From: Pseudomonadota bacterium
GTDB lineage: Bacteria; Pseudomonadota; Gammaproteobacteria; Steroidobacterales; Steroidobacteraceae
DNA length: 64,000 nt
Direction of reading: 5' to 3'
Assembly: GCA_023391815.1 (NCBI GenBank)
Contig: JAEWAF010000023.1
Location: 14,663 to 78,662, forward strand
Part shown: positions 1 to 64,000 of the stretch, in pieces
How the letters are laid out: each line of letters starts with the position of its first letter
Position numbering within the stretch: position 1 is the stretch's first letter
Notes under the pieces: model-generated
Database searches by the model: none
Told to the model about the DNA's origin: nothing
What the model saw: the letters and a program-made list of their open reading frames with translations, nothing else
Program-made: the position numbers and the translations under genes

Positions 1-1707
1 ACGCCACATGTCTTCGCCCGAGAACTTCAGTCGCATGCACCGGCCGTTGACGACCTCGCCGAACTGAATCCACTCGGGGCTGTGCGGCTCGTCGCGCAGC
101 TTGAAACGATCGCCCGCCGCTTCCAGCGGCATCATTCCATCGACCCACAACTTGCCCTTGCGAAGCACGATGCGAATGCTGCCGATCCAGGGATTGTCGT
201 TCCGATAGTGACCGACATAGTTGTGCCATTCCTTGGGTACGTTGAATTGTTTCTCGCCACGATACTTGCCGTTCGTGTACCAATCCCCGCCCGACGCCAC
301 TTCGACCACCGCGCTCTTGGGATCTTTGGCGTCGGCGCGACCGAATACGAGTGGGAAAACACTCTTGCCGCCATCCGCGACAATGAATGCATCCGGCGCA
401 CCGGCCGGTTGCAGAGGCACTTTGTTACCCGCGCGCACGAGGAACAATTTGTCGCCGCCGCTCTCGAACTCCAACTTGCCGCCACCGCTCTGCTGATACG
501 AACCCGCATAGTCGGCGGCATTCGGCACACGCAGGGCCGGATTGGCGGGTGGGAGGCTGGGCAACGGCTTGGACATCTGCTGCTCGCGCATGAGCTGCAC
601 GGCGTACTGCGTGACCGGCGTCGGCCGATAGCCCTGCTGAGCGTTGACGGACGCGAACGCGCCGACGCCGTTGTCGATATCGACCAGCAACGACGACATG
701 AAGGACGTCATGCCACCGGTGTGGCGCACGACTGTGTGACCATCGAGCTTGTCGACCGCGAGACCGTAGCCATAGCTCGCGGTCGGGCCGAACTCCGGCG
801 CGACGATATGCGCTTTCGTGAACAGCGCGAAGGACTCCTTCGACATCAGTCTGCGACCGTTCGGACCTTCGCCGCCGTTGGCGATCATGCGCAGGTACGC
901 GCCCATATCTTTCGCCGTCGCGGCGACACAGCCGGCGCCGGTCGTCACGATGAGCCCCTGCGCTTCGGCGAGGCGAGCATCGCGTGTGTTGGGACGATCG
1001 TTGAGGAACAGCGAGTAGTTCTTCACCAGGCGATCGCGAATATCCATCGTGATCACCGGCTCCGACTGCGTCATGCCAAGCGGCTCGAGCACGCGCTTGC
1101 GAATGACCTCGGGCAACTCGCGACCGTCCAGAATCCCGGCGAGCTCGCCGAGCGCCTGGTAACCCATGTTGCAATAATGGAAGTGCTCACCGGGCGCATA
1201 GGCGGCGCGATGACGGAGCGACGGATCGGACGGCAACAGCGGACAGTTTCCCGGCAGGCCCGAACCGTGCGTCAACAAATCGTGCGTGGTGATGGGCTTG
1301 AACGCCGAATCGATCCGGAACCAGGGCAGGTATTCCACGATCGGCTTGTGCAGATCCAGTTTGCCTTCGTCATGCAGCTGCATCAGGCAGACTCCGACGA
1401 ACGATTTGCTGATCGAGCCGATCTCGAACAACTCATCGTCACCGACTGGAGCATGCCGTTCGACATCGCCGAACCCATAGTTCACGACGCGGCGCAGACC
1501 TTTGCGATCCGCCAGCACCAGGGTCATGCCGGGCGATTTCATTTCTTCCATGAACTGACGAGCGAACTCGTCCAGACGCGCGAACAGCGCCGCGTCCGCA
1601 CCGGACGCCGCGCTGCCCGTCGAATCGGCTACCGCGAACCGACCCATCGCGGTCACGCCTGCAAGTAAGCCGGTGTGTACCAACATCTCTCGTCGGCTGA
1701 TCCCCAT
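1..1707 (-). CDS. Tat-exported serine hydrolase, beta-lactamase/transpeptidase-like family (C-terminus runs off window; partial)
   Basis: Absent from ORF track because no stop lies inside the window. My minus-strand translation from ATG at 1707 reads MGISRREMLVHTGLLAGVTAMGRFAVA (twin-Arg signal), then ELFEIGSISKSFVGVCLMQLHDEGKLDL (SxxK nucleophile motif), later HTGGMTSFMSSLLVDIDNGVG. The frame is open to base 1. The plus ORF 82..1668 is its antisense shadow. Confidence 0.8.
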   Translation of the reverse strand, partial: MGISRREMLVHTGLLAGVTAMGRFAVADSTGSAASGADAALFARLDEFARQFMEEMKSPGMTLVLADRKGLRRVVNYGFGDVERHAPVGDDELFEIGSISKSFVGVCLMQLHDEGKLDLHKPIVEYLPWFRIDSAFKPITTHDLLTHGSGLPGNCPLLPSDPSLRHRAAYAPGEHFHYCNMGYQALGELAGILDGRELPEVIRKRVLEPLGMTQSEPVITMDIRDRLVKNYSLFLNDRPNTRDARLAEAQGLIVTTGAGCVAATAKDMGAYLRMIANGGEGPNGRRLMSKESFALFTKAHIVAPEFGPTASYGYGLAVDKLDGHTVVRHTGGMTSFMSSLLVDIDNGVGAFASVNAQQGYRPTPVTQYAVQLMREQQMSKPLPSLPPANPALRVPNAADYAGSYQQSGGGKLEFESGGDKLFLVRAGNKVPLQPAGAPDAFIVADGGKSVFPLVFGRADAKDPKSAVVEVASGGDWYTNGKYRGEKQFNVPKEWHNYVGHYRNDNPWIGSIRIVLRKGKLWVDGMMPLEAAGDRFKLRDEPHSPEWIQFGEVVNGRCMRLKFSGEDMWR

Positions 1708-1717
1708 GGTGTTCTCC

Positions 1718-3868
1718 TTATGAACCGGACTGTTGCAAATAACGGTCGAGGAATTCGTGCGTCGCTTCGAACACGCGCCGCCAGCTTCGATGCAGGATGA
1801 AATCGTGGACTTCGTTGGGAATGACCAGCAATTCCGGCTCGACCCGGGTGTGCTCCCGCAATCCGCGAACGAGTTCGACGGTTTGATCGAACGGCACTGC
1901 GCGATCGTCATCGCCGTGCACGAGCAGTACCGGCGCGCGCCAGTTCTTGACCGCGCTCAACGCCGACGACTGCCACGCCCGCTCGGCAACTTCCGCCGAC
2001 GCGCCGGGTGCGGTCAGGTCGGGAAGGATGGTCTTCCAGTTGTGCACGCCGGCCATGTCGACGCCAACGGCGAAGTCCTGCGGAAACTTCGCGAGCGCCA
2101 GCGACGTCATGATGCCGCCGTAGCTCATGCCATACACGCCGATGCGAGCAGCATCGATATCGCCGCGGCTCTTCAGATATTCAACCGCGCCACCGATATC
2201 ACGAGCCTCGCTGCCACCGCCGGCGGCAAAGTCGTCCGGCTCGCGGAAATTCAATCCGTAACCTGTACCGCCGCGGTAGTTGACCGAGAGAACGACATAT
2301 CCCTTCGAGGCCAGGAACTGATTCATCGCATACATATGAGTGTATGCGCCCATCGGATGCCAGCCGAGCAGCATCTGCCGCTGCGGTCCGCCGTGGAAGA
2401 ACAAGACCGCCGGTTGTTTGGAGCTCTTCTTTCCGCTCGGCACGAACAATTGGCCGTGCACCGACAACCCATCGGGGCTCTTGAACACCACGCGCTCCGG
2501 AGCGACCAGACGATCGCTGGGGAATGACAGCGCCGCGCCACTCGCCGGCATCGCATTGAAGGCACCATTCGCTTGAACCAGCGCGGGAGTCATCGGATCG
2601 CGCGCCGTGCTGTGCAACGCGAACAGCGCGCCTTTCTCAGTGACCACGGGGAAGTCCTCGATGCTTTCGCCCTGGGTCGTCCGCTGCGGCTTGCCGCCCT
2701 TCGCCGACACACGCCACAGATGACGATGATCGTCATCTTCAGCGTTGGAGGAATAGATCACGTCGCGACCCGAAGCATCCAACGTCGCCGAAAATACTTC
2801 CGCGCCATCCTGTGACAACGCGACCGGACGCGCACCCTTCTGCGACAGATCGAGAGCATAGAGCCGCAACCAACCGGTCTTTTCCCACGGAAACAGCAGA
2901 CGATTGTCCGCGGTCCAGAGCAAACTCGCGCTGCCCTCGATCGGCTGGAACACGCTGCCTGCACCGGCGTCGGCGGTCCATACCGGCTTGGCGCTGCCGC
3001 TCACAACATCGCCGACCCACACCGACCACGGATCGCCTGCACGCTTCGCGAAGAACGCGTCGGTCCAGAACGATATCGGCAGCGACGGATAACGAACCCA
3101 CGCGAGCCGCTTGCCGTCGCGAGACCAGCGCAGGCTCATGTCATGATCGACGCCGGGGCTCAGCCATTGAATGTTCTTCGATGAGACGTCGATGACGCCC
3201 ACGATCGAGTAATCCTTGCGATTACTCACGAACCCCAGGCGCTTGCCATCCGGCGACCACGACAGCTCGCTCGCAGCGCCGGCATCCTGGATCAATTGAG
3301 TCGCCGCGTCGGATCGAGACAGATTCGCCGTCCAGATCTGACCCGCGCGCACGAACGCGACATCGTCGTTGACTGGGGAGGTGACCGCATTGCTGCCCGG
3401 TCCAAACGAGCGGATCTCGCCCGAGTCGAGGCGCACCGACGCGATTTCCATCGCGATGGGCCCGGCGGCTGCGCTCAACGGATTGACCGGCCCGCCGCCT
3501 TCGAGACTGCCACCGCGCGAAAACACCAAAGACGAGCTGTCATGCGACCACTGCAGATCGGCGAGCTCGATCCCGTTATCCCCTTCCTGGCGAGTGAGCG
3601 GGCGCACCGCGAGCTTGCCGTCCTTGCCGAGCTGTCCCAGATAGATATTGCGCGCGCCCAGATGATTGGCGATCCAGGCGACCTGCTCGCCCTTGGGCGA
3701 CGCCGTCAATCCATAAGGAAACGGCGCACTCAACAGGTCTTCGATGGTGATGGATCGGTCGGCGGCGTGCGCTGGCGGAGCGAGAGCGGCCCCGAGGCAC
3801 AGGCACAGAGAAAGCAGCAGCCCCGCGCCTCGTTGCCGAGCGCGGTCTGGCAAATGGGAAAGCGTCAT
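1718..3868 (-). CDS. S9 family serine peptidase (prolyl oligopeptidase/acylaminoacyl-peptidase type), exported
   Basis: 716-aa ORF with signal peptide (LLLSLCLCLGAALAPPAHA). N-terminal propeller-like repeats (WSPDGKRLGF, WSRDGKRLAW). C-terminal alpha/beta hydrolase with GxSxGG elbow (GMSYGG), LVHGDDDRAVP and NEVHDF, consistent with a Ser-Asp-His triad. Confidence 0.9.
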   Translation of the reverse strand: MTLSHLPDRARQRGAGLLLSLCLCLGAALAPPAHAADRSITIEDLLSAPFPYGLTASPKGEQVAWIANHLGARNIYLGQLGKDGKLAVRPLTRQEGDNGIELADLQWSHDSSSLVFSRGGSLEGGGPVNPLSAAAGPIAMEIASVRLDSGEIRSFGPGSNAVTSPVNDDVAFVRAGQIWTANLSRSDAATQLIQDAGAASELSWSPDGKRLGFVSNRKDYSIVGVIDVSSKNIQWLSPGVDHDMSLRWSRDGKRLAWVRYPSLPISFWTDAFFAKRAGDPWSVWVGDVVSGSAKPVWTADAGAGSVFQPIEGSASLLWTADNRLLFPWEKTGWLRLYALDLSQKGARPVALSQDGAEVFSATLDASGRDVIYSSNAEDDDHRHLWRVSAKGGKPQRTTQGESIEDFPVVTEKGALFALHSTARDPMTPALVQANGAFNAMPASGAALSFPSDRLVAPERVVFKSPDGLSVHGQLFVPSGKKSSKQPAVLFFHGGPQRQMLLGWHPMGAYTHMYAMNQFLASKGYVVLSVNYRGGTGYGLNFREPDDFAAGGGSEARDIGGAVEYLKSRGDIDAARIGVYGMSYGGIMTSLALAKFPQDFAVGVDMAGVHNWKTILPDLTAPGASAEVAERAWQSSALSAVKNWRAPVLLVHGDDDRAVPFDQTVELVRGLREHTRVEPELLVIPNEVHDFILHRSWRRVFEATHEFLDRYLQQSGS

Positions 3869-3980
3869 TACGACTCCCGGATTGTTGTATCCCCCATGGG
3901 CCAGTCTAGGGAGGGGCCTATTCCTGTCAAGAGAATTTTCTCCATACAGGATAAACTCCTCCGAATGGAGATTACCGGAG

Positions 3981-4014
3981 CAAAATTAAGCCGCTCGTCG
4001 CCGATGGCGGCGAG
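3981..4014 (-). terminator. Candidate intrinsic terminator of the XRE-cupin regulator gene
   Basis: On the minus strand: CTCGCCGCC-ATC-GGCGACGAG (9-bp stem, one G:U) followed by CGGCTTAATTTTG. It begins 17 nt after the stop at 4031. Confidence 0.45.
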
Positions 4015-4030
4015 GCGCGAGCGCGGGCAG

Positions 4031-4759
4031 TTACGCCGCGCCGGCGCGCCGCTTGGCCTTTGCGGGGGCCTTCTTGTGGGCGGGAGATTTCGCCAGTTTC
4101 GGCTTCTCGGCGAGGTCGGTCTTGGCAGGTTTGGGCGCTTCGCCGCGCGCCTGAGAAATCAGCTCCTGCTGAAGGTTGGCCGCGGCCGAGGCACACACGG
4201 CGAGCACCGTCGCTTCCTCGAATCCGTCGGCGACGAGGTAGCCGTGGCCCATTTCGCTGTCGAGATAGATGTATTCGCCGGCTCGCAACGTAATCGGATC
4301 GTAAAACTCCGAGTGCACCTCGATGGCGCCTTCGAGCACGTACACGAATTCCTCGCCGGCATGACGCAGCAGCTCGCCGAACTCCTGCATGGTCCTGGAG
4401 CGCACGCGGCTGATGATCGGGATCATGATCTTGCCGCGCAGCTCGGTGCACAGATAGCGATAATCGTAATTCTTGGTTTCCACGCCCAGGCCGTCGGCGC
4501 TTTGGCCGACGCTCCGACGCGCCATGCCCTTGGGCTGCGGCGCGACCGGCGAGGCGTTGAGAAAGTCCGACAGGCTCATGCCGAGCTTGTCGCTCAGATC
4601 CACCAGCTTGTCATAGGTCAACGTGAGGTGACCCTTCTCGACCTTGGCGAGCGTCGAAAGCGGAATCGCCACGTGCTGGCTCATCTCGGCGAGCGTCCAG
4701 CCGTTGCTGGTGCGGATGTGCCTAACGATATTTCCCAGGCTGGGCTTGGCCTTTACCAT
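4031..4759 (-). CDS. XRE-family HTH transcriptional regulator with C-terminal cupin domain and Lys/Ala/Pro-rich tail
   Basis: LGNIVRHIRTSNGWTLAEMSQHVAIPLSTLAKVEKG is an HTH_3/XRE motif. The cupin core reads EEFVYVLEGAIEVH...AGEYIYLDSEMGHGY. The tail is AEKPKLAKSPAHKKAPAKAKRRAGAA. The track start at 4768 is TTG, so I use the ATG at 4759 (MVKAKPS). Confidence 0.85.
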   Translation of the reverse strand: MVKAKPSLGNIVRHIRTSNGWTLAEMSQHVAIPLSTLAKVEKGHLTLTYDKLVDLSDKLGMSLSDFLNASPVAPQPKGMARRSVGQSADGLGVETKNYDYRYLCTELRGKIMIPIISRVRSRTMQEFGELLRHAGEEFVYVLEGAIEVHSEFYDPITLRAGEYIYLDSEMGHGYLVADGFEEATVLAVCASAAANLQQELISQARGEAPKPAKTDLAEKPKLAKSPAHKKAPAKAKRRAGAA

Positions 4760-4824
4760 ACAATGCAAATCATAACGTCAGCGCTGCTCCTATGCAGCTT
4801 GCTTTGCGTCCTCGAGGATCACAC

Positions 4825-5898
4825 ATGACTTTTACGATCACACCGCACGCTTCACCCGTCAGCACGCAGGCCCGCGAGAAAGCCCTCGAGGATCCCGGCT
4901 TCGGTCGCGTATTCACGGATCACATGGTGACGCTGCGCTGGACCGTCAAAGGCGGCTGGCACGATGGCAAGGTCACGGCGCGCGCACCGCTGGCGATCGA
5001 CCCGGCCTGTGCAGTGCTTCACTACGCGCAGGAAGTGTTCGAAGGCATGAAAGCGTATCGCACCGCCAAGGGCGAAATCGTGCTTTTTCGTCCGGACATG
5101 AATGCGACGCGCTTTGCCCGCTCGGCCGAACGCCTGGCCATGCCGGCCATGCCGGAGGCGCTGTTCATCCAGGCGGTCGAAGAACTGGTGAAGATCGATA
5201 AGGACTGGGTGCCGAGCGGCGCGGGCAGCCTGTACCTGCGGCCTTTCATGTTCGCGAGCGAGGCGTTCCTCGGCGTGCGCCCGGCCCAGGAATACATCTT
5301 CTGCGTGATCGCCTGCCCCGTCGGCCCGTACTTCAAGGGCGGCGACAAGCCCCTGAAGCTGTGGGTGTCGGATAAATACACTCGCGCGGCTCCCGGCGGT
5401 ACCGGGGCGGCGAAGTGCGGCGGCAATTACGCCGCGAGCCTGATCGCTCAAGCCGAAGCGGCCGAGCATGGTTGCGATCAAGTGGTGTTCCTCGACGCCG
5501 CCGAACATCGTTGGATCGAAGAGCTCGGCGGTATGAATTTGTTCTTCGTGATGAGCGACGGCTCGATCGTCACACCGCCGCTGACCGGAACGATTCTGCC
5601 AGGCATCACCCGCACCAGCATCATCGAAATCGCGCGCAGCATGGGAATGAAGGTTTCCGAAACGCCCTACTCGATGGATCAATGGCGCTCCGACGCGGAG
5701 AGCGGCAAGCTCAGCGAAGCTTTCGCCTGCGGCACGGCCGCGGTCGTCGCGAGCATCGGTGAGATCGTGAGCTCGTCGGGCTCGTTCCGTGTTCCCAATG
5801 CGCAGGGCGCGACGGTCGCGAGCAAGCTCAAAGAGCAGTTGGTGGGAATTCAGCGCGGCAGCATCGCCGATTCACGCGGCTGGGTCCGCAAGGTCTGA
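4825..5898 (+). CDS. ilvE: Branched-chain amino acid aminotransferase (class IV, long form)
   Basis: MTFTITPH...GFGRVFTDHMV...AVLHYAQEVFEGMKAY...LYLRPFMFASEAFLGVRPA...GGTGAAKCGGNYAASL. GAGGA lies 6 nt upstream of the ATG at 4825. Confidence 0.93.
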   Translation: MTFTITPHASPVSTQAREKALEDPGFGRVFTDHMVTLRWTVKGGWHDGKVTARAPLAIDPACAVLHYAQEVFEGMKAYRTAKGEIVLFRPDMNATRFARSAERLAMPAMPEALFIQAVEELVKIDKDWVPSGAGSLYLRPFMFASEAFLGVRPAQEYIFCVIACPVGPYFKGGDKPLKLWVSDKYTRAAPGGTGAAKCGGNYAASLIAQAEAAEHGCDQVVFLDAAEHRWIEELGGMNLFFVMSDGSIVTPPLTGTILPGITRTSIIEIARSMGMKVSETPYSMDQWRSDAESGKLSEAFACGTAAVVASIGEIVSSSGSFRVPNAQGATVASKLKEQLVGIQRGSIADSRGWVRKV

Positions 5899-5914
5899 CC
5901 CGACTTGGGTTGCG

Positions 5915-5946
5915 CTCGGATCGATGGCGCGAGCCGTCGATCCGAG
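5915..5946. terminator. GC-rich hairpin between convergent ilvE and MBL-rhodanese genes (possible bidirectional terminator)
   Basis: CTCGGATCGATGG-CGCGAG-CCGTCGATCCGAG, a 13-bp stem with one mismatch. No clear U tract on either side. Confidence 0.35.
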
Positions 5947-5954
5947 TGTGACGT

Positions 5955-6989
5955 TCAGCTGCCAGCGACCGTCGGATAGCCCGCCTCACGCCAGGCTTTC
6001 ATTCCACCGTCCAAGGCCACCGCGCCCTTGAAGCCCATCTGTCGCAACGTGGCGGTCGCCAGCGTCGACACTCTGCCGAACTCACAATAGACCAGAATCC
6101 GACGCGTCGGATCGGGCAGCTCCTGATTCACGCGCAACTCCAACTGCCCGCGCGGCAGGTGCTGTGCGCCTTGAATGTGACCTTCCTGGAACGCATCGCG
6201 CTCGCGTACGTCGAGCACGATGAAATCACATCTGTCGCTCTCGACGCACGCCTTCAACTCCGAGAGCGACATGAAAGGCACAGCCGCGGCCGCTTCGGCC
6301 AACATCTGCGCGACCGTTTTGCCGCCTGTCATGTTCGTACGCAGTGCCTCGGTGATATGCGTCGGCATCGTCAGATTGAGGTTCTGCATCATCTCGATGA
6401 AAGCGCCGCGATCGCGTTGTTGAAGGCGCGGGTTCTCGGCGAGCTCCTGGCCGATGGTCGTGTGCGTACGACCTTTGTATTCATGGGCCGGAAAGACTTT
6501 CGTCCCGGGGTCCAGCTTCAACACGTGGTTGAAGAGGCTGTCGTAGAGCGCACTGGCATCGCCGGTCGGCAGGTCAGTGCGACCGGTCGCGCCGATGAGT
6601 AAGGTATCGCCGGTGAAGACGCGATCCTGCACTGTCAGACACATGGAATCGCTCGTATGCCCGGGCGTGTGCATCGCCTGAATTCGCAGCTTGCCGACGA
6701 CCAGCAATTCGCCGGTTTGCAGCCGCAGATCGACGAACGGGGCGGGGCTCGCGCCATGCATCACCACCGGAACATTGAGCTGGCGGGCCAACTCCTGCGT
6801 GCCAGAGAAATGATCCGCGTGTGTATGAGTATCCACCAGATACTTGATTCGCAGCCCATGCCGCGCGGCCACGGCGAGATAACGATCGATCTGGCTCAGC
6901 TCGGGATCGATCAACGCCGCGGCGCAGGTCTCTTCACAGCCAACGAGATAGGAGCGGCATCCCCCGGAGACCACGGTTTCGAACAACAT
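5955..6989 (-). CDS. Metallo-beta-lactamase-fold (persulfide dioxygenase-like) protein fused to a rhodanese domain
   Basis: MLFETVVSGGCRSYLVGC...VDTHTHADHFSG (HxHxDH) in the N-terminal half. The C-terminal rhodanese has the active-site loop VYCEFGRVS. Start moved to the internal ATG at 6989, because the 39-aa upstream extension looks non-coding. Confidence 0.85.
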   Translation of the reverse strand: MLFETVVSGGCRSYLVGCEETCAAALIDPELSQIDRYLAVAARHGLRIKYLVDTHTHADHFSGTQELARQLNVPVVMHGASPAPFVDLRLQTGELLVVGKLRIQAMHTPGHTSDSMCLTVQDRVFTGDTLLIGATGRTDLPTGDASALYDSLFNHVLKLDPGTKVFPAHEYKGRTHTTIGQELAENPRLQQRDRGAFIEMMQNLNLTMPTHITEALRTNMTGGKTVAQMLAEAAAAVPFMSLSELKACVESDRCDFIVLDVRERDAFQEGHIQGAQHLPRGQLELRVNQELPDPTRRILVYCEFGRVSTLATATLRQMGFKGAVALDGGMKAWREAGYPTVAGS

Positions 6990-7121
6990 GACACGCTCCA
7001 GGCCGAAGTGCACTGGCGAGGATCGTAGTGGCAAGTCGGCGAGAGTCGCAATAGCACCTCTTGTAAGGCGTCGGCTCGCCCCCACTTTCCGATCCGATAT
7101 CAACAACGACAGAAGCCTGGC

Positions 7122-7370
7122 ATGGACTCGCTCATTCGCTTCATTGCGGTCACCATCGCGATCGCAGCCGTCATCATCGGGGCCGCCGTGGGCGGCACTG
7201 CCGCGGTCAAATGGGCCCGCAAGGGATCGCCGCTCGCGAGCATCGTCAGCTGGGCGTTGCTATTACCCACGGCTGGGATGAATCCCAAGCCGCCACCCCA
7301 GGAACAAGTGGAACAGGTCGCTAGAGAGCGGAGGACGAAGAGAGAAAACGAATCGGGCGCCGATGTGTGA
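7122..7370 (+). CDS. Small hypothetical membrane protein
   Basis: 82 aa. Hydrophobic segment FIAVTIAIAAVIIGAAVGGTAA, then a charged tail. Codon third positions are GC-rich like neighbouring genes. No homology recognised. Confidence 0.45.
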   Translation: MDSLIRFIAVTIAIAAVIIGAAVGGTAAVKWARKGSPLASIVSWALLLPTAGMNPKPPPQEQVEQVARERRTKRENESGADV

Positions 7371-7393
7371 TGTCGGCGCCGGGCGGCATCGTC

Positions 7394-7921
7394 TCACCGT
7401 TTCAGAATGAACTCCCGATCCACTGTCTTGCCTACCGGAAAGCCGTACTCGCCGACCTTGCTGAAGCCGTAGCGCTGATAGAAACGCTGCGCGCCGTAGT
7501 TCTCCGACCAGACGCCGATATATAACGGCGCGCGCCCTTGCGAGGCGAGCCATTCGAGACCGAGGTCCATCAATCGCCGGCCGAGCCGAAGGTTGTGAAA
7601 CTCAGCGAGCACATACAGCTGCTGTATCTCGCCCGCTTGTGCTTCGAGATTCTCCACCGGCAGTTTGCAGGCACCGACCGCGATGAAGCCGATCTTTCGT
7701 CCGCTCCGATGCTCGACCACGAACACGCCGCGGGTGGGATCGCTGAGCGAGCGAGCCCAGCTTTCCGGGCTGTGACTCTTCGACAAGAACGCCTGCAGAT
7801 CTTCGGGTGGATACAAGTGCCCGAACGTTTCGCTGAACGTCGCGCCGCCTAATTCGGCCATGGCCGCGGCGTCGCTTTGAGTGGCTTTGCGGATGGAGAT
7901 TGAATCGGGAGTGAGAGTCAT
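7394..7921 (-). CDS. GNAT family N-acetyltransferase
   Basis: IRKATQSDAAAMAEL...QLYVLAEFHNLRLGRRLMDLGLEWL...YQRYGF (acetyl-CoA binding Q/RxxGxG/A-like motif). Internal ATG at 7921 (MTLTPD) preferred. Confidence 0.85.
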   Translation of the reverse strand: MTLTPDSISIRKATQSDAAAMAELGGATFSETFGHLYPPEDLQAFLSKSHSPESWARSLSDPTRGVFVVEHRSGRKIGFIAVGACKLPVENLEAQAGEIQQLYVLAEFHNLRLGRRLMDLGLEWLASQGRAPLYIGVWSENYGAQRFYQRYGFSKVGEYGFPVGKTVDREFILKR

Positions 7922-7951
7922 GGTCGTCGACGGAACACGGGAATGAGCCAA

Positions 7952-8638
7952 CTATGCCACGTCGCCACCGGACTGTTCCATTCGCCGCGACCAGTCCTCG
8001 ATCTGGGACGAGTGCAGCCGACGTTCGAACAAGCGCCGCCAGCTCGGCGGCAGCGGCAACTCGAGCAGCGGCTCGATCACGGCCGGGTCTACTTCGCGAT
8101 CTCTGATAATCGTGAGGACGCGCGCGATGGTCCATTCCGGATAGGGACGGTCCAGGATTTCGATGTGATCGCCGGCGCGGAGCTCACCGGGTTCGAGAAC
8201 GCGCAAGTACCATCCCGCGCGCAGGCTCTCCTGAACCTGCGCGGCCATGTCCGAAACACCAAAGCGTAGATTGAGCTTGAAGCACGGTTGCCGTCCCTGG
8301 CTCACCTCGAATATGACAGAGCCGATGCGCCAGCGGTCGGCGATGCATACGTCATGTTCATCCATGCCCTCGATACTCAGGTTTTCTCCAAAAGCACCCG
8401 GCGCCTGCAGTAGCGGATGGCTTGGAAACCGTTGCTGCCAAATGGAGTAATGCGCCCGCGGATAGCAGTGCACTGCCTTGTCCACGCCCCCGTGCACTCG
8501 CAGGTCTGCCTGACTGTCCCCCACCAGGCCGAGCGCCGTCACTCGCTGAGCGCCGCTCACCGGTTTCTTGTCGATACCGCTGAGCGTGCGACCCAGGGGA
8601 CGAACGCTGCCGCTAAGAACCGCGAGTACGCTTGCCAT
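7952..8638 (-). CDS. MOSC domain protein (YiiM-like)
   Basis: GLVGDSQADLRVHGGVDKAVHCYP...FGENLSIEGM...FEVSQGRQPCFKLNLRF, typical of the MOSC plus 3-alpha domain layout. Confidence 0.85.
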   Translation of the reverse strand: MASVLAVLSGSVRPLGRTLSGIDKKPVSGAQRVTALGLVGDSQADLRVHGGVDKAVHCYPRAHYSIWQQRFPSHPLLQAPGAFGENLSIEGMDEHDVCIADRWRIGSVIFEVSQGRQPCFKLNLRFGVSDMAAQVQESLRAGWYLRVLEPGELRAGDHIEILDRPYPEWTIARVLTIIRDREVDPAVIEPLLELPLPPSWRRLFERRLHSSQIEDWSRRMEQSGGDVA

Positions 8639-8656
8639 CGTGTCCTCTCAACTAGC

Positions 8657-9196
8657 TCAGCGCCGCAACTTCACCGACGGGAAGTCCACCGGCACCGCGA
8701 ACGCCACGTTGACGTAGTTGGTGAACAAGTTCAACGCGACGTGCGCCACGATCTCAACCACCTCCTCATCATCGAAACCCGCCGCTTTCAAGGCACCCAC
8801 GTCGGCTGCATTTACCTGTCCGCGCTTCTCCACCAACAGCAGAGCGAAGCGCAACGCTGCCGCTGTTCTCGGATCGGCAGACTGCCCTTCCTGCGCAAGC
8901 GACATCTCTTCAGCTGTCGCGCCCGCCTTCCGACCGAGCGCGGTGTGCGCGGCGAGGCAGTACTCACAAGCATTGCGATCGGCCACGGCTACCGCGATCT
9001 GCTCGCCCAGCTTCGCGGGAATCTTTCCACCGCTCAATGCAGCGAATGAGCCCCACATGCTCTTCAACGCAGCGGAAGAATTGGCGACTGCCTTGAACAT
9101 GTTCGGAGTTACGCCGAGAGCACTCTGGATCTGCGACAGCAGAGCATGCCGGTCTTCGGTGGTGTGCCGGGGATCGACGAGAGCGATACGAGTCAT
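8657..9196 (-). CDS. Carboxymuconolactone decarboxylase/AhpD-like family protein
   Basis: ADRNACEYCLAAHTALG carries the CxxC of alkylhydroperoxidase AhpD-like proteins. 179 aa, all-helical-looking composition. Confidence 0.88.
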   Translation of the reverse strand: MTRIALVDPRHTTEDRHALLSQIQSALGVTPNMFKAVANSSAALKSMWGSFAALSGGKIPAKLGEQIAVAVADRNACEYCLAAHTALGRKAGATAEEMSLAQEGQSADPRTAAALRFALLLVEKRGQVNAADVGALKAAGFDDEEVVEIVAHVALNLFTNYVNVAFAVPVDFPSVKLRR

Positions 9197-9277
9197 CGAG
9201 CTAACCTCTTCAGTGGAGCCGTTGCATCGGCGGCGAGCGGGTTGAATATTGCGCTCGTCGCTCGGATCATAGGCGTC

Positions 9278-10171
9278 ATGAAGTCCACTAAACGCGTCCC
9301 ATCGTCCAGAATTCCGTCACTCGGCGTCGATCGACTCTCCGCGCTCCTGGAACGGTTCAGGGTGCGGGCAGCGCTGTTTCACACCGGGGCTCTGTGCGGC
9401 ACCACCGTTTATCAGCCGCAGCCAGGTCGTGCTTTTCTGCATGTTCTGCGTCGTGGCGAAATGGAGGTGCGACATCGCGCGGGCGACACCCAGCTGACCC
9501 GATTTCGCCTCACCGAGCCGACGGTGCTGCTTTATCCCAGACCGCTTCGGCATACCTTTGTGAATCCGCCTCGCGAGGGCTCGGATCTCACTTGCGCGAC
9601 GCTCGACTTCAGCGGCGGCGAACACAATCCGATCGTGCAAGCGCTGCCGTCGATGCTCAGAGTGCCGGTCACTGCGGTGGACGGCTTGATGCCCGCGCTC
9701 GATCTGCTGTTCGCCGAGGCCGACCGCGTCCGTTGCGGCTCGCGCCTGCTGGCGGATCGACTATTCGAAGTGGTGCTGATTCAGCTGCTGCGCTGGATTC
9801 TGGATCATCCCGAGCAGGCGGGCGTGTCCAGTGGCCTCATCATGGGTTTGTCTCATGCGCGGCTGGCTCGAGCGTTGGTGGCCGTGCATCGATCGCCGAG
9901 CGAGGACTGGTCACTGACAAAGATGGCGGTGACCGCTGGCATGTCGCGAAGTGCCTTCGCCGACACTTTCAAATCAGTCACGGGCACGACGCCAGCGGCC
10001 TATCTCACCGATTGGCGCATGAGCCTGGCCGCTTCCATGATGCGCTCCGGGCAGCCCATCAAAACGATCGCGGCCGAGCTGGGATTCGGCAGCGGCTCTT
10101 CGCTGGCGAAAGCTTTCAAGCAGCGGTTCGGTGCGTCGCCTCGCGAGTGGCTGGCCGCCGACGGATACTGA
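9278..10171 (+). CDS. AraC family transcriptional regulator (N-terminal cupin-like, C-terminal HTH_18)
   Basis: MSRSAFADTFKSVTGTTPAAYLTDWRMSLAASMM...IAAELGFGSGSSLAKAFKQRFGASPREW. ATG at 9278 (MKSTKR) preferred. Divergent from the AhpD-like gene. Confidence 0.88.
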   Translation: MKSTKRVPSSRIPSLGVDRLSALLERFRVRAALFHTGALCGTTVYQPQPGRAFLHVLRRGEMEVRHRAGDTQLTRFRLTEPTVLLYPRPLRHTFVNPPREGSDLTCATLDFSGGEHNPIVQALPSMLRVPVTAVDGLMPALDLLFAEADRVRCGSRLLADRLFEVVLIQLLRWILDHPEQAGVSSGLIMGLSHARLARALVAVHRSPSEDWSLTKMAVTAGMSRSAFADTFKSVTGTTPAAYLTDWRMSLAASMMRSGQPIKTIAAELGFGSGSSLAKAFKQRFGASPREWLAADGY

Positions 10172-10211
10172 AAGACATCGCGCCACTCCCAACTGCCGAC
10201 GGTCCGGCGTG

Positions 10212-11096
10212 TCAGGTCTTCGGCCGATACAACGTCGGTGGCGGCGGCGCCAAACGCGGCGAGCCGGACTTCACCCACACGTCGTAGCGCATGCGTAGCG
10301 TGCGCACCGGATTGGCGCTTTCGCTCCGCTTGATGTCGTTGTCCATCACGCTGATGTAAGCGAAATATTTGCCGTCATTGTGAGTGACGCCGGGCTCGTC
10401 GTTCTTATCGGCAATGGCGATGTAGGAAACATGCGCCGTCTTGTTGTCGCAGGGAACGAAGTCCATCGGGTTCGATCCGCAATTGCAACGATGATCTCCG
10501 CCGTTGGCATCCGCCGCTTCCATCGCCGCCATCACGCGATCGGCGAGCGTCCCGGTGGCGCGGGTAAAAGCGAGTGCGGCCAGATACACGACCTGATCGC
10601 CGAGCAGCGTGTTGCCCTGAACCTGATAATAAATGTCAGGCCCCACCTGGCCGCCAAAGTACAACGACGAGCGCGAGTTACCCGAGCCGTTGAAGCCGGC
10701 GCGGTTGTTGCTCGCGGTGATGCCCTTGTCGTCGGGCATGGACACGATCCCGAACTGTCGGCGCTCGATGTTGGGATCTTTCTTGAGCATTTCGATGATG
10801 TCGGCGGGCGGCGTGCCCTTCTTCAGTTCGCGGTACACCAGCATCTGATTCTCGTGCGTGTTGTCCGCACCTGCCTGGCAAGCCGCCACACCCACGCCGG
10901 GTACGATCACCGCCTGCAGGTCCATCAAGTCACGCGCAGGGCTGGGCTCGCGCTTTGGAAATGCCTCTTGCCGAACGCACGTCGCCGAAGCGATCACCAC
11001 CTGCCCACTGCGCGCATCCAGCGCGATCACGGACCACGTCGCCCACGCAGGCGTCGCGCCCGCGAACAGCATGATTGCCAATGCAAGGTATTTCAT
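10212..11096 (-). CDS. Exported DUF1028-family (Ntn-hydrolase-fold) protein
   Basis: Signal peptide MKYLALAIMLFAGATPAWA is followed directly by TWSVIALDARSGQVVIASATC, resembling the conserved (M)TFSIVA.D N-terminus of DUF1028. Confidence 0.8.
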   Translation of the reverse strand: MKYLALAIMLFAGATPAWATWSVIALDARSGQVVIASATCVRQEAFPKREPSPARDLMDLQAVIVPGVGVAACQAGADNTHENQMLVYRELKKGTPPADIIEMLKKDPNIERRQFGIVSMPDDKGITASNNRAGFNGSGNSRSSLYFGGQVGPDIYYQVQGNTLLGDQVVYLAALAFTRATGTLADRVMAAMEAADANGGDHRCNCGSNPMDFVPCDNKTAHVSYIAIADKNDEPGVTHNDGKYFAYISVMDNDIKRSESANPVRTLRMRYDVWVKSGSPRLAPPPPTLYRPKT

Positions 11097-11403
11097 TGTC
11101 TAGCCATCCCCCTTTTGTCGGCCGAGGATAGCAACAATCAAACGAAGAGATTTTGCGCAGCGAGGCTGTTATCCGCCGATCTTTCCCTCGGGGTCGGGCT
11201 GACGCAGATCGACGCGGGCATCCGATTCCAGAATCCAGAGGCCAGCGGCGCTGTCGGCCGCTTCGAGCGTTGCGCGAACCCGTAGATCATGGAAGCCAGA
11301 GGCCCGTGCCTTGTCCCAACGGGTTGCACGTGAAGAAAGGCTCGTATGCCCGGCTGATGGTTTCCGCAGACGTGCCCGATCCAGTGTCGGGCACAGACAG
11401 TGT

Positions 11404-12039
11404 TCACGCCCGCTGCAACTCGAATCCCGGCGCCGCCTGCCCGGGCCACAATTCATACATTGCATCCGGCGTCGACAGCCCTCCGCGCCGAGGGCTGGAG
11501 GGAATCTGCAGTGCTCGTGCGGCGGCGATACTCAGCTCGCCGATTTTGTTTGCAGGCCCACGGTCGGGGACGACGCACTCGACGCTTCGCCCCTGATAAG
11601 TGACCCGAGCTTTGCAACCGCGGACGATGCCAGCCGTTCGCTGGACGATGAGCGCGGGCACGACTACATAAGGAACCGTTTCTGAATCGACGTACGCCGA
11701 AGGATCGTCGGCGCGCTTGCCTGAATATCGATACCAGGTCATTGAAGCAATGACGCCGCCGGGGAACACCTTGGGTTGATTGTCGTCATCGAGGATGACG
11801 ATATCTCGCGCCCCAGACTGGGCGCATATGACTTTACCGTCGACGAGTTTCATGCCGCCATTCGCCAGGGCCTCCGTGCCCGAGTCATCCACTCGATACG
11901 CGGCGGGAGCATTGTTCTGGCCATTGGCGCCATCGGCGTCGATATCCGCGTCCGCGAGGAAGCACACACGTCCCGCCTGGTCCTCGCGGATCACGCACTC
12001 ATAGCCTTCGTTGACGATTCTGCCTAACACGCGATCCAT
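11404..12039 (-). CDS. GH75 (fungal-type chitosanase)-like protein, no signal peptide
   Basis: FLADADIDADGANG, VPYVVVPALI and VPDRGPANKIGELSIAAARAL resemble the D.D.DG / YVV.P / GD.GP...GE.S blocks of Glyco_hydro_75. The family call is from memory of the Pfam pattern. Confidence 0.65.
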   Translation of the reverse strand: MDRVLGRIVNEGYECVIREDQAGRVCFLADADIDADGANGQNNAPAAYRVDDSGTEALANGGMKLVDGKVICAQSGARDIVILDDDNQPKVFPGGVIASMTWYRYSGKRADDPSAYVDSETVPYVVVPALIVQRTAGIVRGCKARVTYQGRSVECVVPDRGPANKIGELSIAAARALQIPSSPRRGGLSTPDAMYELWPGQAAPGFELQRA

Positions 12040-12312
12040 GAGACGCCCCCGTGTTGAGTTCAGTCGGACTCCTGCACAACGTGCCCATCAGCAAGTTCTG
12101 TACCCAGCACACATACGAGCATAGCAATCAATAGAAACATACAGCGCACCTTCCGGCGACGAAATCTCACTGTAAAAAATGGCGACGTTTACGCGACCGA
12201 TCGAACAGAGTCAGATGTATTGCTGATTCGATTTCAACTTTCTCATTGCCCCGTCGGATTCACACCTGATACGCTCCGAGCGTCCGAACACCTGGAACAA
12301 ACGGCGGGTTGC

Positions 12313-13497
12313 ATGGAGAAGCAAATGGACAAGATGAATGCGGGTGCCGGCCTGATCGCCTTCGCTGCGTTTCTACTTCCAAACATTGCTGGCGCCACCT
12401 TGTATGACGCTCCGGGCACGTATCTCATCGATACAACCATCAATGACAATCTGATCACGGATCATGCGGATGCTCATCTGGTGGTAGGCACTGGCGGGGT
12501 GGTCCGAGGGTTGGATACGCCGAGCTCCCCGTATCCCGGCGCGGTGAGAACGCGACGAGGAAGCCTCGAAGTCACCGGTAACGGCCGCATCATCGCCGGG
12601 CAGAATCAAAGCGCGATCAGCATGACAGGCGGCGGATCGGTCGTGAGGCTCCGGGATCACGCGATGATCGTGGGCGACATCAGTTCGGCGCTCCCAGGGC
12701 TGGGCAGCGAGAAGACCGCGTTGGGTCGCTTGTATATTCAGGACCACGCCGTCGTGACGGGCAGCTTGATCTACGGCAGCTTCGTCCGCATTCAAGATCA
12801 AGCGCTCATCCTTGGCGACGTTCGCGGCTACGGCAACACCAACGTCAATCTCGAAATGCGCGGCGGCACGGTCGTTGGCACGCTCCGGTTGGGAGGCCTG
12901 GACGATCATCGGGTCGCGATGAGCGACGGAGCGATTCTCGGCGGCTTCCGTGGCGGCCCCAGTTATGTGGAGATGAACATGACTGGCGGCTACATCGACA
13001 ACGGGTTCCGCACCGTTGGAAACATTCACGCCGAATTCCGCGACGGTCGCATCGACGGAGGCATTGCGATCACCCCAAACTCCATCGGCAACAGTGCGCT
13101 TGGGATCTCCGGAGGATACTTCGACACCTACGATGGCGAATGGCTGCTGGCCTTCACCGACACGCATAGTTTCACAGGCATCACCGGGTTCTCCACGCTC
13201 GATATCTCCGGCGGCCAGTTCGGCTACAGCAACGCCGGCCTCGGCTTCTTCATCGATGAATGGGTCAATTTCAACATCTGGGGTCGGGATCTCAGCTATA
13301 GCAATGGCTGGCTCACCGGTTACTTGCAGGACGGCAGCTGGTTCAACAACGCGCTGACCTTCGGTGACAACTGGCACGGCACGTTCACGATCCACAACGT
13401 CCCGGAACCCGGCACGTTGGGCATGCTGGCCGCATGCATGATCGGCATGGGACTCGCGGGCCGTCGCCGAAGAGCACTGCAAGCCCCGTCCACATAG
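12313..13497 (+). CDS. PEP-CTERM sorting-domain protein with repetitive beta-helix-like body
   Basis: C-terminus VPEPGTLGMLAACMIGMGLAGRRRR (PEP motif, TM segment, Arg cluster). Signal peptide AGLIAFAAFLLPNIAGA. The body has recurring G..V.G/I.G-type repeats. Start uncertain (12313, 12325 or 12334). Confidence 0.85.
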   Translation: MEKQMDKMNAGAGLIAFAAFLLPNIAGATLYDAPGTYLIDTTINDNLITDHADAHLVVGTGGVVRGLDTPSSPYPGAVRTRRGSLEVTGNGRIIAGQNQSAISMTGGGSVVRLRDHAMIVGDISSALPGLGSEKTALGRLYIQDHAVVTGSLIYGSFVRIQDQALILGDVRGYGNTNVNLEMRGGTVVGTLRLGGLDDHRVAMSDGAILGGFRGGPSYVEMNMTGGYIDNGFRTVGNIHAEFRDGRIDGGIAITPNSIGNSALGISGGYFDTYDGEWLLAFTDTHSFTGITGFSTLDISGGQFGYSNAGLGFFIDEWVNFNIWGRDLSYSNGWLTGYLQDGSWFNNALTFGDNWHGTFTIHNVPEPGTLGMLAACMIGMGLAGRRRRALQAPST

Positions 13498-13501
13498 GTC
13501 T

Positions 13502-13527
13502 GGAAACGTTTCCGAGGAAACGTTTCC
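13502..13527. repeat. Two tandem perfect 12-bp palindromes GGAAACGTTTCC-GA-GGAAACGTTTCC (candidate operator or hairpin)
   Basis: Read directly: 13502..13513 and 13516..13527 are identical and self-complementary. A further GAGGAAAC half-site lies at 13560..13567. The element sits 4 nt after the PEP-CTERM stop and about 136 nt upstream of the ATG at 13663. Confidence 0.7.
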
Positions 13528-13662
13528 AATCCGATGGCGATATAACGCTCGACGATTGAGAGGAAACCTGCGCCCTGCCCTCAGTGCGTCCCCGATCTAC
13601 GTATTGGCAGTCGATGAGAGGTTCTGGCGAACTCATCGCTGATCGAACGGAGGGCAGACGCA

Positions 13663-15171
13663 ATGATCCATCGGATTCATCCGCTGCTCATCATCACGGT
13701 ATGGTCGGCGAGTGTTGCGCACACGGGCAACAGTTTCTCGCAGGGCACCAACGTTCCGCCCGAGCGCGGCAAGCTCCTGGAAGATCCGCCGGCGCAGCTC
13801 GGGGTCTACTCTTCTTCCGATCTGATCGCCAAGGTGACTGACGGAACAATCTCACGCTGGCTGCTTCGTCGCACATTTACCCCGCAGTGCTCCGTCACCG
13901 TGTATCAATTGCGATATGGAACGATTGGCGCCCAAGGTGAGCCAACCAGCGCCTCGGCTGCATTGATGATTCCTACCGGATCGGACGCAGCGTGCCAGAG
14001 CCCGCGACCGATCGCGTTGTACGCGCATGGAAAGAGGAATCTCACATTCTTCAACATCGCGGATCTCTCGGGACAGACCAACTATGAAGGGCTGATCGTC
14101 GCGCTGGCATTGGCGGGCGATGGCTACATCGTGGTCGCGCCGAACTATGCCGGCTACGATACGTCCACGCTTGGCTATCATCCCTTCATGAATGCGGATC
14201 AGCAGTCCAGCGACATGATGGACGCGCTGTCCGCAGCTCGGGCCGCGTTGGCCGCGATGAATGTCACCGACAATCAGAAGCTGTTTGTAACTGGCTACTC
14301 CGAAGGCGGCTACGTCGCGATGGCCACTCATCGCGGCCTGCAGGCCGCAGGCATTGCCGTCACCGCTTCCGCGCCGATGTCGGGGCCATACGCGCTCTCG
14401 GCTTTTGGCGATGCCATATTCATGGGGCAGGTCGGCCGGGGCGCGGTGGAGGAGTTCCTGATGCTGGCTTCGAGTTATCAGCACGCCTATGGAAACATCG
14501 ACTCGAGCACGAGCGAAGTATTCGAAGCGAAGTACGCATCCGCTACCACACTGCTGCCCGGAGCGATCGGCGCGGGCACGCTGGTGGCGGAAGGCAAAAT
14601 TCCCGAAAGTGCGATCTTCTCCAGCACACCCCCGCTTCCCGAGCTCGCGGCGATGACGCCGGCCACCGCACCTTCGAAGCTCGCTTCGGTGTTCGCACAG
14701 GGGTTCGGGACGGATAACCTGATCACGAACGCGTATCGGCTGAGCTATCTACAGGATGCGTTCTCGGCTCCGGACGGCGGGTTCCCGAACACTACGACAG
14801 GCTTGCCGCCCGACAGTCCGGCGAACACGTTGCGACAGGCGTTGAAGAAAAATGACCTGAGAAACTGGGCGCCGACCTCTCCGATGCTTCTCTGCGCCGG
14901 CGACGAGGATCCGGTGGTGTTTTATCTCAACACCCAGTTGATGGAAGGATATTGGACCGTGACTGCGCCAGACAGCCCGGTCACCGTCCTGGACGTGGAC
15001 GCGCCGCCGTCCCACGACGGTCCCTACAAGCATCTCAGGCGAAATTTCGCCGAGACCAAGTCGCTGCTGAAATTGATCGAAGGCCGATCGGCCGTCGTGG
15101 AGGACTACCACGACGTGCTCGTGCCGGCGTTCTGCCTGCAGGCGGCGAAATCATTTTTCGATGGCTTTTGA
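13663..15171 (+). CDS. Exported alpha/beta hydrolase, secretory-lipase (LIP)-like
   Basis: Nucleophile elbow in LFVTGYSEGGYVAMA. The preceding ALYAHGK...VVAPNYAGYD matches the layout of the LIP/alpha-beta fold. GGAGGG SD 8 nt upstream. Confidence 0.8.
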   Translation: MIHRIHPLLIITVWSASVAHTGNSFSQGTNVPPERGKLLEDPPAQLGVYSSSDLIAKVTDGTISRWLLRRTFTPQCSVTVYQLRYGTIGAQGEPTSASAALMIPTGSDAACQSPRPIALYAHGKRNLTFFNIADLSGQTNYEGLIVALALAGDGYIVVAPNYAGYDTSTLGYHPFMNADQQSSDMMDALSAARAALAAMNVTDNQKLFVTGYSEGGYVAMATHRGLQAAGIAVTASAPMSGPYALSAFGDAIFMGQVGRGAVEEFLMLASSYQHAYGNIDSSTSEVFEAKYASATTLLPGAIGAGTLVAEGKIPESAIFSSTPPLPELAAMTPATAPSKLASVFAQGFGTDNLITNAYRLSYLQDAFSAPDGGFPNTTTGLPPDSPANTLRQALKKNDLRNWAPTSPMLLCAGDEDPVVFYLNTQLMEGYWTVTAPDSPVTVLDVDAPPSHDGPYKHLRRNFAETKSLLKLIEGRSAVVEDYHDVLVPAFCLQAAKSFFDGF

Positions 15172-15183
15172 GGCAGGTCGCGC

Positions 15184-16188
15184 TCAGCCACTCGACAGCA
15201 AGCGGCCGAGCACCGGCTGCCCGCCCCATCGCGTCGCCTCCGGCGTCGGCCCGATCGGCTCGAATTTCAAACCGCGCAGGTCGATGAGCTTCTTGGGCTG
15301 AGCGGGTCCGCTTCGTTTGTGAGTTCGTGCGCGGAACAGGCAACCCTCCCTGGCGAACAACAGATCGCCCGCAGGGGACCAATCGGCCCAGTCGGCACGA
15401 CCGAGATCGAGCACGACATTGTCCCGATCGTCGAGGACTCGATACTCGACGACGTACCAGGGGCCGTCGATCTCCTTCACCCCGAGGAGTTGCATTTCGA
15501 GCCTCCACGCGCCCGATGATTTCACACGCACCGGTCGCTCCACATACTCGATCCAGAGTCGCGATCCGCGCTTGTTCTCACGAGCCTTTCCTTGGCTTTT
15601 CAGCTCCCAGCCATCGCGCTCGAGCCGACGTGACCAGACTGGCTCGTCCTCACCGTGGCCCGCGTGCTCACCGAATGGGCTGACCGCGATCGTTGGCGGA
15701 ACCTCAAATCCGTCGGCCAATTTTTGCTGGCGCGCGCCGTGGTTCAGCAGAATAGTCCGCTCGTTCTCGAACACTCCGCCGCCGCCCCACGCATCGCCTT
15801 TCGGCCACAACAACAAAGCGGTCAGGAACGGCGGCCGGCTCACCGCCGTCCAGGTGCGCATTGGATTGCGGTACGCACCGACGAAGTAGATCAACTTCTG
15901 CCCGGATGGCGAGAGATCGCAGCGGTGCTCGTAAATCCTGCCTCGCAACCACTGGCCCAGGCGGAATTCGTCTCGATCGGTGTCCCAGGAGATCACGGCG
16001 ACCGATTTCGACGGCCCACGCCGAAAGACGACGGCCATGGAAGACTTTCGCGCGAGTAGCACGCCAATGCGTGTCGCGGCGGTGGGTCTGGACGGCAGAT
16101 CCTTGGCGAAGGTCGATGACAAGTCGGTGAGTATCCGATTGCGCACGTCAGTGGGATCAAGGATAAAGGGCGCTTCGATATACTTCAT
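15184..16188 (-). CDS. Hypothetical cytoplasmic protein (334 aa)
   Basis: Clean ATG, balanced composition, propeller-like snippets (LSPSGQKLIYFVG, WSPAGDLLFAREG). No family recognised. Confidence 0.7.
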   Translation of the reverse strand: MKYIEAPFILDPTDVRNRILTDLSSTFAKDLPSRPTAATRIGVLLARKSSMAVVFRRGPSKSVAVISWDTDRDEFRLGQWLRGRIYEHRCDLSPSGQKLIYFVGAYRNPMRTWTAVSRPPFLTALLLWPKGDAWGGGGVFENERTILLNHGARQQKLADGFEVPPTIAVSPFGEHAGHGEDEPVWSRRLERDGWELKSQGKARENKRGSRLWIEYVERPVRVKSSGAWRLEMQLLGVKEIDGPWYVVEYRVLDDRDNVVLDLGRADWADWSPAGDLLFAREGCLFRARTHKRSGPAQPKKLIDLRGLKFEPIGPTPEATRWGGQPVLGRLLSSG

Positions 16189-16207
16189 CTATCTTCTTGA
16201 ACTTCAG

Positions 16208-16789
16208 ATGCCGGCGACCGAATCGCAGCTAGACACTCCATCCACTAGCCGGCTGGTGATTCGCGTCAAGCTGATTCCCCAAGAGGAGCTTCCGGCCCCG
16301 GCGCGCCCGCGCTCGAGCAAAGGGCCGCTGCTGCTGATTGTTGGGGTGATCGCCGCGCTGGTCGGCTGGTTCGCGCTCAGCAACTTCAGATCCGATCCGA
16401 GCCCTCCGCCCACTGCGAAGAGTGAGCCAGTGCCGAAGCCCACTGTCGCTGAACCGGCCAAGCCGACGCACGTCGAGGCTGAAGTGCCGCAACAGCAGGA
16501 CCCTCCGCTCTCGCCCGTGCATCAAGAACTTCCCGATGTCCCGCGGAGTGCTCTAAACACGATCACCGGCACCGTCAGAGTGTCCGTCCGCGTGAGCATC
16601 GATAAGCAAGGCGGGGTTATCGCTGCTACATCGGACGATCGCGGACCGAGTCGTTACTTCGAGCGGCTCGCGCTCGATGCTTCGAAGCAGTGGACGTTTA
16701 CGCCGACCCGGGCGGAACAAAAGCGAACGATGCTGGTGAAGTTCAACTTCACGCGGGACGGCGCGACGGCTCAGGCCATCGAGCCCTGA
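16208..16789 (+). CDS. TonB-family energy transducer-like protein
   Basis: TM anchor (LLLIVGVIAALVGWFAL), Pro-rich spacer (DPSPPPTAKSEPVPKPTVAEPAKP), and a TonB_C-like end (GTVRVSVRVSIDKQGGVIAA...LDASKQWTFTP). ATG at 16208 chosen because the upstream part of the track ORF overlaps the divergent gene. Confidence 0.75.
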   Translation: MPATESQLDTPSTSRLVIRVKLIPQEELPAPARPRSSKGPLLLIVGVIAALVGWFALSNFRSDPSPPPTAKSEPVPKPTVAEPAKPTHVEAEVPQQQDPPLSPVHQELPDVPRSALNTITGTVRVSVRVSIDKQGGVIAATSDDRGPSRYFERLALDASKQWTFTPTRAEQKRTMLVKFNFTRDGATAQAIEP

Positions 16790-17585
16790 ACTCACGATGT
16801 GCTCGCAACAACTCATCGTCACTTTCGCTCGCAAGCTGGGATTCTCGGAATCCTGAAGCAATCGCGATGACGCTCACCTCGCGCCCTTCGACGCTGAACC
16901 GAACGCGCCACTCTTTGACCGCGAGCTGCATTCCATCCTCGAGTCGGCGAATGCGCCGATAAGGATGCGGCTCCGGGCCCAGCGCGAGCGTGGAGCGAAT
17001 CCGTTCCTCGATCGTGAGGCCGGTTCGCGTCTCGATCCAGTTTGCTTGTTCGGCGGCCAGGGCCGTGAACGTCACGGCATAGGCACTCACCGGGTCCGCG
17101 GGCTGGGAACCTTCAGCGTCGTCGAGCCAACCATTGCCTGCCTCCGGATGCGAGTCCGTGTAAGCGACGTAGGGCTTGAGATCGAGCACCGGCGTGCCAT
17201 CGAGCATGTCGGCGTCGAGCACGTGAATGTTCAAGCCCTCCACCTTCTCCAATCGAACCACGGACAGCCCGATCGGGTTGGGCCGGTGCGGCGAGCGCGT
17301 GGAGAACACACCTTTGCGCCCGGACGTACTCCGAGGCGGCAACACCTTAGGACGCCAGCCCGGATTGTGATGAAACCAGAAGACCACCCAAATCAATTTC
17401 CACCGCGCCAGATCCTCGAGCGCGTGCTCGAAATTTCGGCCGGGAAACAGCTCGATGCGAGCCGGCGCACCCTGCGCGGCTCGCGGCTGGCGCGCGGCTT
17501 CGACCTTGGTGACGAGTGAAGTGCGGACGATTCCGATGGGCTCGAGAACGAGGCGCGGCGGATCGCTATCTTGAACAGACGACAT
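16749..17585 (-). CDS. trmO: tRNA (m6t6A37) methyltransferase TrmO/TsaA family, with C-terminal extension
   Basis: PIGIVRT...IELFPGRNFEHALEDLARWKLIWVVFWFH...RSPHRPNPIGLSVVRLEKVEG..LDADMLDGTPVLDLKPY is the classic YaeB/TsaA signature. Confidence 0.88.
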   Translation of the reverse strand: MSSVQDSDPPRLVLEPIGIVRTSLVTKVEAARQPRAAQGAPARIELFPGRNFEHALEDLARWKLIWVVFWFHHNPGWRPKVLPPRSTSGRKGVFSTRSPHRPNPIGLSVVRLEKVEGLNIHVLDADMLDGTPVLDLKPYVAYTDSHPEAGNGWLDDAEGSQPADPVSAYAVTFTALAAEQANWIETRTGLTIEERIRSTLALGPEPHPYRRIRRLEDGMQLAVKEWRVRFSVEGREVSVIAIASGFRESQLASESDDELLRAHREFRARWPEPSRRPA

Positions 17586-17622
17586 GAGCCGCAGGATACG
17601 ACATCGCCGTCACTTCGAACGC

Positions 17623-18360
17623 TCAGATGGAATTCAAGTACCCACCATCGACGGCGATGGCCTGACCGGTGATGTACGACGCGCGCTCCGAGGCGAGAAA
17701 TGCCGCGAGGGCGGCGAACTCCTCCGGCCGCCCGATGCGGCCCGCGGGAATCTTCGGCCCCATGGTCGCATCATCCACGCCCAGTTCCGTCAGTCGCTCG
17801 GTCGCAGTGTAACCAGGCAGCAGCGCGTTCATCGTGATCCCGTCTTTCGCGACATCGCGGCTGACCGAATTGATCAACCCGAGCAGACCGGCTCGCAGGC
17901 TGTTGGAAATCACCAGGCCCGGTTGTGGCTCACGCGCGGAAATCGATGTGATCGCGAGGATGCGCCCCCACTTGCGCTGACGCATGTGAGGCAACACGGC
18001 GAGCACGCTTTCGACGGTGCTCATCCATAAATTGTCGAAGCCTTTTTGCCAGTCGCTCGCGGTCATTCGTTCGAATGAGCCCGCGGGCGGACCGCCTGTG
18101 TTGGTCACCAGAATGTCCACAGGTCCACCCAGCGCCTTCGCGGCTTGGGCGACCAACGCTTCGGAGTTGCCGGGCGTCGATACATCGCCCGCAATGCCGA
18201 TCGCGCCGATCTCGGCGGCGGTCGCCATGATGCGAGCGGGATCGCGAGAAACAATCGCGACGTGCACGCCTTCCGCGATCAGTTCGCGCGCAACCGCTTT
18301 GCCCAGACCTTTGGATGCGCCGAACACGAGCGCGCGACGCCCGGATAGTTTCAGATCCAT
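17623..18360 (-). CDS. SDR family oxidoreductase
   Basis: MDLKLSGRRALVFGASKGLGKAVARELIAEG (Rossmann GxxxGxG), NTGGPP, and ending GQAIAVDGG. Internal ATG at 18360. Confidence 0.88.
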   Translation of the reverse strand: MDLKLSGRRALVFGASKGLGKAVARELIAEGVHVAIVSRDPARIMATAAEIGAIGIAGDVSTPGNSEALVAQAAKALGGPVDILVTNTGGPPAGSFERMTASDWQKGFDNLWMSTVESVLAVLPHMRQRKWGRILAITSISAREPQPGLVISNSLRAGLLGLINSVSRDVAKDGITMNALLPGYTATERLTELGVDDATMGPKIPAGRIGRPEEFAALAAFLASERASYITGQAIAVDGGYLNSI

Positions 18361-18376
18361 GATCGAAGACCTTTGC

Positions 18377-18697
18377 TCAGACTCGCGGGTCGGGCGCAAC
18401 CTGGTCGGGCCGACCTTCCTGAAGAATCATTCGACCGTTCGTGGTCGCCGCGCGCCGGAACTCGGACAGACGTTGATACTCTGGATCGTTGTACCAGGCT
18501 TCCGCCGAGGCGCGGTCTGGAAACTCCAGGATCACCATGCGCTCGCCGAAGGTCTCGCCTTCGGACGTGGTCACCTGGTCGCCGCGGGTCAGAAAACGGC
18601 CACCGTACTTTCTCAACGTCTGCGGCGTGTGATCGGAGTACTTTCGAAAGGTCACCGGATCGTGAACCTTCATCGTGCAGATCATGTAAGCGGCCAT
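18377..18697 (-). CDS. DUF1330 domain protein
   Basis: MAAYMICTMKVHDP..FRKY......KYGGRFLTRG...EGE....MVILEFPDRASAEAWYNDPEYQ, typical of DUF1330. Confidence 0.85.
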   Translation of the reverse strand: MAAYMICTMKVHDPVTFRKYSDHTPQTLRKYGGRFLTRGDQVTTSEGETFGERMVILEFPDRASAEAWYNDPEYQRLSEFRRAATTNGRMILQEGRPDQVAPDPRV

Positions 18698-18812
18698 CTC
18701 GCGTCTCCTCGATTGGCCGATGCAGTGTACTGCGCGGCAAGCAGAAATTTTTCCTAAATGGCCTGTGCTACAGTTTCCGGCACGCTGTCAACGCCCGGTG
18801 TCGAGGTTGCAA

Positions 18813-19607
18813 ATGCACGCCAGCCAGGTTCGTGCGATCGTCGATCGATTGGAAGACCACGTCCGGAGCCGTACCCGCTTCCAGCTCTATCGCATCGACA
18901 ATCGCCCCGCGACCCTCGATGACGCGTACGCCATTCAAGCCGAAATTCTGAGCCGAGCGCTCCGCGACGGCACCGATAGCATCGCCGGTTACAAGGTGGG
19001 GCTCACCACCGGGAAGATGCAACAGTTCTGTGGCGTGGCCGAGCCGATCGCAGGCCGCGTTCTCAAGAGCGGTGTCCACAAGGACGGCGCAACGCTGCGT
19101 AAATCGGACTTCCATCGGTTGGGCATCGAGAGCGAGCTCGCTTTGCGCATCGGCAAGGAGATTCCAGCGCTTCGACCGGACACGAGCGCGCAAGAGTTGC
19201 TCGGCTACGTCGATGCAATCGCGGCCGCCTTCGAAGTCATCGACGACCGCGACGCCGACTACAGCCACCTCGAAGCCAGCTCGATCGCCGCTGAGAACAG
19301 CTGGAACAAAGGCATCGTGCTCGGCGAGCCCGTGTCGCCCGCCGCTTTCGGCGACCTGCGTGGCCTGGAGGGGCGGCTGCTCGTCAACGGTTCGCAGGTC
19401 GCGACCGGCTCCAGCAGCGACGTGTTGTCCGGCCCACTCTTCATCCTCGCCTGGATTGCCGGTTTCGCTCGCGAGGCCGGCGAAGCGCTTCGTCCAGGCC
19501 AGTGGATCATGACCGGCTCGATCATCCCGACGAAGTTCGCCGTCGAAGGCGAGACGTATTCTTTTCAGCTCGCCACGCTGCCGGCGGTGACGGTCAAGAT
19601 CAGCTGA
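18813..19607 (+). CDS. 2-keto-4-pentenoate hydratase/2-oxohepta-3-ene-1,7-dioate hydratase family protein
   Basis: LDDAYAIQAEI....IAGYKVGLTTGKMQQ....EPIAGRVL...ELALRIGKE...WIMTGSI is an MhpD/HpcG-like pattern. ATG at 18813. Confidence 0.85.
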   Translation: MHASQVRAIVDRLEDHVRSRTRFQLYRIDNRPATLDDAYAIQAEILSRALRDGTDSIAGYKVGLTTGKMQQFCGVAEPIAGRVLKSGVHKDGATLRKSDFHRLGIESELALRIGKEIPALRPDTSAQELLGYVDAIAAAFEVIDDRDADYSHLEASSIAAENSWNKGIVLGEPVSPAAFGDLRGLEGRLLVNGSQVATGSSSDVLSGPLFILAWIAGFAREAGEALRPGQWIMTGSIIPTKFAVEGETYSFQLATLPAVTVKIS

Positions 19608-19736
19608 CGCCGCGCTCATTCAAGCTCGACTCGCCGACCATCGCGCGGATTGCGCGGTCACGCTCCCGGACATGGAAGTCTGTCACGACGCCCTAATCTC
19701 CCGCGTCTAAGTAACTACTGCTCCGAGGAGAGGGAT

Positions 19737-20057
19737 ATGGCTTGGGTACTGCTCGTCATCGCGGGACTGTGCGAGATCGTCTGGGCCACGGGCCTCAAAC
19801 ATACCGAGGGCTTCACCCGCTTCTGGCCGAGCGTCATCACGATTGCCGCCATGGTCGTGAGCATCGTGCTGCTCGGAATTGCGATGAAATCGCTGCCAGT
19901 GGGGACCTCCTATGCGGTGTGGGTGGGTATCGGCGCGGTCGGAACAGCGCTGATGGGCATCCTGCTGCTGGGTGAACCCGCGACCGCCAGTCGTCTAGGC
20001 AGCCTCGCATTGATCGTCGCCGGCATCATTGGCCTGAAGCTGGCGACGCCCACCTGA
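19737..20057 (+). CDS. sugE: SMR-family transporter SugE/Gdx (guanidinium/quaternary cation exporter)
   Basis: [32 protein letters not shown]...[29 protein letters not shown]. 106 aa, four TM segments, conserved Glu in TM1. GAGGAGAGGG precedes the ATG. Confidence 0.9.
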
Positions 20058-20145
20058 ACCGACGCCGGTCGCCCTTCACGCGAGTTGATTTATCTGGCAT
20101 ACATCGTGCGTTCGTCGACAGGGCAACAACAATCCTGGAGCACCC

Positions 20146-21747
20146 GTGCGATTGCATCGATCGTTCCGCCTGGCCACGCTGGCCGCACTGCTGATCGGCT
20201 ACACCTTTTGCGCGCGAGCCGCATCCATTGACTTCGACGCGGCGACCATTGCCGACCTGAATCAAGCATTCAAGGCCGGAACGCTCTCATCGGAACAACT
20301 GGTCCAGGAATGCCTGGCGCGCATCGAGGCCTATGACAACAACGGGCCGAAGCTCAACGCGGTGATTACGCTGAATCCGAAAGCGCTCGAGATCGCCCGC
20401 GCGCTCGATGCCGAACGTAAGAGCAAAGGCCCGCGCTCACCGTTGCATGGCGTGCCGGTGCTGTTGAAAGACAACTACGACACTTTCGATATGCCGACCA
20501 CCGGCGGCTCGGTGATGCTGGAGAACTGGGTGCCGCCCGACGATGCGTTCGTCGTCAAGAAGCTTCGCGATGCCGGAGCAATCATTCTCGGCAAACTCAA
20601 CCTTTCCGAGTTCGCCTCGGGGGCCGCACACAGTTCGCTCCGTGGCCAGACGCGTAATCCGCACGATCCCACGCGTACGCCCTCAGGCTCGTCCGGCGGA
20701 ACAGGCGCGGCCATCGCGGCCGCTTATGCGCCGCTCGGGCTGGGAACAGATACAGGCGGCTCCATTCGCGGGCCCGCAACGTCCAACGGCATCGTGGGTC
20801 TGAAGCCCACCCATGGATTGATGAGCCGCGACGGCATCATCCCACTGTCGCTCACGTTCGATACCGGTGGCCCGATGGCACGGAGTGTCTATGACGTCGC
20901 CGTGTCCCTCGGCGTCATGACGGGCGTCGATCCCGCCGATCCGGCCACTCAAAAGAGCAAAGGAAAGTTCGCCACCGACTACACGCGGTTTCTCAAAGCG
21001 GATGCCTTGAAAGGCGCACGCATCGGCATCGCACGAGACTTCCTCGGCGCCGACCCGGACGTCGATTGGGTGATCGAATCGGCGCTCGAGTCGATGCGCA
21101 AGGCCGGTGCGACGGTCGTCGATGTGCGCTATCCGAAGTGGCTTCTCGACAGTAAAGAGGAGTTTTACGCCGCGGTCCGCCGTCCGGAGTTTGCGGTTCA
21201 GATCGGCACCTATCTTGCGGCCACCGGGCCAGGCTTTCCCAAGACGCTCGATGAGTTGATCGCCCGCTCGAACGACGTGAGATCGCTGCGGGCCGGCGGC
21301 GGGGGCCCGAATCCCGTGCGCTGGTCGCTCTTCAAGAAAGAAGCCGAGGCCGGCAAGCTGGATGACTATCGTTATCTGTCCGTGCGCGATCACGCGCTGC
21401 CGATGGTGCGAATGGTTGTCGAGGGCATCCTCGCCGCCGAGAAACTCGACGCCATCGTCTATCCGACCTCGCCCCGCCGCCCCGCTTTGATCGCGGAGAC
21501 ACCCACCGTTCCCGAAGCCAACTCAGCGGTGAACATCGCGAACCTCACCGGCTTTCCCGATTTGATCGTCCCCGCCGGCTTCACGACGGACGATCTGCCC
21601 GTCGGCATCTCCTTCTTCGGCCCGGCCTTCAGCGAACCGAAGTTGTTGGCGCTCGGCTATAGCTTCGAACAGGCAACGCGCGTGCGCCGCCTCCCCGCGC
21701 ACACGCCGGCGTTACCGAATCAGGCGATCATCGTTGAATCGGAATGA
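20146..21747 (+). CDS. Exported amidase (amidase-signature family)
   Basis: HGVPVLLKDNYD..MPTTGGS and RTPSGSSGGTGAAIAA (GGSSGG-type AS signature), DTGGSIRGPA. GTG start with GGAG upstream. Signal-like N-terminus. Confidence 0.9.
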   Translation: MRLHRSFRLATLAALLIGYTFCARAASIDFDAATIADLNQAFKAGTLSSEQLVQECLARIEAYDNNGPKLNAVITLNPKALEIARALDAERKSKGPRSPLHGVPVLLKDNYDTFDMPTTGGSVMLENWVPPDDAFVVKKLRDAGAIILGKLNLSEFASGAAHSSLRGQTRNPHDPTRTPSGSSGGTGAAIAAAYAPLGLGTDTGGSIRGPATSNGIVGLKPTHGLMSRDGIIPLSLTFDTGGPMARSVYDVAVSLGVMTGVDPADPATQKSKGKFATDYTRFLKADALKGARIGIARDFLGADPDVDWVIESALESMRKAGATVVDVRYPKWLLDSKEEFYAAVRRPEFAVQIGTYLAATGPGFPKTLDELIARSNDVRSLRAGGGGPNPVRWSLFKKEAEAGKLDDYRYLSVRDHALPMVRMVVEGILAAEKLDAIVYPTSPRRPALIAETPTVPEANSAVNIANLTGFPDLIVPAGFTTDDLPVGISFFGPAFSEPKLLALGYSFEQATRVRRLPAHTPALPNQAIIVESE

Positions 21748-21771
21748 CCTGCTTCGTTCAAGGACGACTCG

Positions 21772-22455
21772 ATGCGGAAATGGATCAGTCATCACAGCGC
21801 CAGTGAACGGATGCCCCGGCACCGCCATGCCGATGCGTACGCGGCCATCGTCCTGGCGGGCGGCTACATCGAGGCCGGAGATCACGGGCGGATGCGCGTG
21901 CAACCCGGCGATGTCGTGATCCATCACGCGCACGAAGCGCACCAGGATCACTTCTCGAAGACCGGGGCCGTCGTGCTGAACCTCCCGTCCATCGAAGGAC
22001 TCGATGCGATGACCGGGCGCGTGCCCGATCCCGATGTGATCGCACGACTGTCCGAACGTGACATCGTCGGCGCGATCGCGCTGTTGAAAGAAACAATCCA
22101 GCCGCGCGATATGCGACTGCTCGACTGGCCAGATCAACTTGCCGCCGCGCTCGCGTCGACCCTCGAGTTCAGCATCGAGCAGTGGGCCGCCCAAATGCGC
22201 CTGGCGCCCCAGTCGATCAGTCGAGGCTTTCGCCAGGCATATGGCGTCAGCCCCAAACGTTACCGATTGGAACAACGTACCTTGCGCGCGATTAGCAACC
22301 TGCGCACCTGGACCGGCAGCCTGGCCGATCTGGCGGCCGAGTCAGGCTTCGCGGACCAATCGCACTTGACCCGCGCGATCGTGGCGTTGACCGGTCTCGC
22401 TCCGAGCCGCCTGAAAGTTAAGTCCGTTCAAGAGGAATACAGCGCGCATCGTTAG
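21772..22455 (+). CDS. AraC family transcriptional regulator (cupin N-domain)
   Basis: HRHADAYAAIVLAGGYIEAG...GDVVIHHAHEAHQD (cupin) and the C-terminal HTH SISRGFRQAYGVSPKRYRLEQR...AAESGFADQSHLTRA. Confidence 0.85.
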   Translation: MRKWISHHSASERMPRHRHADAYAAIVLAGGYIEAGDHGRMRVQPGDVVIHHAHEAHQDHFSKTGAVVLNLPSIEGLDAMTGRVPDPDVIARLSERDIVGAIALLKETIQPRDMRLLDWPDQLAAALASTLEFSIEQWAAQMRLAPQSISRGFRQAYGVSPKRYRLEQRTLRAISNLRTWTGSLADLAAESGFADQSHLTRAIVALTGLAPSRLKVKSVQEEYSAHR

Positions 22456-22465
22456 ATTGCGCGAC

Positions 22466-23626
22466 ATGAATCGCCGATCCTTTCTCAGTATCGCACTCAC
22501 GGCTCTCGCCGCCCTTCCGCTCCGTCATGCCCTCGCGGCTGGAGCGGCCACGCCGAATAAAACACGCTGGCAAGTCCGCACGTCCGAAGGGTTCGATGCG
22601 CTTGCCTTTCTCGGACCGCTGTCGGGCGAGGCGTTATATACAAAATATTACGGTGATGACGCCGCGGCGTTCGCCAAACGTCTGCCCACCGCGGTCGTCG
22701 AAGATATTGCGAAGTTGTGGAGTGAAGCGAACGCTTCCGGCTTCGGCCTGCTCGGCCCGAACCTGTCCGTCTTGCTTTCCACGAACGGCAACGATGCGAG
22801 TATCGAAACCATCTTGGCGGCGCTCGCGGCGCGCGAGGAGCGCGTTCGCCCGAGCTACCAAGCAAGCCCGTACTGGGACGAGGCGAACTGGAAATGGTTC
22901 GACAACGCCGCGCCTCGACTCCTCACCGTCTTCACCGCCATGCGCGACGCGGGCTTTGCGGCGTTTCGCAATGAACGCGTCGGCTCCGCCTTGTCGACGC
23001 GGGTGACCGAGCTGCGAAACCAGCTGAACAATTTCGACGTCATCACCTGGCATGAAAAGCTGACCGGCCGAACGTTCGACCCGACCATCGAGATCGTGCT
23101 GCTCCAGTTCTCCAAACCTCACGGCATCAAGGTTCAGGGACAAACGTTTCTTCAGGCGTCCGACTATGACGTGGCGACGACGGTGCGCATTGCCGCTCAC
23201 GAGATGTTGCATCCTCCTGTCGTCATGGACGGCCCCGCCGCAACCGGCGCCTTGGCCGTTCTGAAACGCGACGCGCTCATCATGAAGATCGTGCGCGAGC
23301 ACGATCCGCGCTGGGGATACACGTCACTCGAAGGCGTGCTGAATGAAGACCTGGCGCAAGCACTGGATCAACTCATCAGCGAAGCCCTCGGCGTCGGCCG
23401 CAACCCCGCGGATCGTTGGCGAAAGTCGGATGACGGCATGCACGTCCTGGCCGCCGCCTTCTACGGCATGTTGCGACAGGATCGCTGGGTCGAGACCGGC
23501 GGATCTTTAGAAACATGGCTGGCCAAAGCCGTCAGCCAGGGCCGGCTCGCTCCGGAGAAATTGCACCCTGTGGCGGCACGTGTGCTGGAACGGCCGGTGG
23601 ATAGGCTTTGGCCGCTGGCAAAATGA
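22466..23626 (+). CDS. Tat-signal hypothetical protein with HExxH motif (putative zinc metallohydrolase)
   Basis: MNRRSFLSIALTALAALPLRHALA (twin-Arg). Single HExxH in VRIAAHEMLHPP. The track start at 22457 is TTG, so the ATG at 22466 is used. It begins 11 nt after the AraC stop. Confidence 0.75.
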   Translation: MNRRSFLSIALTALAALPLRHALAAGAATPNKTRWQVRTSEGFDALAFLGPLSGEALYTKYYGDDAAAFAKRLPTAVVEDIAKLWSEANASGFGLLGPNLSVLLSTNGNDASIETILAALAAREERVRPSYQASPYWDEANWKWFDNAAPRLLTVFTAMRDAGFAAFRNERVGSALSTRVTELRNQLNNFDVITWHEKLTGRTFDPTIEIVLLQFSKPHGIKVQGQTFLQASDYDVATTVRIAAHEMLHPPVVMDGPAATGALAVLKRDALIMKIVREHDPRWGYTSLEGVLNEDLAQALDQLISEALGVGRNPADRWRKSDDGMHVLAAAFYGMLRQDRWVETGGSLETWLAKAVSQGRLAPEKLHPVAARVLERPVDRLWPLAK

Positions 23627-23782
23627 GCGGCTTGGGCGTCGCGCCCTGAGGCGCCAATGCACGCAACGGCTAATATACTGACCGTCAGACTCGAGAAGCA
23701 CAATGAAGCGCGACCCGGGGTGTCAGTGATAGATGGAATGTGCAGGCTGCGGCGTCTTTCGGAAACTTGTTAGGCGAACAGA

Positions 23783-24013
23783 ATGGGAATCCGATTTGCG
23801 GATGGCGAAGAGTATTTGCGGATGTATCCGCGCTTGCTGAAATGGATCAACGTTTGTACGGCATGTGGCGCAAAGGGCTACAAACCAGAAATGCCGCCCA
23901 ATAATGACCCGAAATTCAGCGGTCAGAATCTGCGCCGATATTTCAAGCCACTTGCACTGAATGAACTAGGTCGTTGCGAGCAATGTGCGCTATACGGCGA
24001 CAAACAGACATGA
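23783..24013 (+). CDS. Small Cys4 (CxxC...CxxC) zinc-ribbon-like hypothetical protein in an A/T-richer islet
   Basis: 76 aa with NVCTACGAKGY and GRCEQCALYG. Codon usage is visibly A/T-richer than neighbouring genes (TTT, TAT, AAA, AAT, GAT). Weak SD. Confidence 0.5.
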   Translation: MGIRFADGEEYLRMYPRLLKWINVCTACGAKGYKPEMPPNNDPKFSGQNLRRYFKPLALNELGRCEQCALYGDKQT

Positions 24014-24159
24014 CGCCGGCATCGATGTGCGCGCTACTAAGGGAGGAATGTAGCAACTCGGGCGCAATACCATCGGCGTTTTTGCGCGCCAGGTCGCATA
24101 CCCTTGCGCCAGAACAAATCGACAACAGCAGGACTTCGCTGCAGTCCGCTTCCGACTCT

Positions 24160-24663
24160 CTAGTGCGCGGCGAGCTTTTTCATGGACACCACATGCGCCA
24201 CCAACTGATCGAGCGCGATCTCGGTTCCCTGCTGCCAACCCGACGATTTGTTCTTTTCCAAGTCCGCTTCATCCCGGTGCAGCGCTGTAAAGACGTAGCG
24301 AGTTCCGGTTCCGACGGATTCCAGGGTGACGATGGCGGTGATCGGAATGTCGTCGAAGACGGCGGGGCGATAGCCGGGAAATAACATCGAGGTCCAGCTG
24401 AGCCGCTGCATCGGGACGACTTCGAGGAAACAGCCGAGATTGGGAAACACCTGACCATCTGCTCCAGCAATGTCGATGCTGAACATGCCGCCGGGACGCA
24501 CCTCCAGCTCGCAGTTGGCGACCGCGCCCCAAGCCTTGGGCATGTACCACTCCTTGAGGTGTTCCGGTTTGGTCAACGCTTCCCACACCAGATGCTTGGG
24601 AGCGTCGATAAAACGTTCCAGAACCAGATCCAGTTTCGGATCGATCTTGAAGTGCTTGCTCAT
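24160..24663 (-). CDS. SRPBCC/AHSA1 (Aha1-like) domain protein
   Basis: LVLERFIDAPKHLVWEALTKPEHLKEWY...GGMFSI......RLSWT... resembles the activator-of-Hsp90-ATPase-homologue-like START fold. Its ATG overlaps the arsR-like stop (ATGA). Confidence 0.88.
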   Translation of the reverse strand: MSKHFKIDPKLDLVLERFIDAPKHLVWEALTKPEHLKEWYMPKAWGAVANCELEVRPGGMFSIDIAGADGQVFPNLGCFLEVVPMQRLSWTSMLFPGYRPAVFDDIPITAIVTLESVGTGTRYVFTALHRDEADLEKNKSSGWQQGTEIALDQLVAHVVSMKKLAAH

Positions 24664-25001
24664 GACTTCGATTCCGTTTCCTTGAGTCGTTTGACGTAGT
24701 TGTCGAACCGGTCGAGGCGGGCTTCCCACAACCGACGCTGCCCGGACAGCCAATCCTCGGCGACCTTGAAACGCTCGGGTATGAGCTCATAGGTTCGCAC
24801 CCGGCCGCACTTCTTCGACTTCACGAGCCGGCTCTGTTCGAGCACCGAAAGGTGCTGCACGAACGAGGGAAGTTTCATGTCGAATGGCGCGGCCAGCTCG
24901 CTCACCGTCGCCGGCCCGGACGACAGCTGCTCGAGCACTTTCCGCCGGGTCGAATTGGACAAAGCATAGAAAACATCGTCAGCGACCGCGGATTGAGCCA
25001 T
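24660..25001 (-). CDS. ArsR/SmtB family transcriptional regulator
   Basis: VFYALSNSTRRKVLEQLSSGPATVSELAAPFDMKLPSFVQHLSVLEQSRLVKSKKCGRVRTYEL is a winged HTH. ATG at 25001 preferred over the GTG at 25007. Confidence 0.88.
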   Translation of the reverse strand: MAQSAVADDVFYALSNSTRRKVLEQLSSGPATVSELAAPFDMKLPSFVQHLSVLEQSRLVKSKKCGRVRTYELIPERFKVAEDWLSGQRRLWEARLDRFDNYVKRLKETESKS

Positions 25002-25038
25002 TGCCACACCAGCCGATGGGGTTGGAAGAGAGTCTATC

Positions 25039-25087
25039 GTCGAATCGAAACTAAGGTCAATCCCTAACTATTTTTTGTCGATTCAAC
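25039..25087. promoter_or_regulatory. Imperfect inverted repeat upstream of the arsR-SRPBCC operon (candidate autoregulatory operator)
   Basis: GTCGAATCGAAA (25039..25050) and TGTCGATTCAAC (25076..25087) are reverse complements at 10 of 12 positions. They lie 38-86 nt upstream of the arsR-like start. Confidence 0.3.
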
Positions 25088-25155
25088 ACAGAGATCGAGC
25101 ACGCAACGGATCGGCAGTACCCTGGCGTCACGCAACCGAGCATCTCACACCCACC

Positions 25156-25728
25156 TCAAGCACCCGCGGCAGACTCACCCTTCTGTACGTCGTAACGCAA
25201 TTCCGCCATCCCCGATCCCATTTGACGAACAGACGTGAGGCGTAGAACCGGGCTGCGCACTCTGCGAGGGAAGAGCGGCTTGCCGCGGGCTAGCGTGCAC
25301 GAGCCGATCTGAAGAATGAGTTGATCGAGCAGTCCGCAATCGTGGAACTGGCCGGCAAGATCTCCGCCCCCGACGATCCACAGGTTCTTGGCACCGGCGG
25401 CAGCTCGCATCTCGGCATGCGCCTGGCGAACATCTCCGCTGGTGAAGCGAATGTTCGCTCCCGCCAATGCAGGGAGCTTGCGAGTAGTGAATATCCAAGC
25501 GGGTTGGCTATAAGGCCAGGCGGAACCCGCCTGCGCGGCCACCTTGTCCGCGTTCCTGAGCATCCATTCATAGGTCGACGATCCCATCGCCAAAGCGCCC
25601 ACGCCCGAGATGAAGTCCGGATAGCTGGAGTCGTTCAAATCACCGAGCGAAAACAGCCAATCGAGCGAGTCGTCCTCGGTCGCAATGAAGCCGTCGAGCG
25701 TGGTTGCCGCGTAGTAGATAGTTTTCAT
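25156..25728 (-). CDS. Dihydrofolate reductase-like (RibD C-terminal domain) family protein
   Basis: MKTIYYAATTLDGFIATEDDSLDWL...ALAMGSSTYEWM...LWIVGGGDLAGQF is a RibD_C pattern. Internal ATG at 25728; the 92-aa upstream extension is Arg/Ser-rich and implausible. Confidence 0.85.
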   Translation of the reverse strand: MKTIYYAATTLDGFIATEDDSLDWLFSLGDLNDSSYPDFISGVGALAMGSSTYEWMLRNADKVAAQAGSAWPYSQPAWIFTTRKLPALAGANIRFTSGDVRQAHAEMRAAAGAKNLWIVGGGDLAGQFHDCGLLDQLILQIGSCTLARGKPLFPRRVRSPVLRLTSVRQMGSGMAELRYDVQKGESAAGA

Positions 25729-25937
25729 GCCGTGAGGGTTCTCCAATGACGGATCGTGCGGACCAGCGCGCGATCGAACCGGCATCCATGATATCGCTCG
25801 GTCGTTGACATCGGCCGTCATGGAATCGAGCGTATCGGTCCCGAGCAGATGACTCGCTCGACGTCTTTGCAGGGAACCTGCCGGCGGCACCGTCGTTGCA
25901 TCTGTATCGCACAGGGGCGATGCAGGGCTGATCGTGT

Positions 25938-27191
25938 ATGGCCAAGAAAAGCGCAGCCGAAATCCTGACGATCGCGGGGCGCGAGGTCGCGATTTCGAAT
26001 CCACACAAAGTACTGTTCCCCGAACCGAAGTACACCAAGCTCGACCTGGTGCAATACTATGTGGCCGTGAGCGAAGGAGCGCTGCGGGGCGCGGGCGGAC
26101 GGCCGAACATGCTGGTTCGCTACCCGAACGGAATCGAGAGCGAGCATTTCTATCAAAAGCGCGCGCCCAGCAGTCGACCGCCCTGGATCGAAGTGGTCGA
26201 ACTACACTTTCCTTCCGGCCGGGCCGCGGAGGAAGTCGTGCCGCGCGATGCCGCCGCGCTGGCCTGGCTCGCGAATCTCGCTTGCCTCGAGTTGCATCCG
26301 CATCCAGTGCGAGCCGAGGATCTCGATCACCCCGATGAGCTGCGCGTTGATCTGGACCCTGTGCCGGGGATCACGTGGCAGCAGGTCCAGAAAGTCGCCC
26401 TGATCGCTCGATCTGTGCTGGAAGATTTCAAGCTCGTCGGCTGGCCCAAGACGTCGGGCTCGCGCGGCATGCACATCGTCGTGCGTCTCGAACCGCGTTG
26501 GACGTTCGATCAAGTCCGGCTCGCGGCACTCGCGCTGGCGCGTGAAGTCGAGCACCGCGCTCCGAAACTCGCGACAAGTAAATGGTGGAAGGAAGAGCGC
26601 CAGGGTGTGTTCGTGGATTACAACCAGAACGCCAAGGATCGCACCGTCGCCGCTGCATATTCAGTGCGACCGAGACCAGACGCGCGCGTCTCCGCGCCGC
26701 TCTCGTGGGATGAAGTCGAGGACTGCGATCCTGCGGACTTCACATTGGCCACGATGCCAGCTCGCTTCAAGAAATCGGGCGATCTGCATGCAGGGATCGA
26801 TGAGCACGCCGGCTCCATCGAGGGGCTGCTAGAGCTGTTCGAGCGTCAGGGCCTGGGCGATGCGCCCTGGCCACCGCACTATCGCAGACAGAAATCAGAG
26901 CCGCCTCGCGTGCAACCGTCCAAGCGCAAGGCCAAGCTTCCGCTAATCGAGATCGGTCGCGCACGCCGTAAGGAAGACGCTTTGTCCGGGGTGGAGCGCT
27001 GGAAAGAGCGACACCCGAAAGCGGCAGCTCATTTGGAGCCGGCGGATATATTGGTAGACGCCATGCGCGGACGATACACCACCTGGACTCGGACTCGGAT
27101 CAATCTACAGCACGTTCCCTCGGCGCTGAGACCGACTCAGGAGCCGCTCGATCCGGACGAGAAAATCCGCTCGACCAAGACTCACGCTTAG
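25938..27191 (+). CDS. Stand-alone LigD-type NHEJ polymerase/primase (AEP) domain protein with basic C-terminal extension
   Basis: ISNPHKVLFPE..YTKLDLVQYY, LVGWPKTSGSRGMHIVV and VFVDYNQNAKDRTVAAAYSVRP match LigD Pol-domain blocks. About 120 extra C-terminal residues (PSKRKAKLPLIEIGRARRKEDAL...). Confidence 0.9.
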   Translation: MAKKSAAEILTIAGREVAISNPHKVLFPEPKYTKLDLVQYYVAVSEGALRGAGGRPNMLVRYPNGIESEHFYQKRAPSSRPPWIEVVELHFPSGRAAEEVVPRDAAALAWLANLACLELHPHPVRAEDLDHPDELRVDLDPVPGITWQQVQKVALIARSVLEDFKLVGWPKTSGSRGMHIVVRLEPRWTFDQVRLAALALAREVEHRAPKLATSKWWKEERQGVFVDYNQNAKDRTVAAAYSVRPRPDARVSAPLSWDEVEDCDPADFTLATMPARFKKSGDLHAGIDEHAGSIEGLLELFERQGLGDAPWPPHYRRQKSEPPRVQPSKRKAKLPLIEIGRARRKEDALSGVERWKERHPKAAAHLEPADILVDAMRGRYTTWTRTRINLQHVPSALRPTQEPLDPDEKIRSTKTHA

Positions 27192-27197
27192 CTCTGT

Positions 27198-27617
27198 TCA
27201 CACCAGCTCGACATCAACCCGATCCAGCCGCACACCGACACCCTGACGAAGCGTGTTCTGGATCTCCGCGACTCGATCGGTGTGCTGTAACAGCTGTCTC
27301 ACAGCGTCTTCACTCGCGCCGCGTGCCGCGACTCGCGCTCGGTACGTCACGTTCCGAGCGGGTTCGCCAACGCCGCCGAACTCGCCTTCCACTTCCACCT
27401 CGACGCTCTCGACCGCGATCCCCGCTTTCTCGGCTTCCCGATAGACGTCATTGCAGTAGCAGGTGGCAAGAGCGAGGAATAGCAGCTCTCCTCCATTCGC
27501 GCTCGAACCGAAGCCGCCCGGTTTGGGAGGAATCTGGATCGAGCGCTCATTCTGGTTGGTGCTGAGCGTTACGCGATGGACACCCTGTCGATTCTCGACC
27601 TGAGCCCGGATGTTCAT
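27198..27617 (-). CDS. OsmC family peroxiredoxin-like protein
   Basis: GGFGSSANGGELLFLALATCYCNDV...RVAEIQNTL is an OsmC/Ohr fold signature with a conserved Cys. Confidence 0.88.
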   Translation of the reverse strand: MNIRAQVENRQGVHRVTLSTNQNERSIQIPPKPGGFGSSANGGELLFLALATCYCNDVYREAEKAGIAVESVEVEVEGEFGGVGEPARNVTYRARVAARGASEDAVRQLLQHTDRVAEIQNTLRQGVGVRLDRVDVELV

Positions 27618-27621
27618 ATCT

Positions 27622-28005
27622 CTACTTCCCGTTCAGACTGAACCGCCCCGGCCCGAGCAGCGCCAGCGCGATGGCGGTGAATAGAAACATTCCCTGGAGC
27701 TCGAGGGCCCAGCCACCGGTTTCGCTCAATCCGAGCAATTGATTTCGGTGCACCAGGCCAAATGCGAACAGCATATTGATCGCGATCAGCGCCGCGCCGA
27801 TTCGGCTGTACCAGCCGAGCAGAACCAGAATCGGCGCAGCCACTTCACCGACATAGACGCCATAGGTGACGAAGGCAGGCAGACCGGCGCCGGTAACCAC
27901 ACCTGACAGGCCGCCGACGCCGCCTTTGAGTTTCGCTATGCCGTGCAACAGGACCAGGATGCCCAGCGCCAACCGAAGAATCAGCTTGCCCGTGCTCTCG
28001 TTCAT
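27622..28005 (-). CDS. DoxX family membrane protein
   Basis: LILRLALGILVLLHGIAKL......GWALELQGMFLFTAIALALLGPGRFSL. 127 aa, four TM segments. Confidence 0.85.
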   Translation of the reverse strand: MNESTGKLILRLALGILVLLHGIAKLKGGVGGLSGVVTGAGLPAFVTYGVYVGEVAAPILVLLGWYSRIGAALIAINMLFAFGLVHRNQLLGLSETGGWALELQGMFLFTAIALALLGPGRFSLNGK

Positions 28006-28052
28006 GTGCGCGCTCCCGTTGAGACGAGCGCCATTGTAGACCCAGCCGGGGG

Positions 28053-28940
28053 CTATGACTTGGACGCTTGTGACGCCAGTTTATCTTGCGTCCTGATCTC
28101 GAAGTCACTGGCATCGTGACGCTCGTGCAACTGGCTCGCGGGATCGCCGGTGGTACGATTCACCATCCGGCCACGGACGAGGGCCGGGCGTGCGAGGAGC
28201 GTGTCCGCCCAGCGCAGCACGTTCTTGTATTCGTGCACGGAAAGGAACTCGCCGGCATCGTACAGCCAGCCTTTGACCATGCCGCCATACCACGGGAACA
28301 CGGCGATGTCGGCGATGGTGTATTCGTCGCCCGCGAGATACTCGCTGTGCGCGAGCCGCCGATCGAGCACATCGAGCTGACGTTTGGTTTCCATGGCGTA
28401 ACGGTCGATCGCGTACTCGATCTTCTCGGGCGCATATGCATAGAAGTGCCCGAATCCGCCGCCGACGAACGGCGCGCTGCCCATTTGCCAGAACAGCCAG
28501 GAAAGACACTCGGCGCGCGCACCGGGTCGAGCAGGAAGGAACGCGCCGAATTTCTCCGCGAGGTACAGCAGAATGGCGCCGGACTCGAACACACGAATCG
28601 GTTGCGGGCCCGAGCGATCCATCAGCGCAGGAATCTTCGAGTTCGGATTCACTTCGACGAAGCCGCTGCCGAACTGCTCGCCCTGCTTGATCCGAATCAG
28701 CCAGGCATCGTACTCGGCGCCCTGGTGACCGAGCGCGAGCAACTCTTCCAGCATGATTGTGACTTTCTGCCCGTTCGGTGTGCCGAGCGAATACAGCTGC
28801 AGCGGATGTTTGCCGACAGGCAGCGCCTTGTCATGCGTGGGGCCCGCGACCGGGCGATTGACGTTCGAGAACTCGCCCCCGTTGGGCTTGATCCAGCTCC
28901 AGACTTTCGGGGGCGTGTAAGCGGTCGCGTTGTCGGTCAT
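28053..28940 (-). CDS. yghU: Nu-class glutathione S-transferase (YghU-like)
   Basis: YTPPKVWSW...GGEFSNVNRPVAGPTHDKALPVGKHPLQLYSLGTPNGQKVTIMLEELL...NPNSKIPAL are hallmark YghU/YfcG N-terminal blocks. ATG at 28940. Confidence 0.9.
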   Translation of the reverse strand: MTDNATAYTPPKVWSWIKPNGGEFSNVNRPVAGPTHDKALPVGKHPLQLYSLGTPNGQKVTIMLEELLALGHQGAEYDAWLIRIKQGEQFGSGFVEVNPNSKIPALMDRSGPQPIRVFESGAILLYLAEKFGAFLPARPGARAECLSWLFWQMGSAPFVGGGFGHFYAYAPEKIEYAIDRYAMETKRQLDVLDRRLAHSEYLAGDEYTIADIAVFPWYGGMVKGWLYDAGEFLSVHEYKNVLRWADTLLARPALVRGRMVNRTTGDPASQLHERHDASDFEIRTQDKLASQASKS

Positions 28941-29091
28941 AGGGCACCTGGTCGGCTGGCGGAATCCTCGTGGCTGAAGAATGAAAGAGCCGGCCTCGCG
29001 TTCCAAGCGAGGCAACTCAGTCGTGCTCATCAGGCAAGGATCGCTCCGCCGTTAACCGGCGCAACTGCCCTTCCGGGGCCCGCGCTACCAA

Positions 29092-29577
29092 CTAAGGCAA
29101 CAGCGTCCCCTGATCCGCCACCGCGAGCCACTTGCCGCGATTGTAGGTGTAGCTCACGCCGGTGAGCGCGCGCTGGTGAAACCCGTTCGAGGGAATGTCA
29201 TAGGTTGTTTCGTAAAGAATGAACGCGGTCTTGCAGCCATCGACGACGCGATAGCGCTCGGTCCAGGCCCACACGGCTTCACGATTCTCGAAGTGGGAAC
29301 GTAACGCTTCCATGACCGCGTCGACCCCGTAACGGGCCGCGCCGCTGGCGAAGACGGTGGTGGTTTCCGGATGGTGACCTGCTCTGAACGTCGCCGCGTC
29401 GTAGTCGCGAAAGGATTCCATATCGACTCGCTGCGCACGCTCGAACTGGCGCGCGCAACCGGCGGCAACGGCAGCGGTGTCGAGCTGCTCGGACGACGGC
29501 GACGCATTGGTCGCTGCCCATACGCCGATGCCGGTGAGGATCAGGCCCAGGCCCAGGTAAGCGGGATTCGGTCGCAT
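29092..29577 (-). CDS. Hypothetical exported/anchored protein (NTF2/SnoaL-like fold suspected)
   Basis: MRPNPAYLGLGLILTGIGVWAA anchor, then a roughly 130-aa alpha+beta-looking domain. ATG at 29577 has GGAG 8 nt upstream, and the longer track ORF overlaps the TBDR 3' end. The fold guess is weak. Confidence 0.6.
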   Translation of the reverse strand: MRPNPAYLGLGLILTGIGVWAATNASPSSEQLDTAAVAAGCARQFERAQRVDMESFRDYDAATFRAGHHPETTTVFASGAARYGVDAVMEALRSHFENREAVWAWTERYRVVDGCKTAFILYETTYDIPSNGFHQRALTGVSYTYNRGKWLAVADQGTLLP

Positions 29578-29677
29578 GCTCTGCTCCATAAGATGAGTGC
29601 CCGAGACGTTGTACGTCATCGGGCACTCGGGGCTCGCACACGAAGCGATGCTCGGCGATACAAATCGCTGAAGCTTT

Positions 29678-32161
29678 CTACCAGAGGTATTTGGCCTGGA
29701 AATTGATCTCCCGGCCTTCCAGCGGACGGGCCAGCACCACGCCGCCCGTGCCGGCGGCGACACCGAAGATACGTGAGTTGCTTTCAGTGAGACCGAGCTC
29801 GTTGGTCACGTTCGTGCCACGCACGGCGAACTGCCAGCTCTCGCCGATGAGCGCCTGAATGCCGAAGTCCCAGGTGTAGTACGAGCCCAGCTCCTGCAGC
29901 CCGGACTGATCCTGAGTGCGATCGCCGATGTGCGTGTAAGTCACGAAGGCGTCGACGTCACCCCAGTCGAAGGGGAACCGATAGCTCGGTGTGAGCATGT
30001 ATCGAAGCTTCGGCTGGCGTTGCAGCTGTTGGCCGTCGATGCGCGCGCAGCCATTGCCGGTCACGATGTTGGTGTACGGCACGCAGGCATCGTAGTCGGT
30101 GTACTTGCCGTCCAGATAATTCGCGACCACCTGGAAGCGGAAGTTGTCCCACATCGTTAGCGCGCCGATGAAGTTCACGCCCTTCGACTCGGAGCCGTAG
30201 TACAGCTTCTCGCCGGTCTGCACGCCCTGCGCGTCGGTTTGCTGGTACTGCAACCCGGTGAAGTCGCGGAAGTAGGCACTGATGTCCGCGTACAGCAGCT
30301 CGTTCTGAAACTTGAAGCCGGCTTCATAGTTTCGAACCACTTGAATCGGCGGCAGGTTGTCGCTGGTGCTGCCACGGATGCCGTTGTCGAAATCCGCGAA
30401 GTGACCGCCGCGATTGACGCGCCCATAGACGGACATCGAGTCGGTGAAGCTGTAGTTCGCGCCCAAGGTCCACGAGGTGAAGTCCTTGTCGTAGTCCGTG
30501 ATCGCCAGCGTGCCGTTACAGACAGGCACTGAGTTGTTATAGAGCGTCAACGGATTGCCATCCAGATTCACGTTGGTCAGGTTGCATACGCGGTTGGTGG
30601 CATCTTGGTTCTCGAAACGAACCGACGCATCCAGCAGCCACTTGTCGATGCGCCACGAATCGGACAGATAGAACGCCTTGTTGAACGCGTGGCCGCGCTG
30701 GCTGATGTTGAACGCGCCGTAATCCAGGAATCCTTGCGGGTCGGTGAGCTGGAAGGTCTGGCCGCCGTCGACGTAGCTGACGGTGATCGGCCTGGCGTTC
30801 GGCGTGTTGGTCATCAACATCTGATTGCCCAGCGCCCACTCGTCGTCCATCGTGTAATAGGCCAGGTACAGGCCGAGGGTCAGCGTGTTGCCCTCGAAGA
30901 CTTCCTTGCTGAGCCGAAAGTCGTTGTTGAAGTTCGCCAGTTCCTTGTGAATGAACCACCAGCCCTGGTGAATGACATCCTGATTGCCTGCGACTGCGCC
31001 GCCACCCACGTAGGTCGCGGTCGCCGAGCCCACCGGGAGATCGAAGCCGCCGAGATCCGTTGAAATGTTGTACAGCATGTCCGTCAGCAACGCGGGATTG
31101 CTACCGGAGAACAGCGCGTTCGTGTCGACGTCGCCTTGATTGGCGAGGAGCTTGTTACTGATCGACCAACCATTGTCGAACTCGTGATCGTAGTTGGCGC
31201 CGACGAACCACATATCGGCGCCGCGGCCGTTGGCGAGATCGGCGTTGGTGCCGCCGTTCGGATAGCCCGGCAGATGCACGTGCTGAATCGCTTTGCTGTA
31301 GTAAGTCCCCGTGAGCGGATCGAATCCCGGATAGGCGCTGAACTGATCCGTCCCCCGCTGAATCACCGGGATCGGCGTGATGAACTGATTCTTGTCGTTC
31401 AGATAACGTGCATACAACACCAGATCGCCGCGATCGGACTCGCGCTTCAAGGTCGCGGTCAACTGACCGCCCTCGTCCGCCGCGAACTGCGGATCGCGCA
31501 CACCATCGGACGTTCGCCAGAACCCGCCGACGCTGCCATACCAACCGTCGGCGACCTTGAAGCCATAGAAACCATCCAGCCGCCAGAGATTCTCATCTCC
31601 ATACGTGAGCCCGACGCTGCCGGAGGGCTCGTCGGTGCCGGTCTTCAACAAAAAGTTCGAGGTCGCGCCGATCTGGCCGCCGGCGAACACCACCGATGGA
31701 CCACCTTGCAGAATCTCGGCCGCGCGGACGGTGTCGTCGAGACGAATGATGCTGGTGGTTTCGAAGAACGACAGCGTGGGCATGCCGTAGACCGGCGAGC
31801 CCATCAGCAACGATGTGAAATACGGCGCGTCGCCGCCGCCCGGAAAGCCCGCGATCTCGATGTTCGCGCCGGTCTGGCCACCGGTCGATTCCGGCCACAG
31901 GCCCGGTGAGATCTTCAACAGGTCCGCCGTGCTCTTGGGATTCGCCTGCCGGATCTGCTCCTCGTTGGCGGTGACGATGTTGTAACTGGCCTCGAGCTTC
32001 TTGACCCCGCCCAGCGCACTACCGGTAACAACTACAGTCTCGAGGCCCGTCGCCGGCGCCTCCGGTTGGTCCGGTGCTTGTTGTGCTTGAACGAGGACCG
32101 GTGTGAAAGCGGTGACCACGGTCACCCAACCGGCACGTCGACGGTGCAATTTGTTCTGCAT
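29678..32161 (-). CDS. TonB-dependent receptor
   Basis: Signal peptide, TonB-box/plug region (LETVVVTGS...ANPKSTADLLKISPGL), long beta-barrel, terminal aromatic (...FQAKYLW). ATG at 32161 (MQNKLH). Confidence 0.92.
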   Translation of the reverse strand: MQNKLHRRRAGWVTVVTAFTPVLVQAQQAPDQPEAPATGLETVVVTGSALGGVKKLEASYNIVTANEEQIRQANPKSTADLLKISPGLWPESTGGQTGANIEIAGFPGGGDAPYFTSLLMGSPVYGMPTLSFFETTSIIRLDDTVRAAEILQGGPSVVFAGGQIGATSNFLLKTGTDEPSGSVGLTYGDENLWRLDGFYGFKVADGWYGSVGGFWRTSDGVRDPQFAADEGGQLTATLKRESDRGDLVLYARYLNDKNQFITPIPVIQRGTDQFSAYPGFDPLTGTYYSKAIQHVHLPGYPNGGTNADLANGRGADMWFVGANYDHEFDNGWSISNKLLANQGDVDTNALFSGSNPALLTDMLYNISTDLGGFDLPVGSATATYVGGGAVAGNQDVIHQGWWFIHKELANFNNDFRLSKEVFEGNTLTLGLYLAYYTMDDEWALGNQMLMTNTPNARPITVSYVDGGQTFQLTDPQGFLDYGAFNISQRGHAFNKAFYLSDSWRIDKWLLDASVRFENQDATNRVCNLTNVNLDGNPLTLYNNSVPVCNGTLAITDYDKDFTSWTLGANYSFTDSMSVYGRVNRGGHFADFDNGIRGSTSDNLPPIQVVRNYEAGFKFQNELLYADISAYFRDFTGLQYQQTDAQGVQTGEKLYYGSESKGVNFIGALTMWDNFRFQVVANYLDGKYTDYDACVPYTNIVTGNGCARIDGQQLQRQPKLRYMLTPSYRFPFDWGDVDAFVTYTHIGDRTQDQSGLQELGSYYTWDFGIQALIGESWQFAVRGTNVTNELGLTESNSRIFGVAAGTGGVVLARPLEGREINFQAKYLW

Positions 32162-32217
32162 GAGTCCCCCTGGATTGGCGCGTATGTAGCGGCCGCGATA
32201 CATGTAACCAACCGATG

Positions 32218-32248
32218 ACAACGTTGTTTTGTCTATCACCAACAAAAC
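32218..32248. promoter_or_regulatory. Palindrome ACAACGTTGT overlapping inverted repeat GTTTTGT-N9-ACAAAAC in the TBDR leader
   Basis: Read directly: 32218..32227 is a perfect 10-bp palindrome. 32226..32232 and 32242..32248 are perfect 7-bp inverted arms. The elements sit 57-87 nt upstream of the TBDR ATG (32161). Confidence 0.3.
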
Positions 32249-32304
32249 TTATTGGAAATAGGTTGTCTACGCAGACGCTAGCAGGCGCGGGCTAGCGGCA
32301 AGCA

Positions 32305-34614
32305 CTACGCGCCAGAGGCGGTCGCGGTTTCGGTGGTGTCGGCTATTTTCAGGCTGAGCGAGAACGTGGCGCCTTCGCCCGGCACCGACTCCGCCCACAC
32401 TTCGCCTTCCATGCGCTGAACGGCTTTGCGCACCAGTGCCAGACCGATGCCCGTGCCTTCGTAACCGGAGGCATGCAAACGATTGAAGATCTCGAAGATC
32501 TTGTCGCGGTATGCAACGTCGAAGCCGATGCCGTTATCGCGAACTTTGAGCAGATAGCGGCCGTACTCGATGCGGGATTCGATATCGATGCGTGGCTGGG
32601 GCCGCTGGCGGGAAAACTTCAATGCGTTCTCGATCAGATTGGTCAGCGCGATCCGCAACCCTTCGCTATCGGCCAGCACCGGCGTGGCGTCCAGGTCGAG
32701 GTGCACCTCGGCCCCCGCATCCTGTATACGATCGCTCATGGCGTTGACCAGCGCTCGCACGAAGGCCCGGCAGTCGATCGGGCGCAACCGCTGCTCGCGA
32801 TGTTCCAGTCGCGAGTAGTCGAGCAGATCGTCGATCAATCCGGACAGCCGCACCGAGCCGTGTCGAGCGCGCTCCAGATAGCCGCGTTCCGCCTCGGTCA
32901 ATTTGCTCGACGCGCTTTGTTCGAGCAAAGCGCAGAAGCCGTTGATCGCCCGCAGCGGCGCCTTCAGATCGTGTGCGACGGCATGCGCGAAGTTGCGCGA
33001 CTCGCGATACGCATCGGACAGCTCACGTGTGCGCTGGGTAACGCGGCATTCGTGAGCGTCGGCGAGCTCGCGATAGCGCTGCTCGCTCTCGCGGAGCGAC
33101 TGCTCCAGCTCCTTGAATGGAGTGATATCGACCAGCGATCCCGCCACTCGCACCGGCCGCCCCCGGGCATCGAGCAAAGACGAGCCTTGCGCCAGCATCC
33201 AGCGATAGGAACCGTCACGATGCCGCAAGCGGTGCTCGACGGTCAGCTCGGCTTCCGGATGGTGCAGAAAGCGCTCCAACATGCCCATCACCTTGGCGTA
33301 ATCGGCCGGATGCAGCCGTTTGCTCCACTCCGTGAAATCGTCAGTAAGCTCATGCTCGGCGTAGCCGAGCTGGCGCTTCCATTCGCGAGAGAGACGAACC
33401 GCGTTGGTCGCCGGCTCCCATTCCCACAGCCCGACGTGACCGGCACGCGCGGTCAGATCGATCATCCGTTCCAGGTCACGCCGTTGAGCATCGACGTCTC
33501 GGAGCCGTTCGCGAGCGCGCATCAGAGCGTTCGCGGAGCTGTCGAGTGCAAAACGAAGCTGCTGTCCTCGCCAATACAACCAGGCTTCGCGCGAAGCGAG
33601 GATCGCCGCGAACACGACCAGAACCGCCGTTCGCAAATGAACCAGGCGCGCGGTCGATTCCCCCGCGAGCCAGATGGTGGAAACGCCCACCCAGAGCAAT
33701 AACAGCGAAGGCACCAACGCCTCGACCAATCCCTGACTCTGCCGAACCGTCAGCGACTCGACGCCACCGCGCACCTTGGCGCTGACCTGCTCTTCGGCGG
33801 CCCACTGATGAAGCGCGAAAGCGAGCAGCCAGCCGCCATTGAAAAGACTCGCCGTCTGGTAGCTGTCACCGATGAGCGCGCGCGTGTAGAGCAATCCGGT
33901 GATCATGTGCGCGCCGAGCGACAGCGTGAGCAGGCTGTAAGCCTGGAGTCGGTGGCCCCATCGATATGACCACAAGAAATAGACGGCGACGAGAAACGCG
34001 ACGGTGATGGTGCCATTCTCGACCACGACGACCAGAGCATCCGCCAGTTCGCCCGGCATCTTCTCGAAAGGCCGCGCCAGCGTGGTGATCAACACGGAGG
34101 TGAGACTGCACAGGATCAAGCCGAAATTGGCCACCCGCAGCCAGATCAGCCGGCGTTCCTGCTGAGTCGCGCGCAACACGAACAGGCCGAGCAACATCAA
34201 GGGACCGAACAACAGATAGCCGATATCCGCGTAACTCGGAAACGGCGACTCGATGCCGAAATACACCTCCAGCACGTCCCAGGCGATTTGCCCGGCCGCC
34301 CACGCGCTACAAGCGAGCGCAAACAGCAGCCAGGCGATCCGGTCCCACCCTCGCGACGAGAGGACCGCGCGAAAACTGCTGATGGCCGCGAGCGAGGCCG
34401 CGACCGTCCACGCAACGTCGTTGATGATCGAGGCTGTCCGGCCGCCGACTACGCCGCTCGCAATGAAGGCCGTGTGCAACAGCAGGGCAATAGCCCATGC
34501 TTTCACGAGCGGCCTGACCCCCTTTGCGCTGCTGTCGTGTTCCTTCGGGCCCGACGCGGTGGCCGCGCCTGTGAACTTGCCCTCACCCGCTACCATCGGT
34601 GCCAGGCTCTGCAT
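32305..34614 (-). CDS. Multi-TM sensor histidine kinase (membrane sensor domain, PAS, HisKA, HATPase_c); no adjacent response regulator
   Basis: About 8 predicted TM helices in the first 340 aa, a PAS-like block (GLWEWEPATNAVRLSREW...HPAD), H-box FAHAVAHDLKAPLRAI, N box LIENALKF, G boxes RDNGIGF and GTGIGLALVRK. Confidence 0.9.
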   Translation of the reverse strand: MQSLAPMVAGEGKFTGAATASGPKEHDSSAKGVRPLVKAWAIALLLHTAFIASGVVGGRTASIINDVAWTVAASLAAISSFRAVLSSRGWDRIAWLLFALACSAWAAGQIAWDVLEVYFGIESPFPSYADIGYLLFGPLMLLGLFVLRATQQERRLIWLRVANFGLILCSLTSVLITTLARPFEKMPGELADALVVVVENGTITVAFLVAVYFLWSYRWGHRLQAYSLLTLSLGAHMITGLLYTRALIGDSYQTASLFNGGWLLAFALHQWAAEEQVSAKVRGGVESLTVRQSQGLVEALVPSLLLLWVGVSTIWLAGESTARLVHLRTAVLVVFAAILASREAWLYWRGQQLRFALDSSANALMRARERLRDVDAQRRDLERMIDLTARAGHVGLWEWEPATNAVRLSREWKRQLGYAEHELTDDFTEWSKRLHPADYAKVMGMLERFLHHPEAELTVEHRLRHRDGSYRWMLAQGSSLLDARGRPVRVAGSLVDITPFKELEQSLRESEQRYRELADAHECRVTQRTRELSDAYRESRNFAHAVAHDLKAPLRAINGFCALLEQSASSKLTEAERGYLERARHGSVRLSGLIDDLLDYSRLEHREQRLRPIDCRAFVRALVNAMSDRIQDAGAEVHLDLDATPVLADSEGLRIALTNLIENALKFSRQRPQPRIDIESRIEYGRYLLKVRDNGIGFDVAYRDKIFEIFNRLHASGYEGTGIGLALVRKAVQRMEGEVWAESVPGEGATFSLSLKIADTTETATASGA

Positions 34615-34730
34615 TGACGACTGGTTTCAACAGTAATCGCCGCACCTGCCGTCGGTTCCCTGGCACTGCAATGATGCGATTGTGCTAAGCAGCAGGCAGC
34701 GAGGCGCGCGCCCCGCCGCCCGAGCGTCGC

Positions 34731-35525
34731 TTATTGTTGTTCAGACTTCTGCACCGGCGGCAGCTTGGCGCTGATTTCGGACACCTTGTCCTGACCGGCG
34801 ATGGCGCAGACCGGATGCGAGAAATCATTCGCCAGACTCGGCACCGGCACCATGCCCATGTAGTTGATGTTGTCATCCCCCGCCGCACTCACGCCGCCCG
34901 GCACGAAATCCAGATTCAGCGTGTGCCGGGTTCGCCACGCGATGTTGTGATCGGCGCACGAAGTGTCGCCGCTCACGCCGATGGCGCCGAGCAGTTGCTG
35001 ATTCTTGTCGTAGAGCGCGAGACCGCCGCCAAACACATTCACGCCACCGATACGGAATCCGACCATGGGATCGTTCGACTGGCCATAGTTGGCTGGATTG
35101 CCGCGATAGGCGACCGCTGTGTCGACGGGATTGCTGAACTGGAGTCCGAACAGCGTTCCGCCGGGCTGCACGGCCGCATACAAGTCCGCGGTGGAGAGCG
35201 CCAATGTCGGCAGGCTGAAAGCGTTCGCGGTATTTGCCTTCTGTGCGGATATGACTCTGCTGCCCGGCCACTGCGCGCCGCGATTGTCACCGGTGAAGGC
35301 AACCGCACACACGACGCCGTCGCGGTCGACGACCGCGCCCCACATATCCAGATTGAAGCCGCCATTGTTTTGTTGCCGCGCCGCCGTCAACGCCGATTTC
35401 AACTGTGAATACGATGGTAACGAACCGCACTTGCCGTTTACGGTGGTCTGCGCGTGGGCAGTCGTCGCGATCGAAATCGTCACAAGTGCGGCCGCGCACC
35501 ACGATGGTCGAAGATTCGTGTTCAT
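34731..35525 (-). CDS. Exported GlcG/HbpS-like (DUF336) haem-binding family protein
   Basis: Signal peptide (AAALVTISIATTAHA). Core AVVDRDGVVCAVAFTGDNRG...SRVISAQKANTANAF...GGVNVFGGGLALYDKNQQLLGAIGVSGDTS matches GlcG family blocks. Confidence 0.85.
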   Translation of the reverse strand: MNTNLRPSWCAAALVTISIATTAHAQTTVNGKCGSLPSYSQLKSALTAARQQNNGGFNLDMWGAVVDRDGVVCAVAFTGDNRGAQWPGSRVISAQKANTANAFSLPTLALSTADLYAAVQPGGTLFGLQFSNPVDTAVAYRGNPANYGQSNDPMVGFRIGGVNVFGGGLALYDKNQQLLGAIGVSGDTSCADHNIAWRTRHTLNLDFVPGGVSAAGDDNINYMGMVPVPSLANDFSHPVCAIAGQDKVSEISAKLPPVQKSEQQ

Positions 35526-35779
35526 GAGTTTGCTCCTCGTGTTCGCTGCGAGTGATGGGACAACGGATCACGCAGACGGGACGTGAGCGGCGGGACTGCT
35601 ACGCTCCGGGTATTCCTGCAGCAAATTCCAATGGTGCGCCCTGCACATGAATTCGACGGAGCCGGATACATCACGCGTGGCAATGACCACCGGCTGCTTA
35701 TACGCTCGTGACGTTCAACTCACATTCCGCATTTGGGGCGCCGCGAGCGCGCCGCGGCACTCAACTTCAGATGTCGCAA

Positions 35780-36997
35780 TCACCACCGCGATTGCGGTTG
35801 CGGTTGAAAGGTTGTCGCGGAGGGCTTGGAGGCGAAGGACGTCACGCTCAGGTCGTAGAATGTTTCCAACAGCGCCGTGCATTTTTTCAGATCGAAACGT
35901 TCGCAGGCTCGCGCGCGAGCCGCCGACGACGTGACAGCGGCCAATCGATCGTCGGCGAGCAATGGGATCAACGCCGCCGAAAGTGCATCTACGTCTGCTT
36001 CAGGAAATCCGTAGCCGGTGACACCGTGCTCGATGGCTTCGCCCTCACCGCCGCGCGCCGAGGTGACGACGGGAACGCCGGCCGCTTGTGCTTCGATGAT
36101 CGCGATACTGAGCCCTTCGGCATCGCCACTCTTCGCCGTGATACTCGGCAGACAAAACACACGCGCCTGCTCCATCTCTGCTTTGACCCTCGCATGAGGA
36201 ACAGCAGCAAGAAACTGCACGGACACTTGCAACGACCCAGCGAGCGCTCGACAGCTTTCGAGCAAAGGACCGTCGCCGATCATGACCAACTCCGCGTCGC
36301 TCACCCGGCGGCTCACTTCAGCGAAGGCCTTGATCAGGATGTGCGGCCCTTTTTTCTCGACCATTCGACCGACGAACAGAATGCGCGGTCGACGCTGCTC
36401 GACGGGCGCGCCGGCGGGCGAGAACTGATCGGTGTCGACGCCAATGTAACGAACTACGATGCGATCCGCCGGCAAGCCGAACTCGATCGCGCGTGCCTTG
36501 ATCGCTTCGCTTACGGCGATGAACTGCACTCGTTCATCGCGACTGATCGCCAGCAATCGCTGCGGATATTTGCGACTGGCCCGCCAGCTCCGCCGCCAGA
36601 CATCGGGATGGATATTGATGTCATAGCCGTGCAGCGTCGTGAGGATCGGTATCTGCAAGCAATCGAGCATCGGCCACAGCGAGACCAGGTCCGTACCGAA
36701 ATGCACGTGAGCGATGGCTGGATTCAAGCGTCGCAGTTGATCATGCACGCCGGGCGGGGGCAAACCGAACTCTCGCAAGGCTGCTCTCAAAACATGTGGA
36801 ATCGGACGGTTCTTCCGCGTGGTGAGCAGTTGGCAATCGAGCTGCGCCAGATCCAGCCCATCGACGTAGCGCAGCCCCATCAATCGAGCGCGCCAACGTT
36901 GCAACGCCAGTACCTGATGACGAATGAATGTTTCGGAAAGCGGCAGCAGACTGGTGCGGAAGACTAGCGCCAGGGGACGATCGTCGGCGTCGGCCAC
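35780..36997 (-). CDS. Glycosyltransferase family 4 (GT-B, group 1)
   Basis: C-terminal EGLSIAIIEAQAAGVPVVTSARGGEGEAIEHGVTGYGF is an E-x7-E-type motif. GTG start 2 nt after the pcm stop. Confidence 0.88.
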   Translation of the reverse strand: MADADDRPLALVFRTSLLPLSETFIRHQVLALQRWRARLMGLRYVDGLDLAQLDCQLLTTRKNRPIPHVLRAALREFGLPPPGVHDQLRRLNPAIAHVHFGTDLVSLWPMLDCLQIPILTTLHGYDINIHPDVWRRSWRASRKYPQRLLAISRDERVQFIAVSEAIKARAIEFGLPADRIVVRYIGVDTDQFSPAGAPVEQRRPRILFVGRMVEKKGPHILIKAFAEVSRRVSDAELVMIGDGPLLESCRALAGSLQVSVQFLAAVPHARVKAEMEQARVFCLPSITAKSGDAEGLSIAIIEAQAAGVPVVTSARGGEGEAIEHGVTGYGFPEADVDALSAALIPLLADDRLAAVTSSAARARACERFDLKKCTALLETFYDLSVTSFASKPSATTFQPQPQSRW

Positions 36998-36999
36998 CG

Positions 37000-37725
37000 C
37001 TAATCATCCCGCCTTCGCAGCGGCACGAAGCGCACGGCGGCCACGAACGTCGATGTCACTTTCCCATCCGCCTTCTTTTCCAGCACCAAGAGTTGTTGTG
37101 TGGCGGCGGTCGGCCCGACGGGCACGACCATCCGGCCTCCGGGTTTGAGCTGCTCGACCAAGGGCTGCGGTATATGGTCGGGCGCTGCCGTGATGACGAT
37201 GCTGTCGAACGGCGCGTGCTCCACCCAGCCGCTATAGCCGTCGCCCGCTCGAACGGTAACGTTGTCGTAGCCCAGCTTCTCCAATACTTCGCTGGCCGTC
37301 CGCGCCAGCGTCTGTTCTATCTCGATCGAATAAACATGCTCGACGATTTCCGCGAGCACCGCGGTTTGATAACCCGACCCGGTGCCCACTTCCAACACGC
37401 GATGATTCTTCTCGGGTCGCGTGAGCTCGGTCATCAGCGCCACGATGTAAGGCTGCGAAATCGTCTGGCTTTCGCCGATGGGCAGCGGCGTGTCGCGATA
37501 GGCGGCGCGCTTCTCGCTGTCCGGGACGAACTCGTGACGAGGCACCTTGCGCATCGCTGCGAGCACTCGCTCGTCACGCACATCGCGATCCGCGATCTGC
37601 CGGCTGACCATCTCGGCCCGCTCCGAGGCATAGTCATCCATCCCCGCGCCGGCGGCACCAGTTTCGTGAGCACAGAATAGGGAGAACATGAGGGCGCGAG
37701 GGATCGGGCAACGGGACTTGGCCAT
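37000..37725 (-). CDS. pcm: Protein-L-isoaspartate O-methyltransferase
   Basis: VLAAMRKVPRHEFVP...PLPIGESQTISQPYIVALMTE...VLEVGTGSGYQTAVLAEI...IVITAAPDHIPQPLVEQLKPGGRMVVPVG. Start uncertain (ATG at 37725 or the MDDYAS ATG at 37641). Confidence 0.9.
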   Translation of the reverse strand: MAKSRCPIPRALMFSLFCAHETGAAGAGMDDYASERAEMVSRQIADRDVRDERVLAAMRKVPRHEFVPDSEKRAAYRDTPLPIGESQTISQPYIVALMTELTRPEKNHRVLEVGTGSGYQTAVLAEIVEHVYSIEIEQTLARTASEVLEKLGYDNVTVRAGDGYSGWVEHAPFDSIVITAAPDHIPQPLVEQLKPGGRMVVPVGPTAATQQLLVLEKKADGKVTSTFVAAVRFVPLRRRDD

Positions 37726-37793
37726 GGGCGTCTCCGATCCCGATCATATCGACCTCGGCGGAAGGACGACAGCCGCCGATTTCGGACAGCGCG

Positions 37794-38639
37794 CTAGCGT
37801 GGCGGAACGAAGTCGAACTGAGCGATCTCGAGACGCGCGTTCGGCACCGGGTCGAGCGTGGTAGTCGCGCGTTGAATGGCTTCGCCCTGCCCTGTCGGCG
37901 TGTCCTCGAACACTTTGCGCACCATGAGCGTTTCCGCGTCCACCCAGATCGTGGTGACGCGCACGGTGTCGTTCCAATGATTCAGCTTGACGCTGCCGGT
38001 CAACAGATGGACGAGCCGGCCACCCAGCTTCTGCGTGCCGCCATACTTCGGCTCGGTCATCGTCATCAGCGCTCCTTGCAGTCCCGCCTTCTGGAACAGC
38101 AGCGGCGGAATGAGCAGCGCCGTCCCGGACGTTGGCAGCGTCGCCATGGCGAAGGCTTGAGTGCCCTGCCCCGGTGGATATTGTTCCTTGACCTTGGTGG
38201 CCGACCACCAGGAATTGAATGCATCGCCCTTGCACCAGATGGCGAAACGCTCCGCCGTCGCGTCAGCACCTTTACGGAAGTCGAAATAGAAACGGCGTGG
38301 CGCTTCGTATCGAGTCACGAAGCTGTAGCGCTCGCGGATCATGGTGGCGCCGGGCGGCTGCTCCTCCAGCTGGATCGTCCCCTGATCCGAGTAGGACTCC
38401 AGCGCCGCATAGGTCGCGCGTACTTTTTCCAGCAACTCGACCGGCTCAGGCACGACCGGACGCTGCGAAGAATTCTTCACGACACAACCGCCGGCTTGAA
38501 TGCCCGGCTTGGCGCAGGACGAAGGCGAGCTCTCCGCGGCGTTGGCCTTGCCCAGTGCCAAAAAGCTGAAACAGAGTGCGCACAGCATCACAGCGCGCGG
38601 AATGCACATCGCGGCGCTGCTGCGATTGGAGCACCTCAT
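37794..38639 (-). CDS. Exported hypothetical protein (LolA/lipoprotein-carrier-like fold suspected)
   Basis: Signal peptide (VMLCALCFSFLALGKANA). About 250-aa beta-rich body. Its ATG overlaps the upstream OmpA-like stop (ATGA). The fold guess is weak. Confidence 0.7.
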   Translation of the reverse strand: MRCSNRSSAAMCIPRAVMLCALCFSFLALGKANAAESSPSSCAKPGIQAGGCVVKNSSQRPVVPEPVELLEKVRATYAALESYSDQGTIQLEEQPPGATMIRERYSFVTRYEAPRRFYFDFRKGADATAERFAIWCKGDAFNSWWSATKVKEQYPPGQGTQAFAMATLPTSGTALLIPPLLFQKAGLQGALMTMTEPKYGGTQKLGGRLVHLLTGSVKLNHWNDTVRVTTIWVDAETLMVRKVFEDTPTGQGEAIQRATTTLDPVPNARLEIAQFDFVPPR

Positions 38640-39880
38640 CGCTTCACCAGCTCGACGCGCCGATTTCGTGCCCGGCCTTCGATCGTGTCGTTCGTGTCGC
38701 GTGGCGCGCTTGCTCCATAGCCAGACGTGTCGAGCCGCGAGGCCGCGATGCCATAGCGTTTGACGAGCGCGTCCTTCACCGCGGCCGCGCGTTTGCGCGA
38801 CAGATTCAAGTTATATGCGTCACCGCCGATCGAGTCGGTGTGCCCGCCGATCGATAGCGACCAGTCCGGATGCTTGCGCAGAACGTCCGCGATCTCTGCC
38901 AGGCGCGGCGTGGACTCCTCTCGAATCCGATCGCTATCGAACGAGAAATGAATGTCATAGATGGTCACCTTGCCCGCGGCGGCAAGCTCCTGCTCGAGCT
39001 CGGCCGCGCCCGAGTTACCCGCAGGCATCGTCGGCGTACTGCATCGATAGGAGATCTTCACGACCTGCAGCGTTTCCCGATCCGATGCCGAAGTGCGGCC
39101 ACAAAGCGTCTTCGCCACGTCCGGCGCGGCCTGCTGCATCGAGCGGCACAGCTCGACGGTCTCACGATTCATCGGCGCCACCCCGTCGATGCCCAGCCGG
39201 AACTTCAGCGCCAGCGGATTGCTCTCGTCATCGAGCACGAACAGCTCGGACAGATCGCCAACGAAATCGCCCCGCGCCCGCACCGCGGGCAATAGCACTT
39301 TCTCATCGTTCACCATGACCGGCAGCTGCACTGTTTCCAGCCGCTCGATCTCGGCGCTGGTCATGAAGTCGTAGAGATTCGGGCTCTTGTTGCGATCCGC
39401 GGGAGGGTCGCCCGAATAGGCGTTGGACAGACTGAGTTGCGCGCGGCCTCGGGTCTTGAGCGACTTCAACACGGCGGTAGAAACACCGATCGCGGTCGTT
39501 TCCGGAATCAGCTCCGGCATGCCGTCGATGTAACGCTGCGCGTACATCGTGGCGGCATTCAGATCCTGGCGACGAATCGAACGATACAGGGTGGTCTTAC
39601 GCACCTGGCCGAAGTCGCTCGCGAGAAAATCCGTCACCGGATATTCCGCCGCGTACTTCAGGCGAATCGTCGCGCCGTCGACGGACTCGATCGTCTTGAT
39701 GGACTCGTAGTCCCCATTCGGCTGACTTACCGCCGTGACGATCTGCAAGCCGGGACACAATGGAATCCGGGGCGCGCCGGCGGCGACGGCGTTCGCCACG
39801 ACGACCAGCGGCACGATGCCAATCCACCCTCTGCGAATCACGAATTGCTTCCTGGTTGGGCTCTTTCCCCAAGGACGCAA
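38636..39880 (-). CDS. OmpA C-terminal-domain protein with unrecognised ~290-aa N-terminal domain
   Basis: C-terminus IHFSFDSDRI....LAEIADVLRKHPDWSLSIGGHTDSIGGDAYNLNLSRKRAAAVKDALV...GYGASAP....TIEGRARNRRVELV. The track start is TTG (39880). An alternative GTG at 39841 gives a good signal peptide (IRRGWIGIVPLVVVANAVAA). Confidence 0.85.
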   Translation of the reverse strand: MRPWGKSPTRKQFVIRRGWIGIVPLVVVANAVAAGAPRIPLCPGLQIVTAVSQPNGDYESIKTIESVDGATIRLKYAAEYPVTDFLASDFGQVRKTTLYRSIRRQDLNAATMYAQRYIDGMPELIPETTAIGVSTAVLKSLKTRGRAQLSLSNAYSGDPPADRNKSPNLYDFMTSAEIERLETVQLPVMVNDEKVLLPAVRARGDFVGDLSELFVLDDESNPLALKFRLGIDGVAPMNRETVELCRSMQQAAPDVAKTLCGRTSASDRETLQVVKISYRCSTPTMPAGNSGAAELEQELAAAGKVTIYDIHFSFDSDRIREESTPRLAEIADVLRKHPDWSLSIGGHTDSIGGDAYNLNLSRKRAAAVKDALVKRYGIAASRLDTSGYGASAPRDTNDTIEGRARNRRVELVKR

Positions 39881-39910
39881 TCGGCTCGCGAATCATGCCA
39901 TCCGGGCGGC

Positions 39911-41677
39911 TCAGCTCCCGCCCGGGACGTATTTCCCTGCGACCGGGTCGATCAATTGACCTTGCGCGCGAAGTCTGGCCGCCAATATGTCGTACGGAAC
40001 GTTCTGCACGCGTATGCCCCGCTCGATGGCCAGCACCGCTGCCTCGCCCGCCGACTGGCCGAGGATCATGAACACCGGCTCCATGCGGATCGAACCGTAG
40101 GCAATGTGGGATGCGGACACCGCGACCGGTACGAACAAGTTGGTCGCTTCGCTGGCGCGCGGCACGATGGCGTCGTAGCTGATCTCGTACGTGCGATCGA
40201 GATGGATCTGCACATCGCCTTCGTTGCGAGCGAAGCCGTCCGCGTTCACGTAGCGCTGCACGTTATGAGAATCCATCGTATATGAGCCGAGCCCGATGGA
40301 ACGGGGCGTCGGCAGCTGGCCTTCGAGGTGCCGCTCGGTCATGACGAAGTCGGAGACCATGCGCCGTGCTTCACGCACATACATTTCGCGAGGCCAATGG
40401 TCGTTGTCGACGAACTCGTCCTTGCACAGGCCCCAGTCCGCCATCGAGGCGCGCACGTCGGCGGGCACGCGAGGATCGTTCTGCATGAACCAGAGCAGCC
40501 CCGCCTGATAGCTTTTGTGAGCGTCGAAAAGCTGTCGGCGCCGCTCGTAACCGGCGGTCGGGTAATCGTAGTTGCCGCCGATGAAGTCGGTGGAGATCGC
40601 GCCGTAATTGTTGACGTCGGTTTTCAGATTCGGCAGCGGATCGAACTTACGAAACCTGTGACGCCAGCCGGCATCGAGATAACGGCCCAGCAACTCGTAC
40701 GTCCAGGCGTTGTAATCCGCCGGCTTCGGCAACGGCGCTCGGATCGCCGGGTCCTGCGTCATGCACAGCCGGAAATTGTATGCCTGGATGCGGTGGTCCC
40801 CCGCTCCGTCCTTCGCCGGCGGCCCGGGCTCGATCAACGGCACCAGGCCGCTGGAGGGATCGCCCGGCTTGACGTACGGATCGATGTCCAGCTCGAAGTT
40901 GTGCTGCTTCGAGTTGGCCGTCTGCACGCCGTTGTAGTCCTCACCGTAAACAGCATTGGCTTCGCGACCGGTCGTGAAGCTGACGCCGGCCATGGCCATC
41001 AGATCGCCTTCATAAGTGGCGTCGACGAACACGCGGCCGGAGTAGCGGGAGCCGTCGAGCATCTCGACGGAGATGATGGCGTCGTTCTTTTTTTGGATCG
41101 CGCTCGGCTCCAGGCGCAGCTTGGCGTTGAACACCGGTTCGATGTCTGCTTCCTTCAGCCATCGCAGATAGATTGCTTCGGCGACGCGCGGCTCGAACAC
41201 CCACATCGCGTCTTCTTCGCCTTCGGTCTTCGATTGCGAGGTCGCGATACCTTTGAAGCCGACGGCTTGGTAGTGCGCCTTCACATCCTGATAGAAACGT
41301 CGCGCCATGCCGCCGATCGCGGCGTGATTGCCGGTGTCGGCCCAACCCAGCCCGTTAGTCGTCATGCCACCGACGTGCCCGTCGCGACAGAGCAAGACCA
41401 CGCTGCGCCCCCGCGACTTGGCAGTGATCGCAGCGGTCAGGCCGGCGGGTGTGCAGCCGTAGATGACGAGGTCACTGCCCGTCGACGCCACAACTGAATC
41501 GCTGACGGCATCGCCGCGCCCGCCCGAACCAGCGCAACCTGCAATGAGGCCACAGGCAGCCGTGCCCACAACGAATCGGGCAGCGGACCGAAGCGCTCTT
41601 CGCACAGCCGATGCAAGCGAACGAGTCGCGAGGGAGCGATCAAACATGTGCGCCTCTGAGTGGACCGGACGTGACAT
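39911..41677 (-). CDS. FAD-dependent oxidoreductase (FAD_oxidored/PF12831-like), lipoprotein
   Basis: Lipobox GLIAGC, then the dinucleotide-binding motif LVIYGCTPAGLTAAITAKSRGRSVVLL...GGMTTNG. Confidence 0.85.
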   Translation of the reverse strand: MSRPVHSEAHMFDRSLATRSLASAVRRALRSAARFVVGTAACGLIAGCAGSGGRGDAVSDSVVASTGSDLVIYGCTPAGLTAAITAKSRGRSVVLLCRDGHVGGMTTNGLGWADTGNHAAIGGMARRFYQDVKAHYQAVGFKGIATSQSKTEGEEDAMWVFEPRVAEAIYLRWLKEADIEPVFNAKLRLEPSAIQKKNDAIISVEMLDGSRYSGRVFVDATYEGDLMAMAGVSFTTGREANAVYGEDYNGVQTANSKQHNFELDIDPYVKPGDPSSGLVPLIEPGPPAKDGAGDHRIQAYNFRLCMTQDPAIRAPLPKPADYNAWTYELLGRYLDAGWRHRFRKFDPLPNLKTDVNNYGAISTDFIGGNYDYPTAGYERRRQLFDAHKSYQAGLLWFMQNDPRVPADVRASMADWGLCKDEFVDNDHWPREMYVREARRMVSDFVMTERHLEGQLPTPRSIGLGSYTMDSHNVQRYVNADGFARNEGDVQIHLDRTYEISYDAIVPRASEATNLFVPVAVSASHIAYGSIRMEPVFMILGQSAGEAAVLAIERGIRVQNVPYDILAARLRAQGQLIDPVAGKYVPGGS

Positions 41678-41740
41678 GAAATCTTTGCTCTTGGCGTGGG
41701 GCTGCGGCGGGCGCAGCCAGCTCGCGGCCTGCGAATCGCA

Positions 41741-44722
41741 TCAGAACGTGGCAGCCACGCCGAGATAGATCCGGCGATCGTCCAGGTACGAGCTGTACAA
41801 CCGTCCCGGGTTCGTTCGATAGAAGCTGTTGATCTCGCGGGTGAGATTCACACCTTCGAACGTCAGCTGAAAGTTGTCATTGATCCGGAACGACGCCGAC
41901 GCATCCACCTGCCCTCGCGCATCCGCGTAGTTGCTGCCCCCTGACGCAATCGACCCGCCATTCGTCATGTACTCGCTGCGATAGTTGTACGCGACGCGTC
42001 CACTGAATGGGCCGCGCTCGTAGTACACGACCGCATTCGCACTGTGCTCGGACGAATTCGGGATCGGCAAGGTCCGGCCCGTCAGCTCGTCGATCTCCGG
42101 CGTCTCGCTGTCCGCATAGGTATACGTCAACGCGTAACCGAAGCCATCGAACGGCTGGGGCAACATCGTGAGCGCGTGCTGATAGTTCAGCTCGATGCCT
42201 TGGATCTTGCCGTCCTTGCCATTCACCGGCCGGCCGATCACATAGGTGTACGCGGCCGGCCCGGTCAACGTGTTGTTCGGCGCCTCCGGATGTTCCTCGA
42301 CCACTTCGACAGAAGTGGTGAACGCCGAAACATCTTTATAGAACGCACCCACCGCCAGCAAACTGGCCGGCGCGAAGTACCACTCGACCGTGGTATCGAA
42401 CTGCGTGGCCCGGAACGGATTCAGATCGGGGTTGCCCGAAAAGCCCGTCATCGAAACCGGCTGCAACGAAATCCCGACGCCGGTGCTGGTCAGATCCGGG
42501 CGCGCCACGACCTTCGCTGCCGCCAACCGGAGCCGTAGATCGTCACGGAGGTCAAATATGAGATTCAGATTGGGCAGCGTATCCGAGAAAGACTTGCCGG
42601 CCCGCGCCTCGATCGCCTGGTTGTTGACGATGGTGTAGCCGAACGACTCGCGATCGGCATTCACCTGGCGCACGCCCAGATCGCCCGTCATCGGCACGCC
42701 GAACACATCGGTGCCGAATCGGACCATCGCGAAAAACGCCTCGGTGGTCTGCTCCACTTCATTGATGGTGGCCTTGGCGCCCGGAGTGTCGAAAGACACC
42801 GGCGTTGCACCCAATGCGCCGCGGATTCGGTTGAAGTCCACCGAGCCGGTCAACACCTGGCGCGGAAAGCTGCCGCTCTCGCCAGGAAACATTCCACCCC
42901 GCACCCCGGTGTAGTTCAGGCCGGGCACTTCGGTCGCGAGCAACGGCGTGCCCGGGGTCGGATCGCGACTGGCCAGCGAAGGGTATGTCGATAACGGATT
43001 GCCACCGAACACCTCGATGGTCTCGGTGCGCGCGCCGACCTTGACCGATCTGAAGAACCCGTCGAGCTGATACTCGACGTCGAAGTCCGCATCGTGACCC
43101 TTGTTCTCGGCGACGTAATCGACATCGAAGGTCGTATAGACCTCGTACTGCGAGGGATCGTAGATGTCATAGTTCGCGTTGATGCCGTAGTTCGGCGACA
43201 CATTCGAACCGGCTGCGTCGTATGTCACATTGGCGACATTCCCCGCGCGCTGCCTGGTGACCAGTACGTTATCGTTGCCCGAGTTGTTATTACCGCCGTC
43301 GCCGCCAAGACCAGCGCCCTCGCCTTCGCTCATGGACGCGTTGAAGTTTACGGTCCAGCGATCCCTGCTCCAGTTGACGTTGCCGCTCAGGTACTGATTC
43401 TCGGAGTACGAGTCGCCGCCGTAAATCACCGGGCGCACGGTGACACCCGAGAAGTTTCCCGAGACCAGCGTGCCACTCGCGTCGATCACGCCGTCGGTGA
43501 TGTTGTTGTTGAGAATGGTCTGCTGCACCGAGCGCACGCGGTCGGTGTCACGACGCGACTTCACCCCTTCCAGCGTGAACGTCAGCTCATCGATCGGCCG
43601 CCACTGCGCCGAAGCGTTCACCGAGTAACGCTCGTCCTCGTACGTGTTCGACCAGCTCATCAGTCGCAGCGGCCGGAAGAACGTGTCATTCACGCCGTCC
43701 CCGGTCGCATCCACGTTGGACACCTGCGTCCAGCCGCCGGATTGATAGATGTCGCTCGCGCCCGTCGAGTTGGAATAAGAGCCGCTGAGCAACACGCCGA
43801 ACTTGCGATCCGCGAACGTGTGAGCGATGAAACCCGAGACCTTCTCGCCCCACTCTTCCGCGCGATCCGCGTAGGATGTTTGTAAACGGCCGGAGATGAC
43901 CGAGTCCGCCAGATCGAGCGGTCGCTTGGTGCGCAGATTGATCACGGCACCCAGCCAGCCTTCGACCAGATCCGCCGAGGGCGCTTTGATCACATCCACA
44001 CCCGCGAGCAGCTCTGGCGAGACGTCCGCCAGATTGGGATCGCCGTTGCGCGCGCTGCCGATGAAACTCTTGCCGTTGAGCAATAGCTTGTTCAGCCCGA
44101 GGCCGCGCACGGTAATGGACTTGCCCTCACCCTCGACGCGCGTGACCTGCACACCGGGAATACGACTCAGCGTTTCCGCGATGTTTTGATCGGGCAGCTT
44201 GCCGATATCTTCGGCGGAGATGGAGTCCATGATGCGGGTGGCATCGCGCTTCACCTCGATGGCGTCGGCGATGGAGCTGCGAATGCCCACGACGGTGATT
44301 TGCTCGAGCACCGGATCGGAGGTGGCCGCACTCTCCTGACCACGATTGTCTTCCGCGGCGGATGCCGGCTCCGATTCAGCCGGCGCCGACTGACTCCGGG
44401 TCGACGATTCCTGCTGAGCGCTCGCCAGCACCAGCACGACATCGGATGACGTGCGCTCATGGCGCAACCCCGTTCCAGACAGCAAATATTCGAGCGCCTG
44501 ATCCGCCGTCATCGAGCCGCGCACACTCGGCGCTCGACGATCCGCAACCACGGTTGGATCGAACACCAGCTCGGTGCGGGTCTGACGACCGAGCGCGGTC
44601 AACGATTGCGCCAGGTTGCCGCTCTCGATCTCGATGTTTGTTTGTTCGCTCGCTTGCGCGAAGGCGTTGCCGACCAGCGCGAGCGCGCACACGCCGCCCG
44701 TGGCCCATTGAACTCTGTGCAC
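41741..44722 (-). CDS. TonB-dependent transducer (receptor with N-terminal STN signalling domain)
   Basis: STN block IEIESGNLAQSLTALGRQTRTELVFDPTVV...MTADQALEYLLSGTGL, plug (ISAEDIGKLPDQNIAETLSRIPGVQV), barrel, terminal ...YLGVAATF. GTG at 44722 with an AGGGGGAAG SD preferred over the ATG at 44854, which overlaps fecR by 32 nt. Confidence 0.9.
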   Translation of the reverse strand: MHRVQWATGGVCALALVGNAFAQASEQTNIEIESGNLAQSLTALGRQTRTELVFDPTVVADRRAPSVRGSMTADQALEYLLSGTGLRHERTSSDVVLVLASAQQESSTRSQSAPAESEPASAAEDNRGQESAATSDPVLEQITVVGIRSSIADAIEVKRDATRIMDSISAEDIGKLPDQNIAETLSRIPGVQVTRVEGEGKSITVRGLGLNKLLLNGKSFIGSARNGDPNLADVSPELLAGVDVIKAPSADLVEGWLGAVINLRTKRPLDLADSVISGRLQTSYADRAEEWGEKVSGFIAHTFADRKFGVLLSGSYSNSTGASDIYQSGGWTQVSNVDATGDGVNDTFFRPLRLMSWSNTYEDERYSVNASAQWRPIDELTFTLEGVKSRRDTDRVRSVQQTILNNNITDGVIDASGTLVSGNFSGVTVRPVIYGGDSYSENQYLSGNVNWSRDRWTVNFNASMSEGEGAGLGGDGGNNNSGNDNVLVTRQRAGNVANVTYDAAGSNVSPNYGINANYDIYDPSQYEVYTTFDVDYVAENKGHDADFDVEYQLDGFFRSVKVGARTETIEVFGGNPLSTYPSLASRDPTPGTPLLATEVPGLNYTGVRGGMFPGESGSFPRQVLTGSVDFNRIRGALGATPVSFDTPGAKATINEVEQTTEAFFAMVRFGTDVFGVPMTGDLGVRQVNADRESFGYTIVNNQAIEARAGKSFSDTLPNLNLIFDLRDDLRLRLAAAKVVARPDLTSTGVGISLQPVSMTGFSGNPDLNPFRATQFDTTVEWYFAPASLLAVGAFYKDVSAFTTSVEVVEEHPEAPNNTLTGPAAYTYVIGRPVNGKDGKIQGIELNYQHALTMLPQPFDGFGYALTYTYADSETPEIDELTGRTLPIPNSSEHSANAVVYYERGPFSGRVAYNYRSEYMTNGGSIASGGSNYADARGQVDASASFRINDNFQLTFEGVNLTREINSFYRTNPGRLYSSYLDDRRIYLGVAATF

Positions 44723-44822
44723 TCTTCCCCCTTTCTCAGCTGACGGCCCTTCGGCTCTATATTCCGAAGAACGTGTCGTGCTGAAAAACCCGCCAGCGGC
44801 GCCGACGGATTCAAGCTTGCTA

Positions 44823-45857
44823 TCAGGGATGACGGGCCACCAACGCGAACTCATCGGGGCCGCGATACTCGACCACGACCGGATGCAAGCTGGTCACCGC
44901 TTCCAGAAATCTGCGCTGGCTGTTGGTACGGAACACACCGGAGATCAGCAAATTCGACAGCCGCGGGTCGTCGATGCGAATGGTCTGCGCCGAGTATCGA
45001 TTGAACTCCGCGACCGCGTCGGCCAGCGTGGTGTTGTCGAACTCGATCAGGCCGTCACGCCATTTGAGCAGCCGTTCCTGATTCTCCGCGGCCGTACGCA
45101 CGACTTCCTTCTCCGTTGCGACCAGCGTCTCGCCCGCGTTGAGATGAATACTCTCTCTGGCCTCGGCCGCTACCGGCAGCACCGAGCCCGATTGGGCGGC
45201 ATTCTCGACGACCACGCGCCCCTCGACGAGCAGCACTTCCACACGCTTGTCGTCGAGCCGCACGTCGAACGCCGTGCCCACGGCGACGATCTGCTTCCCG
45301 CCGGCGACGACGACGAACGGCCGCGACGGATCTTTCGCAACATTGAAGAACGCCTGGCCCCGCAGTACTTCCACCGTTCGCTGACGACCGTCGAACGCGA
45401 CGTCAAGATCGGTGTCCGTGTTGAGCGTGATCGCCGAGCCGTCCGGCAAAGTCACATCGAGCTTTTCGCCGCGACGGGTGACGTAGTCCGGCGCTCCTCT
45501 CGCATAGAGCGAGGCAACGGGCCGGTCCCGAACGGCAACGAACACTCCCACGCCAATCAGCAGCAACGCCAGCGCCGCGGCGATTCCTCTCAGCCCGAAC
45601 CACGATCGCTCGGGTTGATAGCGAAGCGCCGCGCGGCGCAGAGCATCCAGATGAGGATCGTCGGGCGCGGCATCCAGAATCTGCATGGCCGACAGCGCCC
45701 GCTCGTACGCCGCTTCGTGCTGGGGCGATTGATTGCGCCACGCTTCGAACGCCCCCCGTTCCTCATCTGAAACATTGTCGGCATCGAGGCGTGCGACCCA
45801 ACGCGCAGCCGCTTCGGCGGGTGAGAGGTCTGCCGGGATGGAACGAGCGCGCATCAT
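44823..45857 (-). CDS. FecR-family anti-sigma factor/sigma regulator
   Basis: AARWVARLDA...ERGAFEAWRNQSPQHEAAYE, one TM (IAAALALLLIGVGVFVAV), FecR domain (TLPDGSAITLNTDTDL...RGQAFFNVAKDPSRPFVV..GKQIVAVGTAFDV). ATGA overlap with the sigma gene. Confidence 0.9.
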   Translation of the reverse strand: MMRARSIPADLSPAEAAARWVARLDADNVSDEERGAFEAWRNQSPQHEAAYERALSAMQILDAAPDDPHLDALRRAALRYQPERSWFGLRGIAAALALLLIGVGVFVAVRDRPVASLYARGAPDYVTRRGEKLDVTLPDGSAITLNTDTDLDVAFDGRQRTVEVLRGQAFFNVAKDPSRPFVVVAGGKQIVAVGTAFDVRLDDKRVEVLLVEGRVVVENAAQSGSVLPVAAEARESIHLNAGETLVATEKEVVRTAAENQERLLKWRDGLIEFDNTTLADAVAEFNRYSAQTIRIDDPRLSNLLISGVFRTNSQRRFLEAVTSLHPVVVEYRGPDEFALVARHP

Positions 45858-46387
45858 GGCTTCCCGTTCAGGCGCAGATCGAGATGGGCGACGGCGCGCG
45901 CCATATGCTTCTCGATCGTGCTTATCGGCATACGCAGACGCCTGGCGATGTCGGCGTAACGCATGCCCTCCAGCCGTCGCAAAAGAAATATGGTGCGCGT
46001 GACCTCGGGCAACTCCAGCATCGCCGACGTGGCCTTCTCCAGGCTCTGCTTCCCCAGCAGCACCCGCTCGGGCGTGGAATCGTCTTTGAGGTCGGGCAGC
46101 TCGGCCTCGATCTCGTCGTGCGCGCTCGCCTGGCGCACCTGGCGCTTGCGCAGCCAATCGTTGAGCACGCTTTGCGCAGTCTGGAAGACGTAGCCCGCGA
46201 CGATCTGCGAGCCATCGGTGTTCACCTTGCGAACCAGGCGCACGAACACGTCCTGCACGAGGTCATCGATCTCGTGCTGTTCCTTGACCCGTTTGCTGAA
46301 AAAGCGTCCGAGCGCGGGGCGAAACTGCCTGGCGAGCAGCTCAGCTTCGGCGCCTTCGCCACGGCGTGCCTGTCCCGGCGCATCCAT
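45854..46387 (-). CDS. ECF sigma factor (FecI-like)
   Basis: IDDLVQDVFVRLV (region 2) and LPEVTRTIFLLRRLEGMRYADIARRLRMPISTIEKHMARAV (region 4). Internal ATG at 46387. Confidence 0.9.
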   Translation of the reverse strand: MDAPGQARRGEGAEAELLARQFRPALGRFFSKRVKEQHEIDDLVQDVFVRLVRKVNTDGSQIVAGYVFQTAQSVLNDWLRKRQVRQASAHDEIEAELPDLKDDSTPERVLLGKQSLEKATSAMLELPEVTRTIFLLRRLEGMRYADIARRLRMPISTIEKHMARAVAHLDLRLNGKP

Positions 46388-46467
46388 CTCGACCCGACTC
46401 TCCGCTCGACCGGGCGCAGCCCGCCCTGACTTTAAGAACGCGCCCGACGCGGAAATCCGCCAACGCT

Positions 46468-46929
46468 TCAGGAAGCGTCGATCTCGATGGGCGTGCCTTC
46501 GACGACGCGCCCTTCCTCGCATTTGACTTTGCTGACCGGGATGACCGAGATCTTGCCCGACGCGCGCACCGTCGCGACGCGGCTCTTGTCGAGCTGGTAC
46601 TCCGAATGGAACTCCAGCGCATTCTCGGGCTCCACCGCCCACTGCACTTCGTGCGCCACTTCCGGCTCGACCTCGACCGGCGGTCGGTACACCCAGCATT
46701 GACCGGGAGTGAGCTCGTTCCGACCGATCTTCTTCCACTGGCCGGTCGTGCGCCGCTCGACGTGCAACACCACCTGCCCGCCCGGCTGCACCTTCGCCGG
46801 CGTGGCCGATCCGCTCAATTCGACGGATTGCGTTCCCTCGAGCACGTAAACCGAGGGGCCGCGCTGTTCGCCACAGCCGGCGGCCAGCGCGGAAATGACG
46901 GGAATGACAAGGATGGCTACGGATCGCAT
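46468..46929 (-). CDS. Hypothetical lipoprotein
   Basis: MRSVAILVIPVISALAAGC lipobox. 153 aa, beta-rich. No family recognised. Confidence 0.7.
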   Translation of the reverse strand: MRSVAILVIPVISALAAGCGEQRGPSVYVLEGTQSVELSGSATPAKVQPGGQVVLHVERRTTGQWKKIGRNELTPGQCWVYRPPVEVEPEVAHEVQWAVEPENALEFHSEYQLDKSRVATVRASGKISVIPVSKVKCEEGRVVEGTPIEIDAS

Positions 46930-47024
46930 AGGGGTGGTCTTTACCTCATCGCTATGTTGACGGAATCATCCACCCGAGGCCAGCCGGGCGTGATACTTCG
47001 CGGGCCGCGCCGTATATAGCCTTC

Positions 47025-47555
47025 ATGGTGATGGAACAAAAAGCCATACCCGGCGCCCGCCCCGCGGAGCCGGCGGACAAAGTGGACTGGGACGCCGTGT
47101 ACGCGGACCAGCTGCCACGGATTTACAACTATTTCCGCTTCAGGTTGGGCGGCGGGGCCGAGGTCGAGGACCTGACCGCCCGCACCTTCGAGAAAGCCTG
47201 GTCGGCCCGCTCTCGGTACCGACGCGATCTCGCCGGTTTCTCGACCTGGCTGTTCCGGATCGCGCAGAACGTCGGCGTCGACTACCTCCGCTCCCGGCGA
47301 CCGCATGCGCCCTTGGACGAGGCATTCGATGTGGTGATCGAGATCACGCCCGAAAGCGAGGCGGCTCGCGATTCCGACCTGGTGCGACTGGGCCGCCTCA
47401 CGGCTCGACTGTCCGAGCGTGAGCAAGAGCTGATCGCATTGAAATACGGCGCCGCGCTCAACAATCGCGAGATCGCGGGCCTCACGGGATTGAGCGAATC
47501 GAACGTCGGTACGCTGTTGTATCGAATCGTTCAGACGCTGCGTTCGCAATGGTGA
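47025..47555 (+). CDS. ECF (sigma-70 family) RNA polymerase sigma factor
   Basis: Region 2 (LPRIYNYFRFRLGGGAEVEDLTARTFEKAW...FSTWLFRIAQNVGVDYLR) and region 4 (LSEREQELIALKYGAALNNREIAGLTGLSESNVGTLLYRI). Confidence 0.9.
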   Translation: MVMEQKAIPGARPAEPADKVDWDAVYADQLPRIYNYFRFRLGGGAEVEDLTARTFEKAWSARSRYRRDLAGFSTWLFRIAQNVGVDYLRSRRPHAPLDEAFDVVIEITPESEAARDSDLVRLGRLTARLSEREQELIALKYGAALNNREIAGLTGLSESNVGTLLYRIVQTLRSQW

Positions 47556-47570
47556 GCACAGGAAGCAGCG

Positions 47571-48980
47571 ATGCATGACGAATTCCTAACTTCACTTCGC
47601 CGCCAGCCGCCGGCTCGATTTGCCCGCGAGCTGCAGCGAAAGCTGCAAGCGCAGGAGGCGGAGGCCAGGCGGCGTTCCTGGTCGTTGTGGACCAGGACCA
47701 TTGCGTTCCTGATCGTCGGGTCCGCCGCGTTTGCCGGTGGATTCCTGGTTAGCGAACATCGGTCCGCCGGGCATGCCGGCTCAGGGCAGTCGCAAAGTCA
47801 AAGCGCCCCGGAGAGTAAAGCCGCGTCGCCGGACTATCGTCCACCACGGATCAATCCCACGTTCGTGCCAGAGGGCAGCGATACAAACGCTTTCCATGCC
47901 TCACGGCAAAGCAGCGCCGCGTCGACGACCAGCGGTGGCTCGGCTCAAGCCCGACGCGCAACAGATGTCTCCAACGCCGCACCGAATACGCCGGCGCAAA
48001 CAGCAAGCGGCGAGTTGATCCGAACCCCGCAATCGCGCGTGCGGGTTGCAACCTCGCCGCTCACCGACGCTTTGGTGCGGCGGAGAGTTTTGCGATCCGA
48101 CGCGCCAACCGTCGAAGTCGAAACGATGGAAGCGGACTCCGCCTTCGCCGCGTTGTGCATGCCTCGGGGCGAGGCGCAATTCGACATGGTTGTGACTTCA
48201 CGCCGGATGATCAGCACCGAGTTCGCCAATTGCCAGGACAACGCCGGCGCCAACATCTCCGAACTGAAGCTCGGCTACCAGGCGCTGGTGCTGACGAGCG
48301 CCCGGGACAGCGTTCACATGAAGCTGACCCTGAGCGATGTCTATCTCGCGGTGGCGAAACAGGTCTCCGTCCCGATGGAGCCCGAGCGTTTCATTCCCAA
48401 CCCGCACATCACGTGGGATCAGATCGACAACCTCGAATATCGCCCGATCCAGGTGTTCGGACCGGCGCGCGGCACACCTCGCCGCACGCTGTTCGAAATC
48501 CTGCTCCTCGAGCCCGGCTGCAATGCCAATCCTGCGATCAAAGCCCTGGAAAGCAGCGACCCGGAACGCCATGCCGATCTGTGCCATAGCCTGCGAAGCG
48601 ATCGCGCGTACGTGGAAGTCGAACAGAATTCGGTGCTGATTCCACAATATCTGTGGAGCGACCCGAATCCCTTAGTGCTCGTCGACTATCAGTTCTACCG
48701 CGACAATCGAGGGCAGCTCGCCGGCAGCGCAATCGAAGGACCCGAACCCTCCTACGCGACCATCGCCGACGGTTCCTATCCTCTGGCGCGCCCCGTTTAT
48801 CTATATGCGGATCGAGCACGCACCGCCCGTTCGCGTCAGGCTTACACCACCATGAGCGATCTGGAACGGCTGTGGATTATCGCGGACCCGAGCTTCGTCG
48901 AGCTCGACGAGCGCGAAGCCAGGGAGCAGCGAACGCGCCGAATGCGAAATGTTTCCGAATCGGACCTCAACAACAAATAA
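47571..48980 (+). CDS. Single-pass membrane protein: putative anti-sigma N-terminus fused to a PstS/PhoT-like type-2 periplasmic binding domain
   Basis: Starts 15 nt after the sigma stop with an AGGAAG SD. About 40 cytoplasmic aa, TM (TIAFLIVGSAAFAGGFLV), low-complexity linker, then KLGYQALVLTS...ITWDQID...IQVFGPARGTPRRTLFE...DGSYPLARPVYLYA, resembling phosphate-binding-protein-family blocks. Confidence 0.7.
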   Translation: MHDEFLTSLRRQPPARFARELQRKLQAQEAEARRRSWSLWTRTIAFLIVGSAAFAGGFLVSEHRSAGHAGSGQSQSQSAPESKAASPDYRPPRINPTFVPEGSDTNAFHASRQSSAASTTSGGSAQARRATDVSNAAPNTPAQTASGELIRTPQSRVRVATSPLTDALVRRRVLRSDAPTVEVETMEADSAFAALCMPRGEAQFDMVVTSRRMISTEFANCQDNAGANISELKLGYQALVLTSARDSVHMKLTLSDVYLAVAKQVSVPMEPERFIPNPHITWDQIDNLEYRPIQVFGPARGTPRRTLFEILLLEPGCNANPAIKALESSDPERHADLCHSLRSDRAYVEVEQNSVLIPQYLWSDPNPLVLVDYQFYRDNRGQLAGSAIEGPEPSYATIADGSYPLARPVYLYADRARTARSRQAYTTMSDLERLWIIADPSFVELDEREAREQRTRRMRNVSESDLNNK

Positions 48981-48993
48981 GGAGCCCCCGACG

Positions 48994-49593
48994 ATGAAGT
49001 CCCATGCACAGACCCTCTCGCACCTCTGCGCCGTGCTCGCGCTCTTGATCGTGCCCAACGCACACGCGCAAAGCTCGACGGCCCCCGCCAGCGAGGGTGT
49101 CGATATCGAACGAATCATCGCAGGCACCGCCAAGATGACCGGCAAGAAGTTTCTGGTCGATCCGCGCATTCGGGCGCAGGTGACATTGGTCGGTCTCGAT
49201 CCCGACCGGCTCGACTATGCCACGCTGCTCTCCGTGCTACAGATGCATGGCTTCGCCGCCTTCGACGACGGTAAATATACTCGCATCGTCCCGGACGCCT
49301 CCGCGCGACAGCAGCCCATCCCATTGCTGACCGGCAACGGCTCTTATGCCGACGCCGAATACGTCAGCCGTGTCATCACCGTAAAGAGCGTGCCCGCCGC
49401 GCTGCTCGTTCCTGTTCTGCGTCCGCTGCTTCCGCAACAAGCGCACATGGTGGCAATGCCTTGCACGAACACGCTGCTGCTCGTGGACACGTTCGCTAAC
49501 GTCAAGCGGGTCGAGAAAATCGTAAACTCTCTCGACACCGGCGAACCCTTCAAGCCCGAGAAGTGTGGCGGTATCAAGCTCAAGGCAGACTGA
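48994..49593 (+). CDS. Exported stand-alone secretin N0-N1 domain protein (GspD N-terminus-like, no secretin barrel)
   Basis: Signal peptide (LCAVLALLIVPNAHA). N0 block MTGKKFLVDPRIRAQVTLV....YATLLSVLQMHGFAAFDDGKYTRIVP. N1 block VITVKSVPAALLVPVLRPLLPQQAHMVAMPCTNTLLLVDTFANVKRVEKIVNSLD. Ends about 20 aa later. AAGGAG SD. Confidence 0.8.
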   Translation: MKSHAQTLSHLCAVLALLIVPNAHAQSSTAPASEGVDIERIIAGTAKMTGKKFLVDPRIRAQVTLVGLDPDRLDYATLLSVLQMHGFAAFDDGKYTRIVPDASARQQPIPLLTGNGSYADAEYVSRVITVKSVPAALLVPVLRPLLPQQAHMVAMPCTNTLLLVDTFANVKRVEKIVNSLDTGEPFKPEKCGGIKLKAD

Positions 49594-49681
49594 GATCGAC
49601 GGAACTCCTTTCGGCTAAGGACATTACTGACTTCATGGCTTAAGATCCGCCGCAATCCGCTCGCCGGCCCGAGGCACGCCC

Positions 49682-50266
49682 ATGAAATATTCAGCGTTAC
49701 TTCTGTCGATGATGTTATTGGCGGGTTGCGCGGCGCAGCCCACGGTGAAGTCGTGGATCGATCCGAAGTCCTCGGTCACGATCACCGCGCAGACCGAACC
49801 GCTCGTGCTCGTTCGTGCCGAGCCCGCGCCGAGCCTGAACGAGCGGGACTATGCGCAGTTGACCGCGATCGAAGTGAATCGCATGGGCGAGCGCAAGTTG
49901 TATCTGGTGGCAATTCTGTGGAGCTCCGCCGAGCTGTGGGCCGATCAGCAGCGAGGCTTGCCCAGCGTGTTTCAGCAGATCGATGTGAACGTCGGCGATC
50001 GCACCGTCGCGCTCACGCCGCACACCGGCGACGCGTCCGAGTTGGGCATCAGCGAGGCGTTGCCGCTGCCCATTCCCGGTTCGAGCCAGATCTATTTTCC
50101 CATCAGTCGCGACGATCTTGGCGCCATCTCGCGCTCGAGCAAAATTCAACTCACCGCGCGCGGCAAGCCCGATGCGCCCCGTCGTTATGAGGAATGGCAA
50201 GACGGTCGGCGGAGCTTGAACGACTTTCTCGGTCAGCTGCCCGAGCTCAATAAGCCGCAATCCTGA
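49682..50266 (+). CDS. Hypothetical lipoprotein
   Basis: MKYSALLLSMMLLAGC lipobox. 194 aa. No family recognised. Confidence 0.7.
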   Translation: MKYSALLLSMMLLAGCAAQPTVKSWIDPKSSVTITAQTEPLVLVRAEPAPSLNERDYAQLTAIEVNRMGERKLYLVAILWSSAELWADQQRGLPSVFQQIDVNVGDRTVALTPHTGDASELGISEALPLPIPGSSQIYFPISRDDLGAISRSSKIQLTARGKPDAPRRYEEWQDGRRSLNDFLGQLPELNKPQS

Positions 50267-52129
50267 CTAGTGCTGAATCCCCGGCACTCGGATCGAACGC
50301 TCATCGCCGATCTCGAGCGGGATGATCCCAAACTGGCGGCGCCACGGCGAAGTCACGTCGTTGCCGAACATCGTCGACCAGTACTGACCCTGTTTGTCAC
50401 GAAACACCGTGCCATGCCCGGCGTGCGGCGCGCCGAGCCGGCGTTTGGTGTAAGGACCGAACAAGGATTTCGAGGTGCCATACATCATGTCGTAAGTCCC
50501 ATGAGTGCGCAGCGGACCATGCCACTCGGCGCCGGTGACGAAATAGATATCGCCGACCTTGATGATCGCGTTGCCTTCGTAACCGATGTGTGCGCCATCG
50601 GTGTCGACCAGACGATGCACCGGACCGTCGAATGCGTCGCGCTTCGCATTGAGCTTGCCGAGGTTGCCACCGCCCCAGAGCAGATACAGATCGCTGCCGT
50701 CCTCGAACAGAAATCCGTCGATGCCGTCGACGAAGTGCTGGCGGGTGACGTTCTCGTAGGGGCCTTCTGCTTTGCCGGTGGTCGATCGATAGATCCAGGT
50801 CTTGCCGCCGACGTCGCGCTCCATGATGGACAAAGCGATGTAGTACGTTTTATCGCCCGCCACCCAGGCGATCTCGGGCGCCCACAGCTCGGCAGTGTTC
50901 TTGAAAGCGCGACCCAGGCCTTTCCAATTGAAAACCGTTCCGTCCCGGTGCCATGCCTTCAAATCCGGCGAGCGATACAACGTGATACCGCCGTTGGGAT
51001 ACGTGTAGCCGAATCCTCCTTGCGTGCCGACCAGGTAATACTGGCCATCCCCGCCCAAGGTGACCGACGGATCGCGCATCGTCTCAGCGGTGAGCAACGG
51101 ACGCGCGGACGCGACGGCGCTATTCTCGGTGAGAATGTTCTGTGACTGACGCAACCGACCATCCGGCGCGCGCTCGAGTGGCACCAGACCGACCTGCTCG
51201 CAGAACAACGCGAAGTTGTCCTCACACTTCGGGTTGTAACTCGCATATAGCGCGCCGTGCTCATCACGCACGATGGACGACTGCCCTGCGTGAGGAACCG
51301 CGAGATAGCGCAATGAGAACGGCCCGTACGGCGAGGACGCTTCAGCCATGAACACATCGTCGGTCGGACTGCGCATCCGACCGGTGACTTCATTGGCCAC
51401 CAGCACGTAGTGACCGTTGTCCTTGAACATCGAGGCGCCTGCGGAGCCGACGCGCGTGCGTACCGGCCAGTCCTTGCCTGGCGGAGGCTGGGTCGCGAAC
51501 AACGCCGGATCAGGCTTCAGAAAACGTGGCATTTCGGCGAGGCGCTGTAGATCTGGCGCCAAGCGCGCGATCGTCCCCGCGCCCCACAACAAATACGCCG
51601 CGCCATCATCGTCGATAAACAACGATGGATCGGAAGCGTTCTCGACGAGGCAGGGCGAACTCGCGTATGCCTCCGCCGGACGCGCCACCGATCCACGCGC
51701 GACTCGCGCGCAGCCGCTCGAGTCGGCATAAGTGAGATACAGCGAATCGCCGTGAGCGGAGACGTCTGGCGCAGCGATCCGCTCACCTTTCGCATGCACG
51801 ATCCCGAGCGAGCGCCAGTTGCGACGGTCTGTCGACGTCCAGAGCTGAATTCCGTCGCGTGGCAGATCGCGCAGTACCGTGCCGGTCAGAAACCATTCGT
51901 TATTGGCGGCGCGAGCGATGGACGCATCGAGCAGCGCTCTGGACGAAAACAACGACTCGACCGGCCGTGCGCTCGTCGACGGCAGCACCGTCGCGTTTTT
52001 ATCCATCGACGGATGATCGAGAAAGATGTCATCGGCGGGCGGCTTGCGCTTCGCCTCACCGAATGCCGGCGCACTCAGCGCCAGCATCACCGCCAGCGTT
52101 ATGATTCCTTGTCCAAGGCATCCCGTCAT
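50267..52129 (-). CDS. Glycoside hydrolase family 43-like protein (two five-bladed-propeller-like modules)
   Basis: The second module has MRDPSVTLGGDGQYYLVGT, ELWAPEIAW, DGFLFEDGSDLYLLWG, YEGNAIIKVGDIYFVTG and GHGTVFRDKQGQYW (GH43 Asp/Asp/Glu block pattern). The first module is more divergent. The ATG at 52129 shares a base with the sulfatase stop (TAATG). Confidence 0.85.
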   Translation of the reverse strand: MTGCLGQGIITLAVMLALSAPAFGEAKRKPPADDIFLDHPSMDKNATVLPSTSARPVESLFSSRALLDASIARAANNEWFLTGTVLRDLPRDGIQLWTSTDRRNWRSLGIVHAKGERIAAPDVSAHGDSLYLTYADSSGCARVARGSVARPAEAYASSPCLVENASDPSLFIDDDGAAYLLWGAGTIARLAPDLQRLAEMPRFLKPDPALFATQPPPGKDWPVRTRVGSAGASMFKDNGHYVLVANEVTGRMRSPTDDVFMAEASSPYGPFSLRYLAVPHAGQSSIVRDEHGALYASYNPKCEDNFALFCEQVGLVPLERAPDGRLRQSQNILTENSAVASARPLLTAETMRDPSVTLGGDGQYYLVGTQGGFGYTYPNGGITLYRSPDLKAWHRDGTVFNWKGLGRAFKNTAELWAPEIAWVAGDKTYYIALSIMERDVGGKTWIYRSTTGKAEGPYENVTRQHFVDGIDGFLFEDGSDLYLLWGGGNLGKLNAKRDAFDGPVHRLVDTDGAHIGYEGNAIIKVGDIYFVTGAEWHGPLRTHGTYDMMYGTSKSLFGPYTKRRLGAPHAGHGTVFRDKQGQYWSTMFGNDVTSPWRRQFGIIPLEIGDERSIRVPGIQH

Positions 52130-53832
52130 TACGGCTCGCTGCGTTGACGTGCGTTCACCGAGGCCGACCACTCGTTCCACAGCTTCGCCATCGCCGCCGC
52201 GCGCTTCGGCTCCGCTTTGACGAGATCGCGCGTCTCGCTGCGATCGTTCGCCAGGTGATAGAGCGACCACGGCGCATACACCTTAGACTGCGGGCCCGGC
52301 GCACGGGCCACCAACTTCCAATCGTCGAGGATGACCGCACGCGACCCCTCGTGCTCGAAGAACAGCGGTTTGCCGCGGGACATCTTCTTGCCCTTGATCG
52401 CTGGCACCAGGGAGACGCCGTCGACCGGCGGCTGCCCCTCGGTGCGCGGCTTCACGCCGGCCAACTCATAAAACGTTGGCGCGATATCCATGATGTGCCC
52501 CAGGCTGTCCACGCGAGTACCGGGCTTGAGCTTGATTCCTTTCGGCCAGCTGATGATGAACGGCGTGTGCACGCCGCCGTCGTATGCTTCAGCCTTCCAA
52601 TAACGCCACGGCGTGTTGGCCGCATTCGCCCAGAACGAGCCGATGCCTGCCATGCTCGTGTCCGATCCGAGGGTCGGTTGATCCGCGCCGTAATGAATCT
52701 TTCTGCCGTCCCGTGTTTCGCTCTGGCGATCGTAGCCCGGTTGATAGCCGCGGCTGCCGGTCATCGTTTCCGGTGAAGCGCCATTGTCGGCGAGAAACAC
52801 GATCACCGTGTTCTCATATTGGCCGGTGCGTTTCAGCGCATCGATGACTCGACCGATGCCCTGGTCCATGACATCGATCATCGCGGCATGTACGGACATC
52901 TTCGCCGATGCCTGCGCACGCTCGGTCGCGCTCAACTGATCCCACGGCTTCTCCGGATTCACCGCCCAATCGCCGGACAGTCGGGTCTTCGGCGTGGTGG
53001 CGGGATCGATGAGGCCCAGCTGCACCAATCTCGCGTAACGTGCTTCGTGAAGTTGTTCCCAGCCGCCGTCATATCGGCCGCGATACTTCGCGATGGCACG
53101 CTCGGGCGCATGCAACGGCCAGTGAGGCGCGGTGTAAGCGAGATACATCAGGAACGGACGCTCGTCCCTGGCGAACGACTCGATGTCGCGGACGGCGCGA
53201 TCGCTCAGCGCATCGGTGAGATAAAAATCCTTCGGCACGGCACGCACCGGCTCGAATCCTTCGACCAGCGAGAACGGATCGAAATAGCTGGAAACGCCCC
53301 AGACCAGACCGTAGTGAGTCTCGAAGCCGCGCGCCGCCGGGTACGTCGAGCGATCGCCGAAGTCACGGTCCGGATACGCCTGATGATTGATCCACTTCAG
53401 ATGCTCCGTGGGATCGGCAATTGGCGTAGCCCGCGTGAGGTGCCACTTGCCGACCATCGCCGTTCGGTACTGAGCATCCTTGAATTCCTGCGCGATCGTG
53501 CGCACGTCGACGGACATGCTGCCGCCGTTCTCGCCCATGCCCACCCGGTGCGCGTACCGACCGGTAAGCAAGTTGGCTCGCGAAGGCGAGCAGCGAGCCG
53601 AGTTGTAAAAGTTCGTGAACTGCAAACCGGCCGACGCGAGGCGGTCGATGTTGGGGGTGTCGATCTCACCGCCATAGGCGCCCACATCGGAATAACCGAG
53701 GTCGTCCGCCATGATGATCAGAAAGTTGGGACGCTCATCGGCGGCTTGCGCCGCCGATGAGGTGTGTGCCCAGAGCGCGGCGCCGATGGCCAGCGCCGCT
53801 CCAACCTGCTTGAGCAGACCGTTCAATGCCAT
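52129..53832 (-). CDS. Arylsulfatase (formylglycine-dependent, S1 family), exported
   Basis: PNFLIIMADDLGYSDVGAYGGEI and the FGly motif SARCSPSRANLLTGR. Signal peptide. Starts 3 nt after the TBDR stop. Confidence 0.92.
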   Translation of the reverse strand: MALNGLLKQVGAALAIGAALWAHTSSAAQAADERPNFLIIMADDLGYSDVGAYGGEIDTPNIDRLASAGLQFTNFYNSARCSPSRANLLTGRYAHRVGMGENGGSMSVDVRTIAQEFKDAQYRTAMVGKWHLTRATPIADPTEHLKWINHQAYPDRDFGDRSTYPAARGFETHYGLVWGVSSYFDPFSLVEGFEPVRAVPKDFYLTDALSDRAVRDIESFARDERPFLMYLAYTAPHWPLHAPERAIAKYRGRYDGGWEQLHEARYARLVQLGLIDPATTPKTRLSGDWAVNPEKPWDQLSATERAQASAKMSVHAAMIDVMDQGIGRVIDALKRTGQYENTVIVFLADNGASPETMTGSRGYQPGYDRQSETRDGRKIHYGADQPTLGSDTSMAGIGSFWANAANTPWRYWKAEAYDGGVHTPFIISWPKGIKLKPGTRVDSLGHIMDIAPTFYELAGVKPRTEGQPPVDGVSLVPAIKGKKMSRGKPLFFEHEGSRAVILDDWKLVARAPGPQSKVYAPWSLYHLANDRSETRDLVKAEPKRAAAMAKLWNEWSASVNARQRSEP

Positions 53833-53835
53833 CGC

Positions 53836-56577
53836 TTACATCCTTACGCGGACGCCGAGCGTGTAGATCGTGTCGTCGTAGCGGAAGTCGCGATTCAGCC
53901 AGTCGTAGTCGAAGTAGCTCTTGTAGCGGTTCTTCAGGATGTTGCTGCCACCCAGATCGACACGGATGGCGTCGCTGATGTCGTAGCCGATGCTGAAATC
54001 CATGCGGCCGCCCGGCCGCACGTAGTTCAACGCGGTCGGGATGTAAGTCACGTCATTGACCCGATCCGGTTCGATCGGGCGGACGATGTTCAGACCCGTC
54101 GTATCCTGATCGTAGTAACGCGAGCGCGCGGTGTAGACCAGACGCCCCGACACCCCGTACTTCTCGTACAGCAAGCCGACCGTGAAGTTGTCCTTCGACA
54201 CACCCTGCAACGGATAGCCCGCCAGCGCATCGTTGCCTTTCACTTCCGTGTCCGCATAGGTGTAGTTGGCGAACGCTCCGAAGCCCGACCAGAGACCGGG
54301 CAGGAAGTCGAAGAACGTTTGACCGCTCAACTCGACACCCTGCAGCGTGGCGGCACCGACGTTACGCGGACGGCTGATGTTGTAGCGGATGCCGTCGATG
54401 ACTTCCGCGTTCGCGGCGGTAATCACGCGATCGGCCAGATCGCGATAGTACACCGCAGCCGACACCATGCTCGGCCCGAAGTAGTACTCGAGCGTCGCAT
54501 CGTAGCTGTCCGAGATCTGCGATTTCAGATTCGGATTGCCGGCGCTGCCGGAATTGATCACGGACTCATTGGTCGCGACGATGTAGTTGATGCCGGGGTT
54601 CAACGAGTTGAATTCCGGACGGCGCATCGTCTTCGCATAGGAGACGCGAGCCTGCAGACCATTGCCGAAGTCGATGCGAGCGCTCGCATTCGGCAGCACT
54701 TCCGTATCGGATGTGTCCGCGACACGCGGAACGACCACGCCGCTCACCACGCCAGCGCCTTCGATGTGCCGTTCGGTTCGCGTCGGACGCGCACCGATGA
54801 GACCGTCGATCGTCAAGCCGCCGACGGGAATCGAATAATCCAATTGGAAATACGCGGCGAGCGTCTCTTCCGAGGCGTCGAAGCGACGCTGCGGTTGAAA
54901 CGCCGGATTGCCAACGGCAACGCCGTAGATCTGGCGCAGCACGTTGCGGCCCGCCGTCGAGCGCAGGTAATCCGGATTCGGAATCAGGAACGCCGCGCCG
55001 TCGTTGATGCGATCGACGCCCGGCGCACGCACGAGGAAATCAGCCGGCAGCGGCAGACCGGCCAGCGCCGTCGCCATATCGCCCCCCGGCGCGCCTTGAT
55101 TGACCTGCGCCTGTTCGAACAACGCGCTACGGTCGGCGTACCGAACGCCCGCTTCGAGCGCGCGGATGAACCCGAACGCGCCGTCGAGCTCGTGACGCAC
55201 ATCGAGCCGCGTCTGCCACAACTCGCCGGTGGACTCATCGAACGTCTGGTTCAAGCCATTGCGCAAGTACCATCCTCCGTCCGCGCCGAGCGGATTGCCG
55301 GGGTGCCAGGTCATGCCGCCTTCGTTCACATCGGTGGCGTAGTCGACGGTGATGCGCTTGCCGATGTCGACGATGAAGTTGGAGAACTCCTGCTTGGATT
55401 TCTGGAACGCGGTATCGAACTTCACGCTGGTCGGCCCGCTGTTCCATTTGAAGCCGAGCGCGCCGAGATAGTTATCGACGTCCTGTTTCTTGGCCTGCGA
55501 GCTGGTCAGGCCGCGAACATTGGAGAACCGCGCCGATTCCACATTGCAAAGGGTGTCGGTCGTGAAATTGCCGGCGGCAAGCTCCGCGCGAGTGGGATTG
55601 AATCCGGCGGGCGTCACGCGCGCCAGGAAACAACGGCTCTCATCGATCTCCATGCTCTCCAGCCGCGTCTCGTTGAAGAAGAACGGCGTCGCGATGAAGG
55701 CCGACTGCACCTCCGAACGGTAACCGGCGTAGAGGCCATCCGCATAGACCTCGAGGTTGTCGGTCGCCTGCCATTGAATGGCCAGGTTCGCCTGCGGCCG
55801 CTCGTACCAGCCGTAATCGTTCAAGCCGCCGAAGGTCACCGGCGCGGCCACGCCCGTGATGTTGTACGGGTTCGTGTTGAGACTGCGTCGTTCGGCGACG
55901 AACGAGATCGGACGATCGAAATCGTTCTTGTACCAGGTGACGTTGAGCAGCGCGCCGATTTCGCCGTCGCCGACCTGCCAGCGATCGGTCGCGAGGAAGC
56001 CGAACTGCGGGTTGATGTCATCGACGTTGTCGGGATAATTGGCGCGCGCTGTGGCCACGAACGTGCGCTCGTTGAAGTTGAATGGCTTGTGCAGACGCAG
56101 GTCGGTCACGCCGGCGATACCGCCTTCGATCAGGTTGGCGGTGCTGCTCTTGATCACGTCGACCCGCGACAGCGCTTCGGCCGGCAAGTCCTGAACCGCG
56201 AAGCCGCGCCCGGTCGTCGAGAAAATCTCGCGTCCATCGAGCGTCGTCAGGATGTCGCCCAGACCGCGAATCAAAACGCCGGTGATTTCATTGTTGGAGC
56301 CGACGCTGACCTGCACGCCCGGCACACGCTGTAGAGCCGCCGCGGTGGTTGCGTCCGGGAATTTACCGATGTCCTCCGCGACGATCGAATCGACAACCTG
56401 CGCCGATTCGCGCTTGATCTCGGCCGCGCGCTCCAGACTTTGACGGATGCCGGTGACGACGACCTCTTCGAGCTGCTGGCGTTCCGCCGGCGCCGCCTGC
56501 TGCGCCAATGCGCCGCCCGCCGAGCCAAGCAATGTGGCGGCGGACATCGAGAACAGGAACGAACTTCTGAGCCTCAT
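53836..56577 (-). CDS. TonB-dependent receptor
   Basis: Signal peptide, EEVVVTGIRQSLE...DSIVAEDIGKFPDATTAAALQRVPGVQV plug, long barrel, terminal ...YTLGVRVRM. ATG at 56577. Confidence 0.92.
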   Translation of the reverse strand: MRLRSSFLFSMSAATLLGSAGGALAQQAAPAERQQLEEVVVTGIRQSLERAAEIKRESAQVVDSIVAEDIGKFPDATTAAALQRVPGVQVSVGSNNEITGVLIRGLGDILTTLDGREIFSTTGRGFAVQDLPAEALSRVDVIKSSTANLIEGGIAGVTDLRLHKPFNFNERTFVATARANYPDNVDDINPQFGFLATDRWQVGDGEIGALLNVTWYKNDFDRPISFVAERRSLNTNPYNITGVAAPVTFGGLNDYGWYERPQANLAIQWQATDNLEVYADGLYAGYRSEVQSAFIATPFFFNETRLESMEIDESRCFLARVTPAGFNPTRAELAAGNFTTDTLCNVESARFSNVRGLTSSQAKKQDVDNYLGALGFKWNSGPTSVKFDTAFQKSKQEFSNFIVDIGKRITVDYATDVNEGGMTWHPGNPLGADGGWYLRNGLNQTFDESTGELWQTRLDVRHELDGAFGFIRALEAGVRYADRSALFEQAQVNQGAPGGDMATALAGLPLPADFLVRAPGVDRINDGAAFLIPNPDYLRSTAGRNVLRQIYGVAVGNPAFQPQRRFDASEETLAAYFQLDYSIPVGGLTIDGLIGARPTRTERHIEGAGVVSGVVVPRVADTSDTEVLPNASARIDFGNGLQARVSYAKTMRRPEFNSLNPGINYIVATNESVINSGSAGNPNLKSQISDSYDATLEYYFGPSMVSAAVYYRDLADRVITAANAEVIDGIRYNISRPRNVGAATLQGVELSGQTFFDFLPGLWSGFGAFANYTYADTEVKGNDALAGYPLQGVSKDNFTVGLLYEKYGVSGRLVYTARSRYYDQDTTGLNIVRPIEPDRVNDVTYIPTALNYVRPGGRMDFSIGYDISDAIRVDLGGSNILKNRYKSYFDYDWLNRDFRYDDTIYTLGVRVRM

Positions 56578-56654
56578 GCTGTTTTTACCCCCCATTAAAG
56601 ACGACGTGCTGGCAGCGTCGAGGCCGCGTACTGGAACATACGACCTAAACGTCT

Positions 56655-56671
56655 GACAAGTATTATTTGTC
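56655..56671. promoter_or_regulatory. Operator-like 8-1-8 inverted repeat in the divergent TBDR / GH43-like promoter region
   Basis: GACAAGTA-T-TATTTGTC (7 of 8 complementary) inside the only A/T-rich stretch of this intergenic region. Confidence 0.3.
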
Positions 56672-56720
56672 TTATAAATCATTTCAAGCTACGCTGTCCA
56701 CACTGACGGGGGAAACAGCC

Positions 56721-57794
56721 ATGACCGCATTGAAAATCTCGCGACGCCTGCTGTTGGGAGCCACGTTATTGGCGGCCACCGCGATCACGGCCACCGCGTT
56801 GGCACGTCAACCGGACCCACCAGGCCAGGTGCGCGCGGGCGAAAAGCCGGTGAACGAAGCGTATCTGTTCGCGCACATGACTCACGCCGACTACGGTCGC
56901 CTCTACTACAGCGCGAGTCTCGACGGCCTGCACTGGTATCGATTGAACGAGGGCAAGCGCATCACCGACGATTATCGCGGTCACCCCGATATCGCGCGCG
57001 GACCCGATGGCACTTATTACATCGCCGGCAACGAAAGCGATTCGGCGCCGACCATCGACATCTGGTCGTCGCGCGATCTGATCGAGTGGAAGCGCTTCAG
57101 CACCTACACACCGGACCTGAAAGCCACACCCGGCTACTCGCAGGCGCTGCAAAGAATCGGCGCGCCGAAAATCTACTTCGATGAGCCCTCGAAGCAATTC
57201 GTGATGACCTGGCACACGCCGCACCTGGAAGGCACGCCCGAGGACGGCGAAAGATATTGGGCCAGTCAGCGCACGCTGTATGTGACATCCAAGGACATGA
57301 AACAATTCTCGGCGCCGCCGAAGCGCTTGTTGTCATGGGACATGGGCACCATCGACGTGTTCCTGCGCCGGGCCGAAGGCAAATATTGGGCGATCATCAA
57401 GGACGAAACCTATCCGACCCTCGATTGGGTCACCGGCAAGACCATCCGCATCGCCAGCTCCGAGAAGTTGCTGGGCCCGTATGAAAACCTGAGCCCGCCG
57501 ATCAGCCCGAACTTTCGCGAGGCGCCGATGCTGATCCCCTCGCCCGACGGCAAAGTCTGGTATCTCTATTACGAGCAGTACCCGGGCGTGTCATACGGCC
57601 TGTCGGTCGCCAGCAAGCTGTCGGGGCCGTGGTATCAGATCTCCGGCTACACCTTCTACTCGACCTGGGACAAGTACAGCCTGCCGCCGAAGGTCCGGCA
57701 CGGCGCGATGATCACCATTTCCCGCAAGCAATACGACGCGCTGGTCCAGCGCTTCGGCATCGAGCCGCCGGCGAAGGAACCGACTGGCAATTGA
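56721..57794 (+). CDS. Tat/Sec-exported five-bladed-propeller glycoside hydrolase (GH43-like)
   Basis: MTALKISRRLLLGATLLAATAITATALA, then YLFAHMTHADYGRLYYSASLDGLHWYRLN...HPDIARGPDGTYYIAGNE...IDIWSSRDLIEWKRF...REAPMLIPSPDGKVWYLYYE. The family assignment is by eye. Confidence 0.75.
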   Translation: MTALKISRRLLLGATLLAATAITATALARQPDPPGQVRAGEKPVNEAYLFAHMTHADYGRLYYSASLDGLHWYRLNEGKRITDDYRGHPDIARGPDGTYYIAGNESDSAPTIDIWSSRDLIEWKRFSTYTPDLKATPGYSQALQRIGAPKIYFDEPSKQFVMTWHTPHLEGTPEDGERYWASQRTLYVTSKDMKQFSAPPKRLLSWDMGTIDVFLRRAEGKYWAIIKDETYPTLDWVTGKTIRIASSEKLLGPYENLSPPISPNFREAPMLIPSPDGKVWYLYYEQYPGVSYGLSVASKLSGPWYQISGYTFYSTWDKYSLPPKVRHGAMITISRKQYDALVQRFGIEPPAKEPTGN

Positions 57795-57801
57795 CCCGCG
57801 G

Positions 57802-57845
57802 CTCGGGTCCAAGCTGAACGGCAGCTGATCGAGCCGGGACCCGAG
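57802..57845 (+). terminator. Long nested hairpin just after the GH43-like stop (possible terminator, no U tract)
   Basis: Outer stem CTCGGGTCC (57802..57810) pairs with GGACCCGAG (57837..57845). It encloses an inner AGCTG/CAGCT stem. Confidence 0.3.
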
Positions 57846-57861
57846 TCTGAAGTTTGTGAAC

Positions 57862-57888
57862 AAAAAACCCCACGATCGGGCCGTGGGG
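57862..57888 (-). terminator. Canonical intrinsic terminator oriented on the minus strand, with no minus-strand gene feeding it
   Basis: Minus strand reads CCCCACG-GCCCGAT-CGTGGGG-TTTTTTG (7-bp GC-rich stem, 7-nt loop, T6). Both flanking genes are on the plus strand. Confidence 0.5.
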
Positions 57889-57901
57889 GCTGTCAAGCCA
57901 G

Positions 57902-57930
57902 TTGGCTCATCCGGCGCGGTGCCCTACGAT
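57902..57930 (+). promoter_or_regulatory. Candidate sigma-70 promoter placing the TSS within a few nt of the 57939 ATG (possible leaderless mRNA)
   Basis: TTGGCT (57902..57907), 17-nt spacer, TACGAT (57925..57930). Only 8 nt (CCGCCCCC, no SD) separate the -10 from the ATG. Confidence 0.25.
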
Positions 57931-57938
57931 CCGCCCCC

Positions 57939-60479
57939 ATGAGCTTGCGACTTTGCCGATGGCTTTCGACCCTTGCGGTTCTCTCGATCACCTCCGGCCA
58001 CGCCGCCACGCCGGCGCCCTTCGACCTGAAGGGGCCGACGCTCGAAGTCACCGTTTCGCGCGATAAAACCACGCTGCCGATCGCTCAGGTGCCGCACCTC
58101 GCCGAGGGCGACAAGCTGTGGATCAAAGCCGATTTTCCGCCCTCGCAATCCGAGCACTACCTGCTGGTCCTGAACTTCCTGCGCGGCCCGACCAACCCGC
58201 CGCCGAAGGATTGGTTCTTCAAATGCGAGACCTGGAAGAAAGCCTGCGCCGAAAAAGGCATGACCGTCACCGTGCCCGAGGGCGCGCAACAGGCGCTGAT
58301 CTTCCTGGCCCCCGAAGACGGCGGTGACTTCAAGACGCTGATGAATGCAGTCCGGGGCCGCCCCGGCGCGTTCGTGCGCTCGACGCAGGATCTGAACCAG
58401 GCAACGCTCGACCGCTCGCGACTCGAACGCTATCTCGCCGCGATCCGAGACCTGAACGCCGCCAATCCCGCGGTGTTGAAAGACACGACGCCGCTGCTCG
58501 CGCGCAGTCTCGGCATCAAAGTCGACGAGAAATGTCTCGACCGAATCCCGCAACTGCAGGCGCCCTGTCTCATGCAAGGACAGGAAACGCTGATCCTCAA
58601 CGATGGCCACAGCATGTCCATCGTCGAAGCGCTCACCACCGGGCCGGCCAGCGATCTGGTGATGGCCGCGAGCTCCACGCCGCAGGCGAACTATGGCTAC
58701 TACAGCCCGTATCTGTCGTCGCTGCTGGATCTCGGCCGTCTGTTCGATTCGTTTCGCGTCGCCAACTATCAATACATTCCGGCGCTCGCGACCGCGCTCA
58801 AGAACAAACTCACGTTGACGCTCAACACGCCGCCGTCATTCCAGAATCCGAAATCGGTGCTGGTGGCGGCGCTGCCGGCGGTGGAACAAGCCCTGCCTCC
58901 GCCATTACACGCAGTGAGCCCGAAAGATATCTACTGTGCCCGCAAGGATTCGCTGGTGCTGCCGGTCGAGGGCGCGCCTCTGGTATTTGCGACGGAGTAC
59001 GCGCACAACACGGTCCTTCGCGTCACCGGTAAGAACGGAGAGACGATCGATCTGCCCGCAACCGCGGATGCAACTCAAGGCGGCTTCCTCATCGACACTT
59101 CACCGCTGGGGACCGCGAGTCTGTCCGATCGCTTCCGCGGGTCGCTGCATGGCTATTGGGGCTTCGATAAGTTCGACGGGCCCGGCTTTCAGCTCGTCAA
59201 CACGCACTCGCAGGCCTGGGCGCCGGCTTCGCAAGATGATGGTTCGCTGATCGTCGGTCGCGCCAACACGATTCATCTGCAGACGGGCAGCGTTGCCTGC
59301 ATCGATCGCATCATGGTGAAAGATCCTACCGGCAAGGAGCTGCGGGTGGACTGGTCGCCGGTCAAGGCGAATGAAGTCGAAATCAATCTGCCTCTGCAAC
59401 AGGCCCAGCCGGGTGCGTTGACGCTGTTCGTCTCACAATTCGGTTCGAGCGAACCGCATCCGGTCGAGCTGCGCGCCTATCCCGAAGCCGGACGCTTCGA
59501 AAGTTTCACCATGCACGAGGGCGAAGCTTACGGCGTGCTGAAAGGCAGCCGACTTGCCGACGTGGCGAGCCTGTCGGTGAAGGGCGTCGAGTTCGTGCCC
59601 GCGGCTGCGATCGCCAATCCGGAAAGCGATCAGCTGCGCATGGAAGTGAAGGCCGCCGAAACGGCCGACCCGTCGAATACGCCGGCGCCGAGCTTGCAAC
59701 AAGGCGACACGGCCAAAGCGAAAGTCACATTGCATGACGGCCGCAGCTATAACGTCAATGTCGCCGTGGCCGCGCCGCGTCCCCGCGTCGAGCTGGTCGG
59801 CAAGAGCGTGCAAGCGGCGTCGGGCGGCAACTCGAGCAACATCCAGCTCGCGAGCGAGAATCAGCTGCCGCAAGACGCACAGCTCATCTTCTCGGTGCGC
59901 GCCAAGTCGCCATCCATCTTCAGCCGTGAAGCCACGATCGAAGTGGCCAGTGCCGACGAAGCACTCGCGACCACGCTGAGCTTCGCGAACCGCACGCTCA
60001 CGCTGGCCGACAGCAAAGTCGCGGTCGCGACGTTCGATCCAACCAAGGCGTTCGGCTTCTCGGCCTTCGGGCCGCTGAAGTTTCGGGTCGTGAACAAGGG
60101 CGTCGCAGGTGACTGGCAGCCGCTGGTGACTCTGGTTCGTTTGCCGGTGCTGAAAGATCTGGAGTGTCCGACCGATCCCGCGCAATCCTGCAAACTCACC
60201 GGCGCCAATCTGTTTCTGGTCGATTCCGTCGCCAGCAATCCGGAGTTCAAAGAACCCGTCGCCGTGCCGATCGGCTTCCCCGGCCGCGCGCTCCCGGTGC
60301 CGCGACCCGGCAAGAGCGGGCTTTATCTCAAACTTCGTGACGACCCGAGCGTCGTCAATCTCGCTGCGCTCGTTGTCGATGAGCCGCCTCCTCCGCCGGC
60401 CGAAGCCACGTCTGCCCCGGTTCCGACGCAAGAGCCAGTGACCGCATCGACGCCTCCGGCGCCCATATCTAATTTGTAG
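57939..60479 (+). CDS. Large exported hypothetical protein (846 aa), no recognisable domain, Pro-rich C-terminus
   Basis: Signal peptide MSLRLCRWLSTLAVLSITSGHA. Balanced, beta-rich composition throughout. Several Cys pairs in the first 220 aa. Tail DEPPPPPAEATSAPVPTQEPVTASTPPAPISNL. The antisense ORFs are Arg-rich shadows. Confidence 0.8.
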   Translation: MSLRLCRWLSTLAVLSITSGHAATPAPFDLKGPTLEVTVSRDKTTLPIAQVPHLAEGDKLWIKADFPPSQSEHYLLVLNFLRGPTNPPPKDWFFKCETWKKACAEKGMTVTVPEGAQQALIFLAPEDGGDFKTLMNAVRGRPGAFVRSTQDLNQATLDRSRLERYLAAIRDLNAANPAVLKDTTPLLARSLGIKVDEKCLDRIPQLQAPCLMQGQETLILNDGHSMSIVEALTTGPASDLVMAASSTPQANYGYYSPYLSSLLDLGRLFDSFRVANYQYIPALATALKNKLTLTLNTPPSFQNPKSVLVAALPAVEQALPPPLHAVSPKDIYCARKDSLVLPVEGAPLVFATEYAHNTVLRVTGKNGETIDLPATADATQGGFLIDTSPLGTASLSDRFRGSLHGYWGFDKFDGPGFQLVNTHSQAWAPASQDDGSLIVGRANTIHLQTGSVACIDRIMVKDPTGKELRVDWSPVKANEVEINLPLQQAQPGALTLFVSQFGSSEPHPVELRAYPEAGRFESFTMHEGEAYGVLKGSRLADVASLSVKGVEFVPAAAIANPESDQLRMEVKAAETADPSNTPAPSLQQGDTAKAKVTLHDGRSYNVNVAVAAPRPRVELVGKSVQAASGGNSSNIQLASENQLPQDAQLIFSVRAKSPSIFSREATIEVASADEALATTLSFANRTLTLADSKVAVATFDPTKAFGFSAFGPLKFRVVNKGVAGDWQPLVTLVRLPVLKDLECPTDPAQSCKLTGANLFLVDSVASNPEFKEPVAVPIGFPGRALPVPRPGKSGLYLKLRDDPSVVNLAALVVDEPPPPPAEATSAPVPTQEPVTASTPPAPISNL

Positions 60480-60536
60480 CGCGCGCGGCAGGGTGAACAC
60501 GTCGCGAGCGCAGCCGTCGAGCTGAATCGGATCGCC

Positions 60537-61280
60537 TCAGGCAAACTCGTACGTGCTTAGCCAATCCGCAATGAAGCGCACGAAGCGAGCAGCGTCGGCG
60601 CCATTGATGACGCGGTGGTCATAGCTGAGCGAGAGCGGCAGCATCTGCTTCAGCACCGGCTGTCCCGCTGCGTCGGGCATGAAGCGATCCTGCATTCGAG
60701 AGATGCCGAGAATGGCGACTTCCGGCGCATTGATGATCGGCGTGAACGCTGTGCCGCCGATATGGCCGAGCGAGGTCAGAGTGAAGCAACCGCCTGCCAT
60801 CTCGGCGATGGACAAGCCTTTGGTGCGAGCCTTTTCCGAAATCCGCACGATTTCGCGGGCGATCTGCCCCACGTCCTTTTGATCGCAGTCGCGAAGCACC
60901 GGCACGAGCAGCCCGCCGGGCACGTCGACCGCGACCCCGATGTTGAAATAGCTCTTCGCGAACACCGTCGCGCCATCGGCGCTCAGGGAACAATTGAAAT
61001 TCGGCTGCTGCTGTAACGCCGCGACGCTGGCTTTGATCAGCACTGGCAAGAGCGTGCGCTTCTCGTCCGGGTGCGCGGCATTCCACGCTTTTCGCCGGCG
61101 CTCGAACCCAGTGACATCGGCCTCGTCATGATGGGTGACGTGCGGGATGGACACCCAATTGCGGTGCATCGCCCGCCCGACGAATCCCTGGATCTTGCCG
61201 ACCGGGCGCGCTTCGACCGGACCATACTTTGAAAAATCGTCGGCGGGCCAGGGCAACATGGCATCGGCTGCGGTGCTCAT
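60537..61280 (-). CDS. Stand-alone 2-oxoacid dehydrogenase E2 acyltransferase catalytic domain (AceF-like), no lipoyl or E3-binding domains
   Basis: DFSKYGPVEARPVGKIQGFVGRAMHRNWVSIPHVTHHDEADVT...GCFTLTSLGHIGGTAFTPIINAPEVAILG...LSLSYDHRVINGADAARF. Active-site DHRxxNG as in pseudomonad-type E2p. Confidence 0.88.
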   Translation of the reverse strand: MSTAADAMLPWPADDFSKYGPVEARPVGKIQGFVGRAMHRNWVSIPHVTHHDEADVTGFERRRKAWNAAHPDEKRTLLPVLIKASVAALQQQPNFNCSLSADGATVFAKSYFNIGVAVDVPGGLLVPVLRDCDQKDVGQIAREIVRISEKARTKGLSIAEMAGGCFTLTSLGHIGGTAFTPIINAPEVAILGISRMQDRFMPDAAGQPVLKQMLPLSLSYDHRVINGADAARFVRFIADWLSTYEFA

Positions 61281-61403
61281 TCCTTACACGACCTTCAGAA
61301 CGGGCGGGAATCGCCCACTGCCCGATTGATCGGCACAAGCGCGGTCCCGGCCCGGGAGGAACAACTGACCGAGCAGGCCGCTTTCTAGAGCACCGTGAAT
61401 GCC

Positions 61404-62105
61404 ATGTTCCACGATCGGCCTGAGCTACCGGGCATCCGTGTGCCCGCATCGACATGGGCACTGGTTCCGTTGAAGTCGAGCGACCGGGCCAAGTCGCGGC
61501 TCGCCGAGGTGCTCGATACTCACCGGCGCCGAGAACTGTTCTTCTCGCTCGCGGAGCAAGTGATTCTCGCTTTGAGTCGAAGTAACAGCGTCGATTTCGT
61601 TGCCGTCGTGACAGCAAGTCGTGAGGTGGCGGCATTCGCAAGAGGTCTGGGGGCTACACCGATCCTGCAAGCTGCGGACGTCGGGATGTCACCGGCGATC
61701 GAACTTGCCATGCAGAGCTTGCAACCTCTGCAACCTCGACGGGTGCTGATCGTGCCCGGTGATCTGCCGTTGATCACCGCCGGCGCGGTCGACGAGATCT
61801 GCGACGCTCAGCTCTCGAGCGATCATGTGGTGCTCGTGCCCGACCGTCGACACGAAGGCACGAACGCGATGCTCTGCTCGCCTCCGCGGATGCTCGCGCC
61901 TCGCTTCGGCACTGACAGCTTCGCTCGACATCTCAGTTTGGCTCGCGCATCGGGCGTCGTCGCGACCGTGATGGAGAGCGAGGAGCTCGCGCTCGATCTG
62001 GATAGCGTCGACGATCTGACTTATCTGCACAGTCTCGGAACGGAGCGTTTGACGGACATCCTTGCCCCGAGGCACGAGCCTTTGCGCGCACCAACCATCG
62101 GGTGA
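61404..62105 (+). CDS. cofC: 2-phospho-L-lactate (or 3PG/PEP-type) guanylyltransferase CofC/FbiD, F420 biosynthesis
   Basis: WALVPLKSSDRAKSRLAEVL...VVTAS...VLIVPGDLPLITAGAVDEI...VLVPDRRHEGTNAM. Start uncertain (GTG 61395, ATG 61404 or GTG 61440). The stop lies 4 nt before the fbiC ATG. Confidence 0.85.
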   Translation: MFHDRPELPGIRVPASTWALVPLKSSDRAKSRLAEVLDTHRRRELFFSLAEQVILALSRSNSVDFVAVVTASREVAAFARGLGATPILQAADVGMSPAIELAMQSLQPLQPRRVLIVPGDLPLITAGAVDEICDAQLSSDHVVLVPDRRHEGTNAMLCSPPRMLAPRFGTDSFARHLSLARASGVVATVMESEELALDLDSVDDLTYLHSLGTERLTDILAPRHEPLRAPTIG

Positions 62106-62109
62106 CGAA

Positions 62110-64000
62110 ATGACATTGCCCGGCCCCGAACAGTGCTATGAGCTGTTGGCGCACGCCGACTGGCGCACGCTCGCGCCGCAAGCGACAGCGCTTCGAGAGC
62201 AAGGTTGGGGAACGCGCGTCAGCTACTCACGCAAGGTCTTCGTGCCGCTGACGCAACTGTGTCGCGACGTGTGTCACTACTGCACGTTCGCCAAAACACC
62301 GCGCCGCTTGTCGAAGCCGTATCTCACTCCGGAGGACGTGCTTCGGATTGCACGAAATGGCGCCGAACTAGGCTGCAAGGAAGTGCTGTTCACGCTGGGC
62401 GATCGGCCCGAGCTGCGCTATGCGCGGGCTCGCGAGGCGCTGGCGCAATTGGGCTTTCCAACGACCCTGGCCTATCTCGAGCACGTCGCCGAACGAGTGG
62501 TGCGCGAGACCGGACTGCTGCCTCATCTCAATCCCGGCCTGATGAATGCGGAGGATCTGGCTCGGCTGCGACGGGTCGCACCTTCCATGGGCATCATGTT
62601 GGAATCAGCCGCGCAACGCCTTTGCGAACGAGGTGGCCCGCACTTCGGTTCGCCAGACAAGCTGCCCTCGCGCAGATTGGAAACATTGCGACTGGCCGGC
62701 GAAGCGCGCATTCCGATGACCAGCGGCATCTTGATCGGCATCGGTGAAACGCGCCGCGAGCGTATCGACGCACTGCTGGCGCTGCGCGAGCTGTCGGAGC
62801 GCTACGGCCATATCCAGGAAATCATCGTTCAGAACTTTCGCGCCAAAACCGACACCAAGATGCAGGACGCGCCGGAGCCTGACAACGACGACCTGTGCTG
62901 GACGGTGGCCGTGGCTCGCTTGATGTTCGGTGAGCGGATGAGCATCCAGGCGCCGCCCAATCTGTACGGCGGCGACCTGACGGAGCTCATTGCCGCGGGT
63001 GTCAACGATTGGGGCGGCGTGTCGCCGCTCACACCCGATCACGTCAATCCGGAAGCGCCGTGGCCACAGCTCGAGCGCCTGGCAGCGCAAACCGCTCGCG
63101 CCGGCTGCGATCTGGTGGAGCGGCTCACTGTCTATCCAGGTTACGTGAGAGATCGGTGGGAATGGCTTGCTGGTGAGCTCGACGCGCCGGTGCTGAGGTT
63201 ATCGGATGGCGCCGGGTGGGCTCGCGTTGGCCGCTGGTGCGCCGGAGCTACGACCCCGGCCGACAGCGACGATCTTCTCGATGTGTCGCTCTCGGCGATG
63301 CCGCGTGGATCCCGGATAGCGGAGCTGGTCGAACGCGCGGCCACCGGCAATGAGCTTCCCGAAAGTGACATCGCCGAGCTCTTCACCGCTCGCGGAGCCG
63401 ACTTCGTCCGCATCTGCCAGGCGGCGGATGAGCTCAGACAGCAGGCCGTCGGCGACACTGTGAGCTACGCCGTCGTACGCAACATCAACTACACGAATGT
63501 TTGTTTGTACAAATGCGGCTTCTGCGCATTCTCCAAAGGCCGCACTCACGAGCACCTGCGTGGCGCGCCATATCTGGTCGATCTGGATGAAATTCGTCGC
63601 CGCGTGCGCGAAGCCTGGGATCGAGGCGGCACGGAAGTGTGTATGCAAGGCGGCATTCATCCCTCCTTCACCGGCCACACTTATCTGGAGATCTGCCGCG
63701 CGGCGAAGCAGGCACAACCTCAGATTCACATTCACGCCTTCTCACCGCTCGAAGTCAGTCATGGCGCGCAAACGCTCGGCGTCTCGGTGCAGGAGTTTCT
63801 ACTCGAGTTGCAGCAGGCGGGATTGAATTCGCTGCCGGGAACGGCCGCGGAGATTCTGGACGACGACATCCGCCGCGCGCTTGCCCCGGAGAAGCTCAGC
63901 ACTCAGGAATGGTTGGATGTCATGGCCCGAGCGCACCGGGTTGGGCTACCGACCACGTCGACCATCATGTTTGGCCACATCGAAGGCTACGAACACTGGG
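62110..64000 (+). CDS. fbiC: Bifunctional FO synthase FbiC (fused CofG+CofH radical-SAM domains), 3' end runs off window (partial)
   Basis: Absent from ORF track (no stop in window). My translation from the ATG at 62110 reads MTLPGPEQCYELL...LTQLCRDVCHYCTFAK (CofG CxxxCxxC)...IIVQNFRAK...GVSPLTPDHVNPEAPWP...NYTNVCLYKCGFCAFSKG (CofH CxxxCxxC)...EVCMQGGIHP...STIMFGHIEGYEHW. Open to base 64000. Confidence 0.93.
   Translation, partial: MTLPGPEQCYELLAHADWRTLAPQATALREQGWGTRVSYSRKVFVPLTQLCRDVCHYCTFAKTPRRLSKPYLTPEDVLRIARNGAELGCKEVLFTLGDRPELRYARAREALAQLGFPTTLAYLEHVAERVVRETGLLPHLNPGLMNAEDLARLRRVAPSMGIMLESAAQRLCERGGPHFGSPDKLPSRRLETLRLAGEARIPMTSGILIGIGETRRERIDALLALRELSERYGHIQEIIVQNFRAKTDTKMQDAPEPDNDDLCWTVAVARLMFGERMSIQAPPNLYGGDLTELIAAGVNDWGGVSPLTPDHVNPEAPWPQLERLAAQTARAGCDLVERLTVYPGYVRDRWEWLAGELDAPVLRLSDGAGWARVGRWCAGATTPADSDDLLDVSLSAMPRGSRIAELVERAATGNELPESDIAELFTARGADFVRICQAADELRQQAVGDTVSYAVVRNINYTNVCLYKCGFCAFSKGRTHEHLRGAPYLVDLDEIRRRVREAWDRGGTEVCMQGGIHPSFTGHTYLEICRAAKQAQPQIHIHAFSPLEVSHGAQTLGVSVQEFLLELQQAGLNSLPGTAAEILDDDIRRALAPEKLSTQEWLDVMARAHRVGLPTTSTIMFGHIEGYEHW

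Follow-up and report, generated by a model that had tools for sequence, protein, structure and literature searches.

A conserved three-gene ECF sigma locus with a PstS-like putative anti-sigma factor and a free secretin N0-N1 protein

Layout, conservation and promoter of the locus

On the forward strand of the 64-kb window (the whole stretch of DNA analysed here), four co-directional genes raise the question of whether they constitute one envelope-signalling module, and of what a free piece of a secretin could do behind an anti-sigma factor. In the open reading frame list, these genes encode an ECF sigma factor (gene 1, 47025-47555), a putative anti-sigma factor with a PstS-like domain (gene 2, 47571-48980), a free secretin N0-N1 protein (gene 3, 48994-49593) and a lipoprotein (gene 4, 49682-50266). 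Reading of the sequence gave successive gaps of 15, 13 and 88 nt, with the Shine-Dalgarno motifs AGGAAG ahead of gene 2 and AAGGAG ahead of gene 3, and both coordinates and letters agree with the arrangement described in the initial annotation.

That annotation had treated the four genes as one module and suggested examining whether their order extends beyond this strain. As judged from sequence comparison, the conserved unit is three genes and not four, namely the ECF sigma factor, the single-pass PstS-like anti-sigma and the free N0-N1 protein. We found this trio, or as much of it as a short contig shows, in 26 further loci (L001-L004, L006, L008-L011, L013 and L014; L081-L084, L087 and L088; and nine metagenome loci), with anti-sigma identities down to ~28%. 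Since genes 1-3 occur as a group in so many other loci, the arrangement is not due to chance. The trio carriers are Steroidobacter-like soil bacteria. Our literature search found no description of a sigma factor combined with a PstS-fold anti-sigma and a free N0-N1 protein, in agreement with the earlier claim of novelty.

The identification of gene 1 as an ECF (group 4) sigma factor of 176 aa, consisting of the sigma-2 and sigma-4 domains only, was borne out by Pfam matches to Sigma70_r2 (1e-13) and Sigma70_r4_2 (1e-8), and by a score of 84 bits against the NCBIfam sigma70-ECF superfamily model (cutoff 43). The best NCBIfam subfamily match, the BldN-type TIGR02952, stayed under its cutoff (106 bits vs 206), and the nearest solved structures, 6dxo and 2q1z, are both distant. 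Orthologues from Steroidobacter and Peristeroidobacter share 86-91% identity with the protein.

Upstream of gene 1, a conserved ECF-type promoter, GTGATACTTC-N11-CGTATATA (46990..47018, forward strand), stops 6 nt short of the sigma ATG. It was present upstream of the sigma gene in 16/16 loci examined, at a constant distance from the ATG, and in metagenomes the sigma gene came next in at least 32 of the 58 matches to the full pattern. Within the 64-kb window, the core TGATAC-N15-GTATA has one exact match, and a PWM scan revealed no second site. Because the promoter ends so close to the ATG, with no Shine-Dalgarno motif in between, the sigma transcript is probably leaderless; the promoter's position further suggests that the operon is autoregulated.

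The membrane protein, its PstS-like domain and the adjoining lipoproteins

Gene 2 encodes a predicted single-pass membrane protein. Its cytoplasmic N-terminus (residues 1-36, 47571..47678, forward strand) carries the motif M(N/H)DEFLxxLRRxPPxxFAxxLxxxL, of which M1, D3, F5, L6, R10, P13, F17, L21 and L25 are invariant in our alignments, and AlphaFold2 (AF2) places helices at residues 3-9 and 15-49. No match to this segment was identified among the Pfam anti-sigma families or in the PDB. A profile of residues 1-61 retrieved 343 cluster representatives, and the 102 proteins scanned for the sensor behind this N-terminus included 83 with PBP_like_2, 10 with cytochrome c', 3 with FGE-sulfatase and 1 with 3-keto-disaccharide hydrolase domains. 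Four kinds of periplasmic domain are joined to the N-terminal motif and transmembrane helix, in each case beside a sigma gene. We infer that these ~36 residues form a minimal anti-sigma-like module; as the cytoplasmic part is very short and lacks a known anti-sigma domain, this putative role rests on position and modularity.

The single transmembrane helix (~residues 40-62, 47688..47756; hydrophobic stretch WTRTIAFLIVGSAAFAGGFLVS) is kept in the alignments and is continuous with the AF2 helix 15-49. It is followed by a low-complexity periplasmic linker of variable length (~residues 63-153, 47757..48029), in which the motif YRPRxLxPxFVPEG is found in the Steroidobacter clade; residues 50-153 were modelled with pLDDT < 50. 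At the opposite end, the C-terminal tail (48891..48980, including the stop codon) bears a conserved terminal motif, ending ..SESDLNNK in this protein and ..ELKL, ..DLQP or ..ELKF in relatives, with D465 and L466 nearly invariant in the close family.

Between linker and tail lies a type II periplasmic-binding-protein domain (~residues 155-440, 48033..48890). The PstS-like character ascribed to it earlier is real: residues 157-417 match PBP_like_2 in Pfam (1e-13), phmmer aligned the protein to the PstS structure 9JWY (6e-21), and the top Foldseek matches were all PstS or phosphate-binding proteins (9jwy, 1e-23). In addition to fold and detectable homology, the domain shares with PstS proteins such as 9JWY and SAR11 PstS a conserved disulfide and the motif YP..RP.Y.Y. 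Unlike them, it is tethered to the membrane behind an anti-sigma N-terminus, is encoded without pstCAB and does not conserve the phosphate ligands. In 9JWY, phosphate is bound by S32, S33, T34, T61, S83, G174 and T175 (PMC12421899), which correspond, in order, to A160, T161, S162, A188, S210, P303 and R304 of gene 2; four positions are replaced, one Ser is identical and two are hydroxyl swaps. Across 61 family representatives all seven positions vary, and the helix-N-terminal G-T ligand pair becomes P-(L/R/T/A). The phosphate site is therefore degenerate, and the proposal that the module senses an anion is unsupported.

Gene 4, which encodes a 194-aa lipoprotein (lipobox MKYSALLLSMMLLAGC, LLAGC) with no family in Pfam or NCBIfam, adjoins the conserved module and, by the evidence of gene order, is outside it. 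Its homologues were found only in loci L001-L004 (Steroidobacter and Peristeroidobacter), 0.7-2 kb from the N0-N1 gene and separated from it by a DUF2157 gene (L001) or by a second ECF sigma gene and a 195-aa gene (L003 and L004). In this strain, the 88-nt gap shows no terminator-like site, and gene 4 may be co-transcribed with the trio. That short gap, together with the clear PstS-like fold and the retention of D205, S210 and R211 of a D..(A/T)SR motif in the close family, is what speaks for a four-gene version in which the lipoprotein is integral and phosphate or another anion is the ligand sensed by the PstS-like domain. Given the distribution of the lipoprotein, the replaced and variable ligand positions and the absence of pstCAB genes nearby, we regard this version as very improbable.

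A second lipoprotein gene (46468..46929, reverse strand; 153 aa, lipobox ..ALAAGC) is divergently oriented across a 95-bp spacer from gene 1, as had been noted. It has no family in Pfam, is conserved only in L001-L004 and lies outside the module; since it heads a minus-strand FecI-FecR-transducer cluster, it probably belongs to that neighbouring cluster.

The free N0-N1 protein

Gene 3 encodes an exported protein of 199 aa that comprises a signal peptide (~1-25, ..NAHA/Q), an N0 domain (~35-104) and an N1 domain (~123-183), as the initial annotation had read it. Pfam identified the GspD N0 domain PF21305 (2e-13) and Secretin_N PF03958 (4e-8), and the protein aligned to positions 5-157 of the 600-position NCBIfam GspD model (1e-31). 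Lacking the N2, N3, secretin (pore) and S domains, it cannot form a pore. An upstream ATG at 48949 was rejected as the start codon, since homologues begin at the position equivalent to the ATG at 48994. The nearest relatives, by sequence and structure, are the N0-N1 domains of type II secretion system (T2SS) GspD proteins such as XcpQ and PulD, whose partner is the GspC HR domain: phmmer matched XcpQ N0-N1 at 2e-25, the N1 motif VPxLRPLxPQ is common to gene 3 and XcpQ, and the best Foldseek matches of the AF2 model (mean pLDDT 82) were XcpQ, PulD and GspD N0-N1 (6hcg, rmsd 2.9 A over 155 columns). Unlike GspD, gene 3 is encoded behind an anti-sigma gene and not in a gsp operon, besides its missing domains. 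The suggested kinship with STN signalling domains held in part, in that the analogy with STN/anti-sigma contacts is legitimate (PMC11637429), while the Pfam STN model gave no match and the T2SS N0 model alone did.

Could the gene be what is left of a decaying full-length gspD, in an arrangement without function? GspD N-termini are indeed its closest relatives by sequence, at 40-46% identity to the N0-N1 of full-length Steroidobacteraceae GspD. Yet nearly all of its 83 homologues have 185-220 aa (a few are shorter fragments), with signal peptides intact, the homologues group in a clade apart from full-length GspD, the place behind the anti-sigma is kept down to ~28% anti-sigma identity, and no relative carries a full-length gspD at that position. 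The remnant explanation, which the initial annotation had itself raised, is effectively refuted by this intact family, its separate clade and its conserved position.

The presence of the N0-N1 gene follows the type of sensor. It was found in 26/26 PBP-type loci with enough downstream sequence, and in 0/5 relatives that share the anti-sigma N-terminus but carry a cytochrome c' or FGE-sulfatase sensor. Across 21 trios, PBP and N0-N1 distances co-vary beyond sigma distances (partial Mantel r = 0.57, p ~2e-4, a test that is anticonservative for related sequences).

Intact N0-N1 genes also occur without sigma and anti-sigma genes (L005 and L012), and a second free N0-N1 clade (clade B) is never sigma-linked, so the protein may have a function of its own. 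Moreover, its strong T2SS-type sequence features could mean T2SS partners instead of the anti-sigma. In a rival reading, the sigma/anti-sigma pair would only set the amount of free N0-N1, which would act as an output on the type II secretion machine and tune secretion; it might, for instance, compete with GspD N0 for binding to the GspC HR domain, or become part of the secretin vestibule or cap it. Consistent with this idea are the sigma-free genes, the identity to GspD with VPxLRPLxPQ kept, the superposition of the AF2 model on 6hcg, which shows assembled PulD N0-N1 bound to PulC-HR, and the finding that, in the window as in each flank, the operon's own promoter is the only one of sigma type that could be detected. 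However, one would not expect a general output to follow sensor type, and N0-N1 accompanies only PBP-type anti-sigmas; the cytochrome c' and FGE types share the sigma family and promoter yet lack it. T2SS genes were present in none of the loci examined, within the fetched sequence. Regulon genes may lie beyond that sequence. We consider such an output role unlikely.

Alternatively, N0-N1 might be an adaptor that shuttles between the PBP-like domain and an outer-membrane or T2SS component, so that the module would report the assembly state of the secretin/T2SS and loss of the component would trigger the sigma factor. Co-occurrence and the resemblance to T2SS sequences fit this proposal too, as does the precedent of VreA, proposed as a bridge from VreR to an outer-membrane partner in a system whose VreI controls the Hxc T2SS (PMC2729926). 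The adaptor role is entirely inferential, and a conserved linkage to gsp genes is absent in ~30 loci; we rate it as quite unlikely.

Proposed signalling scheme and comparison with known systems

Our preferred reading, held tentatively and at a little under an even chance, is a conserved three-gene envelope-signalling module in which N0-N1 serves as a periplasmic co-regulator of the anti-sigma. STN/N0-fold domains are known to bind the periplasmic domains of anti-sigmas and to guard these against proteolysis (PMC11637429), and VreA is a free periplasmic STN-domain protein that works with an ECF pair (PMC2729926). By this scheme, the ECF sigma factor would be made from its own, probably leaderless, promoter and held at the membrane by the single-pass anti-sigma, whose PstS-like domain or C-terminal tail would be bound by N0-N1, in the manner of RseB with RseA, or of an STN domain or VreA with FecR-type anti-sigmas. 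Bound N0-N1 would shield the anti-sigma against site-1 proteolysis, until N0-N1 is released by an envelope cue, perhaps a change in its binding partner, or closure of the PBP fold by a ligand or a protein. Regulated proteolysis would then set the sigma factor free to re-induce the operon and a putative regulon.

The order of ECF sigma, single-pass anti-sigma and soluble periplasmic protein resembles that of RpoE-RseA-RseB in E. coli and AlgU-MucA-MucB in Pseudomonas. In those systems, site-1 cleavage is prevented by the RseB/MucB-type third protein, which sits on the anti-sigma's periplasmic domain until it is displaced by a signal. In contrast, the proteins described here have no sequence or fold relation to those systems (no MucB_RseB or RseA domain was detected with Pfam in the module proteins), the sensor has a PstS fold, a secretin N0-N1 takes the third place, and the sigma factor differs in both ECF lineage and promoter.

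FecI-FecR-FecA signalling, including PupR/PupB and FoxR/FoxA, likewise brings an STN/N0 fold to an anti-sigma, as we propose here; in those systems, the STN-fold domain contacts the periplasmic part of the anti-sigma by beta-sheet augmentation (PMC11637429). A classical FecI-FecR-transducer example adjoins the module in the window (41741-46400). However, the N0 domain here is of T2SS type and occurs in a free soluble protein instead of within a TonB-dependent transducer, and the anti-sigma lacks FecR, DUF4880 and an STN subdomain of its own.

In the PUMA3 system of Pseudomonas aeruginosa (VreA-VreI-VreR), a barrel-less soluble periplasmic protein of the STN superfamily is also encoded with an ECF sigma/anti-sigma pair. 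VreA differs in being first in its operon and in combining an FpvA-like signalling domain with a TolA/TonB-like C-terminal domain, and VreR is FecR-like; homology to the trio proteins goes no further than fold superfamily and sigma family. PUMA3 is tied to Hxc type II secretion and, via PhoB, to phosphate starvation (PMC2729926; PMC4971064), and both themes recall the present locus, with its T2SS-type N0-N1 and its PstS-like fold. Finally, SigI-RsgI of Clostridium thermocellum similarly joins one anti-sigma N-terminal module to interchangeable extracytoplasmic sensors (PMC10328401), but differs in its sigma family, its anti-sigma domain and its sensors, which are carbohydrate-binding in RsgI, and it has no accessory N0-N1 protein.

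A conserved three-gene module and its surroundings

The locus is laid out as four open reading frames on the + strand: an ECF sigma factor gene (gene 1, 47025-47555) with the Pfam domains Sigma70_r2 and Sigma70_r4_2; the gene of a predicted anti-sigma factor with a PstS-like domain (gene 2, 47571-48980; Pfam PBP_like_2 at residues 157-417, 1e-13); the gene of a free secretin N0-N1 protein (gene 3, 48994-49593), matching the Pfam families GspD N0 (PF21305) and Secretin_N (PF03958); and a lipoprotein gene (gene 4, 49682-50266) with a lipobox and without a Pfam family. The intergenic gaps are 15, 13 and 88 nt, with AGGAAG located 5' of gene 2 and AAGGAG 5' of gene 3. Our analysis reproduced all the coordinates, gaps and Shine-Dalgarno sequences of the initial annotation, and its sigma, PBP-like and N0-N1 domain assignments were borne out by profile HMMs (Pfam). 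The window comes from a Steroidobacter-like gammaproteobacterium, with its best matches in S. flavus, Peristeroidobacter soli, P. agariperforans and S. agaridevorans. Among the related genome and metagenome loci compared with the window (handles L001 to L144), tblastn with the window proteins revealed a sigma gene, an anti-sigma gene of the PstS-like (PBP) type and an N0-N1 gene co-located in L001-L004, L008-L011, L013 and L014, and partially in L006. In PBP-type members with anti-sigma identity down to 28% (L081-L084, L087 and L088), the sigma gene lies upstream and the N0-N1 gene downstream in six of six, and the gene order of the trio is therefore conserved outside this strain. Open reading frames in the fetched loci were called by a simple GC3-based heuristic, with the key genes backed by HMM or tblastn matches; the family members come largely from unbinned metagenome contigs, and the lineage that could be named is Steroidobacteraceae-like Gammaproteobacteria.

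The module had been proposed to contain four genes, of which genes 1-3 are conserved as a unit while the membership of gene 4 was not upheld. Homologs of gene 4 and of the divergent lipoprotein gene (46468-46929, - strand; lipobox) were detected by tblastn only in L001-L004. Between the N0-N1 gene and the gene 4 homolog, L001 carries an opposite-strand DUF2157 gene and L002 a 0.7-kb gap, while in L003 (6643-7796) and L004 (6642-7795), which represent P. agariperforans and S. agaridevorans, respectively, the two are separated by an ECF sigma gene (189 aa) and a gene for a 195-aa protein with no Pfam family found. Since gene 4 is not adjacent to the N0-N1 gene in L001-L004 and is absent from the other loci, it is best described as a syntenic neighbor, and the lipoprotein was rejected as a fourth component on the grounds of poor conservation and intervening genes in relatives. 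It may instead belong with the second sigma and 195-aa pair of L003 and L004, a pair that is absent from the window. No terminator-like site was found in the 88-nt gap between genes 3 and 4, so gene 4 may be transcribed by read-through in this strain. Neither lipoprotein matched a Pfam or NCBIfam family, even at E <= 10.

The divergent lipoprotein gene heads an adjoining, classical cell-surface signaling cluster (41741-46400, - strand) that encodes a FecI-like ECF sigma factor, a FecR/DUF4880 anti-sigma factor and a TonB-dependent transducer, the last composed of STN, Plug and barrel domains. With this FecIRA-type trio next to the module, one locus combines the canonical design, in which STN is fused, with a design in which N0-N1 is free. 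On the other side lies a polysaccharide-utilization-like cluster (50267-56682), composed of a GH43 gene (50267-52270, - strand), a sulfatase gene (52129-53832, - strand) and a TonB-dependent receptor gene (53836-56682, - strand), with a further GH43 gene downstream; this cluster is not kept beside the module in distant loci.

A modular family of predicted anti-sigma factors with a shared promoter

ECF sigma/anti-sigma pairs are among the commonest bacterial signaling devices, and to our knowledge most ECF groups lack a known input. The gene 1 product is a 176-aa protein containing Sigma70_r2 and Sigma70_r4_2 only, in agreement with the sigma-2/sigma-4 composition and the length of ~170-200 aa that define ECF (group 4) sigma factors. 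It scored 84 bits against TIGR02937 (NCBIfam; cutoff 43), with every NCBIfam ECF subfamily model falling under its cutoff. The main text of the ECF reclassification (PMC7826278) contains no PBP, secretin, phosphate or sulfatase context, while its supplementary descriptions may hold an unnamed group entry.

Gene 2 is predicted to encode the cognate anti-sigma factor, as it begins 15 nt after the sigma gene and combines a single transmembrane helix with a conserved cytoplasmic module and, across the family, variable sensors. Its cytoplasmic part spans ~36 residues, carries the motif M(N/H)DEFLxxLRRxPPxxFAxxLxxxL and is predicted as two helices; it is followed by the transmembrane helix and a disordered linker (residues 50-153 have pLDDT <50 in the AF2 model), behind which come the PstS-like domain and a C-terminal tail that is conserved. 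Class I anti-sigma domains (zf-HC2, RsiW, RseA or ChrR type) are ~80-aa cytoplasmic helical bundles. No such domain was found in gene 2, with no Pfam anti-sigma family matching even at E <= 10, and the N-terminus gave no match against the PDB.

A search of 1.84 billion representatives with a profile of residues 1-61 identified the N-terminal motif at the start of 343 proteins. Among 102 longer profile matches, the sensor domains were PBP_like_2 (83), cytochrome c' (10), FGE-sulfatase (3) and 3-keto-disaccharide hydrolase (1). A sigma gene adjoins the motif-bearing anti-sigma gene wherever the context was read. Since one cytoplasmic module is joined to interchangeable sensors, the gene 2 family can be regarded as a modular anti-sigma family. 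Sister systems sharing the sigma family, promoter and N-terminal motif were located at L085:3936-5493 (cytochrome c') and L086:1863-3588 (FGE-sulfatase). In both types, the former also including L093, L121 and L137 as assigned by close sequence resemblance, sigma and anti-sigma genes are present and the N0-N1 gene is absent. Overall, the N0-N1 gene follows the PBP-type anti-sigma gene in 26 of 26 loci (including nine trios from the promoter scan) and other sensor types in none of five, although these loci are phylogenetically related and the counts are therefore not an independent-sample statistic.

The regions upstream of the sigma genes have in common the pattern GTGATACTTC-N11-CGTATATA, whose core TGATAC-N15-GTATA has a single exact match in the window, at 46991-47016. 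GTATA ends 8 nt 5' of the ATG, and all 16 loci compared, among them cytochrome c' and FGE types, keep this promoter-to-ATG distance; no Shine-Dalgarno sequence was seen between promoter and sigma ATG in the window. Because the spacing is fixed across very diverged sequences, the geometry suggests that the module mRNA is probably leaderless. In metagenomes, the full pattern had 58 matches, at least 32 of which lie directly 5' of a sigma gene; the remainder are close to the chance expectation and occur on unrelated, mostly low-GC contigs. Four groups of contigs without a sigma gene downstream of the pattern share flanks within the group (L096/L099/L112/L136, L094/L138, L095/L109 and L108/L141) and probably reflect repeated sampling of chance matches in the same organisms. 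At L144:1205-1500, an intact promoter precedes a sigma gene that carries in-frame stop codons and hence represents a pseudogenized copy of the module's sigma gene. In a search for a regulon, the window and all loci were scanned with the pattern and with a PWM (threshold for the window, weakest true site minus 4 bits); only the operon's own promoter was found, and putative autoregulation of the operon by its sigma factor is likely.

The PstS-like sensor and the free N0-N1 protein

The gene 2 sensor adopts a PstS-type type II PBP fold, as indicated by PF12849 (1e-13), by the closest solved PstS, 9JWY from SAR11 (6e-21), and by Foldseek, in which at least the 40 best matches were all phosphate-binding proteins. 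The phosphate ligands of 9JWY are S32, S33, T34, T61, S83, G174 and T175 (PMC12421899). These residues align with A160, T161, S162, A188, S210, P303 and R304 of gene 2, with S210 the only identity, four replacements and, at the other two positions, an exchange of one hydroxyl residue for another; gene 2 has likewise lost the GTGGG loop and the G-T pair at the helix N-terminus. In 61 PBP-type representatives, all seven positions are variable (for example, P/A/T/V at 303, L/T/A/V at 304 and A/T/S/D at 188), while almost no variation is seen in the fold-defining residues and in two cysteine pairs, and the canonical anion site is therefore free of selection. No ABC transporter genes pointing to an association with pstCAB were found within +/-10 kb of the module or in related loci. 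The ligand mapping thus lends no support to the anion sensing tentatively suggested at the outset, and with four of seven ligands replaced and all seven variable, canonical phosphate sensing by this domain was set aside. Judged from sequence, the domain more likely serves protein contact or binding of another ligand. Alignments A2 and A5 of anti-sigma relatives further display a conserved C-terminal tail in PBP-type members (..SESDL.., ..ELKL, ..DLQP; window 48891-48977) and a linker motif, YRPRxLxPxFVPEG (window 47832-47885), confined to the Steroidobacter clade; either of these elements could constitute a docking or protease-recognition site.

A complete GspD, with N2, N3, C-terminal secretin pore and S domain, comprises about 650-750 aa. 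Gene 3 encodes 199 aa followed by a stop codon, and N2, N3, the secretin pore and the S domain are missing from it. Its product aligns with positions 5-157 of the 600 of the GspD model TIGR02517 (NCBIfam, 1e-31), its closest sequence is the N0-N1 region of XcpQ (2e-25), and its AF2 model (mean pLDDT 82) matches T2SS secretin N0-N1 structures in Foldseek, superposing on PulD in the PulC-HR complex (6hcg) with an rmsd of 2.9 A over 155 columns. The 83 homologs measure 185-220 aa barring a few shorter fragments, have both domains in most cases, and possess signal peptides; within N1, the motif VPxLRPLxPQ is strongly conserved. Within 80 genome loci, the short form occurs in 20 and full-length GspD in the remainder, the GspD reading frames being mostly 660-790 aa, with frameshifts in two long-read assemblies. 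A neighbor-joining tree places the short forms apart from GspD in two clades: clade A, which includes gene 3 and is sigma-linked, and clade B, which is never sigma-linked (L015:2499-3122, L019:5010-5648, L057:5962-6585, L067:5977-6567 and L068 about 6001-6522). Family size, uniform length and phylogeny rule out a decayed gspD fragment, and the gene stands as one for an intact protein.

Clade-B genes are flanked by an ABC-F ATPase gene on one side and a HAMP-PAS-GGDEF-EAL gene on the other. In L015 and L019 they are preceded by a gene for a secreted protein of 250-270 aa without a Pfam family, which was compared as a candidate detached PBP domain and found not to be PBP-like. Within clade A, the N0-N1 gene is intact in L005 and L012 even though sigma and anti-sigma are absent. 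A DHOR di-haem oxidoreductase gene adjoins it in both (L005, 4354-5880; L012, 4510-5793) and recurs in L087 (11956-13410), three genes 3' of a complete trio and beyond a TonB-dependent receptor gene, making DHOR a recurrent association.

STN/N0-fold domains bind the periplasmic domains of anti-sigma factors and shield them from proteolysis when the signal is absent (PMC11637429), and in P. aeruginosa an ECF pair controlling a T2SS works with VreA, an STN-domain protein that is free in the periplasm (PMC2729926). Given these precedents, the rpoE-like gene order, the strict co-occurrence with the PBP type and the co-variation of PBP and N0-N1 distances after control for sigma (partial Mantel r = 0.57, p about 2e-4; a weak test), we tentatively favor, at somewhat below even odds, a role for N0-N1 as a periplasmic co-regulator that would bind either the PstS-like domain or its tail, and would gate regulated proteolysis of the anti-sigma factor. 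The strong T2SS-type sequence signature of N0-N1, its intact sigma-free genes in L005, L012 and clade B, and the lack of further promoter targets in our scans are the facts on which the two main rival readings draw, in which N0-N1 would be either a regulated output acting on the T2SS, which we regard as unlikely, or an adaptor reporting T2SS state, which seems more doubtful still. It is likewise improbable, in our estimate, that N0-N1 shuttles between the PstS-like domain and GspC/GspD, making the module a sigma-factor checkpoint that senses or tunes T2SS assembly or activity. We know of no sigma-factor surveillance circuit for type II secretion.

Comparison with known systems

The module delineates a family that numbers at least 343 clusters at 50% identity and has a previously unmodeled, minimal anti-sigma N-terminus, a recognizable and probably leaderless promoter and swappable sensors, whose main, PBP-type branch has a free-standing secretin N0-N1 protein as an obligate third partner. 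With a soluble protein derived from the T2SS in the place of a TonB-dependent transducer, it would widen the dialogue between STN/N0 domains and anti-sigma factors. A link of sigma-factor signaling to type II secretion also becomes testable, and the sensor clearly exemplifies a PstS fold that was put to new use after its phosphate site had been lost. The promoter and compact parts provide a ready reporter, and the cultured S. agaridevorans, P. agariperforans, P. soli and S. flavus permit experiments.

No published description of the combination of sigma, PstS-like anti-sigma and N0-N1 was found in our literature searches. With rpoE-rseA-rseB the module has in common the gene order of sigma factor, anti-sigma factor and soluble periplasmic protein; gene 3 is analogous to RseB/MucB in gene position and soluble periplasmic location, but has no MucB_RseB Pfam match. 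It differs from the FecIRA type in that gene 2 lacks PF04773 and PF16220, PF07660 (STN) misses gene 3, and the barrel is absent. Each of its parts belongs to a known superfamily, yet the module has no class I anti-sigma domain, phosphate site, pstCAB, secretin pore, FecR, transducer or RseB fold. We regard it as ECF signaling with a putative accessory periplasmic regulator, in a new composition that forms a well-defined and fairly widespread family.
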